Of a stretch of 64,000 bases of DNA, positions 1 to 64,000 are shown one piece after another (position 1 is the first letter of the stretch; the number at the start of each line of letters is the position of its first letter). This DNA is from Paraphysomonas bandaiensis. Lineage: Eukaryota; Protista; Chrysophyceae. The stretch is taken from the NCBI GenBank assembly GCA_965644295.1, contig CBFFRP010000185.1, positions 128,284 through 192,283 on the forward strand, in the 5' to 3' direction. A program made the translations under genes and the position numbers. The notes beneath the pieces are model-generated. The model had not been told where the DNA came from. It saw nothing but the letters and a program-made list of their open reading frames with translations, and did not search any database.

Positions 1-609
1 ATATGTAGAGTTATAGTGCCCACTATTTGCTGCTCTTTCATTGTTATCTCGAGTGTAAACCTAAATATATACGTATTTTTTTAAGATAGATCATCGCCAT
101 ACATGTAATTCATACTGCACTTCCGTTTTCCGAAAGAATTAGAAGATATTGTGTACTAGTATACAACCTTAGCCTTTGACTAGGTTTTTACACCAATGTT
201 GGTGTGACTAGAAAATTATCCAAGTTGACTAGGTCCAATAATAGATTCCGTTGTAATAGGCTGTCTAGATTCGTGTGACAATTCAAAGTATGAGAAGCGA
301 ATGACGCCTACTAGACGCCTTGAAATGTTAATGTGGTTGGATAAATCGATATCTTTGGGATGAGGTTGTGTGAATGTCTGATTATTTAGCAATAGGCGTT
401 GAGACCTTGCAGCAATTAGTGGCTAGAAGAATGCTAGTCATACTAGTTAGACCACTACCCGTAACTAATCAATACAAACTCTTTTATCCTACTATTTAAC
501 GCTACGAAAGCTGCTTGTGCGTCGCCGCAAGCACCAAGGTGCAACCACTTCCGTTCTTTTTGTGTGATATGAAATTCGCCTTTATCGTGTGTCCGTGGAC
601 TCACCGGCA

Positions 610-1664
610 CTATTGATCTGGGGGTCTCCCTTTGGGATGGGTCTCCAGTGGTGTTGGAGGGGGCTCAGCGTTCTGGATTAGGGTCCTGAGTGCACCTAGT
701 TCCAGATGTGTGGGTTGAGAGTGGTGGGGATTGTTGGGAGGAGGAGTTGGGTTTGTAGTCTGTGTTACTGTGCTCCTGTGGGGCCGCGGGTGTAGATAGA
801 GTTGTCGAAGCCGTCGGCGTTGTGGAGGTCTGGGCAGTCCAGTGCTATGTCGGGTAGGACCTGTGAGGTGTGCACGTGTGTCTGGAGTCGGGGACGCTGT
901 GGGGGGTCTTCGTTGGACCCCTAGTAGTCGAAGGACTCTCGGACGTTGTCTTGACTGACTGCGTTTCGGACGGGGTCTCGGGAGTAGCCTGGGCGGCCTT
1001 TTGGACATGGTGATATAGCGACAACCGCGATCCTGTAGCATAAGCTTCGCTGCAGTGTAAAGCGGTTGCAGGAGATTAATAACCGCTGTTTCTAGGTTCC
1101 GTAGACTGTGTGCCGTCAGGTGGTTGTGTATGGCATCTTCGAAGACCGTTTCCAGTTGGGCTGCTGTGATGGTTCCAGTCCAGTATCTCTCGACCTGTGG
1201 GATGGAGGGATTCCAGGCTCTGCTGGAGAGTCTCCGTAGTGCAGATGTGATCCAGTTGGGTAAGGTCTGAGTTCTCTGTATTTCGTGGAGCACATTTTTA
1301 TGCGATTGAAATGCAGTTTCCCTTATTTGGGTGATGGATTCATGTGTGCAGTCGAGGCACATATGTTTTAGGGAATCTAGTCGAAACCCGCAGTCAGAGC
1401 ATGCGGCTTTGGTCAGGTCAAGCCCCTGTTTGGTTTTGGCCCGGTTCCTCCCTATGCAGAAAGATTTGTCCCATGTCAGTGCCGTGTTGAGTATTCTTTG
1501 GCGTAGATTTGAGCTGAGTTTGTCTTTGGATGCACTGCCATCCGCTTGAGCTAGTTTGCGCGGGAGGTGTACTCCGCTATTGGTCCAGTAGCCAGGCGCT
1601 CGATCAGGATTGTGTCCGTAGCGTTGATCTCTGGTTGAAGTGTAGTTCTCAAGTGTCCTTAGGT
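610..1664 (-). pseudogene. LINE-A ORF, C-terminal segment (CCHC zinc finger, basic Pro-rich tail ending PKGRPPDQ)
   Basis: Near-identical to ORF 21465..22907; CSDC..HMCLDC motif; cut off from the upstream ORF by the Gypsy insertion. Confidence 0.88.
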
Positions 1665-2773
1665 TGTAAACAACTCAGGTCTTGCAACCTAAGATCACTG
1701 AAAAGATATGTGAAATGGTTGTTTATCGAAACAACAAAACAGAATGCTTATTTAACTTATCACAGCCAGCAATACAAGCTCCCAAGTATCTCGCAACCTT
1801 AAGCTCCCAAAAGGTAGATCAATTAACTTAGCTATGATTAGTTAGATAAAAAAGAAGTGAGAAGACAGGTTCCTAGTCTAAGACCCCCATAGTACACATG
1901 TCAAGCAAACAACCAGCACCGTTCAATAAATATGACCATACATGCAGTACACTGAATACAGTTCATGTCCCATGTCCATTGTACCCAAAATGCGAACTGA
2001 AATAAGCCTAGAAAACGTCCTCACAGAAAACCGCCAGTTTACTGGTCCCGAAAAAACCAAAATCCCCGATTTCGGGACCGAAAACCCCAAAACCACCGGT
2101 TTTGGAATCTTACAGTAAAATCTCCGATTTCTGAGCTACAAAGACCCCAAAACAACCAATTCCCGAGTCTTGCAAGAAATCACCAATTATAGAGTCCCAA
2201 AAAAACAGAAAACACTAGTTTTCGAGTCACTAAAAATTCGCCAGCTCATTTCATGATAAACTCAATCTCATTCCAAACGTTAAATGCATTAACACATATC
2301 GATTTCGATTAACATTCCCAACGAAAGTTACACCTTCATATCTGTATCATATATCACCCATACCGTCCTCTCGCCATATGCCTAAGGCCCCTTTCCAATT
2401 TGTGCACCTTCCGGAGAAAATTGATGGAGTGTGATAACAGCAAATAGTCGTATAGCTGAGTCCAACGAGCTACTTAAATCGCTATAACACCGACACCGAC
2501 TACCATATGAATATAGGTGTATACCAGTGAGTAGAAATCCATTGCTCAAAACCGAAATTGTGTGCTCGAGGGCAAGTCCTAGTACTCTTCTTCCTCACAG
2601 TCCTCTCATAATATAATAATAAACATTTACTACATTCGTTTCCTATATTAAACCAGCTACATGCCTTAAATGAATATCATAGTTGTATTGGAGTTATATT
2701 AGTCAGTGTCATTATCATAATATTATATCATTAAACATGAGACAAGGGTGTTATAAAAGCCCACGGCTTTACA
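1665..2773 (-). repeat. 3' LTR of Gypsy element (1109 bp)
   Basis: Direct repeat of 8268-9375; by eye I found only a 1-nt and a 2-nt indel between them. Confidence 0.96.
2027..2245. repeat. Degenerate ~30-bp tandem array inside the LTR (also at ~8630-8847)
   Basis: About 8 units with quasi-palindromic cores such as aaaaccgccagttt, aaatccccgattt, aaaaccaccggtttt, aaatctccgattt, aaatcaccaatt, aaaacactagtttt. Confidence 0.6.
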
Positions 2774-2793
2774 TTACCCTTTCTCCCCCCTCC
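2774..2793 (-). other. Polypurine tract of Gypsy element
   Basis: Minus strand GGAGGGGGGAGAAAGGGTAA directly precedes the TGTAAA of the 3' LTR. Confidence 0.85.
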
Positions 2794-2804
2794 GGATGCT
2801 GTAG

Positions 2805-5800
2805 CTACTCCTGAATAATTTTGGGATAAGCCGCAGCCAGCGACGCATCAACCAAAATCATGCGAGTAGGGTCAAAATCCTTCTGGGATCCCCAACAGTA
2901 AACCAAATAGTTGTCGAACGCATAGTTGGCACCGTTAAGGTTAAATTGAGCGCTAATCTTACGTCTAGAATTCTTATGATACCAATGGGTATACGTAAAT
3001 TCCATGACATACGAAGCTGTTGCAAAATCTGGTAAACCCAGACTCTCGTACCACAGGTCACCGTAGAACCTGAGATCAACATAAACAACATCTCCAACCG
3101 ATACTGTTGTGATGTTCTCCTTCCTCATTGAAGAGATAAAACGCTTCGCCGTAAACGAGTCATACGCAAGATGCCGCAAGTAAGGCCTAGACTCGCAGAA
3201 ATCATAATATGCTTCACACTGAATATCCGGTGTCCATGGGATGTTCAGGATATCGCCGTCTGCATACTTCACCTTGAAAACCATCGTAGATTTGGTGCGT
3301 GAATCACCCGTATATGAAAGAATCTCCTCCACCTTAAATTGCTCATGGTCCCGCATCGCCGCTTCCATAGCGGATTCCTTATCTCCGAAAAATGGCTCAA
3401 GATCAGAGACAGAGTATTCCCGAATTCCCCCGGTAAGAAGATTTCGAATTTGAACATCATTCTTGTATTGCCGTACCACTTCGAAAGGACCCTTCATCCT
3501 CGAGGATAATTTCGGATGTGGTTTAGCACCAGCGTCGAACATAACAAAATCGCCTGGACAATACTGGTTTTGTTTGGCAGGATCCAAACCCGCTTCCGCT
3601 CGTTTCTCGACTAGAGACTTCTGGTAGTCTGCTGATATCTGACGAACAAGAGCTAAGTAATCGTTCAGCCTTTTCAACAGCTGATGAGACGGATCATTGT
3701 CTCTCCCTTGGGCAGCCAAAAGATTCTTATAGATAGAATCCTGGGACCCAAACGTCAGTTCGAATGCAGAATACCCCGTCTCACTACTCTCGTGGGTATT
3801 CAGAATGAACATGATAGTAGCAAGTAACAGTTCGTCCTCTAAAACAGCATCAGCTTCGATTCTCTTATCAAAACAAATAGCCCGGATGTGACGAACCACT
3901 TCCTTAATAATACGCTCACATCCGTTGACGTGCCTGTTGGCAATACTAAAAACATGACGAAGTCCTGACAACTTAACCAGTTCTGCGAAAAGTTCTGATT
4001 TGAGATCCGGACCCATATCTGATATAATCATATCCGTGAGCCCATATGTACACCAGCACTTCCACACTGCTGTAGCCAAATTGATAGCTGTCATTCCTTT
4101 CACCGCATATAGGTACACCAATTTCGTAAACAAATTAACCATGACCACAATATGCGTGTAACCAGATTTAGAAACAGGTGTAATAGCAACCGCGTCAATT
4201 CCCAGTGCACTCCTTGAATGAGGCGGTTTTAAATGTCTAGTGATAGGAATCAATCGCTGCTTCAGCTCTCTCCTATTCTTCTGACAGTTGATACATTCGT
4301 CCACGAAGTCTGCAACCACCTTGAAAGGCACGCCGTGTCCCGGAAATTGCCTACACAGACGTTTCCACGTCTCTTTCGCACCCCAGTGTCCTGCTTGCGC
4401 GTTGTGAACCTCTTTGATAGCCTGGTAATAATCTATCCTCTGTACCTCCGTAGGCGGCGCGATCTCTTGAACGTCGTCCTCAAAATCGTCTTTTTCAAAG
4501 ATGTTATGCAGTGTCACGAAGTTCACTTCATCTGAGTCGAAATCGTCACTTTCGTCCACAAATCCGGACAAATACAGCAATCTTGACAAGCAATCCGCAA
4601 CCACATTGTTCTTCCCTGGGATATGACGAATCAAAAAGTCAAAATCCTGCAAATAAATTCTCCATCGAATTATCTTCGCAACTTCTGATGCCTCCATCCA
4701 CACAAGGTTGTTGTGGTCCGTCTCGATTGTAAATTTCTTTCCTCTCAGATAAAACGAAAATTTCTTGACTGAATAGAATATACCAAAACCCTCCTTCTCA
4801 ATAGTACACCACTTCAAGGCTTGCTCTGACAATTTCTTGGAACAGATAGCAATAGTTTGCTGTTGAATCGGACTAGACCCAGTTCCCTCAACAGTCTGGA
4901 AAAGAATGCCTGCCACTCCATAGTCACTGGCATCTGTCCTAAGTGTCCACTCAAGATCATAATTCGGATAAAACAAAGCACAAGACTGTTGCAAACCACT
5001 CTTATATTTTTCAAACTCTTGCCTATAATCATGCTGCCATGTCGTTTCTTCCCAATTAAAACTACTCTTAGTCATATCCGTAAGATGTTTAACCAAATCT
5101 GAGTAATTCTGAACAAATGGAGCAAAGAATACTCCCATACCCAACAAAGATCTAATCTTCTTACATCTATTTCCATTCTCTGGAAAAGGAATATTCAATA
5201 AAGCCTCTTTCCTATCGTCCGTGAGCTCGAAACTATTGTGCCTTACCAAATAGCCAAAAAACTTGATCTCCCTAAATCCTAACCAGGTCTTTGCAAATTT
5301 CAACACAACTCCATGTTCAATGCATCTATCCAGGAAAATCTCCAGCTTCTTATACGCATCATCAAAATCATGTGCCAATAACAGAACATTATCAAATATA
5401 CACAGCGCCCATTCCAGATCTCCAAACAATTTGACTACCGCTTCTTGCAACACACTAATCCCTGGAGACACTCCCTCCGGAAGGAATAAAGGCTGAAATT
5501 GGCCCCACGGTGTTTGAACTGACAATTTTTCAGATGTGTTCTCATGCAACCTGATCTGATGGAACGCATTCGTGAGGTCAATGTCCATAAATATCTTATA
5601 GCCAATAATACGATCCAACTCATGTCTTACATTAGGAACTGTATAGTGTGGACTTGGAATGTACTTGTTGATTTGCACGTAATCCCCACAAATCCTAATA
5701 AAAGGTTTCGTGGCTTTTGGCGCGATCACCAAACAAGAAGCCCATGGCGACCTACTAGGAACATAGATGTAACCACACAGTCTCCTGAACTCCTTCTCCG

Positions 5801-6743
5801 CATCCTCATATAATCTAGGATTTACGGGTCTTGCCTTCGGCTTGATCCTAGGAGGCAAATTCTCAGCGAACTTGATGTTCAACGGATCCACTCCTTTTAT
5901 ACCTTCCCACCGCTCTGGAACAAATACCTCTACTCCCTTAGTCCTCAATAACTCCAGCACCGGTCGCGCTGCTGAGAACTCTGGGGACACGTGCTCACCA
6001 AACATATCCTCGAACTCGCTCAAAGCTTCCTCTCTAGTCTTTCCAAGAAAACTTGAGGCAAATCCGAACTGCGAAGGATCCGGAACATCCAATTCTTCAG
6101 GTGCTACCTCCCTACTACTGTCACACCACGGCTGCAATAATTCTTCAACCGCATTCAACAACAAATCATCCTCGGTAACATCGTCCTCACGCCTTTTAAT
6201 AAAACTTACTTCTGATTCAATTCGTTCAATAGTCCTTCCTTTAAGCATAAATAGAAAATAATCCCATAGATCCTTAACGATAGCCGGAAGTCCAATGATA
6301 ATATCGTTGCTACCCATATCAGCAACAATGAAATCCCCTTCATATAACACGAACTCTCCCTTGGAGTCTTCTCTTTCAAACCTCAATTTTAATTTCACTA
6401 CAAAACTACACTTCATTCTCGACGTTTTATCGGCAAATCCTATAACTGTTTCTTTTTTTATGACTTTGTTTTCACACACATGATTTCCAAACGTCTCAAA
6501 CAAATCCTTGGAGATGAAGTTAGATGTTAGGGCTCCAGTGTCGAACAATATTCCACGCACAGATATTATATAGTTATCATCACATACAATGCTTCCCCCA
6601 GAATGAGCCAATGTCAAGTCTTTTCGTTCTCGCGTATTACAGACATTCATCAAATTTCTGAGGAAAACTCGACTAACAGTCTCAGGATCATTCAAACCGT
6701 ACAATATTTCTTCGTGATCCTGTGAACCATTAGCCTCGCACAT
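2805..6743 (-). CDS. pol: Gypsy Pol polyprotein (protease, RT, RNase H, integrase, chromodomain-like region, extra C-terminal domain)
   Basis: LFDTGA (protease); DLTNAFHQI...LPEG...IFDN (RT); TDASDYG...TDH...ADCLSR (RNase H); H-x5-H...C-x2-C and D,D,E (integrase); GPF; FKVEEIL...FKVKY...PW (chromo-like). Open 1312-aa frame. Confidence 0.95.
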   Translation of the reverse strand: MCEANGSQDHEEILYGLNDPETVSRVFLRNLMNVCNTRERKDLTLAHSGGSIVCDDNYIISVRGILFDTGALTSNFISKDLFETFGNHVCENKVIKKETVIGFADKTSRMKCSFVVKLKLRFEREDSKGEFVLYEGDFIVADMGSNDIIIGLPAIVKDLWDYFLFMLKGRTIERIESEVSFIKRREDDVTEDDLLLNAVEELLQPWCDSSREVAPEELDVPDPSQFGFASSFLGKTREEALSEFEDMFGEHVSPEFSAARPVLELLRTKGVEVFVPERWEGIKGVDPLNIKFAENLPPRIKPKARPVNPRLYEDAEKEFRRLCGYIYVPSRSPWASCLVIAPKATKPFIRICGDYVQINKYIPSPHYTVPNVRHELDRIIGYKIFMDIDLTNAFHQIRLHENTSEKLSVQTPWGQFQPLFLPEGVSPGISVLQEAVVKLFGDLEWALCIFDNVLLLAHDFDDAYKKLEIFLDRCIEHGVVLKFAKTWLGFREIKFFGYLVRHNSFELTDDRKEALLNIPFPENGNRCKKIRSLLGMGVFFAPFVQNYSDLVKHLTDMTKSSFNWEETTWQHDYRQEFEKYKSGLQQSCALFYPNYDLEWTLRTDASDYGVAGILFQTVEGTGSSPIQQQTIAICSKKLSEQALKWCTIEKEGFGIFYSVKKFSFYLRGKKFTIETDHNNLVWMEASEVAKIIRWRIYLQDFDFLIRHIPGKNNVVADCLSRLLYLSGFVDESDDFDSDEVNFVTLHNIFEKDDFEDDVQEIAPPTEVQRIDYYQAIKEVHNAQAGHWGAKETWKRLCRQFPGHGVPFKVVADFVDECINCQKNRRELKQRLIPITRHLKPPHSRSALGIDAVAITPVSKSGYTHIVVMVNLFTKLVYLYAVKGMTAINLATAVWKCWCTYGLTDMIISDMGPDLKSELFAELVKLSGLRHVFSIANRHVNGCERIIKEVVRHIRAICFDKRIEADAVLEDELLLATIMFILNTHESSETGYSAFELTFGSQDSIYKNLLAAQGRDNDPSHQLLKRLNDYLALVRQISADYQKSLVEKRAEAGLDPAKQNQYCPGDFVMFDAGAKPHPKLSSRMKGPFEVVRQYKNDVQIRNLLTGGIREYSVSDLEPFFGDKESAMEAAMRDHEQFKVEEILSYTGDSRTKSTMVFKVKYADGDILNIPWTPDIQCEAYYDFCESRPYLRHLAYDSFTAKRFISSMRKENITTVSVGDVVYVDLRFYGDLWYESLGLPDFATASYVMEFTYTHWYHKNSRRKISAQFNLNGANYAFDNYLVYCWGSQKDFDPTRMILVDASLAAAYPKIIQE

Positions 6744-6746
6744 TTG

Positions 6747-8201
6747 TCAAGTCACTCCACCAGGCCTCGGCAAAATCTTTCGCGGCCCTTTGGAATCATC
6801 TGCCATCATCTGAGACAGCTTCTTCATCATCCATTTCCGGGTTTCCGTTGCAACTGCTCCATTATGACCCTGGACATGCTTACACTCCTTCCCTTTGTAG
6901 CAGTTCCCATACAACGCATACGCAACACAACCACGGGTTGGATTAACAGTCTTCTCCAGGTTCATCACCTGTTCTATAGCTTCCTTATCAGACTCTGGTT
7001 CGCCGAGCAACATCTCCTCAACCTCATTCTCGAAATCATCATCTGACATCCCGTCATCCTTGACCACAACTATCGGGTCAACCTCCTTGTCATCTAAATC
7101 ACTGTAGAAATCATCCTCAACTCGGTCCGCAAACTGCACGTTGTTTAAAGATTTCGGTTTCTCCTTTGCAACGTATCCATTGTCCCGATTCCTCGAACTC
7201 CTTTGAATTTGCTTCCTACTGAAATCGGACCCTTCATAAGGCACCAATCTAATGTTCTTGGACGCCTCATAATGCTCACTCGCCTTGGAAACGTATGTAT
7301 CCAGAAACTCTTCAACATTACCATAATTAGTATCCGTCACTCTTGGAATCTCCGCCAGAATTCGTTTGTTGTAAGACTCGTCGATCAACTCCAAAAATAC
7401 TTGAGCAGATCCAAACTCTTTTCCTCCAACCGGCGGACACTTAGTACTATTTGCCTCCATCATGATAGTAAACGTACGCATAAAAATACTCTTTCGCTTC
7501 AAAATCTCTTGAAAAAACAGCTCATGTGTATTCGGCCGCACTGATTTCCAATCCAGTGGCTTAAAATATCTCAGCGCGTATCGCAAAGTCTCAATGAACT
7601 CCACTTTAGACAACACCTTGGTCTCCTTAGCCATCAGTTCACAAAACTTTTGAGCACTCAGCTTAACAAACATTTTATCCGTCAAGCTATTGTTGAACAT
7701 AAGCAGGTTCCGAACACGCCTGCTAACTATCTGGGCTGGCTCAAGTTTAATCCCATTGATCTGTTCGTATTCAAACCATTGGATGATAAACTTTGTAAAA
7801 TCGCTGAGCTCCATCGAATCCAGAAAAATATGCTTATGTGGCGGTTTTTCAACATTGATAACGACCTGTTTCCTAACCTCTATGTCATCCGAGCCTTGCG
7901 CTTCCCTAATAAACACAGAAGTTCGCCTTTCCTTCTTTTTCTGTTTCGGATCTTCAGCAGATTCATCATCCTGCTCCTCTCGTCTGGCACCGACACTATC
8001 ATTGACCTCCTGCTGAACCGCTGCCAGCTCATCCAGAAACTGTCCCTCTCCTATGGCAACCCTTGTCTCAAGGTGGTCCACCCTACCAGCGGTCGTTGCA
8101 CACAACTTTGCAACCTCTCCTAACTCATTAGCGATTACTCTCAACATTCCTTTGATTTCATCCATTTCGGAAGAGACAATGGGACTGCCCGAATCAGACA
8201 T
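6747..8201 (-). CDS. gag: Gypsy Gag-like protein with N-terminal coiled coil and CCCH-like finger
   Basis: First ORF after the 5' LTR, in frame with pol; C-x8-C-x5-C-x5-H motif near the C-terminus. Confidence 0.85.
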   Translation of the reverse strand: MSDSGSPIVSSEMDEIKGMLRVIANELGEVAKLCATTAGRVDHLETRVAIGEGQFLDELAAVQQEVNDSVGARREEQDDESAEDPKQKKKERRTSVFIREAQGSDDIEVRKQVVINVEKPPHKHIFLDSMELSDFTKFIIQWFEYEQINGIKLEPAQIVSRRVRNLLMFNNSLTDKMFVKLSAQKFCELMAKETKVLSKVEFIETLRYALRYFKPLDWKSVRPNTHELFFQEILKRKSIFMRTFTIMMEANSTKCPPVGGKEFGSAQVFLELIDESYNKRILAEIPRVTDTNYGNVEEFLDTYVSKASEHYEASKNIRLVPYEGSDFSRKQIQRSSRNRDNGYVAKEKPKSLNNVQFADRVEDDFYSDLDDKEVDPIVVVKDDGMSDDDFENEVEEMLLGEPESDKEAIEQVMNLEKTVNPTRGCVAYALYGNCYKGKECKHVQGHNGAVATETRKWMMKKLSQMMADDSKGPRKILPRPGGVT

Positions 8202-8267
8202 AATTTAAAAAATCTATTTCCTTAAAACTATTCTTCACTTATGTGATTTTATCGTGAGTAAATTTAC

Positions 8268-9375
8268 TGTAAACAACTCAGGTCTTGCAACCTAAGATCA
8301 CTGAAAAGATATGTGAAATGGTTGTTTATCGAAACAACAAAACAGAATGCTTATTTAACTTATCACAGCCAGCATATACAAGCTCCCAAGTATCTCGCAA
8401 CCTTAAGCTCCCAAAAGGTAGATCAATTAACTTAGCTATGATTAGTTAGATAAAAGAAGTGAGAAGACAGGTTCCTAGTCTAAGACCCCCATAGTACACA
8501 TGTCAAGCAAACAACCAGCACCGTTCAATAAATATGACCATACATGCAGTACACTGAATACAGTTCATGTCCCATGTCCATTGTACCCAAAATGCGAACT
8601 GAAATAAGCCTAGAAAACGTCCTCACAGAAAACCGCCAGTTTACTGGTCCCGAAAAAACCAAAATCCCCGATTTCGGGACCGAAAACCCCAAAACCACCG
8701 GTTTTGGAATCTTACAGTAAAATCTCCGATTTCTGAGCTACAAAGACCCCAAAACAACCAATTCCCGAGTCTTGCAAGAAATCACCAATTATAGAGTCCC
8801 AAAAAAACAGAAAACACTAGTTTTCGAGTCACTAAAAATTCGCCAGCTCATTTCATGATAAACTCAATCTCATTCCAAACGTTAAATGCATTAACACATA
8901 TCGATTTCGATTAACATTCCCAACGAAAGTTACACCTTCATATCTGTATCATATATCACCCATACCGTCCTCTCGCCATATGCCTAAGGCCCCTTTCCAA
9001 TTTGTGCACCTTCCGGAGAAAATTGATGGAGTGTGATAACAGCAAATAGTCGTATAGCTGAGTCCAACGAGCTACTTAAATCGCTATAACACCGACACCG
9101 ACTACCATATGAATATAGGTGTATACCAGTGAGTAGAAATCCATTGCTCAAAACCGAAATTGTGTGCTCGAGGGCAAGTCCTAGTACTCTTCTTCCTCAC
9201 AGTCCTCTCATAATATAATAATAAACATTTACTACATTCGTTTCCTATATTAAACCAGCTACATGCCTTAAATGAATATCATAGTTGTATTGGAGTTATA
9301 TTAGTCAGTGTCATTATCATAATATTATATCATTAAACATGAGACAAGGGTGTTATAAAAGCCCACGGCTTTACA
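8268..9375 (-). repeat. 5' LTR of Gypsy element (1108 bp)
   Basis: Direct repeat of 1665-2773 with TG...CA ends. Confidence 0.96.
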
Positions 9376-12300
9376 AGGTCGCAGAGATCCTGGAAATTAG
9401 TAAGGAGTGGGCTAGAGTAGTATGGCCGTCTTGTACTGTGCATACGCCAGTGCCATAATCCAGCAGTTAGTAAGCGTTCGATGGCACTGTCAATCGCAAT
9501 TGTACAGACAGTGTAGTTATTTTTTCCAAGGATGCGATCGACTTCATGCCAGTCTTCACCCGCAACTGCGTCCGCAATATAGATGCCCTTGTCCTCAAAC
9601 GTCCACTCCGTTTCATCTGTGGTACGTCTTTCGGGATGAGACCTCACCCAGGTCACCTGTCGTTTGCAATCTCTGCTGGCTGCGATGCTTTCGAGTAGTA
9701 CCCCTTTTGCACGGTGACCGAGAGCTCTGCGTCTTGTGGAGAGTGCTTCCTCAGTGCGGGTGCACACTGCCTGACAGTCTGTGTGGCTTCTTATGTGTTC
9801 GGGAATACGTGTTGAGAGTATAAGCCCCATGGCTGTGCCTATGAGTTCATATGCGTATGAGTCCAAACCGGGCACGTCACGAAAGGGTGTATCTAGTCGT
9901 AGTATTGTGGTTGTACCATCTTCCCAGGCATTTTCTGGGGGTAAGTAGACGACCGCTGCACCTCCTCGGTGTGTCCATCGGGTTCGCGGATTGACATGAG
10001 TGAGGCGACGAGTGGAGAGCGCACTGGCTGTGTATGATCCATCTGTGAAGATAGCCTTGAAAGTATCTGGTTGGACACTATTAAGGCCGAGTTCTTGTTT
10101 TAGGTTGGTCAGCATGTGTTCATCCTGTGGTTCGGGGGGCTCAGGTTCCTGAAGGGTAAGGCCCAATTCCGTTCCCCATTCCCTGAGGCTGAGAACATAG
10201 TGGTGGTATTGGGGCTGTGGCTCTGTTGTCTGAGTGAGTAGAAAATGTGCTGCTTGACCTGCTTCTCCCCCGAGGGTTATTGCGCGCTGTAGAGATCCCC
10301 ATTTTTGCTCCTGCGCTGAGTCTGTGAAACGTTTCATACCTAATCCGTTGTGCTTGAGTGAGAGGTAGATCAGTTCCGTGGGGTATCCAGGGCCTAGACT
10401 GAGGGCCTTTCTGTAGAGGGTTGCGCAAGCAGCGTCAATTTCTCTGTACCAGTGTAGCGGCCATGAAGCTTTGGTGGCTCTATATAGAGCAAAGTCGGTA
10501 TGATTTGGGTCTCGATAACCATGACTTTACAGCCGGCTGAGGCCTGTTTGATCCCTAGGTGTGTGGTCACGACTTTCAGGTATTTTAGACACCAGTCATG
10601 GGAGGCCTTGTCTGTGATTGTGAGAGGAAGGTCTGCTCCGAGGTAATGTATCGACTCTAGTGATGTTTGGATAGGGACTGGGTGTGGGCGCCATGACCAG
10701 TCGTAGAGAATGATGTAGCCAATGGGGTCGGAGGACTTGTTGGAATCCTGTAGGATCGGAAACACTGTGCAAACTACTTTGGGGATAGAGAGTTCCATTC
10801 CCGAAAGTACGCAGAACGCAGATATTTGTTGGGCAATGAGTTGGGCAGCGTGTATGGATTTAGCTATTGTGTTAAGATCATCCGCGAAGGAGATCTTTAT
10901 TTCGCCTGTAGTCGGAGTCGTGAGTTGAATAGTTGGTAACGTTGGACTCGTTGTTGACAGTTCAATGTCCAGCCACGTGAGAAGGATGTCGTAGAGTGCC
11001 ACCCAGGCGCATGTGGATTCTGTGCCCCCTTGGGTGATACCCCTTTCGGCTTCGAAACCCAGACTGAATAGTGCAATGAAGTGGCCGTCTGCGGACAGGA
11101 GGTCAAGGAGAGAACGTGGCTCTATGTTGTTTGCCATGAATGGTGTCCAGGGAAATGTTAGACCGCCGGCATCTAAGTTGCCAAACCAGTCAACTACATC
11201 GTCCGGAACGCCCAGTCGTGCCCACGCGAGACGCATGAGGTTAGGCGCAATTGAGTCGAAGGCCTTCTTGAAGTCCCAGAGTGTACATATATGCTGGTCG
11301 CCTTTTCGTCTTGCTTCTTCTGCAGCCGCGAGTACCCGTAGTATCGCTGTGTCCGTCCCGTTCCTCCAGCGATAACCATGCTGGGACGGATGCAAAACTT
11401 TCTGTTCCTCCCATACGGTAAGAATTCTATGAGTGATTATCCTTGTTAATATTTTCCTACTGACTTCAAGCAGACCAATCGGTCGGAGATTAGTGAGGGA
11501 GGATTCTCCTGGTTTCTTGAGAATGGGAGACATTACCCTGTCTCTCCACCAAATGGGCACATGTTTATGTTTCCAGAGAGATCTGGTGAGGATGTAAGCC
11601 TCTCGCTGAACTACCGGTGGCCAGGATTTGACCATGTTGGAGGAGACCATTGAGGGTCCAGGCGCGCGGTTGAAGGATAGAGAGTGAAGTGTGCAGTAGA
11701 ATTCATCCTGGGTGATGTCTTTTGCAAGAGTAGATTTGAGTGTGGCTGCCATGGCCGGAGTGGTCTTGGTACAAAGGGCCCGTCGTAACCCCAGTTGCAG
11801 GGGAAGAGGAATTTTCGAGCGGGGGTGGAGTGGTTCCTGGCATGTCGCTGAGCCCGGATCAAGAAGTGATTTCCACCATGTAGGGTCATCCTGGAGCTGT
11901 TGTGCTACAGGGTCAAGTCCAGGAGGTTTGGCATGATGTTCACGGAAGTGCGCATTAATGCCTTCATGAATGTCTTGCGGCGTTGTGAGGATGTGTCCGT
12001 CCGTTGTTTTCACCGTGGTAAGTCGGAGTGGTGTTTTGACCTTGAGACCAATTTTCTGAAGAATTGCTTGAAGTCTTTTCTGCTGTAGCAGTGCCTCCAT
12101 CTGCTTGGTGCGAGCCGTGAGTCTAGTCCGCATTTCTGTCCTGGCTCTTCCATGAAGAAGTCCTCTCAGTCGCAAGGCAATTCGGAGAAGGTTTTTCTTG
12201 GTGGCTTGCTTTGCGTTCCAACCCAGGATTACTCGTGGGTCCGCGTTGCGGTGGCTGCACCAGAAGTTGATGTCCGATATGCCTTTGATGTGACCCTGAG

Positions 12301-13036
12301 AACTCCTGAGATAGGAGTCCCATCGGGCGAACCATGCAGTGATGATTTCGTGGGTGGGGGTGGTTGCCGGGGGGCCGCGCCATCCATGCCGTTTGTATCC
12401 AGCAGAATTGAACATCTTTTGGATAATCCGCAAAACCATGAGCATTCCTTCCTGTATTACTCTCATTTCCGGGGAAAAGCCATTCTTGAACTTTGAGCGT
12501 GTGCGCTGACAACGTTCGTGTAGGCGTGTGCTATGTGTACATGCAGGACGCTTCGCCTCAAGCGAAGCCTGGAGGGTTATGTGATGGATGGCCGCTAGTC
12601 TGTTGGCTGCCACCTCAGGAGGGAGTATGGCAGTCGATCCGTTGTCTAAATGTGGTAGTTGTGCATGAAGTTGGAGGAGTCTTGCGGTGTATGCCTGTAC
12701 TGCCTTGGAGTCCTTCGGGTTTACATTGAGACGGGGGGGGATTCGGAGGTGCGACTCAGGTGGTCGAGGGTCAAGATTGACTGGTACGGTGAAACCGACC
12801 CAGACCGGTCGATGATCGAAGGCTGCTGCGAGTAATGAGGGGGAGTCAAGGCAGCCAGTGTCCGTAACAGACATGTTCGGAGGTAACGGCGTGTGTAGAA
12901 TATGATCGATCCGCGATATTCCTTTGTCTAATCTGTGGAAGGTATGATATGTTTTCCTGGGTAGGAGAAGCTCATGGAGTGGTGCAGCCAGTTGGAGTTT
13001 GTCGGCTGGGATGAGGTTGTTGTTCAGAAAGCTATT
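9376..13036 (-). pseudogene. LINE-A ORF: APE endonuclease C-terminus, reverse transcriptase, RNase H; +2 frameshift at ~10483
   Basis: SRIDHIL...DHRPV (APE end); LRPIGL, QHGYR, DFKKAFDS, GITQG, FADD (non-LTR RT); FTDGS...ELIG...TDCQ...WVRSH...IAD (RNase H). Removing one TA from ctcTATATAgag joins ORFs 10394..13060 and 9333..10337. Confidence 0.9.
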
Positions 13037-13269
13037 CGAAAAAAATAGAATTGAAAGCAATTAAATGGATGCTTTATAATAATAAATTTTGCTGTCTTCT
13101 ACTACTGAGAATTATTTATACATCATATATGAATATAACAAGAACAAAATTTTAAACATGCGCAAATCACCCAAAACTATGGGATTTAAGAAATCCAATA
13201 GTCTACAGCCTAAGCATATATAATATTATAATATTATTGGAATACGTATGTTTCCCTAAGATAGAACTG

Positions 13270-13858
13270 TCGCTCAACAAAGTCAGACTCTCACACCCAG
13301 AGCAGGGGGATAAGTACCGGAGATATTATATTTCTCCGGGAAAGTAATGAGAGCCACATGTATAGTCAGAAGATAGCGTTCTGCTCACTCATAGTCAACT
13401 GTTGTGTGGTACAAGGGACACTAATAAGTTTATTCGTCGGGTGATTGATGCCTGTTTATTCGTCAAGGCCCAAAGACGTCTACACAAGAAATACTTAATA
13501 GTGTCCCTTGTACCACACAAGCATTTGGCTATGAGTGGGCAGAACAACAATTGCTGACTATATAATATATGCGGCTCACGTTTGTTTCTCGGAGAAATAT
13601 CCCCGATATTTATCCCCCAGCCAGAAAATCACGAAAAGGTGCGAGGGTCCGACTTTTTGTTGAGGGTGAAAAGTCAAACATCCGGGCTGTTCACCTCAAG
13701 GACAGAGCGAAAGTGGTTGCCCCTTGTTGCTTGTGGGGATGCACAAGCAACTTTTTAGTAACTCCACATAATAGTTAAGCACTACTAGTTAATTAAATTG
13801 TTTGCTGCATTAGTTCTGATTCTTACATGCCTATTACTCATAATCAGACATTCACTAC
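13270..13858 (+). mobile_element. SINE-like element with inverted duplicated head; 12-bp TSD AAGATAGAACTG
   Basis: TSD at 13258-13269 and 13859-13870; head forward (~13270-13430) then inverted (~13447-13667); LINE-type 3' tail ending aatcagacattcactac. Confidence 0.8.
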
Positions 13859-14785
13859 AAGATAGAACTGCATTACTCGTGAAAGACAATATTGAAACAA
13901 TATATTATATGCAAACGTGGAAAAAAAAATCCACTTTTTTGACGTGTATTCCTTCTTGTTAAAACTAGCGAGTTACTAGAGTGCTATATTATTGACTAAT
14001 ATTGCAAAAATTAATATTATTTCAGTATAAAAATGAGCTCAAATAACCGTTTGATTTTTATGTATGTGAATTTGCTACAAACTAGTTCTAGCTAGTCATT
14101 GTATAAACTTAAAACCACATAATTACTTAACAGAAGAGCAACAAACATGCAATGCACACTCTACTCTTTTACTTAATGTAAAAAATTGTAATATGTGCGT
14201 AGTCAAAATACAAAATACTATCTATATTATATATAGATAACTATACAACGGGAGTATCGTGACAATTCTATATACGGAAGTTTATCAGTGATTGCTATCA
14301 GAATGCTAAAATTATGGTGGTGATGAGCTTTATGCGAAATGACACTTGTGAATGCAATTATAATAATGTATTAAAGTAATGTATCAAACTTTCTTCAATG
14401 TGGTATATAATTGCCATTATTGGATATCAATTAAATGTTGCGCAAGCCTGGTGAATACGATACTACTTGACGACGCATTGTTAAGTGATTAAGTTAATAT
14501 ATGATTTGACAATTTGTGTCATGCGTTAGTATTTGATTCATGTATAATACGTCACAGCAACGTTATTGATGTATGTAGTATTTCAATATATTAAGACACT
14601 TCACTTTCTAATACAGTTTAATACATCAGAACATGTAGCAATGTATTAACAGTCAACACAACGTCAATTTATGCACACGATGTCGCTTACTCACGACCAC
14701 CATACACTCTAGTTTGTATGAGAATGTAATCTTTATGGTCTTTTTTATATCTAATGAAAAACCATAACAGATAGGTATTTGAATG

Positions 14786-16300
14786 CTATATTGTGGTCGA
14801 CCCACGTGGATCGCACATAACTGGGTGCTCGGGATAAGTGAACGAACGGGCCTCGGTTCTGCGTTTCACAAACTGCGAGGTAAGCAATGTAATATTCGGG
14901 TACTGAAGAGTATTGTTCGCTGGGAGAGTTCGCATGTCATCGTGCTGCTGAGGAATGTGACTTTGGTGGTACTGATGTTTTTCCAGTGGGGCGGAAAGCG
15001 TGACTTGCTGACTAGGTACCCTTCGCCGTTTCCTTCGGTCATTTTCCGACAATATTCCCAAGGGGGATGTCAGCTGCGAACCTTTCGAAATATTGAGTGA
15101 AGAATTCCAGGATTTATAATCCTGTTGACTGTGTAGCCCGTGGATTGAGTCCTGGTGGTGTTGGTACATAGGTGCATGTAGCTGCTGCCAGTGAGGTTGT
15201 TCCTTGACACCATAGAGAAAATGTGGCCGTGAATATACATTCATATGTTGACCTGAATGGGAATAATACATGCTAGACGGTTCAGAGGAAGGCTGATATA
15301 CGCCCTGTACGTCCGTTAGTATGGTGCCCTGTGCTTGGAACTGAGGCATATGTTTTTGCAGCAATATATGGAGCCTCTCAACCTCGTGAGTTTTCAGTAA
15401 ATCCCGACTCTCTAGATCCAAGAGATTCTCTCCAAGCTTATGAGCGAAGTCTTCAGGTGACCGCACGATTCCCCGCTGCAGCATGCACTTGTAGTTTCCA
15501 TTGCTTAGTATGTCCTCAAACCCGTTAGGCCGGTCGATGAGAATAAGTGCAAACTCACATAGCCACAGAGCATCTGTCTCCGAGCGGGCATTGCGACTAA
15601 ATTTCCCGTTGGGATTACTTTTTGATCCTTTACTCATCTGTACTCGGTAAGTATCACATGCGGTCTTGTATATGTGCTTCGGATTTATACGTTTCGTTGA
15701 AGACGAGTTCTGTTTTAGAGCTTGTTGAGCTGCAACCAAAGAGGCAAGCTGATCAGAGCTGCCCTCCTCGAGTGATACGGTAATAGCTCGACCAGCACCT
15801 TCCCCTTTGCCTATACCCTTACATGCAACTAAGAGCGATTTAATATGTTCAGGGTTGGCGGGAACAATGTATACATTATTTTCACCAAGGTGAATTAACT
15901 TTAAAGGGATAGGGGGAGCAGCAGGAGTGGAAGAAATAGAGGGGGTAGAAAAATCTTCGCTTTGCAGCTTTGTATGATAATTCAATCCAGGTTTACCTGA
16001 ACCATTTGATGGCAATTCCGATGACGTTGTAGTCATAGTCATTTCTATATCATCAATCTCAACGCACATATCTGCAAGAAAATCCAACGCATCACTTGTA
16101 GTAGATGAGCCGGATTCCGTCTTGATATATCCACGCTTCTGATTAAACGACCCCGATGAGCCCTTCTTTTCAAGACTGCGAGATGAATGCTTCTCGGTAT
16201 GCTCAAACGTCACGCTCAGAGACCCAGATGAAGTCTTCTTCTCCAGTACAATACCACCCTTTCGCAAACTCGATTTATAATTCCCAACTGATTCTGTCAT
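14786..16300 (-). CDS. Hypothetical protein, possible AP2-like DNA-binding domain with Gln/His-rich tail (putative transcription factor)
   Basis: 504-aa ORF; KHIYKT..TYRVQM...KFSRNARSETDALWLCEFALI resembles the AP2 three-strand-plus-helix pattern; KRRR NLS-like motif. Confidence 0.6.
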   Translation of the reverse strand: MTESVGNYKSSLRKGGIVLEKKTSSGSLSVTFEHTEKHSSRSLEKKGSSGSFNQKRGYIKTESGSSTTSDALDFLADMCVEIDDIEMTMTTTSSELPSNGSGKPGLNYHTKLQSEDFSTPSISSTPAAPPIPLKLIHLGENNVYIVPANPEHIKSLLVACKGIGKGEGAGRAITVSLEEGSSDQLASLVAAQQALKQNSSSTKRINPKHIYKTACDTYRVQMSKGSKSNPNGKFSRNARSETDALWLCEFALILIDRPNGFEDILSNGNYKCMLQRGIVRSPEDFAHKLGENLLDLESRDLLKTHEVERLHILLQKHMPQFQAQGTILTDVQGVYQPSSEPSSMYYSHSGQHMNVYSRPHFLYGVKEQPHWQQLHAPMYQHHQDSIHGLHSQQDYKSWNSSLNISKGSQLTSPLGILSENDRRKRRRVPSQQVTLSAPLEKHQYHQSHIPQQHDDMRTLPANNTLQYPNITLLTSQFVKRRTEARSFTYPEHPVMCDPRGSTTI

Positions 16301-16958
16301 AGTACCACGAGCTCAGAGACAAATCCAATGCTATTAATGTATGACAGTAAACGGGACAGGGTAATATATGATACCTATAAGCGATGGGGCATCAATATCG
16401 TCCTATATAAACATTATGCATTGAATTTGCTCCGCTGTCTGTATGTATTAAAGTGATGCATGTCCATCGGCATTCAAGTCGCGGAATCGTCATCTCCGCA
16501 CACCACTACGCACGTACTTGTGCATGTTGTTGAAGAGATCATAAATCTATTGGGACAAACCCGGTGCTCGTCTGTACTTTCTACAACCTTCGCTGTGATT
16601 AGTCGTAAAATTTACATTTTTTTAGAGAAACTCATGTTTTTGAGGCGCCAAACACAATATCCCCAATTTTAATGTCAAAAGTAGTTGACTCCAGGCCAAA
16701 AAACGTCCTGACTTTCATCGACTTGCTGCTGGACATCTAGATCATCATTTCGGCGGCCCCTGATTGGCTATGATTTACGAAAGTTGGAGTTTTGAGAAGG
16801 AGTGTTCGAAGCCTCTCATCTCGAAGTTCTGTGTGGAATTATTAAGATATGACGCACTTGGTTCATGTTGGTATGATATACATAATTAAATTATGACACA
16901 GTTACACTTATAGTCAGGGACTGATAGTTGACCAAGGGAAGGGCACGGTACGGGACTT

Positions 16959-17732
16959 ATGACTTTAAGCAACTTAGTTTTAACGAAGAAGCAGTTGTGG
17001 AGGCGTGTTCAGCTGTCCCCTAAAAAACAGTCTCATCAAGAATTAACACCTAGCACCACTTCATCGGCGCAGACGAGAGACCGTTCCTCATCTGACTCTA
17101 GCACACTGGTTACCGATGGGGAGAGAGGTAGCAGCTCCGGTTATACCTCAGATGAATGTCTCACTCCTGCTAACCAAGTGAGAAGACCTCGATGTGTCAT
17201 GTTCTCCGATATTGCTCAAGTAGTGTTAGTACCAAGTCGGAGTGAATATTTCGAATGTGGGGCTAATAAAGATGTATGGTGGACACAGGAAGAGTTGCAG
17301 GGATTCAAGTCTTCTGCACAGTGCGAAGCTGCTTCTGCACTTCAAAAATATGATGGTGATATATACGCTACTCTGCATGCTCTATATCAGCCAGAGACTA
17401 CGAAACTAAATCAGAGAAATGCCTTGCATGAAGAGTTTGACGACGGTATTTTCAGTGACAGCTTCTCGAGCTTATCCAGTTCACTGGACAGCACCTCGAA
17501 CGAGTTTATACACGGCCCCAAAACCATCAATAGCCCAGCGCGGTATAGAGCAGAGGAGATCAGGACTGCAGCTGGTTTTTGTGCGCACCCAAGTAGTGGT
17601 ATTGGATTAGGTGCAGCCATGTTCGAAAGGCGTTTCGGTCCCATTCGTGTTAAAGGGTACACATCACTATATACTGAACAGCTTCCTCGTCCATTGAGAC
17701 CGAATGAGGGCGCCGTGACCGCCCTTTTATGA
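16959..17732 (+). CDS. Hypothetical protein with RVxF-like V-x-F...V..VP...WW...E...FK motif
   Basis: 257-aa ORF divergent from the previous gene; Ser-rich; CVMFSDIAQVVLVPSR...DVWWTQEELQGFK. Confidence 0.7.
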   Translation: MTLSNLVLTKKQLWRRVQLSPKKQSHQELTPSTTSSAQTRDRSSSDSSTLVTDGERGSSSGYTSDECLTPANQVRRPRCVMFSDIAQVVLVPSRSEYFECGANKDVWWTQEELQGFKSSAQCEAASALQKYDGDIYATLHALYQPETTKLNQRNALHEEFDDGIFSDSFSSLSSSLDSTSNEFIHGPKTINSPARYRAEEIRTAAGFCAHPSSGIGLGAAMFERRFGPIRVKGYTSLYTEQLPRPLRPNEGAVTALL

Positions 17733-18498
17733 TAAGTAGCACAATGAAAGTAGTGTCTGTACATTATTGTATTGTTTGGTACTATATTAGTGTGAGTCTT
17801 ATTTTTAGAGCTTTCTTTTTGAATTGTATTCTGTATGGATTTACAAACAGCTTAATAGAAAAATACATATAAAGATCACTTGGATATTATTCTGGGCTAA
17901 ACTGAATAAAGTTGAGAATGATAGAAGTTGTGTTAGCTATATTTGTTCTAATATAAGATTGTATAGCTATTTGTAACTTGATGTAGGAAGAAATAACATC
18001 ATCATTACATTATATACAATACGTTTAACCTCTGCTAGTGCAACTGATTGTATGATATGTTTATGATATGAGGCATACAATATCCTGATTTGCACAATGT
18101 GACCCAATCCTTGAAAGAACTGGATGCCACTTCCCTTAACTACCTATACATCATCAGATATGGTACTTAACCTCTCCTGTAGTAATGTTGAAGTTGTTTT
18201 GAAGTTCTGGCTGTAAAGATAGGACACTTGCACTGAAATCTTCTACATCAGACGAAGGATGGAACATAAGTTGGACTAATCAGCCCCGCTTAGTCGGCTT
18301 ATGATTGTGGTTTCTCTATAATTGTTTATTATAATGAATCCACGTACTAATGGCTGCCAAATCATAATTAAGATGGAACAGAGTTTCTGTTGAACTGAGT
18401 ATTGAAGTTGAATATTTGTATTTGCCATGTGCTAATATGAGCGCTCTGTTCATGTCAAAAAAAGTGGGGAAAGAGGTATACGACGGTAATATATTTGT

Positions 18499-18690
18499 CC
18501 CTACTAAATTTATCCGGCATTTCTACTAAGCTAGAAAGTTCTTAGTAAATTAAATATGGCAGCTGAGTCTACTAAATTTTTCTGGTATTCCTAAGTTAAG
18601 ATTTTTTTCGATTCTACTAAATTGAATTACGGTTCAGATGCCATTTATAGTTTAGTAGGAACACCTAAAATATTTAGTAGGAACACCAAA
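18499..18690. repeat. Cluster of CTACTAA(AT) motifs in both orientations, possible DNA-transposon remnant
   Basis: ctactaa four times on +, tttagtagg twice (inverse); no clear TIR or TSD. Confidence 0.3.
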
Positions 18691-19274
18691 CAAGAAAACA
18701 CGCTGTGAACAAAAGTGTACTAAAGTAAGTGTGTGGACATATAGGCATGAAAGCCACGCTGTGTAATTAAAATCAAAATCTAAAAACAAGGAATTCTTAT
18801 TTAACATTCAGGAATTCACGAAACCAGGGCTAAAAGACAAAATCAACATTTTCTACAAACTCCAAAATCAAATTTCCTCTTTCCTCTTGCAACAATTATT
18901 GAAATGAAATTCAATAACATGACAACATATCGCTGAAGAAATAGAGAAAGGTAGATCCATATATACATAGAGAACCCATATATGTATATACATATACATA
19001 AGATACACGTAGTGAACCCAGTGAAACTGCGTGACAAAATGCATTCATTCTTAGTTCTAGTTAATAAGCTCACATGCTCACCAAACCCACTACGCTTGCG
19101 AAAGAGTGGAATACCTGCTGCTCAAACAATCACAACTTTCTTGATACTCCTGATACTATCAGAAAAAATGCGATCATGATTACGAATACAGTGTCACACG
19201 CCACAAGCAGACTTCTACTATACTAGGCTACACAACAACAGTACTTGAATTGTTACCCACTTGCTGATTTCTAC

Positions 19275-19678
19275 GTATGTATGTATGTATGTATGTATGT
19301 ATGTATGTATGTATGTATGTATGTATGTATGTATGTATGTATGTATGTATGTATGTATGTATGTATGTATGTATGTATGTTTGTATGTATGTATGTATGT
19401 ATGTATGTATGTATGTATGAATGTATGTATGTATGTATGTATGTATGTATGTATGTATGTATGTATGTATGTATGTATGTATGTATGTATGTATGTATGT
19501 ATGTATGTATGTATGTATGTATGTATGTATGTATGTATGTATGTATGTATGTATGTATGTATGTATGTATGTATGTATGTATGTATGTATGTATGTATGT
19601 ATGTATGTATGTATGTATGTATGTATGTATGTATGTATGTATGTATGTATGTATGTATGTATGTATGTATGTATGTAT
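19275..19678. repeat. (GTAT)n microsatellite, ~101 units
   Basis: Seen directly; two single-base interruptions (~19381, ~19420). Confidence 0.99.
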
Positions 19679-19752
19679 CTTCAGAGTGGAATTGTATTTT
19701 TCTGTTAACTTTAAGAGTGATCGATTATCGATTGCAGGGCTCTGGGTCGAAT

Positions 19753-21129
19753 ATGGCGGAGTTCTTACCAGGAGATGATATATTAAAGGGCAGGATGTGG
19801 GCGGGCAGTGTATATGCGATGCATCACTTCGCTCCTAATTCCTCAGAGTCGATAGTGTTTCCCAGTCGAAGTAACACCCTGCGGTGCCCATATTGCATGT
19901 CGTATATAGGTAAAGAGGGCAATGTAAGGGCGGCTAGACTATGGACCAACACACATGGAAACACTCTTCTTGAGGTTAATATCTATAGAAGGTGTGCTGC
20001 TCTGTATGCATATGTCTGTATGATTGGGAGTTGTGTTATTTGTTCAGTTTGGCTCGATGTCATCAGTGGGACGAGGAAGGTGGACTTTGTTTCTATACTT
20101 GCTGGCGCTGTAGCGAGCCTCTCTCTGTAAACTCTAATGGGAAAGTGTTCGGCACGGATGAGGTGTAATAGTATTAGTTCAGTCTGGTCCTGCTGAAATT
20201 TTATCTAGATGTGGACCCCTGCAAAACTCAATGGAAAGTACTTGCTTTTAAAACAGCCATTCCGGATACTCTTCTGTTCGCTGAATTTAGGTGCGATATG
20301 TCTGTATGTCGAGCTGACCAGATTAGCTTCGGTGCTTATTGTATTAACTCATACAATGTATGTGCTAGATGTGCATGAAGCTTGTGTGAGTGCTCTACAG
20401 GCATGGGCCGCCGCACATCCCACGCTTACAATTAAAATAGACACCTATGAGCTGCCACTGGCCCAACTCCGGTCTGGTACATCCTTTAGCGCCCTCAGTC
20501 CTGCGGTGGATCTTGTTATCATTGCACACCATGCAGAGGTAGATTTGAACTTCGACGTGATAGCGCTTTTTGCACCTTGGGAAGTTTTCCATGTAATATT
20601 TATGTGATAGGGTCGTTTGCTTCTCACTGATGAAGACGGTCTTTACAACACGTTCATCGGACAAGCTTGTGCAGTTAGCATAGGAAATGTCGTGATACTC
20701 ATTACTAGTGAGGATGTAAATGAGACAACGCACGACATGGATCCAGACTTGTTGACGGAGTTAGTGGAATGTGGTCAGGAGTCAGCAGAATGCCTCCATT
20801 TACAACAAAGGTGACAAATCTTATATTTTCTATCATATTTGAATGTTGTAAACACATATTATGTGGCAGACTTCTCAGTTGCAATGATGTGTTTTCCGCC
20901 AACCAGATGGGTATGTTGGAGATGCACGTATCTCGGGCATCCAAACCATTAGAAGTGCCACCGGGAATAGCAAAGAAAATTATGACTAAGACTGAGGGCC
21001 AATCTGGTATTAGTAGTAGTAATTCGTTATGTCAGTTACTGTGATGTGTTGCATATTGGTATGTACTAGTAATATTCTTTAGAATGTAAGATAGATTGTA
21101 ACAAGTTGTTTAAAACTAAAGTATTGTGA
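19753..21129 (+). CDS. Multi-exon hypothetical protein
   Basis: ATG at 19753; chained short ORFs separated by GT-AG introns; probable last intron 21007-21082 and stop TGA at 21127-21129. Exon structure is approximate. Confidence 0.55.
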
Positions 21130-21222
21130 AATCTGTTTTTTCAATTTTTGATGCGTGATCACGAGTGTAAGCAACACTCAAATTTTTGTAAAAATGTGAA
21201 GTATATACTGGATTGTATACAA
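20998..21222 (+). repeat. 225-bp direct repeat, left copy (target-site duplication of LINE-A copy 2)
   Basis: Identical by eye to 22976-23200. Confidence 0.93.
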
Positions 21223-22978
21223 GTAGTGAATGTCTGATTATTTAGCAATAGGCGTTGAGACCTTGCAGCAATTAGTGGCTAGAAGAATGCTAGTCATACT
21301 AGTTAGACCACTACCCGTAACTAATCAATACAAACTCTTTTATCCTACTATTTAACGCTACGAAAGCTGCTTGTGCGTCGCCGCAAGCACCAAGGTGCAA
21401 CCACTTCCGTTCTTTTGTGTGATATGAAATTCGCCTTTATCGTGTGTCCGTGGACTCACCGGCGCTATTGATCTGGGGGTCTCCCTTTGGGATGGGTCTC
21501 CATTGGTGTTGGAGGGGGCTCAGCGTTCTGGATTAGGGTCCTGAGTGCACCTAGTTCCAGATGTGTGGGTTGAGAGTGGTGGGGATTGTTGGGAGGAGGA
21601 GTTGGGTTTGTAGTCTGTGTTACTGTGCTCCTGTGGGGCCGCGGGTGTAGATAGAGTTGTCGAAGCCGTCGGCGTTGTGGAGGTCTGGGCAGTCCAGTGC
21701 TCTGTCGGGTAGGACCTGTGAGGTGTGCACGTGTGTCTGGAGTCGGGGACGCTGTGGGGGGTCTTCGTTGGACCCCTAGTAGTCGAAGTACTCTCGGACG
21801 TTGTCTTGACTGACTGCGTTTCGGACGGGGTCTCGGGAGTAGCCTGGGCGGCCTTTTGGACATGGTGATATAGCGACAACCGCGATCCTGTAGCATAAGC
21901 TTCGCTGCAGTGTAAAGCGGTTGCAGGAGATTAATAACCGCTGTTTCTAGGTTCCGTAGACTGTGTGCCGTCAGGTGGTTGTGTATGGCATCTTCGAAGA
22001 CCGTTTCCAGTTGGGCTGCTGTGATGGTTCCAGTCCAGTATCTCTCGACCTGTGGGATGGAGGGATTCCAGGCTCTGCTGGAGAGTCTCCGTAGTGCAGA
22101 TGTGATCCAGTTGGGTAAGGTCTGAGTTCTCTGTATTTCGTGGAGCACATTTTTATGCGATTGAAATGCAGTTTCCCTTATTTGGGTGATGGATTCATGT
22201 GTGCAGTCGAGGCACATATGTTTTAGGGAATCTAGTCGAAACCCGCAGTCAGAGCATGCGGCTTTGGTCAGGTCAAGCCCCTGTTTGGTTTTGGCCCGGT
22301 TCCTCCCTATGCAGAAAGATTTGTCCCATGTCAGTGCCGTGTTGAGTATTCTTTGGCGTAGATTTGAGCTGAGTTTGTCTTTGGATGCACTGCCATCCGC
22401 TTGAGCTAGTTTGCGCGGGAGGTGTACTCCGCTATTGGTCCAGTAGCCAGGCGCTCGATCAGGATTGTGTCCGTAGCGTTGATCTCTGGTTGAAGTGTAG
22501 TTCTCAAGTGTCCTTAGGTCGCAGAGATCCTGGAAATTAGTAAGGAGTGGGCTAGAGTAGTATGGCCGTCTTGTACTGTGCATACGCCAGTGCCATAATC
22601 CAGCAGTTAGTAAGCGTTCGATGGCACTGTCAATCGCAATTGTGCAGACAGTGTAGTTATTTTTTCCAAGGATGCGATCGACTTCATGCCAGTCTTCACC
22701 CGCAACTGCGTCCGCAATATAGATGCCCTTGTCCTCAAACGTCCACTCCGTTTCATCTGTGGTACGTCGTTCGGGATGAGACCTCACCCAGGTCACCTGT
22801 CGTTTGCAATCTCTGCTGGCTGCGATGCTTTCGAGTAGTACCCCTTTTGCACGGTGACCGAGAGCTCTGCGTCTTGTGGAGAGTGCTTCCTCAGTGCGGG
22901 TGCACACTGCCTGACAGTCTGTGTGGCTTCTTATGTGTTCGGGAATACGTGTTGAGAGTATAAGCCCATGGCTGTGCC
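21223..22978 (-). mobile_element. LINE-A copy 2, 5'-truncated within RNase H
   Basis: Near-identical to 370-1664 plus 9380-9839; ORF 21465..22907; 3' end cattcactac. Confidence 0.95.
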
Positions 22979-23200
22979 AATCTGGTATTAGTAGTAGTAA
23001 TTCGTTATGTCAGTTACTGTGATGTGTTGCATATTGGTATGTACTAGTAATATTCTTTAGAATGTAAGATAGATTGTAACAAGTTGTTTAAAACTAAAGT
23101 ATTGTGAAATCTGTTTTTTCAATTTTTGATGCGTGATCACGAGTGTAAGCAACACTCAAATTTTTGTAAAAATGTGAAGTATATACTGGATTGTATACAA
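22976..23200 (+). repeat. 225-bp direct repeat, right copy
   Basis: Matches 20998-21222; GCC microhomology with the LINE 5' truncation point. Confidence 0.93.
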
Positions 23201-23275
23201 AATATGTAGTTTCGCAAAACCTCAGCACTTTGTCGACCGGTGATAAACATGCTTGAAGTGCATACTTACCACATG

Positions 23276-23495
23276 ATAGTATTGAATGTCTGATTATTAG
23301 CAATAGGCGTACAAGAGTCGGAACTAATTTCACTAACAAGTGCTTAACTCTGATATTTTACAACTTGGCGCTACGAAATCTATTTGTGCGTCACCGCAAG
23401 CATCAAGCACCAAGGTGTAACCACTTTCGCTCTAGCACTCAAATCAAACGCAGTGAGCTAGCAGAATTCTGACTTCAGGACTGTGAGTCTTTAAG
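23276..23495 (-). mobile_element. 5'-truncated SINE-like copy (3' tail only)
   Basis: Reverse complement matches 48200-48429 and 56310-56534, including the structured core. Confidence 0.8.
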
Positions 23496-23535
23496 TTAGT
23501 GTGAGAAGCTGCTCACGGGCGTCAATAGGTGCGGT

Positions 23536-24143
23536 TATAGGAAAGTCTGATTATTACATGAGAACGGTTGTGTACAGAAACTAGTTTATATCTATAGACT
23601 AACTACAGTAATAACTAGATTTGCTAAATACTACTAGTGGCGGGCAACCGTCTCGGGACTGCTTGTGCATCGCTGCGAGCACCATGGTGCAACCGTCCCT
23701 TGTATTGAGGTTAGTCGGGGGGTCTACCTTTAGGCAATGTGTCTGGCGGGCCTGTATCATGGGTTATACGGGGGGTGGTTGGGGCGAGATGTATATGAGA
23801 GTATAAGTCGATGGTGGAGATGGTGCTGGTTGTTGAGGTGGGGTTTCGGCCACAAGTAAGGAAGAATTGTTTCCGGAGTAGTTGCGCTTGCCTCTGTCGG
23901 GTCTGCTGGACTCTTGCAGAGGATAGAATTCTTGGGGTGCGGTTAATCAGGGGTACGCCCATTGAGGTAGGAGTCTGCGACGTTTAAGGGAGGGTCAGAG
24001 TGTCAGAGTTATGTAGATGGGAGGATAGTGGTCCGAGGGAAAGTGAGATGGTCCGAGGTGGAGGCGTGTAATCTGTAGAGTCTCGGGGCGCCGCTGACTG
24101 CTGTGAATCAGCTGGACGTAAATAGAGTAGGTGGGGTTGTCTG
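23536..24143 (-). mobile_element. LINE subfamily B, 3' fragment (copy B1)
   Basis: ORF end DTLPKGRPPD*; 3' UTR core related to LINE-A; near-duplicate of 24144-24545. Confidence 0.8.
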
Positions 24144-25540
24144 TATATATAAGAAAGTCTGATTATTACACAAAAACGATTGGGTACAGAAACTAGTCAG
24201 TATTATATCTATAGGCTGACTAAACTGGGCTTGCTATGTACTACTAGTGGCGGGCAACCGTCTCGGGACTGCTTGTGCATCGCTGCGAGCACCATGGTGC
24301 AACCGTCCCTTGTATTGAGGTTAGTCGGGGGGTCTGCCTTTGGGCAATGTGTCTGGCGGGCCTGTATCATGGGTTATACGGGGGGTGGTTGGGGCTAGAT
24401 GTATATGAGAGTGTAAGTCGGTGGTGAGATGGTGCTGGTTGTTGAGGTGGGGTTTCGGCCACAAGTAAGGAAGAGTTGTTTCCGGAGTGGTGGTGCATGT
24501 CTCTGTCGGGTTCGGACTCTTGTAGAGGATAGAATTCTTGGGGTGGATGTCGCTTGGAGTAGTTGGAGTATTTTAGGTGTCGGTTGAGTATCCTGTGACT
24601 GGCGTTGCTGTGAGTGTGGTGGGTTCGTAATCGGTGTTACTGGTGCTGTGTCTGTGTTGTGGTGTCTCAGACCTCTGTTTCGAAGCATGCAGAGCCCTCC
24701 ATCATATATATAGATAGGGGGAGCAGGATAGAGGTTACGGATTTTTCGAGGGCGTGGAACTGATGTTCGGGCTGTGAGCTGGATATGTGGCGTCCGAATG
24801 CGTCGGCCAATTGTGTGGCAATAATGTGGCCGGTCCAGTAGCGCTCAACCTGGGGGATGTTTGGATTCCATGCGGCTTTAGCTAGTTTGATTATGGCGGT
24901 GTGAAACCAGGGATGAGGAAGCGTGTGTTTGCGAAGTTTGTCGAGCTTACTGTGGTGTGCTTGGTGAACATCTTCACGTATTTGAGTGAGGTCCGGGTGT
25001 GTGCAAGTGAGAAGCATGTGCGCCATCATGTTGTCTGATGGTTGTGCACAGTCTGGGCATGCGGAGGCCGTTAAAAGTGATCATGCCCGGTTTTTCCTTT
25101 GGCTCGTCGGTTTCTTCCCATCGCATATGATTTGTCCCATACGTATGCCGTCTCGCGTATACGTTCTGGTAGAGAGATGATGGAGTATTTGGAGGAATTA
25201 TGGGTACGGAGAGGATGGAGCTTGTGTGGGAGCCTTGTTCCGCTGCGTGGCCAATACTGCGGGTCTCGCTGCGTTTGTGCAGCATACACGCTATCTCGTC
25301 GGAGGGTGTATTGATGGAGGTCCCGCTGGTGATGGAGATCTGTGACGTCTCCTAGCATGTGAGGAGGTGTGTATCGTATGTTCGCCAGTGCCATTGCCCC
25401 GTGGTGAAGAATTCTTCCAGTATGTGTGTAGCGTCAGTTGGGTTGTCTAAGTTGGGTTCGCGTGTGTGTGGGCGTGAAGAGTTTGAAGAGTAGGAGAAGT
25501 GGTCTGTCGCCCAGCTGTGATTCTCTGCTGAGACACCATC
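24144..25540 (-). mobile_element. LINE subfamily B, degenerate 3' fragment (copy B2)
   Basis: Frameshifted peptides YWPRSG..WDKSYAMGRNR, CPDC..HMLLTC, WNPNIPQVERYWTG are homologous to LINE-A; (TA)n tail; 5' end approximate. Confidence 0.85.
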
Positions 25541-26208
25541 GGGACCGAATTTACCACGTGATCTATCTTGAATTCAACAATTGTATTTGTTATTCAAAAT
25601 GAGGCCATAGCCGAACCACATATTCAAACCAATCTAAATACTAAATGTATTCGGGATCTACTCCACATATTTAACATGGAAGGTTTCCAACCGTGTAGTC
25701 ACCCATGACAACTACTTTCCACAGAGACATACTTGAAAACAGAATTTATCTTCTTGTAATTAGTAATTAGGCTCTACACTGTAACTATTTTGCAAAATGG
25801 TTATGTTGGTCCCTAAAGGGAATATTTCTGCTTCTTATCTCACATCACACCTCGTTATTGTATGGTTAGGAGGTTGTAAAAGGTGCACTTGTATTTTAGC
25901 TCTAAATTGACGTGTTTGAAACAGCTATTTAGTATTTACGGCTGATATAAAAGTCATTTCTGGAACGTTGAAACACAACACAATTGTGCAACAAAAAGAC
26001 CTTTTGAGTTAAGTCAGGTATTAAGAAAAATTTGTACTTAGGATATACTAATAATATTATGCTGCTGTGAAATTCACTGTTGCGTTAAAAATTTATCCTA
26101 TCTTTTGTTAAATAAAACTTTATTAGAATTTGTGTTAGGAGTGGTAACGCAATAATTTAGACACGCAGAAACTAATAAATTTATGGGTAGTACCTTGTCT
26201 ATATGTTT

Positions 26209-29200
26209 TTATTCAGCTGACTCCATATACATTATTAAACACTCAGCATTCTTATCATTCCACATCATGTCGGACTCTGCATACAGCCGAATCGCTGCAA
26301 TTCTAGATCTCATGATGGATAGAGCAGTTGCCAAGTGGTCCGAGTTCGGAGTTCGAATGTCGATGCAAGCCTTATGAAGTGCTAGCAGTGCAACTCGGCA
26401 ACTGTCCAACAGAGCCGATAGGGACTCACACAACAAATCGTAGTCATCAGGTATGCTTTCTCTTGGTACACCAGAACTAACAAACGTCGCATCCACAATA
26501 TCATATATATAATGTCGCAACACCTCCATAAAATGCCCAAACCCTGTAGGCGATGCCGCGTATAGTTCACCTTTTAACTGTGCATATTTCCCTCTCAAAC
26601 GGTCAGAATTGAAATGAGCTACTGCCTGAAACGCCTGACGTATCTGCCTAAACGCACTGAAGAAAAATCTTTCCTCTTTGGCAGAGTAATGCGCATAGGC
26701 CAATTCAGAACGTCCTCTAACTCTGTACCGGTGCAAGTCACCCCACGTGTGTCGAGAGAGTGCGGTTAACTGAGAGAGCTCAAGCAGTCGCCTCGTGACC
26801 AAAGAGAGTGCGTCAATATGCTCGCCAGACAGCATCATACTTAGTGGCCAGGGGGGTTCAAATCGCACCTTCAATTTCTGAAGTCCTTCTATAGAAAAGG
26901 CTCCGATCAGATGTTTGTACCGGAATCCATCTACCACATCTATTGCATTCGAGTGCCCGTCAATTAGGGTGTGTAACACAGGGACTGCCGCGGCTCGCTG
27001 GTGCTCCTCTTTTACCTCATCATCAGTCATCAGGGTGCGTTTTCCTGCACTACTTTCTTCCTCGTCGGCCATCACTAGTCCAACGACATCTGTAGAGGCT
27101 TCGTTCGGTTGCTGAGAAAGTGCCTGACAGAACGCAGCAGCCACGGCTCGAGAAGACCAGAGATGCGAAGGTCGCTGAGGGGGCACATCTGGCTGCGTCA
27201 CAGTAATTGATCCACTCATAATTTTGGAGAATCTCATGCTACAATTCGCTTGGATATGTGTATCCACCAATATCCCACCAATAGTCACCAGGAAATTGCT
27301 CTGATCCGACAGTAAAAATATATGGTGAAGGCAGTCAATATAATCTAAAAGGCGCGTGTCTTGAATTGCTCCCAGCAAGAATGCCTGGTCAATGGCAAGG
27401 CACTGAGTCCGTATTGGTGCACAAAGGCTATCGCGCACAACACATGTAGATGGAAGTAGGGAGAAAGTCGACAGCAGTGAAGAATCAGGATTCCTCTTAT
27501 CATCACAATTATCAGTATCAAGAAGAAAGGGAATGTTGTTAGCCCGGCATAGATCTGAAATAGACTGTCGGAAGCATGATTTTTCTAGAAAATTATCTTC
27601 AGCAGATGTCACCCATTCGTCAAGAGAATAGAACTCTTTTAGAGCAGACAAGTAGTCATTTTCATCCTCATGAACCCTAGATTCTGAGAAACGAACGCCA
27701 GAATTAAAACTCATATCAACATCTGTACCCCCACTATTAACCAACTCCTCATCACCAATTCCAAAATCCTTACCAGCAAATCCACAATCACGAACACTAT
27801 CACTAAACACAACAGAACTATCGCCACTCTTCCCACCATCAATATCAGAGTCACCGCCATCATGGTGACGCAAACTCAGTGAACTATTACCTCCTGGTGC
27901 CTGATGAACATGCTGCGAACTACGCACTCCAATATCAATCGTTGCACCATCAATATCAGATTCACCGCCATCATGGTGACGCAAACTCAGTGAACTATCA
28001 CCTCCTGGTGCCTGATGAACATGCTGCGAACTACGCACTCCAATATCAATCGTTGCACCATCAATATCAGAGTCACCGCCATCATGGTGACGCAAACTCA
28101 GTGAACTATCACCTCCTGGTGCCTGATGAACATGCTGCGAACTACGCACTCCAATATCAATCGTTGCACCATCAATATCAGAGTCACCGCCATCATGGTG
28201 ACGCAAACTCAGTGAACTATCACCTCCTGGTGCCTGATGAACATGCTGCGAACTACGCACTCCAATATCAATCGTCTCACCTTCAATATCAGATTCACCG
28301 CCATCATGGTGACGCAAACTCAGTGAACTATCACCTCCTGGTGCCTGATGAACATGCTGCGAACTATGCACTCCAATATCAATCGTCTCACCATCAATAT
28401 CAGAGTCACCGCCATCATGGTGACGCAAACTCAGTGAACTATCACCTCCTGGTGCCTGATGAACATGCTGCGAACTACGCACTCCAATATCAATCGTCTC
28501 ACCATCAATATCAGATTCACCGCCATCATGGTGACGCAAACTCAGTGAACTATCACCTCCTGGTGCCTGATGAACATGCTGCGAACTACGCACTCCAATA
28601 TCAATCGTCTCACCATTAACATCAGAGTCACCGCCATCACGGTGACGCAAACTCAGTGAACTATCACCTCCTGGTGCCTGATGAACATGCTGCGAACTAC
28701 GCACTCCAATATCAATCGTCTCACCATCAATATCAGATTCACCGCCATCATGGTGACGCAAACTCAGTGAACTATTACCTCCTGGTGCCTGATGAACATG
28801 CTGCGAACTACGCACTCCAATATCAATCGTCTCACCATCAATATCAGAGTCACCGCCATCATGGTGACGCAAACTCAGTGAACTATCACCTCCTGGTGCC
28901 TGATGAACATGCTGCGAACTACGCACTCCAGCATTAATCGTCTCACCATTAACATCAGAGTCACCGCCATCATGGTGACGCAAACTCAGTGAACTATCAC
29001 CTCCTGGTGCCTGATGAACATGCTGCGAACTACGCACTCCAGCATTAATCGTCTCACCATCAATATCAGAGTCACCGCCATCATGGTGACGCAAACTCAG
29101 TGAACTATCACCTCCTGGTGCCTGATGAACATGCTGCGAACTACGCACTCCAATATCAATCGTCTCACCATCAATATCAGAGTCACCGCCATCATGGTGA

Positions 29201-32200
29201 CGCAAACTCAGTGAACTATCACCTCCTGGTGCCTGATGAACATGCTGCGAACTACGCACTCCAGCATTAATCGTCTCACCATCAATATCAGAGTCACCGC
29301 CATCATGGTGACGCAAACTCAGTGAACTATCACCTCCTGGTGCCTGATGAACATGCTGCGAACTACGCACTCCAATATCAATCGTCTCACCATTAACATC
29401 AGAGTCACCGCCATCATGGTGACGCAAACTCAGTGAACTATCACCTCCTGGTGCCTGATGAACATGCTGCGAACTACGCACTCCAGCATTAATCGTCTCA
29501 CCATCAATATCAGAGTCACCGCCATCATGGTGACGCAAACTCAGTGAACTATCACCTCCTGGTGCCTGATGAACATGCTGCGAACTACGCACTCCAGCAT
29601 TAATCGTCTCACCATCAATATCAGAGTCACCGCCATCATGGTGACGCAAACTCAGTGAACTATCACCTCCTGGTGCCTGATGAACATGCTGCGAACTACG
29701 CACTCCAGCATTAATCGTCTCACCATCAACATCAGAGTCACCGCCATCATGGTGACGCAAACTCAGTGAATTATTGTTTATATTTGTAATATCTGTAGAA
29801 TCAATATGCCCGTATAGTAGGATGTGTAGTTGTTTTTGGCGAATTGCCAACGTTTCTTTTTGGTTCTTTAGCCACTGTGCATGCTGTAGTCGTTTGTCAG
29901 CAGTATCCATGAGTTGACTATATTTATCCCGCAGAGAAGCTTCAGCGACTTGTAGCTCTTCCCTGGTTACTCGTCTAGGGGTTATCCCGACCCCCACATC
30001 CACAATGTCGTTGGGTGCCGCATCAGATAAACCTTCGGGCACACTCCATGTCATATCACTTACACTCTCAGAGCTTACACTTTCTTCGGCATGATCCTCA
30101 GGTAATTCAGATGTGACATCTTGAGCTAACGGAACATCAGTCCCGGGGTCTGGAAGCATGTTGCCTTCTAGGCTATCACAATGAGAGTCCTTGTCAACTA
30201 CAGTTCCGTCTTCCACCTCTATTTTGCTATCAGCCCATTTCCCAATAGCATCTCTCACATCTCTCAAGAGTGTTTGGTATGTTTTTTCGGCAGTCTCCGT
30301 CTTGCGTCGATTTACCGCCACATCCAGCGGATGGATGGGAAACACGAGCTCCAGATTTATACCCTCACTGTTCTGTGCTGCTGCGCGTTCCAGGAGTCGC
30401 CTGAATGGAACGGAAGTTGTATCCATTCGAGACACCCCCCAGAGCAACGCTGTTTTCACTGGCTCAACAGCAGAGTCCCGAGATGATGACCACCACTTCC
30501 TCATTCTCTTATTTCGCATACTAATTCGATGAGCCCGAACAACCTCTGCGGATGCATGCATATGGAACACAATGCGCTCCACCTCACTGAGCAAAGGAAC
30601 CGATACACGACGGAGCAAAAACAGTGTAGCGCAGATGCAATAACACAAATCGGACGCAGAGTCAGCGGCCGAATGATGAACTTTTCCTACATCTAGAGAA
30701 GCAGTGATAGGAATAAAAGATCTAAGGCGGGAGTGTGCAGTACGCAAAACATTCCTTCTCGGAGTGTAGCCCTGTATTACTCCAAGCTGTAGCCCTTCCA
30801 GTCTCTGGAAGCACCTGAGTAGCATCTCCAGCACTTCCCACCCTGTGGGGTACCCAATATCATCGACTTCCCCCTTTAGCCAGAGTCCGGGATGTTGCAT
30901 ATACGACGTAAACACTGGGGTACTATCTGAATTGCCATTTACTCCACACTTCTCTATCTCGGTTAGCAAAGGTGTGGGGGCAATACAATGGAGAATATGT
31001 CTTAGTACACGTACTTCGTTCTGCACTGCTTGCCAGAGAGCAGGCAGAGTTATAGTTTTCCCACTACGCATTAAGTATTGTTCAAAAGAACTCAGCGACG
31101 AGTCACATACATGTAGTAGATCCTCCACACCCACTCCAAGTGCTTGTTGGGCTGGGTCGGTGCATTCTGCTGAGCAGAATGCGTTGATTGCAGAATTGAG
31201 TAATACTCGTGTCTGAAGCAGTTTATAAAATACAGAAGCATACAAACGAAGGCACGATAGCGTATAGCCAGGAACAATATACTGTGTCTTCGGGTTTAAA
31301 AATGCAGATATCGTATCAATTCCTCGCAATGCCTGCAAACAAGCGACTGTAAACTTCGTCTCACTGAACTCAACTGCGGATCGGTTTAAGAGTCTATCCG
31401 CATAGAGGGCACGACAAAACTCCTCCTTCGTCGTCAATGTAATATAGCCAGTAAGGGCCGCTGGTTTACTATCACTGTTGTCCTTATCTGCAGGCGCAGT
31501 GCAGTCTGAACAAGTAGTGCGGTCATCGCTGTCGTCCACATGTGAGCTATTATGAGATTGAGAGGTATGAATATGAACTCGATCTCTTAATAACGGCATC
31601 GACAGTCTGACATCCATAGACTCATACAGAGATGATGCGCGATAGAGTTTGCTGTGGATCAGAGCACCAAACAGATCTGACATATAGTCACGATCCTCTT
31701 GCATCATCAACCCTATACTCGATAGCTACAACAGTCAAGAAGGTGGCAACATCATTTATATAAGAGACAGTGTGCTGAGGAGTTTATGTACGTCGATTTT
31801 AAGTCTCATTTCGAAATGTAAACTAGACTCACAATACTGAAAATACTCTTGACGCTTCAAGATGTGTATATAGTGTATTCATACTACGTGATTTTATACA
31901 GCAGTGGAATCTGTATGTACTGTGCTCTGTCGCCTGCTGTGTAGATCTGGATGGGATGCATACTGTATCTATCTATATATCTATGTAGAGGATATCTATC
32001 AGGCCTTTAAACGTTACTGCAGTTATCGGCAACAATGCAATGAAGTGTCCATTTTCAAAGGACCTACATATATGTGTTATAGAAGTGCTGTTGAAGCTTA
32101 TATTTCTATAAACAGAGGATGCATAATGACGGTGAACAAGAAGGATTACTAACAGTCAAGCTGATGAAATGAGAGAATTAGTATTTCCACTTACCTTGGT

Positions 32201-32270
32201 CTGAATTTTGCTTCTTTTGATCCAGTTGCAGGTCTGCTTTGAAAAGCAGTGCTATGAAGTAGGGTTCCAT
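26209..32270 (-). CDS. Gamma-tubulin complex component, GCP6-like (Spc97/Spc98 family), with internal 37-aa repeats; small 5' exons
   Basis: C-terminal GRIP2-like motifs (SLCAPIRTQC..LLDYIDCLHHIFLL..NFL; LKVRFEPPWPLSMML..RRLLEL); central coiled coil plus repeat block as in GCP6; probable ATG at 32270 with a GTAAGT donor near 32194. Confidence 0.72.
27834..29770 (-). repeat. Coding minisatellite, 111-bp unit x ~17.5
   Basis: Unit encodes DSSLSLRHHDGGDSDIDGETIDIGVRSSQHVHQAPGG; 17 QAPGG copies. Confidence 0.98.
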
Positions 32271-32989
32271 GATGCGACCAAACGTGAACAGGCAGATACG
32301 TTGCCCCCTACTTCTGCTATTGCCACAGCAGTCTAAATCAGAATCACTAGAGATGAAACTGTTGACACATTACACGCACAATTACAAATTAGGTATGGTT
32401 AGGTTCCAAGCCTGCCGAAGGTTGTATGATTTCTGCGAAATGGACACTGCAAGGTTTCGTTATGTACAACTGATTTCTGATTTATTCGGTGCAAGCAATT
32501 ATGGACTGGCGTAGATGTTAGACAAGCGACATAAATATTCACACCCAGCTTATGAAGTTTATAAATCGGTCACTTTATTGGATGTATTCAAGTTGGTGTC
32601 TGGGGCGGAAAACTGCCGATATTATTTTATCGTTTATCGTGTAGATTAACAATATTAGTGCACTAAGTGTAACTGAAACGAATATTTGTAGCTCTATATT
32701 GATTGTTTATTTTGCCATGATGCTACCACTAAGTGCTGTGATGAAATCTTTTAAGAATAATAATAATTGGGATCTTTTTCAAGACATGTACACGCCCACC
32801 CCATATGTATAACATATAGTAGAGATCAAATATATTCATTGTTAAAATTTCTTAAGATCAATTCTAACTTCGCGCTATCCATTTATACTACAATTCCTGC
32901 TCTGAACAAAACTAAATCGCACAGCACAAACATTTACATGTGGTTGACTCGGCAATAACACTTCGACGGGGATTCAATCTGTCCACACA

Positions 32990-34676
32990 CTACAGTTGGC
33001 CCTCAAAAACACAACACTCGCCTGATAAAGCATCAAACATTTTCGCTGATTGTTCCCTCGTGGTTTTCTGCATATGTTGACCGATGTCGCTACCGTCCCC
33101 AAGACCTATACGCTTCACTATTTTTTTGTATACATCTCCATTCGAGGGTACCAGAGCTTTCAGACTGCAGGTCGAACTCACATACCACATTTTCACTAGG
33201 GCAAAGTTCTCAAGTTTCTGTTTTTTATTAGCAGTCCAGCACATGTGGAATATATACGGATGAGCTTTTTTCTCCATCACGCGGCGCATATAATTTTTGT
33301 CGTGGTGATATTTCACACCAGACGGGAAATCAAGAAGATTCAAAAACAATCTATGGGAAGGAAGAAGGTCCATATTTTCCATTAATCGCATAGTGAAAAC
33401 ATTTTGATGGGACCCAGTCGCCTGTAAAATATCAAAGGAGGTCATAACTCCATACGCGAAATTAATATTAGATGGGGTTGAGCGAAGGTAGTAAAATCCC
33501 GAATTGGCATAGAAGGGAGAGTACCTTAATGACCGCTGCCCGTCATCACTCAAATAAGAAGAGAACCGTCCACCAGTAGCGTTTCTATGCCCATGGAAAT
33601 ACTCAAAAGGGTTACGGAACCAAACAAGGTCAAGGTCCTGGAATAAGACATGATACCCCGCACGCAACGTTAGCCAAAGAGAAAAAGCTTTGTACCACAT
33701 CATCTCCACAAATATTTTGTCCAAGTATCCAGAGGAGGCTCTACGCTCAACAGTGGCAAAGTTCTCATGATAAAATCCCACAGCTCCAGTTGCGCGCACC
33801 ACTGACACAATTTCACTGTGATAAAAAGACATCCATTAGATTTCAGTCATAATCACCATGATATTGCGAGGACACTCACCTACTTCCTGCAACAACTACA
33901 ACATTATGTAAGCTGATATTATGGGCGCGACAGGAACACGCAAAATTCAGAAATAGGTCAATTTCCCCATCATTTGCGACCATAAGCACGATATCGTCCC
34001 CGCTGTGAATACCTCGTGCACTCAACATACCTCGCAGCTTAAGGTCAATACTATCAAGGTGCTGGAGAAGTGGCTTGGTCTTATCAGCCTGACTTTTACG
34101 TCCCTTCGTTTTAGCTACATTTCTAAAATATCCGCTGGCTTTCGGATGCACTGGATCCAACACTCGTCCAGTTTTTTTGCTGTCAGAGTTATACCTCAAC
34201 AAATTAGAGGTCGCTGGTAGGTTTGAAGAGTGCATAACAGCCACACATTCCACAGGCTTTCCATTGCAGACAGCATTTGCGTAGGTAGTGCACTTACTCT
34301 CCGGATGAGCATTGAGCGCCACAAGCATTTGAGATGGCGATTTTACTGCTGCGAGCTCACCATGTTTGTAAGCATCAAAGGATTCCGTACTTATGTGTGC
34401 AAAAGATGGAGCAGCATGTGATTTTAAAATCGGCCTGCAGTCGCCAGTCGATTGTGAAGGCGTTGACAACGGAACACCATTCGGTCGCATGCATTGACTG
34501 TAGTTATATGATACATCACTCTTTTGAGTGATGGAGTGCGGACTCGTGACACAAGTACTCACAGGCTCCTTAGAATTCGAAGAAAAAATACTCCCATTGC
34601 GACCTATATAAGCCCACAGCATGAAGTTTAAGAGGGGGCATATCAGCCACACACAAAACGAGCGGACAGAACTCAT
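32990..34676 (-). CDS. Nucleotide-diphospho-sugar transferase family glycosyltransferase (type II membrane protein)
   Basis: N-terminal TM; VLFQDLDLVWFRNPF (DxD), NSGFYY, HMCW motifs; intron 33816-33879 joins the two ORFs in frame. Confidence 0.85.
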
Positions 34677-35504
34677 ATGAGATTTCTTGAGCTCAGTTGA
34701 GTGAGTTGTCACAAGCAGTAACTGTCACTCCTCATGCATATATGCGGAACTTGTAACCCTCACCACCTGCCCAACTATACAGAGTATATGTAGCACTCTA
34801 ACCCCAGTCGACAGCATACCATGCCACGGTATCACGCTATCACTGTACAGCACTATACCCAGCCAGCAGCATGCTATATTGAGGGCTACATCAATATACA
34901 TACGTATTCCTACCGGTATACAACACCTCCCACCCACACAGCAGTAAACCCTCAGTATACCCTCAGTATATTGTGAAAAAACTTGTGGAAAGTCCGGACG
35001 CGATATACACTGTACGTTCGGCATCATTTGTATATTTTTGTTCATATATGCCTCTATTATTGAGACAACAATTATCTGTATTATAGCCGTAGTTGTATTG
35101 CAGTAATAAAGAGTATATTTGATTCAATTTATTTTCGAAAAATTAGATGCTGACTGCCGATACTAAGTTTTCCCAACTTTTTTTAGCTGTCCGGACGCGG
35201 CGTAAAAAAACTGGAGGTTTTTTGCAAACCACGGACGCGGTACTGTGGGGTTTCACTGTATTTCTTTCGTAGTCGTATCTGAGTACGAGAAACATGTGGC
35301 GATGAAAATGGAAGGAATGAACAGCCACATCTAGATCTCCACACTACAGCTGTACACCAGCAGAGTGCGGTGCATGTATCTGCAGCCTGTGGTCTAGAAG
35401 TTCAGCTGTTTGATTGGAGTTGTGTACATATACAACTGTACTGTATATACTCACAACAGCAGCGGCGTTATCTTATTGCGTAAAGGTGGTGAAACATTTC
35501 AATA

Positions 35505-35690
35505 ATGGGGGGAGGTAACGCCCAGAAGACTGCCACTTCAAGAGCCAGGCACGCCGAGAAGGCCGCTAAGACAAAGAACGCTGGCGGCGGAAAAGCTGGT
35601 AAGGACGCGCGCACAGGCGTCAATCAGCAAGAAGCTATGGCTGCTGCTGCTGCCAAGCGGGAAGAAATTAAAAAGAAGAGAGAACAGAAG
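35505..35690 (+). CDS. Small basic protein, SERF/ZNF706 (4F5)-like N-terminus; first exon
   Basis: MGGGNAQKTATSRARHAEK start; Lys/Ala-rich; probable GT donor after QK; downstream exons unresolved. Confidence 0.6.
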
Positions 35691-37317
35691 GTATACATAC
35701 GTATTCTGTATATAGAGGTGTACTGACAGCAAGTGACAGGGCAAGTAGAGGGGTACCTATTGTCCACGGATACACCTTCACAAGGATATCTCGATATGTC
35801 TTCTTCGTTACATTGATTTTCTAATGTAAATATAATGAGAGATGTTCAATTACTTACATTTACTATATCGGCTTGTGTTATACCATAAAACCTTCTCCCG
35901 GGATGTCGGAGGTGTTTCAGTTAACGGTCATGTGTATGTCGTTAACTCTGCAGTCTTGCGACATTCATTTGATCAGCGGTAGCCAACAATTTGTTGTTGA
36001 CGACATTTACTACAATGTATATTGCAGTACATGAACTGGTATACCGGCTAAAGGGGTATACACGATTACAATGCTCCAATAAAGATTTAAGCTTAGTAAC
36101 AAGAAGAAGAATATTTTGATCATTAGAGTGTAAAGCGATGAACACAGTAGTGTAGAAAAGTGAATAACAAAGCAGACCATATCTACCACATACAACGGAA
36201 GAGTTAGAAGTATAACTGATAATGACGATCATTATGTTGACGATCATGTATCTTTCAACAGATACTCTCTATAATTCAGTTCATGATATATTTCATTGAA
36301 CATTATATTCCACATATACTATCTTATATTAAGATGAATCCTAATAGTTTCACCACGTTTTTTGCTGTCTTGAGAGCACAGCTAAATGTGGTGCCGGCGG
36401 CTTTTCAATTTCTGCTGCAAAATATGATAGGGTAGCTTATACCTTATATATTAATGAATAAAACATTATTATGAATAATAGGTGCTAACAGCTGTCGATA
36501 GCTATAAATTTGATTTTTGATGGAAAGTTTGCTTTTAGCTAGTTGTGTACTCAACTAAGACTTCAGCACTTCTACTACGCTCTGCTTGGGCACGGTAATA
36601 ATAAACCCTGTGATTCTGGCTGACTACATCAGGCTCTCGTACATATATAGTGGAAGAGTAACTATGAAGATGTTCTTATATTACAGGCAGTACTAATTAA
36701 TAATTAATAGATTAATAGCTATATGTAGGTATTATGTACGTATGTGTACTATACACTACACGACGACGTTTACAACAAAAATACAGAATTATAATTATAA
36801 TATACTGTATATAATTGTCATGCCTATAATTAATTTACAATATATTGTAAGGTTTTTATTGGCGCCCACAATACAATATTTAGCTGATGTGCTCTAGTAT
36901 GAAAGGTATGCAGTATGCAGCATGCATTGACTAAGGTCCTTTGTCCTTAGTCTTCCACACCTACTCACTCACTATTATTTCTGCTTTGTTTGTGTGCACT
37001 CTCTGCACTCAAAATTTCAGGACTCCGTTCAAAAAGTATAATTATTATACAATACTTCATCATCTATGCATGTTCTTATTGAGCACAAGATCCTGGTACT
37101 TAACAACGCATTTTCAAATAAAAGCAATAGCATGAGTGTAGTGGGAAAAGCAGCAGTTACAAGAAATAGGTCATTCGATACACTGGTACTTTATTCAATT
37201 TACATAAATAAAATCGGAATTCAACTAACAAACATACCAACATAGATAAACCACGTCAGTTTATATATCACTGAAACTTTTATAACTGACACAAACAATC
37301 TGTGGTAGCAGCGCATA

Positions 37318-39889
37318 CTACAGAGATTTAATCCACTTGAGCTTGTCATCGAATGATGACAATCGGTGCATCACGACACCACCTTTCGTGTGAGGACTCA
37401 ATTTTTCAATTATTTTACGTGCTACACCCCTCTTTCCTAACTTTCCAAGGTGACGGGTATTCATTTTAGTGTATAACTCTTGTCGCAATTTTTCTGCCTG
37501 ATTCTTTTCAGATGCGAACAAATATGATTCAAATTCCTACAAACCATAACCGTAGTGAGTTAGCAAGTCCTCGTATTATAACAACTCAACTTACTCCCAT
37601 ATCAATTGTAGCACCTCCATTTATATCAATGCATGAGAATATGAACTTTATCTTATCTGGACCATAAAGCATTCCACAAGAGAGAAGCATATCAGAAAAC
37701 TCCCTCCGGGAGAGACATATACCATCCGAACTGAACCTGTTGCATATAGCCACCATACCTTTCCGAGGGTCATTTTCGTTCTCATCTCTACAACTCTTGA
37801 GGTATTTGTTTTTGAATTCCTCAGATGCAGCGGCATTAGCTGCAGATTGTTCCATTACACTTCCGACGATATCAAGGTTGAGTAGCGTAATCGCTTTGAG
37901 CACCGAAACGGATCTTATAGCCATAGCCAGGAAGGGGAATCCGACTAGAGCCGGCAATAGCGCAATCACTATCAATTTTATTGTTTTATCCTGTCTGTGG
38001 GAGGTTTCAAGTACCACTGATATAACATGTGTGCTCCACCAGGCCAGGTAGAGAGAGTTGCAGGTAATTACGAAGTCAGCCAGTGCATATAATAGCTCCG
38101 GCCAACGGAACCAGAACACTGCTCTGAAATTCTGCTTTTGTACATTTCTCTTGAGTCTATGTCTTAGACGGGAGCTGGTGTTGGTTTCAGGCTTCTTAGA
38201 CTTAGTAACCTCACCCTGAACGAACCTAGTAAGGCTTCTCCTCCAACTTTCACCAGAGGATTGCTGCCTCATGACTGGCCTACGAGGTTTGGCAAGAGCG
38301 GTGAATTGTTCCAGCGCATTCGGGAAAGAAATAATATTTCCGTCACCGGTAGCGAACTTTGGAGATAGCACAGCCTTCGATTTAGGAGATCTATTATTAC
38401 TTCTAGTGCTTTTCATAGATATCTCTCTGTTACTGTTGTTATCGGCAATTTTTCCGTTACGGCCTGAAGGGACGTCATGCACCGCCCCCGGTTGGTCTTC
38501 CTCACTACTGCTTCTTGATTCCTCGTCGTCTGACTTTTCTTCTATAGCGCTCACCCGCGAAAATGTGCGTGTGACAGCTGAGACGCGGGTGTTCGATGCG
38601 ACTTCCGATGGATGCTCGTCGTATGATCCCACCGAAGTGTCAATTTGTATTGGTGGTAATGGTTCACTCAGAAGAAGCTTTCTCTTGCTGAATGGGTCAT
38701 CTGACCCCTCTTTCACTTCCGACTTGACTTCATCCTCCTCGCCATTAATAGAGGTAGAACTAGAATCTCTGCTCATCTGGTATGATTCACTAGCTATCCT
38801 AGCCTTCAGTCTACTCTGTAGCCCTGCCTGACGCAGTTTCGAGACAGCTTTTAGCACAGATTGTCGTAACCGTCGTCCAGATATCTTCCGCTTGTTGGCT
38901 TTCGTGTACTCCACCTGCAAACGCAAGTTTTTCTGTTCAGCCATAATCTCCGCTATTGTTTGCCGCACATAATCATTCCTGACGGCTGCAGAGGCTAGTG
39001 CCTCATTAGCATGATCCTCCGCCAGCAGGAATACCGTGTAGTCTTCAATGTCACTCACACCACAGGTCTCTATAAGCTTGAGTTCACTGGAACGACCCCA
39101 ATAGAAAAGCACCACACACAGTAACGCATTCAATGCCCCACCAGCTGTAAATATCCAAATTTCTCCGCTTCGATCTTCACAATTTTCAGGACAATGGCGC
39201 TTCCAGACCTCTACTTCAATTGCAGCGACCAAAGTCAGGCAGAGCACTACGCACCATTTTTGGGCTGATATCTCTATAATTGACAGGATGTTAGCTTCAT
39301 GCGTTGTCCGCAGAAACATCCCGAAGTCAAGATCACCTAGACCAGTGCTGATGCCATATGCACTGGTAAATATACTCCTTAGCATCCGAAACTCTACTTG
39401 GTCCCGGGGTTTGCAGAAGGGAATGTACCTTGCTTTCCACCATATTGAATTCTTAGCCTCTTCAACATTCAGATTCAATTCTTCTGATGAGATATTAGCT
39501 GCAACGTTCCAAATCTGCGCCTGGCCTACTGACCCAACCATAATGAAAATACCTTGCACACAAAAGAATGATGCCATCACGAAGCAGCATATATCCGCAA
39601 ACCCGAAAGCTTGGTAAAACGTTGTTGACAGCTTAACATCAGTTTGGTCTAAAATCGTAAAAATGAAGGACGCAAATCCCACCATCATTATCTCTCGATA
39701 CATTCGTTGTAACATTAAATGGTAAGATGTGCCCAAAGTAAATATTTCTAAGGAATTCAATGCTTCAGAACATATGGTCAGATATGCGGCGACCATCGCA
39801 AATGCGCCGAAGAGAAAATATCCATTATTCGTTGATCCAAAAATATTCGCACTCTCTTCGTCTCCATCGTATACGTCAGTCACATTCAT
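37318..39889 (-). CDS. Multi-pass membrane protein, MLO-like, with C-terminal EF-hands
   Basis: MLQRMYREIMMVGFASF resembles MLO ELMLLGFISL; ~7 hydrophobic segments; intron 37537-37594 completes the EF loop DINGGATIDMGEF. Confidence 0.7.
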
Positions 39890-40556
39890 TGTGGAAGTTA
39901 GTTTATATGTGCTTTGCTTCAGGCTGTGTATGGAACTACCAGATCAAGCATACGCTCATGCAGTTATTAGGGCGCATACACCCCTATACTATCATATATG
40001 TATATCAACGAAAAACATCAAACTGTAAAGGCGTGATATTATTAATATTTTACGACAGTGATCAGAGTGTTGGCAATCAGATATATATATACGCACCCCA
40101 TAGATATGAATTCGTATGCGTGAAACAGTCTAATGCTCTGTTCGTACCTCATCCTCATCCCCAACTACACACTTACGCACGCCATCAGCTTCAACTACAT
40201 CCCGAACCGTGTGGTACACTTATACAGTGCCTACCGTACTGCTGTACTGTACCCAGATATGTAAAAATAACGAAAGGAGGAGCAGCAGATAATGCTAATG
40301 AATTCAAAAATTGAAAATGCAGTCCGCCAGTTTGTGTAGACATATATACGTATATAGGTATACGTACCAGGAGTCCTGTACTGTTGGAGATCTGTACCTG
40401 TGATGTTGAGCATGTATGTAGATGTATGCACATGCTGTCGGGGCATCCACTGACACTGATAATGTTACAGTTTCCGGCACATATATTCGACACACAGGGA
40501 TGAGATAATTGAGTGACTGGAAACACATGTCTGTTATTCCCTCTTGCACCCTTTGA

Positions 40557-43500
40557 ATGTATTCAAAGATGAGTGGCGGGGCTGTGATATACGACTCTAT
40601 TCCTCCTCTTATAAGTGGGAAGAAAACTGGCCAACTAGTTGTGCGGATTCCGAAGATAGATATCGACGATGGTCGCGTTGGTGTTGGATATAAAGCACAG
40701 TTTGAGTGGTGGGGCCAGAAGGTAGAGCCAGCAGTGTTGAATATCCCGTGGAAGGCGGGGCAGGCTATAGATGAAGCAATCTTTCCGATTCGTGTTGATC
40801 GGGGCTCTCTTGAGGGGTATCTTTCAGACATGGAGACTCTGATTATATACATATATGACCCGGAAGGGAAGTTGTATGGTCATGCTGAGATCCCTCTTGA
40901 CCGCCTCATAAACAATAGTCTATGTCATAGTGGTCCTGTTGTTGTTAGGAGCAGCGATGCTACAGACATGTTAGGGAAAATATACGTCGATATTATCACT
41001 GTGTTTGGTGATCTGAGTTCAAAACGAATTAAAAAATTGGAAAGTAAAGCATTAAGTAGCGTAAACACTTTTCAACGCATGGAGGTTAATTTTACTATAT
41101 GCTGCAGGTAGTTTATAATAGTGTATTGCAGGCACTTGTTGTGACTGACAATTCTGGGCGGTACACGGAGTGGCCAAAGACAAGTAGTGGTGGGGGTGAT
41201 TTCAAACCCCAGGAACGGAGGATGCCTCTTACGGAACAAGAGCCAGCATCTCCTGTGAGTAAGGATAAAATAAAAGTGGGAAATGGATATCCGGAGCGAG
41301 ATGGAATACCGCTGCTTGCTAGGAGGGCTGCTGCTCGTCGTAGGGCTGGAGGTGGTAGGCACCGTCAAAGTGGAAGAGGGAGAGAATATACGGGAAAAGT
41401 TCTCCCAAATTTACGGGAAGAGGGGGACGGGGAATCGTTGATGTCAGGTGTCACTGAACAAAAGAAGAGTGACAAGCGGGACGATTCTCCTGCCCCTACA
41501 CCCCCTCTACCTGCTCCTGATCACCCTCCCTCTTTGGTGTCCAATATCAATAGTGGATCTGTTGTGACTTCTGCAACTGCCAGTAAAACTGCTGTACTTG
41601 TTCGAGCACAGCACTTACTATCAAAGGTGAAAGCTTCTCTGGGATCCCGGGATGAACCAGGAGCAGAAACCAAGCCTCAAAGAGGTATAGAAAACAATAT
41701 GACGGCACTGGGAGATTTGCCTCGTAGCCAGGGTGTACGCCGAACCCACTCGAAAGTAGGTGAAGTGGATTGGCTACTCAGAGGAGTGCCAGAAGTATGG
41801 GATGAAGAGGTCGAAGTCTCAGATGAGCTTGTTGAGAGACTAATTTCAGAGGGAGGTCGGCCCCCAGCACAGCTAGCTTTTCCTTCACTTTATGCAGCCT
41901 CTCAGCGTACTCTGGCTAACTTAGAGGGCGTACGCCGTCTTCGCCTAACCTTCAGTGGCCTTCACATTTATAGTGCTCGGTATGGTGTTCGGCGGGAGGG
42001 ATCTTATATAGTTGTTCAGCCGCCTGCAGGATGCACTAGTCCACACGGAGGAGAGCGATCCTCCACTGTGGATTTGCCTGAAATGGGCACGGAACCATCC
42101 GCTAGAAGCAAAAATGTGTTGCGGGGATATGCTGTGGGGAAAGTGGTATTAGGCATTTGTATAGAATGGGGTGTCTGCCTTACGGATGGGGTGCTGCGGG
42201 ACTGGTTGGCCTCCGACGGGGTCAGCGGCACTGTGCGGGTGGAGCTGTACAGTTATCTGTCACCTCCTGCTCGGAAGCCTCGACATCGGGGGAATGAATC
42301 AGAACCAGAATCACAGGGAAAGACGTGGACATCTCCAGCATTATTGTTAGCGCACGCGGATATTCCGATGGGCAGTCTACTGAGCACCGCCGCTCTGAGT
42401 GCAATGGTCACCGTCGATCTTGTTGTGGACCAAGCTTCTCAGGCTACCATAGCCGATAGACTTATGCGCTTGCCCACCGGTTCGCACTTACGCACTGCAA
42501 AACCCTTGGGAGACACACTGGGCACACTTTCGTGTGAAATGGCTCTGTTGGATGAGAATAGTCGACCTTTACTGGCTGATGGATGCGAAAGCGATGCTGT
42601 TCGAGATACGACTCCAACTCATAATTCCTCCCCAATCCGCGCCTCTGTCCGCCCCTCCCCTGCATCTATCAGCACCGGGGCTAACTTGAGCACCAACCTC
42701 GATTCTGCATTGGGATATGTCCCGTCGGAGCCTTCGGGTCCAGCAGAACCAGTACGTATCGGTGTTGCGGTCCATCACCTAGACCTCTGTTTAGACGAAA
42801 GCACTCTAGATGCTATGACGGTCCCGATAAACAAGGAGCCCGTCAGAGTTGTCATCGAATACAAGATCGCTCTATCAACTGGAAGGTAAGTGTTGCCATG
42901 TCGTGGAGTGTGTTGATTATTGTCGTCTTGTTTTAGCATCAGAGATCAGGTCGACACACTTGTGGCTGCTCACCGACTATCCCTTCCAAAGCACACAGTG
43001 GAACTGTCATCGGGTAGGGTTCATACTGTGCACGACATCATGAACTGGAGGTTTATATACTTTGAGGTGTGGCTCAAGTGGCGCGGCCTACTGTACCCAG
43101 GTAATGACGAGAGCAGACTTTTGGGCCTTGTGAAGTTCCCCGTTCACACTTGTGTGGGGGAGTGTGTATCCTTACCTGTAGTGGATCCTTCGACGGGTCA
43201 GCATCGTGGCCATCTTTACTTGACTCTCCAGTTTCACCACATGACCGAGCAGGATGCAGAAAATCTGTTGGAGAAGTGCCTAACTACAGAGAGTGTGAGG
43301 CGTATGCTGCGGAGTGTGGAAGGGAGCAAGGTGCAGGAACAGTGCAAGAGAGCTTTCTCCGTTGGGACGGAAGAAGATGTGGATACTGTAGCTTCTGGAA
43401 AGGTGCCTGTGCAGCAGAATTCGGAAGGGAATACATTGAAAACTACTGGCGGGTTTAGTAAACCCGTGTCGTCGACATCCACCCCAGCTAACAGCCTCGA

Positions 43501-46500
43501 CCGCCCCATAGCAGCTTCTAGTTCACAGTTAGAAGCCAATCCTTGTGAGAGGGAGATAAATGGTGATCAGGACTTTCCCTCTGTGGCCCCTCCAAAGGTA
43601 TCGGGAGAACCAGATCTGTCGTTTAGTCTATCCTCTAATACCAAAGAAGTTGGGGGTGGCTCTAGGAGTACTGTTGTTGCCACTTCTATGACCGGAACGT
43701 TGACGCTATCTGCTGATAGTCTAATTGGGGGACTATTTAGTCGCCTACTTGACCGGGAAAGCAGAACAGGCAGTGCGACCAATAGCTTGGACAGTATTGA
43801 TGCATTGCGATCAGGAATCTCCGGTAATCCATCAGCAATGAACGGTGCTGTTGCCACACCACCTCTTTGCAGATCTGTTAGCGAGACTTCGGTTGAACAA
43901 TTGCCAAGCTCAAGTGATGTTAGAGGAGGCACCGTTGCAGTTGGACAGGGACATATTCTGGATATGAACGTCGAAGATAGCTTTAGCCGTATCGTGGAAG
44001 AATTGGGAGGAGCTGTTGCTGGTGCCATGGGGTGTTTTGTATGCTATAACTTCCCGGGTCTCGCTGACTCCGTGGTAGATTCATGGGTGTGTTACTAACT
44101 TATTGTAATGTTTCAACTGACAATGACGTTGTTGCAGAATTCCGTCCGCAATGTACGCGGTGGCAAGTATGACGGCCAGATGTGTCTGTGGTGGGACGGG
44201 GACTGTTCGGTGTTAAACAGTCGCAACAGACACGAATTTGATGTTCCACCCGGTCGGTCCGCACTGGAGGTGCTCGGTCTGACAGACGGGGCGGGCCTAG
44301 ATATTTTCCTTGTGCCAAGTGATTCGGAGGGGAATATGCCTGTCACACCTGTATGCGTGGGGCAAACAAGCCTGCCAGCTGAAGCCCTCAGCACTCTTCT
44401 AAATCGTGCTGGGTGCTCTCAGGGAATCTCACTGCCTCTCCGTGATCCGAGAGGGCAGCTTCTTCAATCAGAGCTTAAGCTGTTACTCTCCCACCGTATC
44501 GTGCCAGTGAACGCACGTCGTAGCAGCGCCGAGCCTGTATCTATTCAACCCATATCTGCGTCGGATATGTCCCCCACTCATCCCGTTGACAACTTAATGG
44601 TGGAATCGGCACCTGTCGGTTCTGATGAAAGGAATAGTGATGATGTTGTTGATAAATTGGATCGACCTGGTCTCTCTGTGCGGGTTGATCGTGCTGTACA
44701 CCTCTCCGATGAGCTGCTGTCCCGAGGAGTGGAAAACGTGTTCGTGAGATGCTCACTGAGATATCCTTCCGATGATGTGGTAAGTCGCTACATTAAGTGA
44801 ATCATTCCCTCAACTGTGTTGAAGGTATTTACAAGTGCTTTCGAAGATACATCCAAGTCGTTTTCAACCAAAGTACGAGGGTTTGGTGATAGTGTGGTGT
44901 GGGACGAGGAACACGTAGTTCACCTACCAGACAGAGCGATTGATTCTGTTGGTCAGCCGATGAGGGTGTTCCGGCGAGTGTGTCTTGTAGCGTCTTTACA
45001 CTCCCGTCAGGAGTGGAGATTTCGCCAGGAACGGGCTTCTTATATTGCAGACGGTCCGCAGGTTGGAGATGTTAGCATCGGGTCTGCGGTAGTGGACCTC
45101 GCGTTACTGGCCTCTGGATGCGCGAATGTGGAGGGATGGTACCATGTCCTTGATGACAACCAACGGTCTGTTGGACAGATAAAATTGTCTGTTGCGCCGA
45201 ACCTCTTTTCGACGTCGCCATCTATAGCGCCCAGTATTGAAGATACCGAAGTACCCTATGTTGGGAATGATCATCACTTAGAGGAGGATTCGTTTGTGTC
45301 AGGTGCTGGAGGGACGCTCAGTGAAATGGTGGCCTCTATCATGCGGGAGCTCGAGGCTTCCTCAAGTGCAGTTTCCTCATTACACAAATATGAGCCACTG
45401 GGTGGCATGAATGAGAGTGGCGAGAGTTTTGAAGAAAACTCGATGACATCAGGTGGGAGTGCTAGGTCTGACTCTTTCATGAATGACGTGGTGGAATCAC
45501 CCCCTGGTGAGATACTGGACGGCTCTATGTCTGTTCTAATGAAGGAAATGTACTCACCCTTTGGAGGGTGTGATATTTCAGACGAAGATGATAATGACGG
45601 CAATGTCGGAGAAGACAATGAACAATATGAGTCAGGGGTGTTTGAACAGGGGACTGAAGATTCTAAGTTATTTGAGAGAAAGAGTAATATTGTATGCGAC
45701 TTGGGGGAGCCTAACTCACCACTGAAGGTCTCGTTGGATTCTAAGTACGAAATTAACAGTGTCAGTGGGTATGAAAGTGGTGCAAGGAGTAGAGTTTCTA
45801 GTTTGGACGGTGATGCAGATGCTGCCAGTGAGTTAGAGAGCGCAGGCTTGCTAGATGATAAGAGTGATGTAGTGTTCTGCAGTGATGTGGGTTCGGACGA
45901 CAACTCAATCAACTCTGGAAGTTTAAACTCATGCTCTAAGCTAGAGGTATTAAATGATGCTTACGATATCACGGAAACTGGAGAGAAAAGACTTGATGAA
46001 GAAGTAAGGGAGAGTGATGGTGATGAAGATTCTTACAATTTGGAAAAACATCGAACAGAGGATATCTCTCACTCTATCGATATCTCTGGTGAAGACAACG
46101 GACAGCGTAAAGAATGTTTACTGAGTGCTTCTGCAACGGAACTACTGCCTGAAGTATCAGCGTTGAGTACTTCCATATCCGATCCATGTCTATTTGACTC
46201 TGTATGTGATATGCAACCTGCGGATTCTGTGCTGAGTACATCTGAAATTAATTCTCTGCCAGAGAATTTCGTTTTGGATTCATCTGCTTTACCTGAGGAT
46301 TCTATTTTGAGTGCATCAGTTGCCGACCAGCACCCAGATGTGGCTGTATTAAGTAATTCAATGTCTGATTTTGTTGATGTGGAGCATAACTTGGAATATG
46401 GAAACTCAAATTCTCCTTCTGGCGGCAAAGGACAATTACAGCTTGACGCAATATCTGTTGAAGATTCGGCATCTCTTCATTTAACGACAGATGTTGCGCC

Positions 46501-47005
46501 GGAATCTACCATGATCGAAACGAACGTGCAGGAGTTCGAAGGCAAAAGTGATAGTAGGTTGTCACTTTGTGATGTTGGTGTGCAGATAGTTCCGGAAGAA
46601 AGCCCTGGAAGTCCCCATGTTTCTGAGAGAGAAAAACCTAGCGGTACTGAACCAAGCGGTAACAATATAAGGGAAGCATGTTCCACGCCTCCCCTCAGAA
46701 TATTTGAGCCTTCCGCTTTGAATATACACTCCTGCTCTTCAGAAATAGAAGAACGGAAGGGTCCCGAGCATTCGCTTCCTGTGAAGGATCCTTTATGTAC
46801 ACTAAGATGCGATGCCCATGGTATATCTGAGCTAGTGAAGAGTGTCATGATGACGAATGCGAGAAGCGCTCCGTGGGCTGAAAACCCTGGAAGGAGAAAA
46901 AAATTTGTCGATGCGGAAACGGAGAGAATATCGAGAGTGATGTTAGGTTCCGTGAGAGTATACAGCAGACTAGATAACTTGGCACCTGAAAATAAGTCGC
47001 TCTGA
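40557..47005 (+). CDS. Large multi-exon C2-domain protein, C2CD3-like (centriolar)
   Basis: N-terminal FEWWGQ...YLSDMETL, several C2-like segments (IGSAVVDL..VEGWYHVLD..GQIKLSV), C-terminal AETERISRVM; five consecutive same-strand ORFs separated by short introns. Confidence 0.65.
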
Positions 47006-47782
47006 TAAATGTATAGTTGAAGCTTTGTAATTATCTTGATTTCGTTTTGTTGTTTGTTTTCTTCGTAATATGATTTAATCATTGAATACTGTAGTAGTAC
47101 AGGAAAACTTCATGGCAGCAGTGTGGAATACGTTTTGTTATGATCATTGAGTTTAGAAAGAAAATCGTATACTAGCTTCAAAGTACGACGACATGAAAGC
47201 GAAACGAGTGAACAAAGTACTAACATGTTGCTGTTGTGATGCCGTTTCGGAATATGCAGTTTACAACATCTATCATAGTAAGTGGTATATTCAATAATAA
47301 ATATGAAATATACTAGAAATAACTAAAATATAACAGTGGCTGTATAAGATCGTTACTATTTAAAGCGCGAATCTTTGGTTGGAAGAATGAAGTTAACAGT
47401 GTAGCAAGATACAATAATGATACGCAATACGCAAGGTATATAATCGCGTATATATATAACTGATCGCGTATTCTTTATACGGAACTTAGTCATCATACAT
47501 CATACATCTTACTTAAAAGGTTCACAATAATGTCAATCTCTTATAAATTTAATTATACATGAAACTGTTCATGACATGATAGATGAGTAATGAGTGGTGT
47601 GTAGTGTAGCTGCATCGTATTCTATGTTTCCACCTCATTATTATATTAACGCTATGCATTGATAACGTTCGGCATTGCTAAGTGATAATTACTTGGTGTT
47701 TCGCATTCTTCTTTGATGTGAAGTATAAGTAGGATGCAATGCAGGATGTATCTGAGACACTTATTGCAATGGGAATTTATAC

Positions 47783-47843
47783 TAACCCTAACCCTATCCC
47801 TTAAAGAACGGGTGTAACATAATAACACTCAACCCTAACCCTA
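47783..47843 (+). repeat. Short interstitial (CCCTAA)n telomere-like units
   Basis: taaccctaaccct-like runs twice; another gggttagggtt near 49991. Confidence 0.4.
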
Positions 47844-47949
47844 ATAATTGTTATATTATAAAAGAATACAACAACAAATTTTAATCGCATTTCAGTATAC
47901 CTTGTACAGTCCCAATAATATATCATCGTATATAATAACTACTACGACT

Positions 47950-48429
47950 CTCTCAACAATGTAGGACTCGCACCTTCTGGGGGATAAATACCGGAGAAAC
48001 TAACGTGAGCCGAATATATAGTCAGTACATATTGTTCTGCCCGCTCATAGCCTAATACTTGTGTGGTGCAAGGGGGGCACTAACAAGTTTTGCGTGTTGA
48101 CGAATAAACAGGCATCCGGGACTGGGCCCACCTCAAGAGTACCAAGAGGGTATTGGGCTGCCTGTTGAAGTCAGTCATCCAGGATGAGTTCATCTTAAGG
48201 AATCAACAATCCTGAAGTCAGCAGCTGTCAGGTATATCTACATTCTGCTTGTTCACTGCGTTTGGTTTGAGTGATAGAGCGAAAGTGGTTGTACCTCTTG
48301 GTGCTTGCGGTGACGCACAAGCAGCTTTCGTAGCGTTAAATAGAGTAAGATATATATCAGAGTTAAGCACTAAATTTGTCCTGACTTTCAAATGCCTATA
48401 TATTGCTAATAATAAGATATTCACTACTA
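47950..48429 (+). mobile_element. SINE-like element, older copy
   Basis: Colinear with 56053-56534 in head, core and ttcactacta tail; no clean TSD. Confidence 0.82.
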
Positions 48430-48782
48430 TCTCACAATGAATTCAGTTGTGTGCTTTGCATTCACCATTAACAATAACAATTCTAGTGCATGTTAAATAC
48501 CCATCATCGAAACATACATGTAGTCAAGATATTATACAATTTATATTAATTTATACTTTTTAATCTATGTATAAGTTGTTACAAAAGTCTTAACAGCTAC
48601 TATACACAACATCACAACAGACTTCTATTCTACTAAACATACTGAACTTCATACATTCATTACTCTTTTACTTAGATACTTCAAAGCGAAAAGAAAATTG
48701 TAGATTTTATTTCATACTACTGTTAGTTTAATGATTAATAATATCACTAAAAATGCTTGTTAAACACTTATACTATCTATCC

Positions 48783-49830
48783 CAGGGCCTGGTAACCATT
48801 AATGGCCCAGTAATGGTAGTCCAGTTCCCGGCAATTATAATGGCCCATTAATGGCCATTAATACCTACTAACTTAAAGAAGCAGATAATACCGCTCATAT
48901 AATATATTGTGTGGTGCTCCCTTAATTACTAATTTTTAATTAAAAATAACAGACTACTTCTCGCTCTCTACTGGGGCACATCAGGATCTTCTTGCAGGGC
49001 TTCATGGAGGGTATAAGCATCCCACAACACGGCTCGTAAGAATAGCAACGATTCTAGACGATATAGATTCATGTGTCTACGCTCAGATGTCATAATCAAC
49101 TTTGCACGACTAAAGATCCTCTCAACAACATTAGAATGTGCTTCAATATGAAGCAAGCAGCGGTAGTGGACTAAGAGGTACTATAAGTCGCTGTCTAGAA
49201 CAAGCTGTGCAAAATCAGTTCTTTCACTCTCGTCCTCGTTATTTCTGTCGGTTGCACCAACATCAATGGATGAATCTAGTTGCAGTTGATGTATAACTGC
49301 TCTTCTCTCATTGCCTGTCAACTCTCTTTTATAGTTCCCTTGAATTTTTTAGCCATTGCCTTCTCAAAAATTGCACTGGCAACAATGCTTGCATTCAGGG
49401 AAAGGTATGGATATATATATATTGACAGCTTATTATTTAGCAGTAGGCGCTAAAAATCTGCACCAATGTAGTGGCTAGTTAGTTGAATGCTATAAGCAGA
49501 CTATTTAGACCTCTATCCATAGCTAATCAGCACAAACGCTATTATCCTACTATTTAACGCTACAGAAGCTGCTTGTGCGTCGCCGCAAGCACCAAGGTGC
49601 GACCACTTCCGTTCTTAATGTTGATTGTGAGTTTCGCCATGATCGTGGCAACAATGCTTGCATTCAGGGAAAGGTATGGATGCAGCTCTGGAAATTCTTG
49701 TAGCAGTATATCAAATAACTGGCGGGCTTGGTACAAATTGGTTCCAACTCTTTGTAAGGCAAGCGTAACACTCTGTAATTTTTCAAGCTGTGTCAAACAT
49801 TGTTTCAGCTGGAGTAAGAATCTGTAGAAA
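48783..49830 (-). mobile_element. hAT DNA transposon remnant (family 2, TIR CAGGGCCTGGTAA)
   Basis: TIR shared with the MITE at 55797; transposase fragments SNVVERIFSRAK..RRHM..LESLLFLR (hAT dimerisation domain) and LQSVTLALQ; other end not found. Confidence 0.8.
49413..49645 (-). mobile_element. LINE-A-related 3' UTR fragment inserted in the hAT remnant; 36-bp TSD
   Basis: tggcaacaatgcttgcattcagggaaaggtatggat at 49377-49412 and 49646-49681; insert homologous to 380-590; (TA)n tail. Confidence 0.88.
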
Positions 49831-50446
49831 AAGGAGATGCTTTCTTATAAAAGACAATCTGGAGTAAGGAGATATATTCTATCCTTACTATCTATTATCC
49901 TATATATATTATATATATACAATTCAGCAATGCTCAGCGTATTCAAAAGAATGAAATAAATTACCTTATAAATAAAAAAGAAAAAAAGAAGGGTTAGGGT
50001 TCTAAGATATTACTACTTACGTCGTCTTCTTCTTATCCTTTTCTCAATAAACAACCCACTTTTGTTACATATAGTCACAATATTTCAATTCAGCTATCAA
50101 CTTCTTCGTGGCATTTTCAATCTCATGTGTAACTGTATTCTTCACATCACCAACGGATATAATTCAAGACCTTAAAACCAGATCATTGCATTGCTTATCT
50201 TTGGCAAACTACCATATAAAGATACTGCATCAAAATATGTAGTGTATGTACGTCTTTTTATGATATTTCATTTCAATAAAATTTGAAAGCAACATACAAC
50301 GGACAACTACTAGAGTGTCTTGAAAACTTGAATAAGTCTTAAGTTATTAATTCAACAATGCCCAAAAACTAGTTGACACAGCTGCGCATTGCAGTATTTC
50401 TCAATACAACTCTCATTACATGATACCAATAAACTTAACACAGTCC

Positions 50447-52161
50447 TTACAGCTCCCCACCTTCGTATAGAGCTTTCCGGGTTCCCACGCTATCGTGGTT
50501 GAATGGACGAGATACGCTTTCGTCCATTTCTGAAGGCAAAACTTCCGAGTGCACGGAGTGATCCGGGAGGCGGCTATATCCCTGCATACTGTGCGACAGA
50601 ATCCCCACAAATGCGACGAACCCAACCACAAGAGCCCCAAAGAAAAGCGAGATAGTAGTGTAATTAAACTTAGAAGCGTGGTGAGCAGCAACGCTCCAGT
50701 AGTTATCGTAACTTGGGAGGTTACTCTCTTGCATAGCCTCAACGCCCTCGTATACAATTGACTCAAGTTCAAGAGATACGAGTTCAGCAGCACGAACTTG
50801 GCTGAGAGTAGACGCACCAGCCAAACGCGCGGCACCGTTCAAGGCACTCACGAAATTCGGAGATGACAGACGTGACGAAAGCTTGTTCTCCAGGCTGGAA
50901 ACCAGGTTCTCTACTTTTCTGAAATCTCTGCCGTCTACACCGTATGTGGTCTCAGACACGAATGATACTTCGAATTCAACATCAAAGGTGAACTCCGAAA
51001 GGCGCCTGTTGGAAGTGTCAAGCTCACGGGTATCCAATGCAGTCGAAACAACAGCAAGGTCCTCGGCATTCCAACCGTTAACATAATCAGCCAGAACTCG
51101 TGACACAATAGCAGTGTCAGCAGAGTTAAATATCTCGGAGTTAAATCCAGCAAGAGCAATAATTCCACTAAGAGTGACGGTCGAAGTTACAGTTCCAAAG
51201 CAATCCGTTTCTAGAGATACCAAACTGTCCGGGATGCACTTACCCTTCTTTACATGGAACGTAAGCTCGTGGGCGTATCCGCCAGTGATGCCACAAAAGT
51301 CCCACGCAGTGAAGTCGTCAGCGTCGCCGCTGAAACGCATAGTATACGACCCATCACCGAGGCACAGGTTACAAAATCCACTTCCACCATCACAAAGAGT
51401 GCCAGTATAAAACAACTCCGTTCTAGTGTCATCGGCAAGGTACCAGCTAGCCCCGTGATAGTCATTTTTCCACCATCCATCACCTTGTTCATCCCACATT
51501 GTAACTCTTACATTGACAGCAGGAGGGCCATAGCGCGGTTTCGATTTGGCTGTAGTGGTAGAGTTCGAGGAAGTAGTAGTGTCGCCCTTGATAGGAGCCT
51601 TCTTCTTCGGCTTCTTCTTAGACTTCTTCTTTGGTTTGGGCTTGCATGCCTTGGCATCTCCGCAAGCGTCACACTCCTTTTCATTGGGCCACAGGTTCTC
51701 CCAGTAGACGAGAGACCATTCATCCCCGTCAGCATCATAATTCCAAATCATTGTTGTGTTGTAGCCTCCAGTGTAGTACACACCAGTCGTATTACAGCCT
51801 ACAACAGACACCCTCCAATAGTCCTGAATAAAATTATATCAGTAAGGACACAAATCAAATACACATGGCGGGTACACACCTCCCAATAGTTCTTGGGTGT
51901 GTAGGACTCATTCTCGTGGATGAGGATCATGGGGTAGTTACCACTCTGGTCAGTGCAGAGTTTCTCGACAGTAGGGTTTTTATCGCAGGTGGGAGCACCC
52001 GAGAAAACATCATCCCAGGGTGTTTCGACGTATACTTCAGCGCCGTCCCATCCATCCCCATAGAAATCAAGCATATATATCTCCAAACATGTTCTATTCG
52101 TATCACAATTTGCACTCACGCTGACAGCGTAAGCCAGCAACAGAGTAATTGCCCGAATCAT
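50447..52161 (-). CDS. Type I membrane/secreted protein with two DxxGDGW Cys-rich modules
   Basis: Signal peptide; DFYGDGW and DEQGDGW; C-terminal TM; intron 51824-51879 in frame. Confidence 0.8.
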
Positions 52162-52673
52162 AGCTGGGCCTAGAAAATAAACTCTATGCTACAGCAGATT
52201 ATTATTAATATACCACACGTAGCGATTATATTTAACCGGGGCTCAATCTATGGCTCGAACACAGCTGCACTCTCATCACATGCAAAAATTACATCCCGGG
52301 GGTCTCTGCAGGGTGGAGGCGGATCCTCGTACTGCTGCACCAATCGCCTGTATGATATGATACAGTGCAGTAGTACAAGAAGAGGTATGATATACGCCGA
52401 TATACTGTACATATACACGACTGTATACTCTGCGTACTCTGTTTCCCTTTCGGAACTGGTATACCGTATACGGAAGTGACATCACTGTAGACTGTACGTA
52501 GTACAGTGTACACAATATCCCATATAACAGCACATGTCTACCATGCAGGTATACAGTGTATATGGTATACCGGTATACAGTACCGTATCAGTGCAGTGAG
52601 GAAGGCATGGCTGATGATGGTACCATAACAATGTCTCCCATGCGTCTCATATAACGACAGAGTAGTACCTTAC

Positions 52674-54779
52674 ATGCGCTTCGTTCTTGTGGTATTAGTT
52701 TTATTCCGGGCGTGCTTTAGCGTGCAGAGTATTCCTGGAATAGGGTTTCAGGTGCACTCTATCAATGACCTCAATGAGTGGAATCAACTGCTGCTCAAAG
52801 GATCAGTCCATTTCAAAATTGATCCGCATTACACGACAAGTGATGATTGTTCTTTGAGTGGTATAGAGTCTCGCGAGGGTTGTTTGCTTCTCTCTCATGA
52901 CTATCCAGAAACAGATAAGGCTGAGTATGATTCCTCTGACGATCTTGTCAAGTATCTCTATTCTGATGAATTTTCGCGTCATCGCAATGGTAGAAATATC
53001 TCGATTGCCCTCTGTTTCAAGAGTGCCCCTGAAAAATGCCAAGAAAATTCCACCCTTTTTAACGATTGGTTATATTTGGTTGACAATCTCCACTCGCAGC
53101 TAACTCAGAAGGGCGGACCAGAAGGTGTTGAGATAGTGTTAGATGGTGATGGAAAACCTATTGACTGTTTAGTTGGTCGATGGAAACCTTGGAATTCTGT
53201 TTGGATTGAAGGGAAGAGTCCAAGAGAAGCATTGTATTCGAATGCCTTGGAAGTAAGTTAATCGCAGTATTGTGTGGATACATGCTAACAAAAAATATGT
53301 TTCCAGAACGACTATTATAGGTTCCAGATTCTTAATGATCCAGAAGGTTATTTGGACTGGAAAGCAATGTCTGTTATTAATTACGGAAAGTTTTCAGAGT
53401 CGCAGTATGCGTACCAACTGTGGGAGGTATTTATCCTTAAATTTGTTTCACTTTTACTCAGCTGCTACTCACAGCCAGATGGACAGCGTGATATTCTGAA
53501 CTACATCTCAATATATGAAAAGGGCCAACCGCATATCCCCGGTTTCGATTTTGCGATCAACATCGACGTCGGTATGTTTGGGGTGTATTCGAGTTCTCCT
53601 CAGGGATCCTTAAGTTGCAAAGTCCCTGAGTCCGATGGATTTATGCGCCCGTTACTCCAATTCTTGCGCCCACCACCATCTCGATTTTCTTTCCTTCAGG
53701 TTGTAGAGCGGGAGTGCACAGATGAAAAGGTTGTGATGTATGGATATCTGTCAAACCCACAGCGTATGGGGAGTGGAGGAGAAATTCCACCACTGTCTAC
53801 TCTCCCCGGTGGAGACACTCTAGTGAAGTCAGGGGCAGGTGTTGTTGCACTGTCTTTGTTGCATCAAAACCTAGTCGTTGTATCCTCAAATGGAATGATG
53901 AACTCCTATTCGATTTTAGCTGAAAGGGAGGATGCCCCGCTGATGCTCAAGACGCAAGGGAGCTTGTTGGGATTGGATGGTGTGCTTGACGGTGTGCTCG
54001 TCCATGATGATCGCTGCCTGGGGCAGTGCCTAGTGTCGCTCTCCTTCACAGAGGATTCTGGACTGTTACTGTCTCTCTCTGACCTATTAAATGACACTGT
54101 GAGATCTGGCTACCCTCTTTTGACCTCTGTGGGTCTCTCTCTCCCGTCCATAGAAGGAGTTGCAGCTGGCAGGGTTAGAATACATAGCGAAGGTGTCCTT
54201 GTGTTCTGCTCCGCAGGGGATACAATGTATCTTGCTTCGCTTCCAAAAGAAGTATTGCTTGCTGAGTTGAAAAATGCGTTTCCGATACAGTGGGTGGTCG
54301 TCGGGACTGGCAGACATATTGATGTTACTATCAGTGGGCAAGATCAGAGTGATGTGCTGATGGTAGTATCTGATTTTGGTTACTGCTACAACAGCCACAA
54401 GCACAACACCAGAAGCAGCCCAACAGTGTGCTCCTCACCCGCGTCCCCCACAGCATCGGTGCTTGACTATAGCCTAGGACTCATTAAAGACTGGCTCCAT
54501 GTAGCAAATGGAAAATCACAGAAGATCACCTCTTGCCATCAAAGGATAATGCACGGAAGCTATGACCAGGGCTCTAGGCCTGCTGTTGCACTTTCTTCGA
54601 GTGCTGGAACTAATGCAATTGAGAACAATCATCTTTATTTTTTAGTGGCTCATGAAGCTCTACCTGCGAATTCCAGCACTAGAAATAACTGTGGAAATCC
54701 GATGCACAGAGATGGAATAGTCCTAGATTCTTTCCCTGTAAATGACTGGATTCAGCGTCTCAGAGCATTTGATGAGTAA
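52674..54779 (+). CDS. Secreted protein with PLC-like phosphodiesterase (TIM-barrel)-like N-terminal domain, multi-exon
   Basis: Signal peptide; QVHSIND...KGSVHFKID...LLLSHD pattern; short introns near 53252 and 53427. Confidence 0.6.
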
Positions 54780-55103
54780 ATATTTTGCTCGTGTTTATAT
54801 ATAAAGTAATTGCATTTATCTAAGGTACTTGCCAGATATGGTTTATGGTACCTGTATATGTGTTGTCTAGTAGATATGGTGTGAATGTTTGTGTGCGTGC
54901 CTGTGGTTGATTCGAATGTTGCGATGGAAGAGTTCTAATGTTATTGCATAGAGTGTTGAGTTGTTCTGACAGTATAAATTAAAAAATATGAAAGTTCTCA
55001 AATAATTTTAGCTCAAACATATAATATTCATGGAAATGTCACCTATGTTCACTCGTCAGTCTCACGTTAATACTCTGTATACAAATAGTAATGTATATGT
55101 TAC

Positions 55104-55609
55104 CAGGGCTGCGTATCAATTAATTGTCAATTAATTGACGCAGGTTGTAGTCAATTATAATTGCAATTATTACTTGCTGTCTCAATTTCAACTATTGCAA
55201 TTAACTGCAATTAATTGCAATTAATTGCAATTATTTAGTACTAAAATAAACTAGCTGCGAATATAGCTACCTCAACTGTCATTTCATTCCAGAGGCAACG
55301 ATTCATGCGTAAAAACATAATAAGCACTAAATGTTGAGGAGTCAAGCTCTTGAGCAAGCCCATCATAACAATCGTAGCCTCTACTGAACAACCTCTCAAC
55401 CTTATTGGTTGTGCTATGCAAGTGTTTCATCCGTAACGAGTTTGCTGGTTAAGTCTTGCTCGCTTCCGCTGCCTGCTACCATCAAACAAACGTTGCGCTG
55501 CGTCGTCATTCGGAGCTAGACTCGCACCGTCATAATCTTCTTCTTCCTCATTGAACAAATATATTTTAGTTTGATCCTTTGAAAATCAATTAATTGATAC
55601 GCAGCCCTG
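55104..55609 (-). mobile_element. Non-autonomous hAT element (family 1), 8-bp TSD TATGTTAC
   Basis: TIR CAGGGCTGCGTATCAATTAATTG at both ends; TSD at 55096-55103 and 55610-55617; inverted homology to 58440-58907. Confidence 0.93.
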
Positions 55610-55796
55610 TATGTTACTAAGTGTGAATAGTGTTATATATAACATCTGTTTATCATGTAATGTACACTAAGTGTGTTACTAAGTGTGAATAGAAGTAAGT
55701 GTTACTAAGTTTTGACTTCTGTAGACTTACATCAGTTACTGGATCTACTTCCTCCGTCACTTTGTTTACCATTTTTACATTATTCATGAGGTGATT

Positions 55797-55921
55797 CAGG
55801 GCCTGGTAATCGTTAATGGTGATGGCATTAGTGGCTATTAATACGCCATTAATGGTAATGCCATTATAATTGCCGGGAACTTAAAAATTATAAATGGGCC
55901 ATTAACGGTTACCAGGCTCTG
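55797..55921. mobile_element. 125-bp hAT MITE (family 2), 8-bp TSD AGGTGATT
   Basis: TIRs cagggcctggtaatcgttaatgg / ccattaacggttaccaggctctg; TSD at 55789-55796 and 55922-55929. Confidence 0.92.
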
Positions 55922-56052
55922 AGGTGATTGCACCTATCACACAACAAACACCAAAACTCCCAATCATTACAATTCTAAATTAGTTACGACGAGCTCTCTT
56001 AACCTTGGGTACTTCCCAAATCAACTGTAGGCCTTAGTTTTACTCCAAGACT

Positions 56053-56534
56053 CCCTCAACAAAGTCGGACTTGCACTTTTCATTCTGTTCTGGGGAATAA
56101 ATACCGGAGATATTTCTCCGCGAAACTAAAGTGAGCCGCATATATAGTCAGCAGATATTGTTCAGCTCGCTCATAGCCAAATGCTTGTGTGGTGTAAGGG
56201 ACACTAAAATGTAACTATCACTTGTGTAGACTTCTTTGCGTCTTGATGAATAAACAGGCATTCAAGGTATTGGGCTGCCTACTAAAGCCAAGCATCCGGG
56301 ATGTTCACCTCAAGGACTCAAAAATCCTGAAGTCAGCAGATATCAGGTATATCAACATTCTGCTTAGTGATAGAGCAAAAGTGTTAGCACCTTGGTGCTT
56401 GCGGTGACGCACAAGCAGCTTTCGTAGCGCAAAATAGTAGGAGATATCAGAGTTAAGCACTAGTTCTTTAAATTGTTTTGCTACTTTAGTTCTGACTCTT
56501 AAACGCCTATTGCTAATAATCAGGCATTCACTAC
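56053..56534 (+). mobile_element. SINE-like element, full length (~480 bp), 12-bp TSD TACTCCAAGACT
   Basis: TSD at 56041-56052 and 56535-56546; 3' part homologous to the LINE-A 3' UTR; (TAC)n end. Confidence 0.88.
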
Positions 56535-56981
56535 TACTCCAAGACTGTGTGCTCCCTCTGGTCAATAAAATGCCAGACCACATAAAATATGGGTAATATC
56601 GACTGTTCACCTGAGTGAATTGTCTTTTAGATCGACATACTCTCTATATGGTTCGATCGTTGATGCTGAACAAATTTCTTAATAATTTTCAACAGGTTGA
56701 CTATCCGATACTACAGCATTTACCGTAGTTTATTCCGTTTACGCTGATGTTTGAACTGCATCCTCGATACAGCTAGTGTATGGAACTACACGATAGTGAT
56801 CTACTAACCTCGAACAATATACGTATCCCGAAGTCGGTTGACTTGTCAACAGATCACGCTTTTGGTGACGATATATATATAGATGAAGTTATGTCGCTAG
56901 GCTAAATAATATAAAATTGCGTGTAGTAGTCATCATGAATGATGTAAGACATGTTATCAATAACATAATTTTATACTTCTG

Positions 56982-57643
56982 TCAACCTCTGATCAACTTC
57001 CGTTTCACAGTTATAGCTATATAATATATAATAGTTATGTGGCCACGTATTACAGTTTTTCACATATTGTTCTAACGTATTCTACAGTTCTTTTTTAGAG
57101 ATTCATATGTTTTCCAACAAGGACAAGTCCACCCCTTCTTGTAGAGGTAGTGCGCTGCACTCGTCTTTGACAATGAAGGTAACAAATACCCAATACTGAA
57201 TACTGACCAACAAGCTTGCGTATAAATTGAAAACCAACAATTATGTGTTACGCAAGCCTGACACCACCCTTGGATACATTCGTCACCACCCTTGGATACG
57301 TTGCACGAGGGCAGCAGTCAACCGTTGGATATCAGCAATATGAAAGGACGTTTAATCTTGCGCTAGCTCAACTATACTTGAAGTCAAGGTTCTCTACAGC
57401 CCACGAGCTGAATTTAATTTCCTTGCAACTGGATACCATTATTCATTTAGTAACTCTCTTCAAACGTAGGAAATATGCTTCTTTCATATCAACCTCTGAT
57501 TAACTTCCGTATCTTGCTTTGTAATGATACTTTAGTTTCACAGTGATATAGCTTTATAGTATTTTTGACTACGTATTACAATATTTTACATTGTATTTAA
57601 CGTATTCTACAGTTCTATCTTATGGAAACATACGTATTCCAAC
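56982..57643. repeat. Diverged ~140-bp direct repeats ending TTCCAACA (56982-57119; 57490-57643), possible TRIM/LTR remnant
   Basis: Shared caacctctgat.aacttccgt...acgtattctacagttct...ttccaaca; the same terminus occurs inverted at ~13236-13270. Confidence 0.5.
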
Positions 57644-57696
57644 ACTTAGCAATATTATATATATATGGAACAAATTTTCGGTATAATATCTAATTG

Positions 57697-58907
57697 CAGG
57701 GCTGCGTATCAATTAATTGTCAATTATTGAAATTGCAATAATTGAAATTGGGATATCAAATCATAATAATAATTGCAATAATTATAATTGACTCCAGCTC
57801 GCTTTAATTAATTGAAGTCCCACCTTTTATGCTAAAACTTTGTTCATAAAATGCATTTTTATTGAAAAAATCCAATTTTTAGGATAAAAATCTAAGATTG
57901 GTGAAAGACTATAATATCCATAAAATTATCTCACATAGTAATTCATTTAACTTAGTTAGCGATATGAGCGACAAACTGACACCAGAAGTCATTGCACGAG
58001 TGAAAGTAAATAATTTGAGAAAGCAAAATAATAATAAAATAACGAAGAGTCTGCAATAGAGATTTGTCCTGTAGTAGGAAAAGGGGCTCCACATTTTCCG
58101 TGATTGGCCGCCACTTTCTTCTATCTACTAATCATTCTAGTTTAGTTCCGACGTGCTAAGTCTAATGCCAAGTTAAAAGGAGCATGCCAAGCTCGTGCAA
58201 TCTGGGAGGAATAGGAATTGTTTCAACTAGCGTACTTACATTGTTTCAACTAGTGTCCTAACAATTACAGAAGTAAGGTTAACACCAGCTTGACCTCCAC
58301 GACGCTTGTACATTGCGTGACGAACTCTTCATAAGGCACCCGATTGTTGGGCGTCATCTGGGCGACAGTGCTTCTATTATTCATAACGCTGCTTTCATTG
58401 AAGATTCAATGTGGCAACGAAGCCGTAACTCGGACGGCAAAGGATCTAACTAGAATATTTTTGCTCGATGAGGAAGAAGAAGATTATGACGGTGCGAGCC
58501 TAGTACCGAATGATGACACAGCGCAACATTTGATTGATGGTAGCAGGCAGCGGAAGCGAGCATGACTTAACCAGAAAACTCGTTACCACAGCATGAAATA
58601 CTTGCATACCACAACCAATAAAGTTGAAAGGTTGTTCAGTAGAGCTACGATTGTTATGATGACGGGCTTGCGCAAACGCTTGACTCCTCAACATTTAAGA
58701 GCTAATTATGTTTTTTTCGCATGAATCGTCACCTCTGCAATAAAATGACAGTTGGGGTAGCTATATTGGCAGCTAGTGTATTTTAGTACTAAATAATTGC
58801 AATTCAATAATTGCAATAATTGAAGTTGAGACAACAAGTAACAATTGCAATTATAATTGACTACAACCTGCGTCAAATAATTGGCAATTAATTGATACGC
58901 AGCCCTG
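57697..58907 (+). mobile_element. Non-autonomous hAT element (family 1) with transposase remnant
   Basis: Same TIRs as 55104-55609; imperfect TSD ctaatt(a)g; TTNKVERLFSRA..LRKRLTPQHL hAT dimerisation remnant at ~58605-58697. Confidence 0.9.
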
Positions 58908-59230
58908 CTAATTAGTACAACCGGCTTTACTTATATATTCGTAATCATCAACTACACACTCTCTTCATTACTACGTTTCTCTCACGTCGAAGCATTCGCA
59001 GGAATAACTCCTTACATAATATTCTTATTAAACTAAATATACATATCTTGAAATGTACTTCGATCGAAACCTCGATCACTATGATCATATGTAATTCGAA
59101 AAAGCAGTCGAACTTCATGCGTTCCATATAGCTCGCTTTATAAACACTCCTGAACTGACAAATTGACATCTTCCCCATGACACAAGGAAAATATATGCTA
59201 TAATACAGAATACTGGGCCGAAGATTTGAT

Positions 59231-60162
59231 CTACGCTATCTGTACATGAGGGCTCAAAATCTGTGATGCTTGCTCCGATAGCTGCTCCTTTGTAATATAT
59301 CCAGCTTCTCCAACGGAAGCAGCTAATGTACTGATGGTACTCTTCGACAGGTGAAGTATATTACCCTCCCCGTCAATAGCACTATGCACCTTCCGGGAAT
59401 CAATGAGAGACTGCACAAGAAGCAGACACAAAACTGTAGAAATATTGAATTCATCCGCCAGTTCTTCTACAGATATAACCTATAGTATACCAAAGTATTT
59501 TGATTGATATCATATGGGTAAGTTTTAGGTCGCCACGATACCTCTCTCTCCGAAATTCTGGTGCACAGTAAGTCCAGATCCTTCTCACCAAGAGATGAGT
59601 CATCTAGCGATACAGGGTCTTTCCAAGGGTTGTACTCTAAAGCAAGCTTCCTTTCTCGTTCTAATCTCACGCGCTCTGCTTCTTCTTCCTTCCGCTGAAA
59701 TTCCAACTCCTTTTCATGCTCCCGTTCACGGAGCGCTTCTAATCGTTTCTCCTCTTTTTCTTTTCTTGCTTCTCTTCGAGCCTCCTCCGCCTGTCGAGCC
59801 GCAGCCTTTGCGCGCCGTTTCTCGTGCTTTTGAATATCTTTTTTCGACATATTGGCGAGATCAACATCATCCCCTCCGTCGCCATCCTCCTCCTCATTGT
59901 CACCATTCGGGTTCCTCAGTCGTCTGCGGAGACCTGTGTTCCTGTCACCCCCTCTGTTAACTGCCTCTGCATCTCCTCGATTATAGGGGGCATCTGCTAA
60001 TAGACCACACACATCACATTAAAAGAGCTAACTCGATAGATACTGACAGTGATGAGTACCTTCAGCCTCTTTCACTCGACCCGCATAAGAGTACATTAGG
60101 TACACTATCGAACCCAGCCCTAGAAGAGAGACTGCTAACAGGATGATATCCTTCAAGCCCAT
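59231..60162 (-). CDS. DDRGK1: DDRGK domain-containing protein 1 (UFBP1)-like
   Basis: N-terminal TM exon (ATG 60162), charged coiled coil, EYNPWKD, then spliced VISVEELADEFNIST...IDGEGNILHLS...GYIT..L winged-helix pattern; two short introns. Confidence 0.72.
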
Positions 60163-60530
60163 TAGTACGAATATATAAAGTCACAGAGATAAGCAAAGAT
60201 CTCTAAGCCGTACAGCTGGCACACATGTATGTAATGATCAGCACGTGGATGTATGTATAAGTTGCTGGCATCTCATGGGTAGGTACTGTACCTTCTGTGG
60301 AGTATATACCCTAGAATACAGTGCAATAGGAATACCATACCATGTTGCTGTTGTGCTATGTGCTATGTTCCTATCAGCGTATACCGTATACGGTATACCT
60401 ACACTGGCCTGTTGAGGGTGTTCATATTGGCGCGGCGGTGTCCTGTGCAGCAGTGGATGTGTACATAGAGGCCGAGCAATATCTCCTTCATATCAGCATC
60501 ACGATTCGCAGAATAAGCAGTAAATTGTGG

Positions 60531-61142
60531 ATGTCATCGGAGGTACGGTTGTGTTAGTTCTTGTGTGCGCTCAATGTTCTGCTCACTGTTCGATGATAGG
60601 GTCATATTCTTCCGAAACTGATTGCATTTGATTTGGACGGCACGATATGGTCTCCTGATATGTATATGCTGTGGGGAGGTGGGAGCCCTTTCAAGGTTGT
60701 TGGAGATGGAACAGAAAAGTTGCTTGACTGTTCGGGGGCTACTGTACGGCTTCTTGGTGTGAGCGGGCGCGTGTTGCATGAGTTACGACACGATCCGAAG
60801 TGGGCGAATACGGTGTGTGCCTTTGCGTCAACAACTGATGAACCGAGCTGGGCCGACGAGTGTCTTCACAAATTTAGAACAACCCCAGATGGAGAGCCAC
60901 TAGTTGCGTGTGTTGATTCAAGCCACATATACAAAGGGAACAAACAGACACATTTCAGAAATATGAAAAAAGAATATCCACATATTGAATTTTGTGATAT
61001 GGTGTTTTTTGACAATCAGATGGACAACATTAGTTCTGTTAGTCGCCTGGGAGTTCATTGCGTATATTGCCCAGATGGTATAACTGAACAAATATGGAAT
61101 GAGGGTCTGAAAAGCTATTCGCGATCCAAGCAGCAGGCGTAG
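60531..61142 (+). CDS. MDP1: Magnesium-dependent phosphatase 1 (HAD superfamily)
   Basis: LPKLIAFDLDGTIW, ASTT, K..HF, MVFFDN...VSRLGV; intron 60543-60599. Confidence 0.88.
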
Positions 61143-61338
61143 ATTCCACGGCGTGCTGAATTGACTACTGTGTCAGTATTGCTGTGTGCCAATTAATGGT
61201 AGTGGTGTTATATTCACGTAGTAATTATAAAAGTATTGATATTCCCATTCTACTCATCAGATAGCGGGAAGACGATCTGTTTCACAGGTTCTAATCGGCT
61301 TTCGAAAGTAAACTTCCCATATTTTTTACTGCGATTAG

Positions 61339-61580
61339 CGGGGCTACGTATCAATTAATTGCCGCAGATTGTAGTCAAATATAATTGCAATTATTTTTTG
61401 TTGTCTCAATTAATTGGTACTAAACTACGTACGTATATAGCTGCACATTAGCTGCCAACAATGCTTGCACAACTATCATTTCATACCACGGGCGACAATT
61501 CATGCAAAAAACACGAGTAGCTCAAAATGCCAAGAATCATACTCTTGCTCAAATATGTCATTACAATATGCTCGCTTCAA
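61339..61580 (-). mobile_element. Degenerate hAT family 1 end fragment
   Basis: gggctacgtatcaattaattg...gtagtcaa.tataattgcaatta is similar to 55104-55370. Confidence 0.7.
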
Positions 61581-61712
61581 TCAAAACGCAGTGTGAGTTG
61601 ACATCCTGAAATAGATTCTTTTCCATCCGGGTAAGTGAGGTTGTGTGGCCACTTGCATCACCACGCCTTGTTGGGAAATGCTCATTTTACTTAGATCAAA
61701 GAGAGATTAAGT

Positions 61713-64000
61713 TGTTAGACTAGATAGATTTATTAATATCGTTTACACGAATTGTGTTAAACAACACAAGCTCGTTTTGTGCCATGCATAAATCACTACT
61801 TCTGTAGACCTTTCGCTACTAAACATATCTTGAAAGAGCAAACTATTTCAGTTTTCTCAATATCATAACAGCATCTACACATCACCATACTTCACTGTAT
61901 TCTCGTACATTGTCTTCAAGTACCACATTGAATATACTAGGATACAGTCCATATTCTAATACTCCCACTCAATGTAGAATGCAGTGATACGAAACAACAA
62001 TGAGTACAGTGATCTTCATGCTATAAACTAGTCTCATAGGTAAAATAGATGTGAAATCTTATCAAGATACATATATAACTAGCAGTCAACTAGATATATA
62101 GTTATGTGGGATTCTCACCCACTAAAACACACCTTTAACCTCTTCGGGGTCGCTTCTTCTGCTGCTCCTCAACTCTGGTTGACACACTTCTCTTAACCCC
62201 GGTAATAGTTTTCTCATGACGACTGAAAAGTTTCGTTGACAATGCCTTCGTGAAAATATCAGCCGCCATATCATCCGTCGACACATGAATCAACTTTGCC
62301 GTAGGAAATTTTCCATTTACATGCTCTCTCACCCAGTGATACTTGATGTCTATATGCTTCGACCTCTTATGATACACAGGATTCTCGGAGAGATCTTTCG
62401 CACTCTTGCTATCCATAAAGAATGGAGTCGGCTTCGCAACTAAGAGCCCGAGCTCCTTGAACACCCCCCGAAGCCACACCAGTTCTTGCATAGCCGCATA
62501 CTCCGCCATATATTCAGATTCCATGCTCGAAGTTGCAACTGTGGTCTGTAGTTTAGACTGCCAGGCCAATGCGCCTGCACATAAGAACACAATGTATCCT
62601 GTTGTCGATCGCCGAGTCAGTCTATCACCAGCCCAATCTGAATCACTGAACACATGTAAGTCGAACTCACTCCCACTGAATCTGATGCCCTCATCAATTG
62701 TTCCACGCAAATATTTCAATAAGTGAATCGCCAGTTTGCACGATGCATATGTCGGACAACTACTAAATCGAGACAATAACCCCACTGCATAAGCCAGATC
62801 AGGTCTAGTATGCATTGCTAGATACAACACTGCTCCAATAATTTGCCGATACGGAAATGAGTCAACCCACTGCTTCTGCTCCTCCGTAAGTTCACGTTCC
62901 TCTGCCAACAGATCCTGAACATTAGTAGGTAGTGGGGCCTCCTTATTCTTACTACTCTTTCCCATAACTGAGCTGAATTTCTTGATAATATTCTTAGCAT
63001 ACTCAGATTGATCTAACATATACCAATTTTCTCCTCTGGTTATCCTGATGTTCAGAAATCGCTTACACACTCCCAGATCATGCATCTCGAATGTTTCACA
63101 GAACCTACGCTTTACGCTTTCCAAGTAAGTCAGATCAGCGGATGCAATTATGATATCATCAACATATATCAATAATAAATGCAGTTTTCCGTTACTCCAT
63201 CGCATATACAAACACGTATCCAAAATACACGGAGTAAAATGCAATGATTTAATAAACTTGTCAATATGTTTATTCCACTGTCGCGGTGAAGATCGCAGTC
63301 CATACAATGCCTTGATTAGTTGAAAACACCATCCAGCTAGTAATTCCTCATCTGGTGGAGGTGCCATATACACGTCATCCTCCAGATCTGCATAGCAAAA
63401 TGCGGATGATACATCTAATTGATGCACATGCATCTGTAACATAAACGCAATCGCTAACACTAGTCTAATGGTTATACCCTTAACCACTGGAGCGAAAGTG
63501 GACGGCTCCTCCTCCTTCTTCTCTTGGAGATTTCCTAATGCCACTAGCCGAGCCTTGTACTTTACTATATTCCCTAGTATGTCTCGCTTCACCGTATGCA
63601 CATATTTCGCTCTAACTAATTTCACTCCGCTTGGAATTTTCACGATCTTCAAGACACGTCTTTTCAGCAATGATGTCTTCTCCACCATTCGAGCTTTTCT
63701 CCATTGTTGATACTGTGGAGATCTCTCTGCCTCGGCATATGAATTTGGTATCTTGATATCTTCTGTCTCTGCATGGTTAAGATCAATATTATGCGCATCC
63801 GGTACTTCCACCATATTAATCTCTCCTAAAACTGACGCGTTTGCCAGTCTCCGCTGCAGCCGTTTGCGTCGGACCCGACCATCACCATCTAGTTCAATCG
63901 GTCGACGAGGTATATAAGAACCCGTACCTTGCTCATCCTGAGCACGCACATCGTGCGTTGTGGGAGGAGCCCCGCTCACAACCCCAGACTCATAGTCTTC
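61713..64000 (-). mobile_element. Ty1/Copia LTR retrotransposon, 3' part (runs off the window); probable 3' LTR 61713-61961
   Basis: Copia RT/RNase H ORF; PPT-like GAGTGGGAG before TATTAG; candidate LTR ends CTAACA after an AATAAA. LTR limits are unconfirmed without the 5' LTR. Confidence 0.85.
62135..63979 (-). CDS. pol: Copia Pol, RT and RNase H (partial)
   Basis: YKARLVA, QLDVSSAF, KALYGL, YVDD, SDSDWAG, RSKHIDIKYHWVRE, ADIFTKAL. Confidence 0.95.
   Translation of the reverse strand: MSGAPPTTHDVRAQDEQGTGSYIPRRPIELDGDGRVRRKRLQRRLANASVLGEINMVEVPDAHNIDLNHAETEDIKIPNSYAEAERSPQYQQWRKARMVEKTSLLKRRVLKIVKIPSGVKLVRAKYVHTVKRDILGNIVKYKARLVALGNLQEKKEEEPSTFAPVVKGITIRLVLAIAFMLQMHVHQLDVSSAFCYADLEDDVYMAPPPDEELLAGWCFQLIKALYGLRSSPRQWNKHIDKFIKSLHFTPCILDTCLYMRWSNGKLHLLLIYVDDIIIASADLTYLESVKRRFCETFEMHDLGVCKRFLNIRITRGENWYMLDQSEYAKNIIKKFSSVMGKSSKNKEAPLPTNVQDLLAEERELTEEQKQWVDSFPYRQIIGAVLYLAMHTRPDLAYAVGLLSRFSSCPTYASCKLAIHLLKYLRGTIDEGIRFSGSEFDLHVFSDSDWAGDRLTRRSTTGYIVFLCAGALAWQSKLQTTVATSSMESEYMAEYAAMQELVWLRGVFKELGLLVAKPTPFFMDSKSAKDLSENPVYHKRSKHIDIKYHWVREHVNGKFPTAKLIHVSTDDMAADIFTKALSTKLFSRHEKTITGVKRSVSTRVEEQQKKRPRRG

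Follow-up and report, generated by a model that had tools for sequence, protein, structure and literature searches.

What does a short RNA motif do when unrelated-looking retrotransposon tails all carry it, and what reads it? The question is raised by the window studied here, a 64-kb stretch of DNA. The earlier note had described a GNRA-capped structure, repeated nine times in the window and shared by two LINE subfamilies and a SINE. It was suggested to be a multi-helix recognition element or possibly a catalytic RNA.

The repeated motif is a three-way junction

Alignment confirmed all nine core copies at the reported positions and on the reported strands. We derived a covariance model from five master lineages; it returned exactly these nine copies from the window at E<1e-8, and the next match had an E value of 0.36. 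On the minus strand, the junctions are those of LINE-A copy 1 (505-553, a full junction), LINE-A copy 2 (21361-21409, in a 5'-truncated copy at 21223-22975), a LINE-B stub (23652-23704, stub 23541-23939), a LINE-B 3' fragment (24262-24314, fragment 24153-25440) and a LINE-A2 stub (49560-49614, stub 49417-49647, with a 36-bp target-site duplication). Also on this strand is a decayed junction with a 7-nt duplication (23371-23432), in a 5'-truncated SINE-like copy at about 23277-23467. On the plus strand, SINE-like copies carry junctions at 13705-13758 (decayed; copy 13270-13858), 48277-48333 (copy 47946-48429) and 56373-56427 (copy 56049-56536). The first and last of these copies have 12-bp target-site duplications.

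As independent evidence the nine copies count for less, since they represent four lineages only: A (two identical copies), A2, B (two identical copies) and the SINE-like element (four copies). Differences among the SINE-like copies are mostly post-insertion decay. The CGAAAG/CTTTCG outer helix, which had been read in two of them, is exact only in one (48280); those at 23373, 13708 and 56376 are decayed. The reported change of the inner stem, GCG/CGC to GCA/TGC, is present as a G-C to A-U swap in P3, yet it is one event among the four lineages of the window. The surrounding UTR diverges in part only; A, A2 and the SINE-like element remain alike over the following ~15 nt, and a second, terminal motif is common to all families.

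The motif had been described with two helices. It has three. They are P1, P2 (GCAC-C(UU/AU/AA)G-GUGC) and P3, and the near-invariant GCAC and GTGC segments, with their C(UU/AU/AA)G loop, form P2. In LINE-A copy 1, on the minus strand, the P1 arm at 543-553 pairs with that at 505-515, apart from one G.A mismatch. P2 (531-542) has a CUUG loop and is followed by J2/3 (529-530, UU), P3 (519-528, GCGA loop) and J3/1 (516-518, ACA). Single-sequence folding of the intact window copies gave the three-way junction. For family A, an alternative long hairpin was 2 kcal/mol worse. In folding energy most window copies are ordinary (z about 0); the case for structure is a comparative one. Each LINE family has its own version of the P1 letters and the SINE-like element carries the A-type.

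Genome-wide counts refer to the 62.6-Mb assembly. One core pattern had 1,057 exact matches, against 0 for a reversed control, and a pattern for the P3 half had 1,449. In total, the motif has >1,400 genomic copies, across the SINE-like element and four LINE families. The two LINE subfamilies first recognised are therefore at least four.

Other features of the window were recorded in passing. A 1,833-amino acid ORF on the minus strand (26209-31710) contains a 111-bp unit repeated 17.5 times and has only a sub-threshold Pfam match. A copia-type RT fragment is at 62135-63979 (minus). Inverted repeat copies of ~480 bp, possibly MITE-like, are at 55100-55581 and 58438-58911.

The motif belongs to a clade of giant LINEs

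Each of the four autonomous families (A, A2, B and C) has the junction in its 3' UTR, on the sense strand. In each, it is followed by a second motif, UAAUAAUCAGA(C/U), at the 3' end. The host LINEs have a giant single ORF of about 2,800-3,700 codons in intact genomic copies. This encodes SET, APE and RT domains (APE and RT by Pfam match), then RNase H-type motifs, of the D-E-D-H-D type and read from an alignment without a Pfam match, and a CCHC knuckle. Identity to family A in the RT region is 73% for A2, 49% for B and 46% for C. The LINE family is young, with >40 identical copies and with intact ORFs.

Among RTs of solved structure, human L1 ORF2p is the closest in sequence (E about 1e-8). 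The C-terminal domain is predicted to be all-helical (model pLDDT 92), and its fold is best matched, though modestly, by the C-terminal knuckle regions of the R2 and human L1 proteins (Z 6.0-6.8). No conserved PD-(D/E)xK motif of a restriction-like endonuclease was found across 78 relatives, and none after the CCHC knuckle. The C-terminal sequence PKGRPPD is kept in all four families with synonymous changes (window about 613-635, minus; L039, L037). The protein ends PPD, DNP and G(I/V)G recur among relatives (P0002, P0016, P0044).

Protein searches revealed a large LINE clade, with 971 representatives at 50% clustering. The SET domain lies directly before APE (L031 minus-strand ORF, L033, L036/L037; P0001, P0004, P0005), family C has two SET stretches, and one relative has Ulp1 protease and SET domains. 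We found no description of SET-domain LINEs in the searchable literature and, judged from that literature, the SET-bearing clade seems undescribed. Proteins near-identical to those of families B and C are present in ENA metagenomes, one of them a TARA sample. Hence, the host organism is probably marine.

LINE-A copy 1 is in two parts, both on the minus strand. The 3' part (370-1664) contains the CCHC region, the ORF end and the 3' UTR. The 5' part (9376-13006) contains the end of APE, RT and RNase H, and is 5'-truncated and frameshifted. A young Ty3/gypsy LTR element (1665-9375), with 1.1-kb LTRs that are 99.7% identical, separates the two. At L024, a LINE-A is abutted by the same Ty3/gypsy LTR end.

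Autonomous and non-autonomous copies share a fixed 3' terminus

Element copies do not stop at the junction but continue to a fixed 3' end, which lies 85-170 nt further downstream. In LINE-A copy 1 this end is the terminal motif AAUAAUCAGACAUUCAC (370-386, minus), where reverse transcription would start. All 30 LINE-A copies that were compared, having been chosen for an intact motif, share a single end point, 169 nt past the start of the core. They lack poly(A) and their 5' ends vary. Target-site duplications of 12-21 bp, overlapping the final bases of the element, are present in several LINE-A copies. A 225-bp direct repeat (20998-21222 and 22976-23200) flanks LINE-A copy 2, and a 36-bp direct repeat (49377-49412 and 49646-49681) flanks the LINE-A2 stub. 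As target-site duplications, both are unusually long for an element with no detected restriction-like endonuclease.

The SINE-like copies at 13270 and 56049, with their 12-bp duplications, end in the LINE terminus. From the 5' arm of P1 onwards, the SINE-like element is clearly similar to LINE-A. In a recurring LINE-A derivative with an internal deletion, part of the ORF N-terminal region is fused to the last ~330 nt, including the junction (L002, L003, L006, L010, L015). Together, these boundaries make the junction the 5'-most part that non-autonomous elements retain. Two more junction types recur, in L007/L020/L027 and in L013/L019.

A search for a polymerase III-derived head in the SINE-like element gave no tRNA in a tRNA scan and no Rfam match. 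The element is better called a SINE-like non-autonomous retroposon than a classical SINE. By eye, an HDV-like nested fold is possible in the heads (13270-13424, 47946-48100 and 56049-56210), which have no Rfam match, and the copy at 13270 has an inverted duplication of the head (13302-13621).

The core is under selection

Among families A, B and C, the 37-nt core is identical at 31-34 of 37 nt (84-92%). At fourfold-degenerate sites, identity is 24% for A-B and 21% for A-C, which is saturated, and 43% for B-C. Preservation of the core next to saturated synonymous sites argues that the core is under selection. Across the five master lineages, 81 of 81 helix cells are paired, compared with 30-42% in slid controls, and 5 pairs have changed on both sides. 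Independent covariation events are few within this genome. Hence, relatives were sought in other assemblies.

The fold recurs in relatives from other assemblies

The foreign DNA compared was that of clade relatives with complete C-termini, at about 25-35% amino acid identity. A JGI scan gave mostly distant loci that end before the UTR. In the foreign relatives the junction follows just after the stop codon. Its stems are rewritten and the U-Y/G-C/W-C-A signature is kept. In L095, a site 13 nt past the stop codon ranked first in 56 kb, over both strands, using a model made from host sequences only; its E value of 0.09 is weak alone, though the site is at the predicted place. L050, L091 and L095 each fold singly into the junction. 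RNAalifold recovered the junction from an unsupervised alignment of six lineages, these three with A, B and C.

We also used a descriptor, consisting of P1, P2, U-Y, the G-C pair and R-C-W-C-A. Written by hand after the sequences had been seen, and so leaning towards structure, it matched 35-45 nt after the stop codon in L049, L050, L051, L094 and L095. Controls gave 2 stray matches in 300 kb and 0-1 matches in 500 shuffles per lineage. In an alignment of eight clades, one row each, 116 of 120 helix cells pair, compared with 74 +/- 4 for shuffled partners, in a register also set by hand after the sequences were seen, which leans this test the same way. Two to four pair types are seen at the majority of positions; the first P3 pair is always G-C. 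A second covariance model did not recover the held-out L049, L051, L092, L094 and L069, and the more distant L079, L086, L090 and L053 had no clean match. From these comparisons, the predicted junction fold is well supported in L050, L091 and L095. It is probable, on the basis of the descriptor, in four or five further relatives.

The P3 loop had been reported as always GNRA. In this genome that largely holds, with GNRA in 1,391 (96%) of the P3-half matches, but the closest foreign relatives have GACU, CCCC or UCCC, and longer loops also occur among the relatives. The GNRA loop was therefore rejected as a defining feature and lies outside the motif definition. The terminal motif is recognisable in L050, L051, L092, L094 and L095. 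Past the stop codon of the distant relatives L068 and L069, P1 and P3 are kept and ~38 nt are inserted in the P2 loop, which suggests that the tip of P2 tolerates additions.

The junction is likely a template-recognition element

The RNA fold is real and under selection, and in function it is of a kind already known. We consider it likely that this is a stringent template-recognition element for the LINE protein. Position, selection, cross-assembly covariation, the boundary of the SINE-like element and signatures of target-primed insertion support the proposal of a multi-helix recognition element that LINEs and a SINE have in common. The RNA would fold into the three-way junction, with the stem letters free to vary. 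The junction letters (U-Y before P3, the first P3 G-C pair and W-C-A after it) would be a conserved core for protein contact or tertiary structure. We infer that the single ORF protein binds the junction, through one or other of its domains, and so loads the RNA, and that mobility needs the junction. Once bound, the RNA would be held with the terminal motif, 85-170 nt downstream, set on the APE nick, where target-primed reverse transcription would begin. Copying in trans would be open to SINE-like elements and to those with internal deletions, since they keep junction and terminus.

A more tentative suggestion, and on balance an unlikely one, couples the junction to translation. In this case the terminating ribosome would have the junction just beyond its footprint. 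Together with the conserved C-terminal Pro-Pro-Asp, the junction would slow termination, and the new protein would thereby pass to its own RNA (cis-preference). Judged by general footprint size, P1 would fall just outside a terminating ribosome. Of 12 lineages, 7 have 34-37 nt between the stop codon and the junction U-Y, and two more have 40 and 45 nt, whereas the onward stretch to the terminus ranges from 84 to 150 nt. In L069 the U-Y comes 70 nt after the stop codon, and its P2 has extra nucleotides (about 34). Conservation of PKGRPPD in all four families fits too, as does the PPD that ends several foreign relatives. However, A and A2, the most abundant families, have a distance of 72-73 nt and four extra residues past PPD, and SINE-like copies without an ORF retain the motif. 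Similar spacing could also come from a compact UTR and common descent. A stop-codon read-through or selenocysteine signal is excluded because the next in-frame stop occurs after 1 to 35 codons, without pattern, and all three stop codons are used.

Translation coupling is compatible with template recognition and the two can coexist. Stringent recognition and co-translational cis-preference are usually treated as alternatives. Conceivably, though we doubt it, a widespread and undescribed clade of giant SET-LINEs uses a new class of 3' element, in which a junction just past the terminating ribosome, and Pro-Pro-Asp, hand the protein to its own RNA. If true, both properties would be joined in one short module.

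We regard it as improbable that the junction is instead read by a host factor, for RNA stability, export or 3'-end formation, and not by the LINE protein. Such a role is compatible with a 3' UTR position, and genomic copies lack poly(A), so that the RNA may need other protection. Against it, the P1 letters are family-specific, with the SINE-like element copying the A-type. Furthermore, the motif accompanies this LINE clade alone, at 85-170 nt from the element end.

The earlier note had left room for a catalytic RNA. A new self-cleaving ribozyme might be expected from a compact three-way junction with invariant junction letters, and ribozymes are common in non-LTR elements. However, there is no known ribozyme core, and the copies run through to the fixed downstream 3' end. 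The hammerhead sequence CUGANGA is absent on both strands in seven lineages. Pattern searches for twister, twister-sister, pistol, hatchet, hairpin and HDV-like cores gave only scattered short chance matches. The proposed Rfam search returned no known family, at the gathering score or in permissive scans, chance matches being far below the gathering score; neither the UnaL2-type 3' stem-loop nor other Rfam families gave a covariance-model match. Cleavage would also part the ORF RNA from the terminus on which insertion is templated. For family C, 67 exact matches to the 5' half were counted, of which 44 have an exact match to the terminal motif further downstream; terminal matches are more numerous, at 94, which is the polarity of ordinary 5' truncation. 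With no Rfam or core match, and given the consequence of cleavage, we consider a ribozyme very unlikely. A resemblance to group II intron domain 5 (GNRA hairpin, AC bulge) was rejected by eye, there being no AGC/CGC triad in register.

Finally, a functionless remnant of shared ancestry or recent tail swapping would suit the plain copy identity that makes up most of the similarity within the window. It is hardly credible, however, and largely refuted by the foreign loci: the core has stayed conserved where synonymous sites are saturated, pairs have changed in a compensatory way, and other assemblies have this fold too.

Relationship to known systems

The closest parallels to template recognition by the junction are the stem-loops of eel UnaL2/UnaSINE1 and zebrafish L2. 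In those systems, as here, a structured 3' UTR element is common to a LINE and a non-coding partner, the element is kept while its flanks drift, and a short repeat-like terminus replaces poly(A) (PMC3747384, PMC11194090). The UnaL2 and zebrafish L2 elements are single stem-loops, whereas here a three-way junction lies 85-170 nt upstream of a separate terminal motif. The LINE clade is also a different one, and the junction is without an Rfam match. We found no report of a three-way junction in a LINE UTR in the searchable literature; the topology and the junction signature were found neither there nor in Rfam.

Small structured RNAs inside non-LTR elements also include HDV-like, hammerhead and twister retrotransposon ribozymes, for example L1TcRz (PMC3185411). 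The HDV-like ribozymes of R2 and L1Tc are at the 5' end, which they define. Their catalytic cores are absent here.

The R2 3' UTR core consists of two stem-loops with a hinge in Bombyx and of a pseudoknot in the vertebrate A-clade (PMC11194090, PMC12503042). Like the junction, it is multi-helix with little primary conservation; letters of single-stranded linkers matter, stems tolerate change, and binding and template positioning are separate layers (PMC11194090, PMC12503042). Conversely, R2 is site-specific and has a restriction-like endonuclease, while the LINEs here have APE, many insertion sites and a different fold.

Dualen elements have a giant single ORF, as do the LINEs here. Dualen/RandI and its SINEX partners in Chlamydomonas also share with them APE, RT and RNase H, and SINE partners with short trinucleotide-type tails (PMC9977147, PMC4640811, PMC3747384). 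Occasional very long target-site duplications (225 bp here) are a further likeness (PMC9977147). The layout and the long duplications thus resemble Dualen, but here SET precedes APE, and the region past the CCHC knuckle showed no restriction-like endonuclease. Since dual endonucleases define Dualen, the host LINE was not assigned to it.

Implications

To our knowledge, stringent template recognition has been dissected only in a few LINEs (L2, R2 and SART1). To these the junction adds a fold of compact size, 50 nt, which has a small conserved core and persists in relatives with protein identities of about 25-35%. Its natural variants, in families A, B and C and in the foreign relatives, are ready-made swap experiments. 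A short portable handle, together with an RT that has its own RNase H, would be of interest for RNA-templated insertion.

Follow-up and report, generated by a model that had tools for sequence, protein, structure and literature searches.

The LINE copies of this locus raise the question of why the reading frames of separate families should close with the same seven residues, Pro-Lys-Gly-Arg-Pro-Pro-Asp (PKGRPPD), and at which step of the element's life such a peptide could act. The locus, referred to here as the window, is the whole 64,000-nucleotide stretch of Paraphysomonas bandaiensis DNA that was analyzed, and it holds copies of two LINE families, LINE-A and LINE-B, together with a SINE-like element. 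For LINEs other than mammalian L1, little is understood of how the protein finds its own RNA and selects its site of action. The present elements amount to a natural experiment in this respect, in which a tail of more than 100 residues has been free to change except at seven of them, in several old families that inhabit one host and carry one 3′ RNA core. The first-pass annotation of the window proposed that the peptide stalls the ribosome that has just made it, and that the reverse transcriptase (RT) is thereby kept beside its own template. In the following, PKGRPPD is described as a well-supported, lineage-specific motif of an unusual LINE group, and a mechanism is proposed in which it would act in the finished protein.

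The motif in the window and in the complete element

As the annotation had reported, PKGRPPD closes the LINE-A and LINE-B frames at all four of the minus-strand ends in the window, where it is followed by a stop codon or by glutamine and a stop. The codons of LINE-A copy 1 (616..636, minus strand) are CCC AAA GGG AGA CCC CCA GAT, followed by CAA at 613-615 and TAG at 610-612; those of LINE-A copy 2 (21471..21491, minus strand) are identical, including the CAA and TAG, with the stop at 21465-21467. LINE-B copy 1 (23714..23734, minus strand) reads CCT AAA GGT AGA CCC CCC GAC and stops at TAA 23711-23713, and LINE-B copy 2 (24324..24344, minus strand) reads CCC AAA GGC AGA CCC CCC GAC and stops at TAA 24321-24323. 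The differences between these four sites are all in third positions and all synonymous, in agreement with the earlier reading of them. A back-translated pattern allowing at most one mismatch recovers only these four sites from the window and none from 100 shuffles of it, and each site closes a long minus-strand frame.

The window copies are 5′-truncated. The longer LINE-A remnant (21465..22907, minus strand, 480 aa) retains an RNase H-like part, a CCHC knuckle, the RYWTG domain, the disordered tail, and the motif; the remnant of LINE-A copy 1 (610..1362, minus strand, 250 aa) has the same tail and motif; and a third, interrupted LINE-A copy (9333..13060, minus strand) comprises RT and the RNase H-like part, its motif-bearing 3′ end being missing. 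A full copy (L043) lies elsewhere in the genome and, like a metagenomic protein of the same family (P0163, 3114 aa), consists of one giant frame that encodes, in order, a SET/PR domain, an AP-type endonuclease, RVT_1, an RNase H-like domain, a CCHC knuckle, and a helical domain with the RYWTG signature. This frame is closed by the LINE-A tail of about 140 residues, the terminus being ...HPKGRPPDQKRR-stop, and the motif ends frames of 3100-3700 aa. Poly(A) metatranscriptome contigs span the LINE-A motif region, and judged from these contigs the family is probably transcribed.

Two features of the giant frame are recorded in their own right. The SET/PR domain, which is of the lysine-methyltransferase type, lies just before the AP endonuclease in the same frame in families A, B, and D (residues 1185-1289 of P0163, residues 1553-1657 of L045:3-9998:+, and residues 1188-1292 of L047:1843-9279:+). 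Additionally, residues 1-11 of P0163 are M-R-P-P-R-K-P-P-D-K-Q and residues 3103-3114 are H-P-K-G-R-P-P-D-Q-K-R-R, with PPD at both termini and nowhere else in the 3114 residues.

The annotation had placed the motif at the stop or one codon before it, which is true of the window copies; elsewhere, 0-22 codons follow. Their number is 0 in families B and D, 1 in the window copies of LINE-A, 4 in families A and C, and otherwise 11, 15, or 22, and the motif is therefore near-terminal rather than bound to the stop. The Gln-stop ending of both window LINE-A copies (TAG, at 21467 and 612) is a derived, subfamily-specific nonsense change from AAG to TAG; AAG is kept in most genomic LINE-A copies and in the RNA-library contigs, which consequently end in PKGRPPDQKRR-stop.

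The architecture of the polyprotein bears on the idea that PKGRPPD serves some other post-translational purpose, in localization, as a degron, or as a site of modification or processing; the invariant lysine, for example, might be acted on by the SET domain that the element itself encodes. A SET/PR domain is found in the same polyprotein in all families, the motif has one invariant lysine, and the N-terminus of LINE-A has a similar basic-PPD string (M-R-P-P-R-K-P-P-D-K). However, this look-alike string is not conserved, being altered to R-K-P-P-N-K near the start of family B and without any counterpart in family D, and the variable extension past the motif argues against a C-end degron. A signal of this kind is considered improbable. 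Since a weak SET hit is also present in a relative that ends in the terminal motif of the sister clade (described below), SET and PKGRPPD do not co-occur exclusively, and the proposed link between the two was set aside.

Selection on the peptide

In the 62.5-Mb assembly, the degenerate pattern CCN AAR GGN MGN CCN CCN GAY has 644 exact matches (879 with one mismatch allowed), whereas the reversed control has 0. The first 100 places include at least 25 different synonymous spellings of the motif; each of the seven wobble positions varies, and arginine is encoded by AGA, AGG, CGA, CGC, CGG, and CGT alike. A pattern count of this type is biased, as it admits synonymous variants only, and the families were therefore chosen anew by RT homology alone, which gave LINE-A, a second family with 73% RT identity to it, LINE-B with 49%, and a fourth with 45%. 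Every intact frame of these four families (1384-1942 aa) has a terminal PKGRPPD. The survey of related LINE C-termini, which the annotation had named as a check on its claim, accordingly finds the motif present in close relatives inside the lineage, in four of the four families found by RT.

When the last 520 residues of the four families are aligned, the folded part is 41-68% identical and alignment is hardly possible over the final 105-140 residues, a tail in which the motif is the sole invariant block. Between any two families, 3-5 of the seven motif codons differ synonymously, and among identical residues of the folded domain 48-66% of the codons differ. Because the synonymous differences in the motif match the rate in the folded domain, there is no constraint on its nucleotides beyond coding, and the age of the families is such that synonymous sites are largely randomized. 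In a chimeric, non-autonomous family (L004, L016, L028, L030), the 3′ UTR contains a stranded second copy of the motif, now decayed to PKRRPPD. The contention of the annotation that selection sees the peptide and not the nucleotides is thus upheld by the synonymous rate, by the wobble and arginine switches, and by the decayed UTR copy. On the evidence of these comparisons, strong purifying selection on PKGRPPD at the amino-acid level, within one LINE lineage, is well supported.

The same data bear on the opposite reading, in which the 21 nucleotides are conserved as nucleic acid, being part of a 3′ recognition element, or are alike merely through recent common descent. The motif is indeed always near a conserved 3′ element. 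However, the third positions vary at all seven codons, with AGR/CGN switches at arginine, synonymous differences are as common as in the rest of the ORF, the motif copy in the UTR has decayed, and the SINE works without the motif. The codon variation and the synonymous rate leave this reading effectively refuted and with next to no probability.

The C-terminal tail as a carrier of a proposed docking peptide

The annotation described a Pro/Thr/Arg-rich and poorly alignable linker of more than 100 aa ahead of the motif. In LINE-A this tail (21468..21893, minus strand) follows the folded domain, is about 142 aa long, and has the motif at its end; its residues are 20% Pro, 18% Arg, and 11% Thr, which confirms the description, and it is predicted to be disordered (pLDDT 32-50). 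An AlphaFold2 model of the last 520 residues, built on a 32-sequence alignment, is confident for residues 1-388 and gives pLDDT 32-50 for residues 390-520, and the motif is not packed in cis onto the RNase H/CCHC domain in this model. Tail and motif together have the composition of a short linear motif, i.e., 3-10 conserved residues in a fast-evolving, predicted-disordered region.

The surroundings of the motif differ between families. Position -3 is usually acidic, position -2 is Thr, Pro, or Ser, and position -1 is His, Tyr, Leu, or Met. Families B and D have a common G-P-P-D-T-L before the motif, and families A and C have a common helix-like stretch, T-H-L-x-L-G-x-L-R-T-L-I-Q-N, about 25 residues upstream of it. 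When the C-terminal ORFs and four 40-residue tails were scanned against Pfam, no family was returned for the tail, and the string PKGRPPD was not found in a full-text literature search. PKGRPPD is well supported as a real, new, and lineage-specific LINE motif.

We tentatively propose that PKGRPPD is a docking peptide acting in the finished protein, a reading to which we give slightly less than an even chance. The motif is a short linear motif that ends the disordered, basic, Pro-rich tail of a giant LINE polyprotein and is kept invariant in all active families of one LINE lineage; by virtue of the flexible tail, the seven residues would be able to bind a single partner common to all families in the host. 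A host protein is one candidate for this partner; another is a part of the element's own RNP, such as the core of the shared 3′ RNA element. Binding would then serve RNP assembly or targeting. The sequences and the model show the motif, its conservation as a peptide, a tail predicted to be disordered, and a 3′ RNA element that accompanies the motif, and from there we infer partner binding and the identity of the partner. Short peptides in disordered C-terminal tails are known to tether retroelement enzymes, as in the LDSSPP peptide of Ty5 integrase, which binds Sir4, in Ty1 integrase, which binds AC40, and in the tail of MLV integrase, which binds BET proteins.

Relatives of the C-terminal region and the sister clade

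An exhaustive profile search with the C-terminal region among 1.84 billion representative proteins yielded 319 relatives. Among the best 150 of these 319, PKGRPPD occurs in only three, which are marine metagenome fragments of the same families. A word-based protein search returned two distant relatives only, and a JGI metagenome scan with the C-terminal profile gave no confirmed relative.

A sister clade, recognized by an R-[IL]-W-L-G signature and 26-30% identical, has the same folded domain, a long variable tail, and a short terminal motif of its own. As judged from the C-termini of P0002, P0003, P0012, P0015, P0018, P0019, P0030, P0033, P0036, P0045, P0051, P0112, and P0132, this terminal peptide is [YFH][TS][LIF]S[DN][AS]A[FCY]; it is proline-free and lies about 10 residues from the C-terminus. 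It is preceded, 25-35 residues upstream, by L-x-x-x-L-E-N-T-F-x-Q, a string similar to the L-R-T-L-I-Q-N found in families A and C. In the nearest alignable outgroup (P0063, 28% identity), the aligned place is occupied by P-D-V-T-L-P-D, and no significant similarity was detected between its 3′ UTR and the tail element; on these two counts P0063, a single case, is without both the peptide and the RNA half. Taken together, these comparisons indicate that PKGRPPD arose within one LINE lineage and has stayed unchanged since. The arrangement in the sister clade suggests, moreover, that a terminal docking peptide is ancestral and that its identity was swapped between the sister clades.

Two further relatives are recorded here. 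In the 2893-aa relative P0095, a Ulp1-type (C48) cysteine protease domain occupies residues 2546-2755, after the RNase H/CCHC region. In P0052, a distant relative, a canonical AT-hook-like sequence, R-P-K-K-G-R-P-R-K-P, is located at about residues 385-400, some 20 residues past the same folded C-terminal domain.

The 3′ RNA element, the SINE, and the element ends

Downstream of each motif copy in the window lies a 3′ RNA element, which the annotation had put at about 10-60 nt from the motif-bearing end. In LINE-A (21360..21410, minus strand), an outer stem encloses a CUUG-capped and a GCGA-capped hairpin, and the element starts 51 nt after the stop; the same element is found in LINE-A copy 1 (504..554, minus strand). 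In LINE-B (23655..23699, minus strand) the element begins 11 nt past the stop and its outer stem shows covariation with the LINE-A stem; the same element recurs in LINE-B copy 2 (24265..24309, minus strand). Both distances fall in the range given. The folding energies of the 3′ elements are no better than those of shuffles (z of -0.1 and -0.4), and support for the structure therefore comes from covariation and not from folding energy. Between the motif and the 3′ arm of the hairpin, tails of the A/C type have 93-96 nt, those of the B/D type 45-48 nt, and those of the chimeric family 219-226 nt. The hairpin core has 1102 genomic occurrences, about twice the motif count.

The SINE-like element (49420..49735, minus strand) carries the LINE-A 3′ tail. 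Its homology to the LINE begins about 17 nt after the LINE stop and the motif is absent from it, as anticipated by the annotation, according to which the SINE copies the RNA half only. All families and the SINE end in AATAAT(C/A)AGAC(A/T)TTC plus 3-5 bases, often TA or AT, and lack poly(A); this terminus is seen at the window's 3′ junctions, at about 368-380, 21224-21236, 23540-23556, and 24150-24166, and in the loci L001-L053. A 3′ stem-loop and a 3′ terminus are thus common to the LINE families and the SINE, as in LINE/SINE pairs of the stringent type. The 40 nt past 23 distinct insertions have a GC content of 34-36%, versus 46% for all the sequence examined.

In another reading, the terminus of the protein is a nucleic-acid hook. 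The core of an AT-hook is a GRP tripeptide after a basic residue, and the K-G-R-P of the motif could likewise enter the narrow groove of an AT-rich target DNA, or of the structured 3′ RNA, with the Arg/Pro-rich tail adding unspecific affinity; taken jointly, groove insertion and tail affinity are regarded as rather doubtful. The motif does end a basic disordered tail with 18% Arg, a canonical KKGRPRK closely follows the corresponding folded domain in the relative P0052, and the 23 insertion flanks are richer in AT than the overall sequence. However, that bias is mild and may only mirror intergenic composition. In the motif itself, GRP is followed by Pro-Asp and not by basic residues; K-R-R follows three residues on in family A only, and families B and D end at Asp without any basic residue on the C-terminal side. 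No Pfam AT_hook match was obtained for four 40-residue tails at E values of up to 10, a search in which short matches are easily missed, and GRP is not enriched in the tails of the relatives, for which chance would roughly predict about 12. Additionally, the region that binds the 3′ stem-loop in LINEs of the L2 clade lies between EN and RT and is not C-terminal (PMC4176376), which leaves a tail reader at the C-terminus without precedent.

Possible ribosome arrest and the RT-less derivatives

The mechanism put forward in the annotation is that nascent PKGRPPD slows or arrests the ribosome at Pro-Pro-Asp and that the folded RT, tethered through the disordered linker, is thereby kept next to its own mRNA's 3′ RNA element. 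Its premise is sound, since PPD is one of the tripeptides listed, for bacteria and yeast, as strong pause sites dependent on EF-P/eIF5A, and stalls ribosomes that lack EF-P or eIF5A (PMC5499558). The frame that the motif closes, moreover, runs to 3100-3700 aa, and a conserved RNA element begins 11-51 nt further on; it is the peptide that is under selection, and the SINE homology starts past the stop. With about 35 residues in the exit tunnel, a linker of 70-105 residues would be left, which should be enough to reach round the ribosome. There is also a precedent in XBP1u, in which translational pausing lets the nascent chain position its own mRNA.

Several observations point the other way. The P, K, G, and R of the motif are as invariant as its PPD, and the sister clade has a proline-free motif in the equivalent place. 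Both the number of codons after the motif (0, 1, 4, 11, 15, or 22) and its distance to the hairpin (45-48, 93-96, or 219-226 nt) vary, from which it follows that the motif has no fixed geometry relative to either the stop or the hairpin. PPD pauses are brief where eIF5A is normal, and PPD is a common tripeptide. Ribosome arrest in eukaryotes invites quality-control decay, and a true arrest would therefore put both the mRNA and the nascent chain at risk. Arrest at Pro-Pro-Asp is held to be distinctly unlikely and, as far as can be judged from the sequences, would be a less likely reading than docking, four indirect points leaning against it.

The derivatives that have lost RT and kept the motif are pertinent here. 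In a metagenome contig from ENA (L054:2501-4000, encoding P0166), LINE-A codons 1-466 are fused in frame to the last 33 codons, and the protein terminates in L-G-A-L-R-T-L-I-Q-N ... PKGRPPDQKRR, after which come the complete 3′ tail and terminus. The second derivative is the chimeric element of about 1.7 kb, present in many copies (L030:233-1900; also L004, L016, and L028; related, L010). Its 5′ part contains about 830 nt like the LINE-A 5′ region (85% identity), and it is followed by a unique Pro/Ser/His-rich frame, open for up to 404 codons, which has its own PKGRPPD plus 22 codons; the LINE-A-type 3′ tail then brings in the decayed second motif, PKRRPPD-H-T-R-R-stop. These two independent RT-less derivatives with the motif in a translated frame would fit a translation-dependent role in cis. 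As there are two cases, and the chance for both to have the motif in frame is 1 in 9, they constitute a lead on such a role and not evidence for it.

The full device envisaged, in which a PPD pause at the end of a frame of more than 3000 codons would let the finished RT seize its template, is very unlikely in our estimation. It would be remarkable if shown: the RT-less derivatives that keep the motif and the SINEs that keep only the RNA half would then be two ways to parasitize a cis-preference device.

We return to the docking peptide as the preferred reading. It is favored because the seven residues are equally constrained, because spacing and extension are free, because the sister clade has an unrelated peptide, and because there are precedents for tethering. 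Against it, RT-less derivatives with the motif are not obviously expected if the motif serves the RT protein only, the tail matches no Pfam family, and the motif contains the PPD pause tripeptide and may have a translational role. Whatever the partner, be it the ribosome, RNA, DNA, or a host protein, the peptide marks a step that these elements cannot do without, and at seven residues it is easy to test.

Comparison with known systems

The arrest peptides, namely, XBP1u, hCMV uORF2, fungal AAP, and bacterial SecM and TnaC, have a C-terminal peptide conserved at the amino-acid level, as is the case here. However, the known arrest peptides are longer and have defined contacts in the tunnel, and several need the stop at a fixed place, in contrast to the 0-22 codons that follow PKGRPPD. 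AT-hooks are similar in that a K-G-R-P core stands at the terminus of a basic disordered region, and dissimilar in that PKGRPPD is without flanking Arg/Lys on its C-terminal side and without a profile match.

The tails of Ty5, Ty1, and MLV resemble that of the present LINEs in having a conserved peptide of 6-10 residues in a variable, disordered C-terminal tail, a peptide that in Ty5, Ty1, and MLV stays constant on account of its host partner. Those elements are LTR elements or retroviruses with known host partners, whereas here the bearer is a LINE and docking is a candidate that sequence comparison has brought forward.

The cis preference of L1, and the capture of nascent ORF2p by Alu at ribosomes, likewise involve a protein that has to bind its own RNA and a SINE that borrows the RNA signal. 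L1 employs a poly(A) tail for this, in contrast to the present LINEs, which are without poly(A) and have a structured 3′ element instead; to our knowledge, L1 has no known stalling peptide. A parallel at the level of the RNA is provided by UnaL2/UnaSINE1 of eel and ZfL2 of zebrafish, in which, as here, a 3′ stem-loop and a conserved 3′ terminus are shared by LINE and SINE (PMC4176376). The tail-binding region of ZfL2 is located between EN and RT, and no conserved C-terminal peptide is described there (PMC4176376). Unlike UnaL2 and ZfL2, the LINEs described here belong to another lineage, which bears both RNase H and SET domains and closes its giant frames with PKGRPPD.

Follow-up and report, generated by a model that had tools for sequence, protein, structure and literature searches.

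Introduction

The second Asp of the reverse transcriptase (RT) motif C, YxDD, has been replaced by Asn in two yeast LTR retrotransposons. For Ty3, the indispensable metal ligands are described as the Asp of motif A and the first Asp of motif C: the D151N and D213N enzymes lose polymerase activity, D214N is active in vitro with low processivity, and all three mutations are lethal for transposition (PMC5371799). The Ty1 mutant D211N, a laboratory form of a copia element, still polymerizes, with kpol down 223-fold and a preference for Mn, and transposition is lost, which agrees with what a preliminary description of the present sequence had said of it; RNase H suppressors bring back 5–10% of transposition (PMC2148107).

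Asn also occurs naturally at this position. In nematode Belpaoviridae (Caenorhabditis elegans Cer7–Cer12 and the hookworm Atlas element) an Asp-to-Asn change giving YVDN is lineage-wide in intact LTR elements (PMC554778, PMC9094657), including elements with identical LTRs (PMC9094657); PMC554778 (2005) left the activity of such an enzyme open. Outside the retroelements, Asn is the last motif C residue in the natural palm folds of birnaviruses (ADN; PMC3121795) and of negative-strand viruses (GDN; PMC9752661), which, unlike the protein studied here, are RNA-dependent RNA polymerases, the birnavirus palm being permuted as well.

Here we analysed a 64,000-nt window of Paraphysomonas bandaiensis DNA (contig CBFFRP010000185.1) containing an LTR retrotransposon whose RT, like the Ty1 D211N enzyme and the nematode elements, has Asn in place of the second Asp.

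An intact, recently inserted Ty3/gypsy element

The element is made up of the following parts:

9376–9379, plus strand: right copy of the target-site duplication AGGT
8268–9375, minus strand: 5' LTR, TG...CA, 1108 nt
6747–8204, minus strand: gag, 485 aa; a Cys-rich knuckle lies close to the C-terminus
2805–6746, minus strand: pol, a single open frame of 1313 aa (protease DTG at 69–71; RT; RNase H D605, E652, D677 and D718; integrase with HHCC and D851, D910 and E944; C-terminal extension)
2808–3359, minus strand: C-terminal extension of the integrase, chromodomain-like as a lead only
2777–2793, minus strand: polypurine tract, 3 nt ahead of the 3' LTR
1665–2773, minus strand: 3' LTR, TG...CA, 1109 nt
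1661–1664, plus strand: left copy of the target-site duplication AGGT, 4 bp

The element is an intact Ty3/gypsy LTR retrotransposon of recent insertion. The Pfam matches on Pol (RVT_1, RT_RNaseH, Integrase_H2C2 and rve) stand in the Ty3/gypsy order of protease (PR), RT, RNase H (RH) and integrase (IN), and the two LTRs differ by no substitution and by two indels, of 1 and 2 nt. The preliminary description, which had called the rest of Pol intact and the LTRs near-identical, was correct on both counts. The element sits inside a LINE (610–1664 and 9376–13060, minus strand; FADD RT and a long C-terminal part), and the insertion is recent, because a sister copy of the LINE that is 99–100% identical retains the empty site, near 22506. 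The LINE is also broken by a frame change near 10394–10526; the sister copy, which is partial, lies further along the window near 21226–23009. Marine metagenomes and two metatranscriptome libraries contain near-identical copies of the element; the RNA contigs are a record of presence only and say nothing on transcription, its level or its strand.

The gag product had no Pfam match; in the Atlas it led, weakly, to clusters of the CCCH and retrotransposon Gag types. Its stop is a single TGA (6747–6749) in frame with pol; the same gag-TGA-pol arrangement was seen in the relatives L008, L011 and L020/L021, and many other relatives have one fused frame. As judged from these frames, Pol is likely to be made by readthrough of the TGA. 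The C-terminal extension of the integrase reached Atlas scores of at most 0.80 with named matches in the Chromo clan, and had no Pfam Chromo match; the SH3-like tail may be chromodomain-like, which would be a point of likeness with Tf1-type elements and chromoviruses.

Ty3 was the best PDB sequence match both for the protein (E 2e-41) and for the profile of its clade. Typical Ty3/gypsy features that are present include direct TG...CA LTRs, the polypurine tract, a short target duplication, the order of Pol and an RT nearest to that of Ty3, while motif C is IFDN in place of YxDD and a tRNA primer-binding site of the TGG type was not found. What defines the family is the descent of the RT together with the architecture, and the assignment stands despite IFDN. 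Compared with Ty3 itself (PDB 4OL8/7Q5B), the element shares the PR-RT-RH-IN order, and D214N, with in vitro activity kept, is the same substitution; Ty3 differs in having YLDD, TTLD, PFGLVNAP and a tRNA primer, and in that D214N is lethal there, whereas Asn is the selected state here (PMC5371799).

Membership in BEL/Pao, the superfamily of the nematode YVDN elements, was ruled out by an integrase spacing of 33 residues between D910 and E944, against 45–53 in BEL/Pao (PMC554778), by the best match to Ty3 and by a CCCH-type Gag. The Gag of the element has one Cys-rich knuckle, as opposed to the triple Cys-His box of BEL/Pao, and a CCCH pattern was found in 44 of 62 long single-frame relatives, with CCHC in none of the 62. 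The BEL/Pao motif is YV/MD[DN]; the nematode YVDN elements, with their DD(45–53)E integrase and Env, keep Tyr-Val (PMC554778, PMC9094657), where the present element has Ile-Phe together with DxD in motif A and PEG in motif B. By these sequence comparisons, xDN in the Ty3/gypsy clade is of separate origin from xDN in nematode BEL/Pao.

Several other features of the window were recorded. For a host gene next to the element, the named relatives are from Mallomonas, Ochromonas and a chrysophyte, at 49–53% identity and ranking under many unnamed matches, which makes a chrysophyte-like alga the likely host. A Ty1/copia RT-RNase H with canonical YVDD occupies 62135–64000 (minus strand) and continues past the window end. 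A frame of 1838 aa at 26209–31725 (minus strand) holds about 18 tandem repeats of 111 nt (37 aa) at 27714–29903, and a long microsatellite array with a 4/8-nt unit lies at 19168–19700. Long imperfect inverted repeats (∼91–93%) at 55100–55581 and 58438–58911, and also at 61351–61411, enclose ∼2.9 kb and possibly belong to a DNA transposon. Short dispersed repeats were seen near 370–560, 13324–13860, 21226, 23277–23467, 47980–48340, 49428–49618 and 56090–56540.

Motif C of the RT reads IFDN

The RT motifs on which the rest of the analysis turns are:

5577–5585, minus strand: motif A, D388-I-D390, with the catalytic D390 and an extra acidic residue at −2
5457–5480, minus strand: motif B, PEGVSPGI, aligning to PFGLVNAP of Ty3
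5388–5399, minus strand: motif C, IFDN (ATA TTT GAT AAT), Pol residues 450–453

In a HMMER alignment, IFDN falls column for column on YLDD of the Ty3 RT (PDB 4OL8), so that two residues of the motif, the Tyr and the second Asp, are not those of Ty3: I450 stands at the Tyr position, D452 is the essential first Asp, and N453 occupies the position of the second Asp. Codons and alignment thus agree with the original reading of the motif as one in which both residues are changed.

The chance that IFDN reflects a sequencing error, or an inactivating mutation private to this copy, is negligible. Four of four independent DNA runs, from four studies, each gave a single contig over 4550–5920 with the identical codon; the 5–6 differences in each run were all located and none falls in the motif. 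In the element's own 90% cluster, IFDNVLL is present in the representative and in 9 of the 10 members listed, the tenth being a fragment without the site, and across the 79 cluster members read, FDN was found in all 54 that cover the site. The DNA runs, the cluster members and the clade relatives described below all have the Asn, and error and private mutation are refuted by them.

Asn is fixed across a large clade

Relatives were gathered by overall similarity, with the motif playing no part in the search. The resulting pool holds 264 distinct clade proteins, two canonical multi-RT polyproteins having been dropped and four distant long proteins left out. All 264 have Asn at 453. Sister copies with xxDD, which the preliminary description had named as evidence against a changed lineage, were looked for among these proteins, and Asp was found in 0 of 264. 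D452 is present in 263 of 264 (one E); position 451 is F in 248, H in 9, Y in 6 and M in 1, and the common states at 450 are Ile (228) and Leu (20), never Tyr. Of the 243 RT columns, whose median conservation is 63%, only 8 are fully invariant, and N453 is one of them.

Other ways of collecting relatives gave the same picture. Among 558 RT-RNase H relatives, the best 120 (53–99% identity) all read xFDN. Asn was present in 148 of the best 150 cluster representatives (147 xxDN, one FEN); the two exceptions, with ∼26% identity, are canonical multi-RT polyproteins that were ranked by summed domains. At the DNA level, 14 loci at 39–67% identity have xDN without exception, and loci at 22–29% read DD. 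The clade extends down to ∼40% RT identity. A search for long relatives returned 6 proteins, 2 of them within the clade, and scans of viral contigs for a sister clade or further full elements gave nothing new. Matches in a plasmid search were apparent eukaryotic contaminants and were left out of the counts.

For a quick IQ-TREE tree, the trait columns were taken out of an alignment of 65 xDN and 14 xDD rows, the 14 comparison rows being few and opportunistic. One branch parts the 65 from the 14 (SH-aLRT 99), with a stem of 0.92 changes per site. A single change on this tree is enough to explain xDN, and intermediates are absent among its rows. There is, then, a large Ty3/gypsy clade in which Asn replaces the second motif C Asp.

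Some members are filed in unexpected places or have additional domains. L020 is an IMG/VR contig of 7739 nt, that is, a clade member among viral contigs, recorded as circular with one LTR and a 123-nt terminal overlap; L021 is its near twin and comes from a record that is labelled, by its name, as a giant-virus bin. This filing could reflect a one-LTR circle, a collapsed repeat or mis-binning. L004–L013 are clade members on short contigs of bacterial MAGs in a species genome collection, most likely through eukaryotic contamination. An exonuclease/endonuclease/phosphatase domain follows the integrase in some members (P0300, P0336 and P0347), and P0300 adds a SET domain. The sole FEN member, P0337, has Asn at −2 of motif A, lacks the motif A Asn, and is possibly a dead copy.

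Purifying selection on pol

Among the 15 DNA loci (the window and the 14 others), synonymous sites are saturated, with pS ∼0.7–1.0 in nearly all pairs, while for the RTs of L008 and L009 pN is 0.065 against a pS of 0.86. Of 41 coding differences listed for close copies, 32 are synonymous, with 16 synonymous and 5 non-synonymous in pol and 16 and 4 in gag. The catalytic residues and those on the dNTP side are kept: D390 and R351 in 263 of 263 proteins each, K344 in 260 of 263, the steric-gate F/Y in 263 of 263 and K486 in 261 of 261. The same holds for the other enzymes of the clade, with the protease D in 200/200, the RNase H D/E/D/D in 237/237, 230/232, 229/229 and 225/226, and the integrase D/D/E in 217/217, 214/214 and 212/212. 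The RT is under purifying selection. The family search proposed in the preliminary description has thus found the Asn of IFDN fixed in an RT under such selection, and its suggestion that the active site has changed naturally in a whole lineage is supported, from these sequences, by 264 of 264 proteins reaching down to ∼40% RT identity.

The preliminary description had offered mobilization in trans as its alternative. The polymerase would then be dead, either copied in trans by a canonical RT or retained only as a scaffold for RNase H. The failure of the matching Ty1 and Ty3 point mutants to transpose would fit such a reading (PMC2148107, PMC5371799), and canonical RTs of other classes, the LINE FADD and the copia YVDD, are at hand in the window. 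However, both essential aspartates, like the Arg and Lys that bind the dNTP, hardly vary across saturated synonymous distances, over which such residues would not persist in a dead polymerase. Similarity searches found no close xxDD relative that could act as helper, the nearest DD sequences being 22–29% identical, and multi-member clusters with many full-length frames exist. With its catalytic residues conserved and no close xxDD helper found in these searches, a dead enzyme mobilized in trans is very unlikely.

A further reading is that the Asn encoded by the gene becomes Asp in the working enzyme, either because the AAY codon undergoes A-to-I editing or because the Asn is deamidated. The codon in the window and the 14 loci is AAT in 7 and AAC in 8, with Asp in 0 of 15, and a single A-to-G change turns AAT into GAT. 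An Asn at a beta-turn can deamidate. Against editing, the edited genomic RNA would be reverse-transcribed and Asp would be fixed in DNA, yet 0 of 264 proteins have Asp. The metatranscriptome contig X17 (5376–5565) is identical to the window, although the codon is 12 nt from the contig end and contigs drop rare variants. Against deamidation, the residue that follows is bulky and hydrophobic (V/I/L/F/M), a context in which the reaction is slow. Editing and deamidation together are therefore given little weight, and we regard the reading as highly improbable. Because Asp is one A-to-G transition away and yet never present, the sequences suggest that Asp at 453 is now disfavoured in the present clade, beyond merely being unneeded.

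Co-fixed changes in motifs A and B

The Asn is accompanied by further changes around the active site. Motif A reads MDIDLTNAFHQ over TTLDLHSGYHQ of Ty3, and position 388, two residues before the catalytic Asp, is D in 250, E in 8 and N in 5 of 263 proteins; Ty3 has Thr there, and D and E are both absent from this position in the 14 canonical comparison rows. In motif B, Glu424 (E in 263 of 264, one D) stands where gypsy elements have Phe, Met or Tyr, and Pro428 replaces the conserved Asn in 240 of 264. Position 430, a conserved Pro elsewhere, is S in 191, T in 60 and I in 5, with Ile in this copy.

The preliminary description had proposed a structure model as a check. The AlphaFold model of the RT-RNase H (mean pLDDT 90.7) has XMRV RT (Z 29.3) and Ty3 RT (Z 28.9) as its nearest folds, along with MMLV and CaMV RT, and the predicted fold is thus an ordinary RT-RNase H one. 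By analogy with the HIV-1 RT structure, most of the co-fixed positions would face the primer terminus or pack on the x of YxDD, whereas the dNTP side is unaltered.

These changes raise the possibility that the RT is active with its third carboxylate moved, D388 of motif A or E424 of motif B replacing the lost Asp so that the three acids are rearranged. An acid is present at 388 in 258 of 263 and at 424 in 264 of 264 clade proteins, while neither position is acidic in the 14 canonical rows or in Ty3. By the predicted secondary structure of the model and the side-chain direction in HIV-1 RT, the −2 position would lie on the strand of motif A, next to the hairpin of motif C. On the other hand, the five members with Asn at 388 still carry N453, and the motif B position would be that of HIV-1 Q151, under the incoming nucleotide and not at the metal. 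The seven group II intron-type RTs examined all pair D or E at −2 of motif A with DD (7/7), which weakens DxD as proof of a replacement ligand. The nematode YVDN indicates that Asn can be tolerated in another background (PMC554778, PMC9094657). We consider a moved carboxylate unlikely, although it is the strongest competitor of the reading favoured below.

A palindrome at the primer-binding site

One more feature sets the element apart from Ty3:

8257–8268, either strand: perfect 12-nt palindrome at the position of the primer-binding site, taking in the last A of the 5' LTR

The primer-binding position after the 5' LTR was searched for a TGG tRNA-type site, independently of host tRNA sequences, and none was found in the window element, L020 or L001. 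L020 has a different palindrome, of 14 nt (7075–7088), starting from the terminal CA of a 432-nt LTR that is bounded by polypurine tract and TG...CA. L001 has a third, also of 14 nt (821–834), after TACA and ∼50 nt ahead of gag, the LTR end being inferred here from the palindrome itself. A chance palindrome is expected at ∼1–6 in 10,000 per position, and the AT-rich loci hold other palindromes too.

Two described priming systems bear comparison. Fungal GalEa copia elements, with their Conserved Hairpin Site, also have a palindrome in place of the tRNA primer site, with the final A of the 5' LTR as part of it, and have also lost the motif C Tyr (QTDD vs YVDD), but they belong to the copia superfamily, keep both aspartates and have a second complementary sequence that forms a hairpin (PMC5445492). 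Tf1-type self-primers likewise lack a tRNA primer site (PMC5445492), but the 11-nt complement that they have within the LTR was not found here. The longest LTR complement of the primer site reaches 7 nt in the window (6 nt in L020), against ∼11 nt expected for the Tf1 type; a 10-nt complement appears only when the region is extended by 5 nt of the LTR end, and was treated as possible chance. Self-priming of the Tf1 type is thus unsupported. Minus-strand priming would likely take place at the palindrome, independently of tRNA.

Discussion

The reading that we favour, and think probable from the sequences, is that this is an autonomous Ty3/gypsy element whose RT polymerizes in cis through D390 and D452, where N453 would be a neutral ligand or a partner in a hydrogen bond and co-fixed neighbours would compensate for the lost Asp. 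D390 and D452 would hold both metals in a two-Asp active site, N453 would act at the primer-side metal site, and the Ile for Tyr, the Phe at x, the motif A −2 Asp and the motif B Glu with Ser/Thr would restore turnover. The same neighbours would now make Asp at 453 disfavoured. That Asn can work at this site has precedents in the Ty1 and Ty3 mutants in vitro (PMC2148107, PMC5371799), in the intact nematode YVDN elements with identical LTRs (PMC9094657) and in birnavirus ADN (PMC3121795). Compensation is required on this reading because the same single change abolishes transposition in yeast, and its presence here is inferred. The roles suggested for the neighbouring positions follow by analogy from the HIV-1 RT structure. 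The co-fixed residues share one long stem (0.92 changes per site) and may be compensatory or simply inherited together.

A bolder version of the moved carboxylate is that, in a very large Ty3/gypsy lineage of protists, the third carboxylate was relocated to DxD or PEG and the primer-contacting face was rebuilt alongside a switch from tRNA priming to a palindrome-based RNA primer. We think this doubtful on the present sequences, and the link between priming mode and the remodelled active site, drawn from three elements, is speculation. If true, the relocation would be a natural high-fitness solution to the state that is lethal in Ty1 D211N and Ty3 D214N.

With regard to novelty, the preliminary description was borne out in that the active site is changed, but a natural D-to-N change as such had already been published for the nematode BEL/Pao YVDN elements (PMC554778, PMC9094657). 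The xxDN principle is therefore known; what appears new, from sequence comparison, is that it arose separately in Ty3/gypsy, never reverted there and was joined by loss of the Tyr. We found no description of an IFDN/YXDN-type gypsy clade in the literature searched, which lay outside Repbase, GyDB and subscription journals, and the clade appears to be undescribed, with an existing entry in Repbase or GyDB possible.

Why RTs have a third Asp, though two suffice for most of the chemistry, is an old open question. The clade offers hundreds of enzymes, diverged and under selection, that have Asn throughout without any return to Asp, and their co-fixed residues are candidate suppressors. Annotation pipelines in which an RT without YxDD counts as dead would lose an entire clade that is read here as active.
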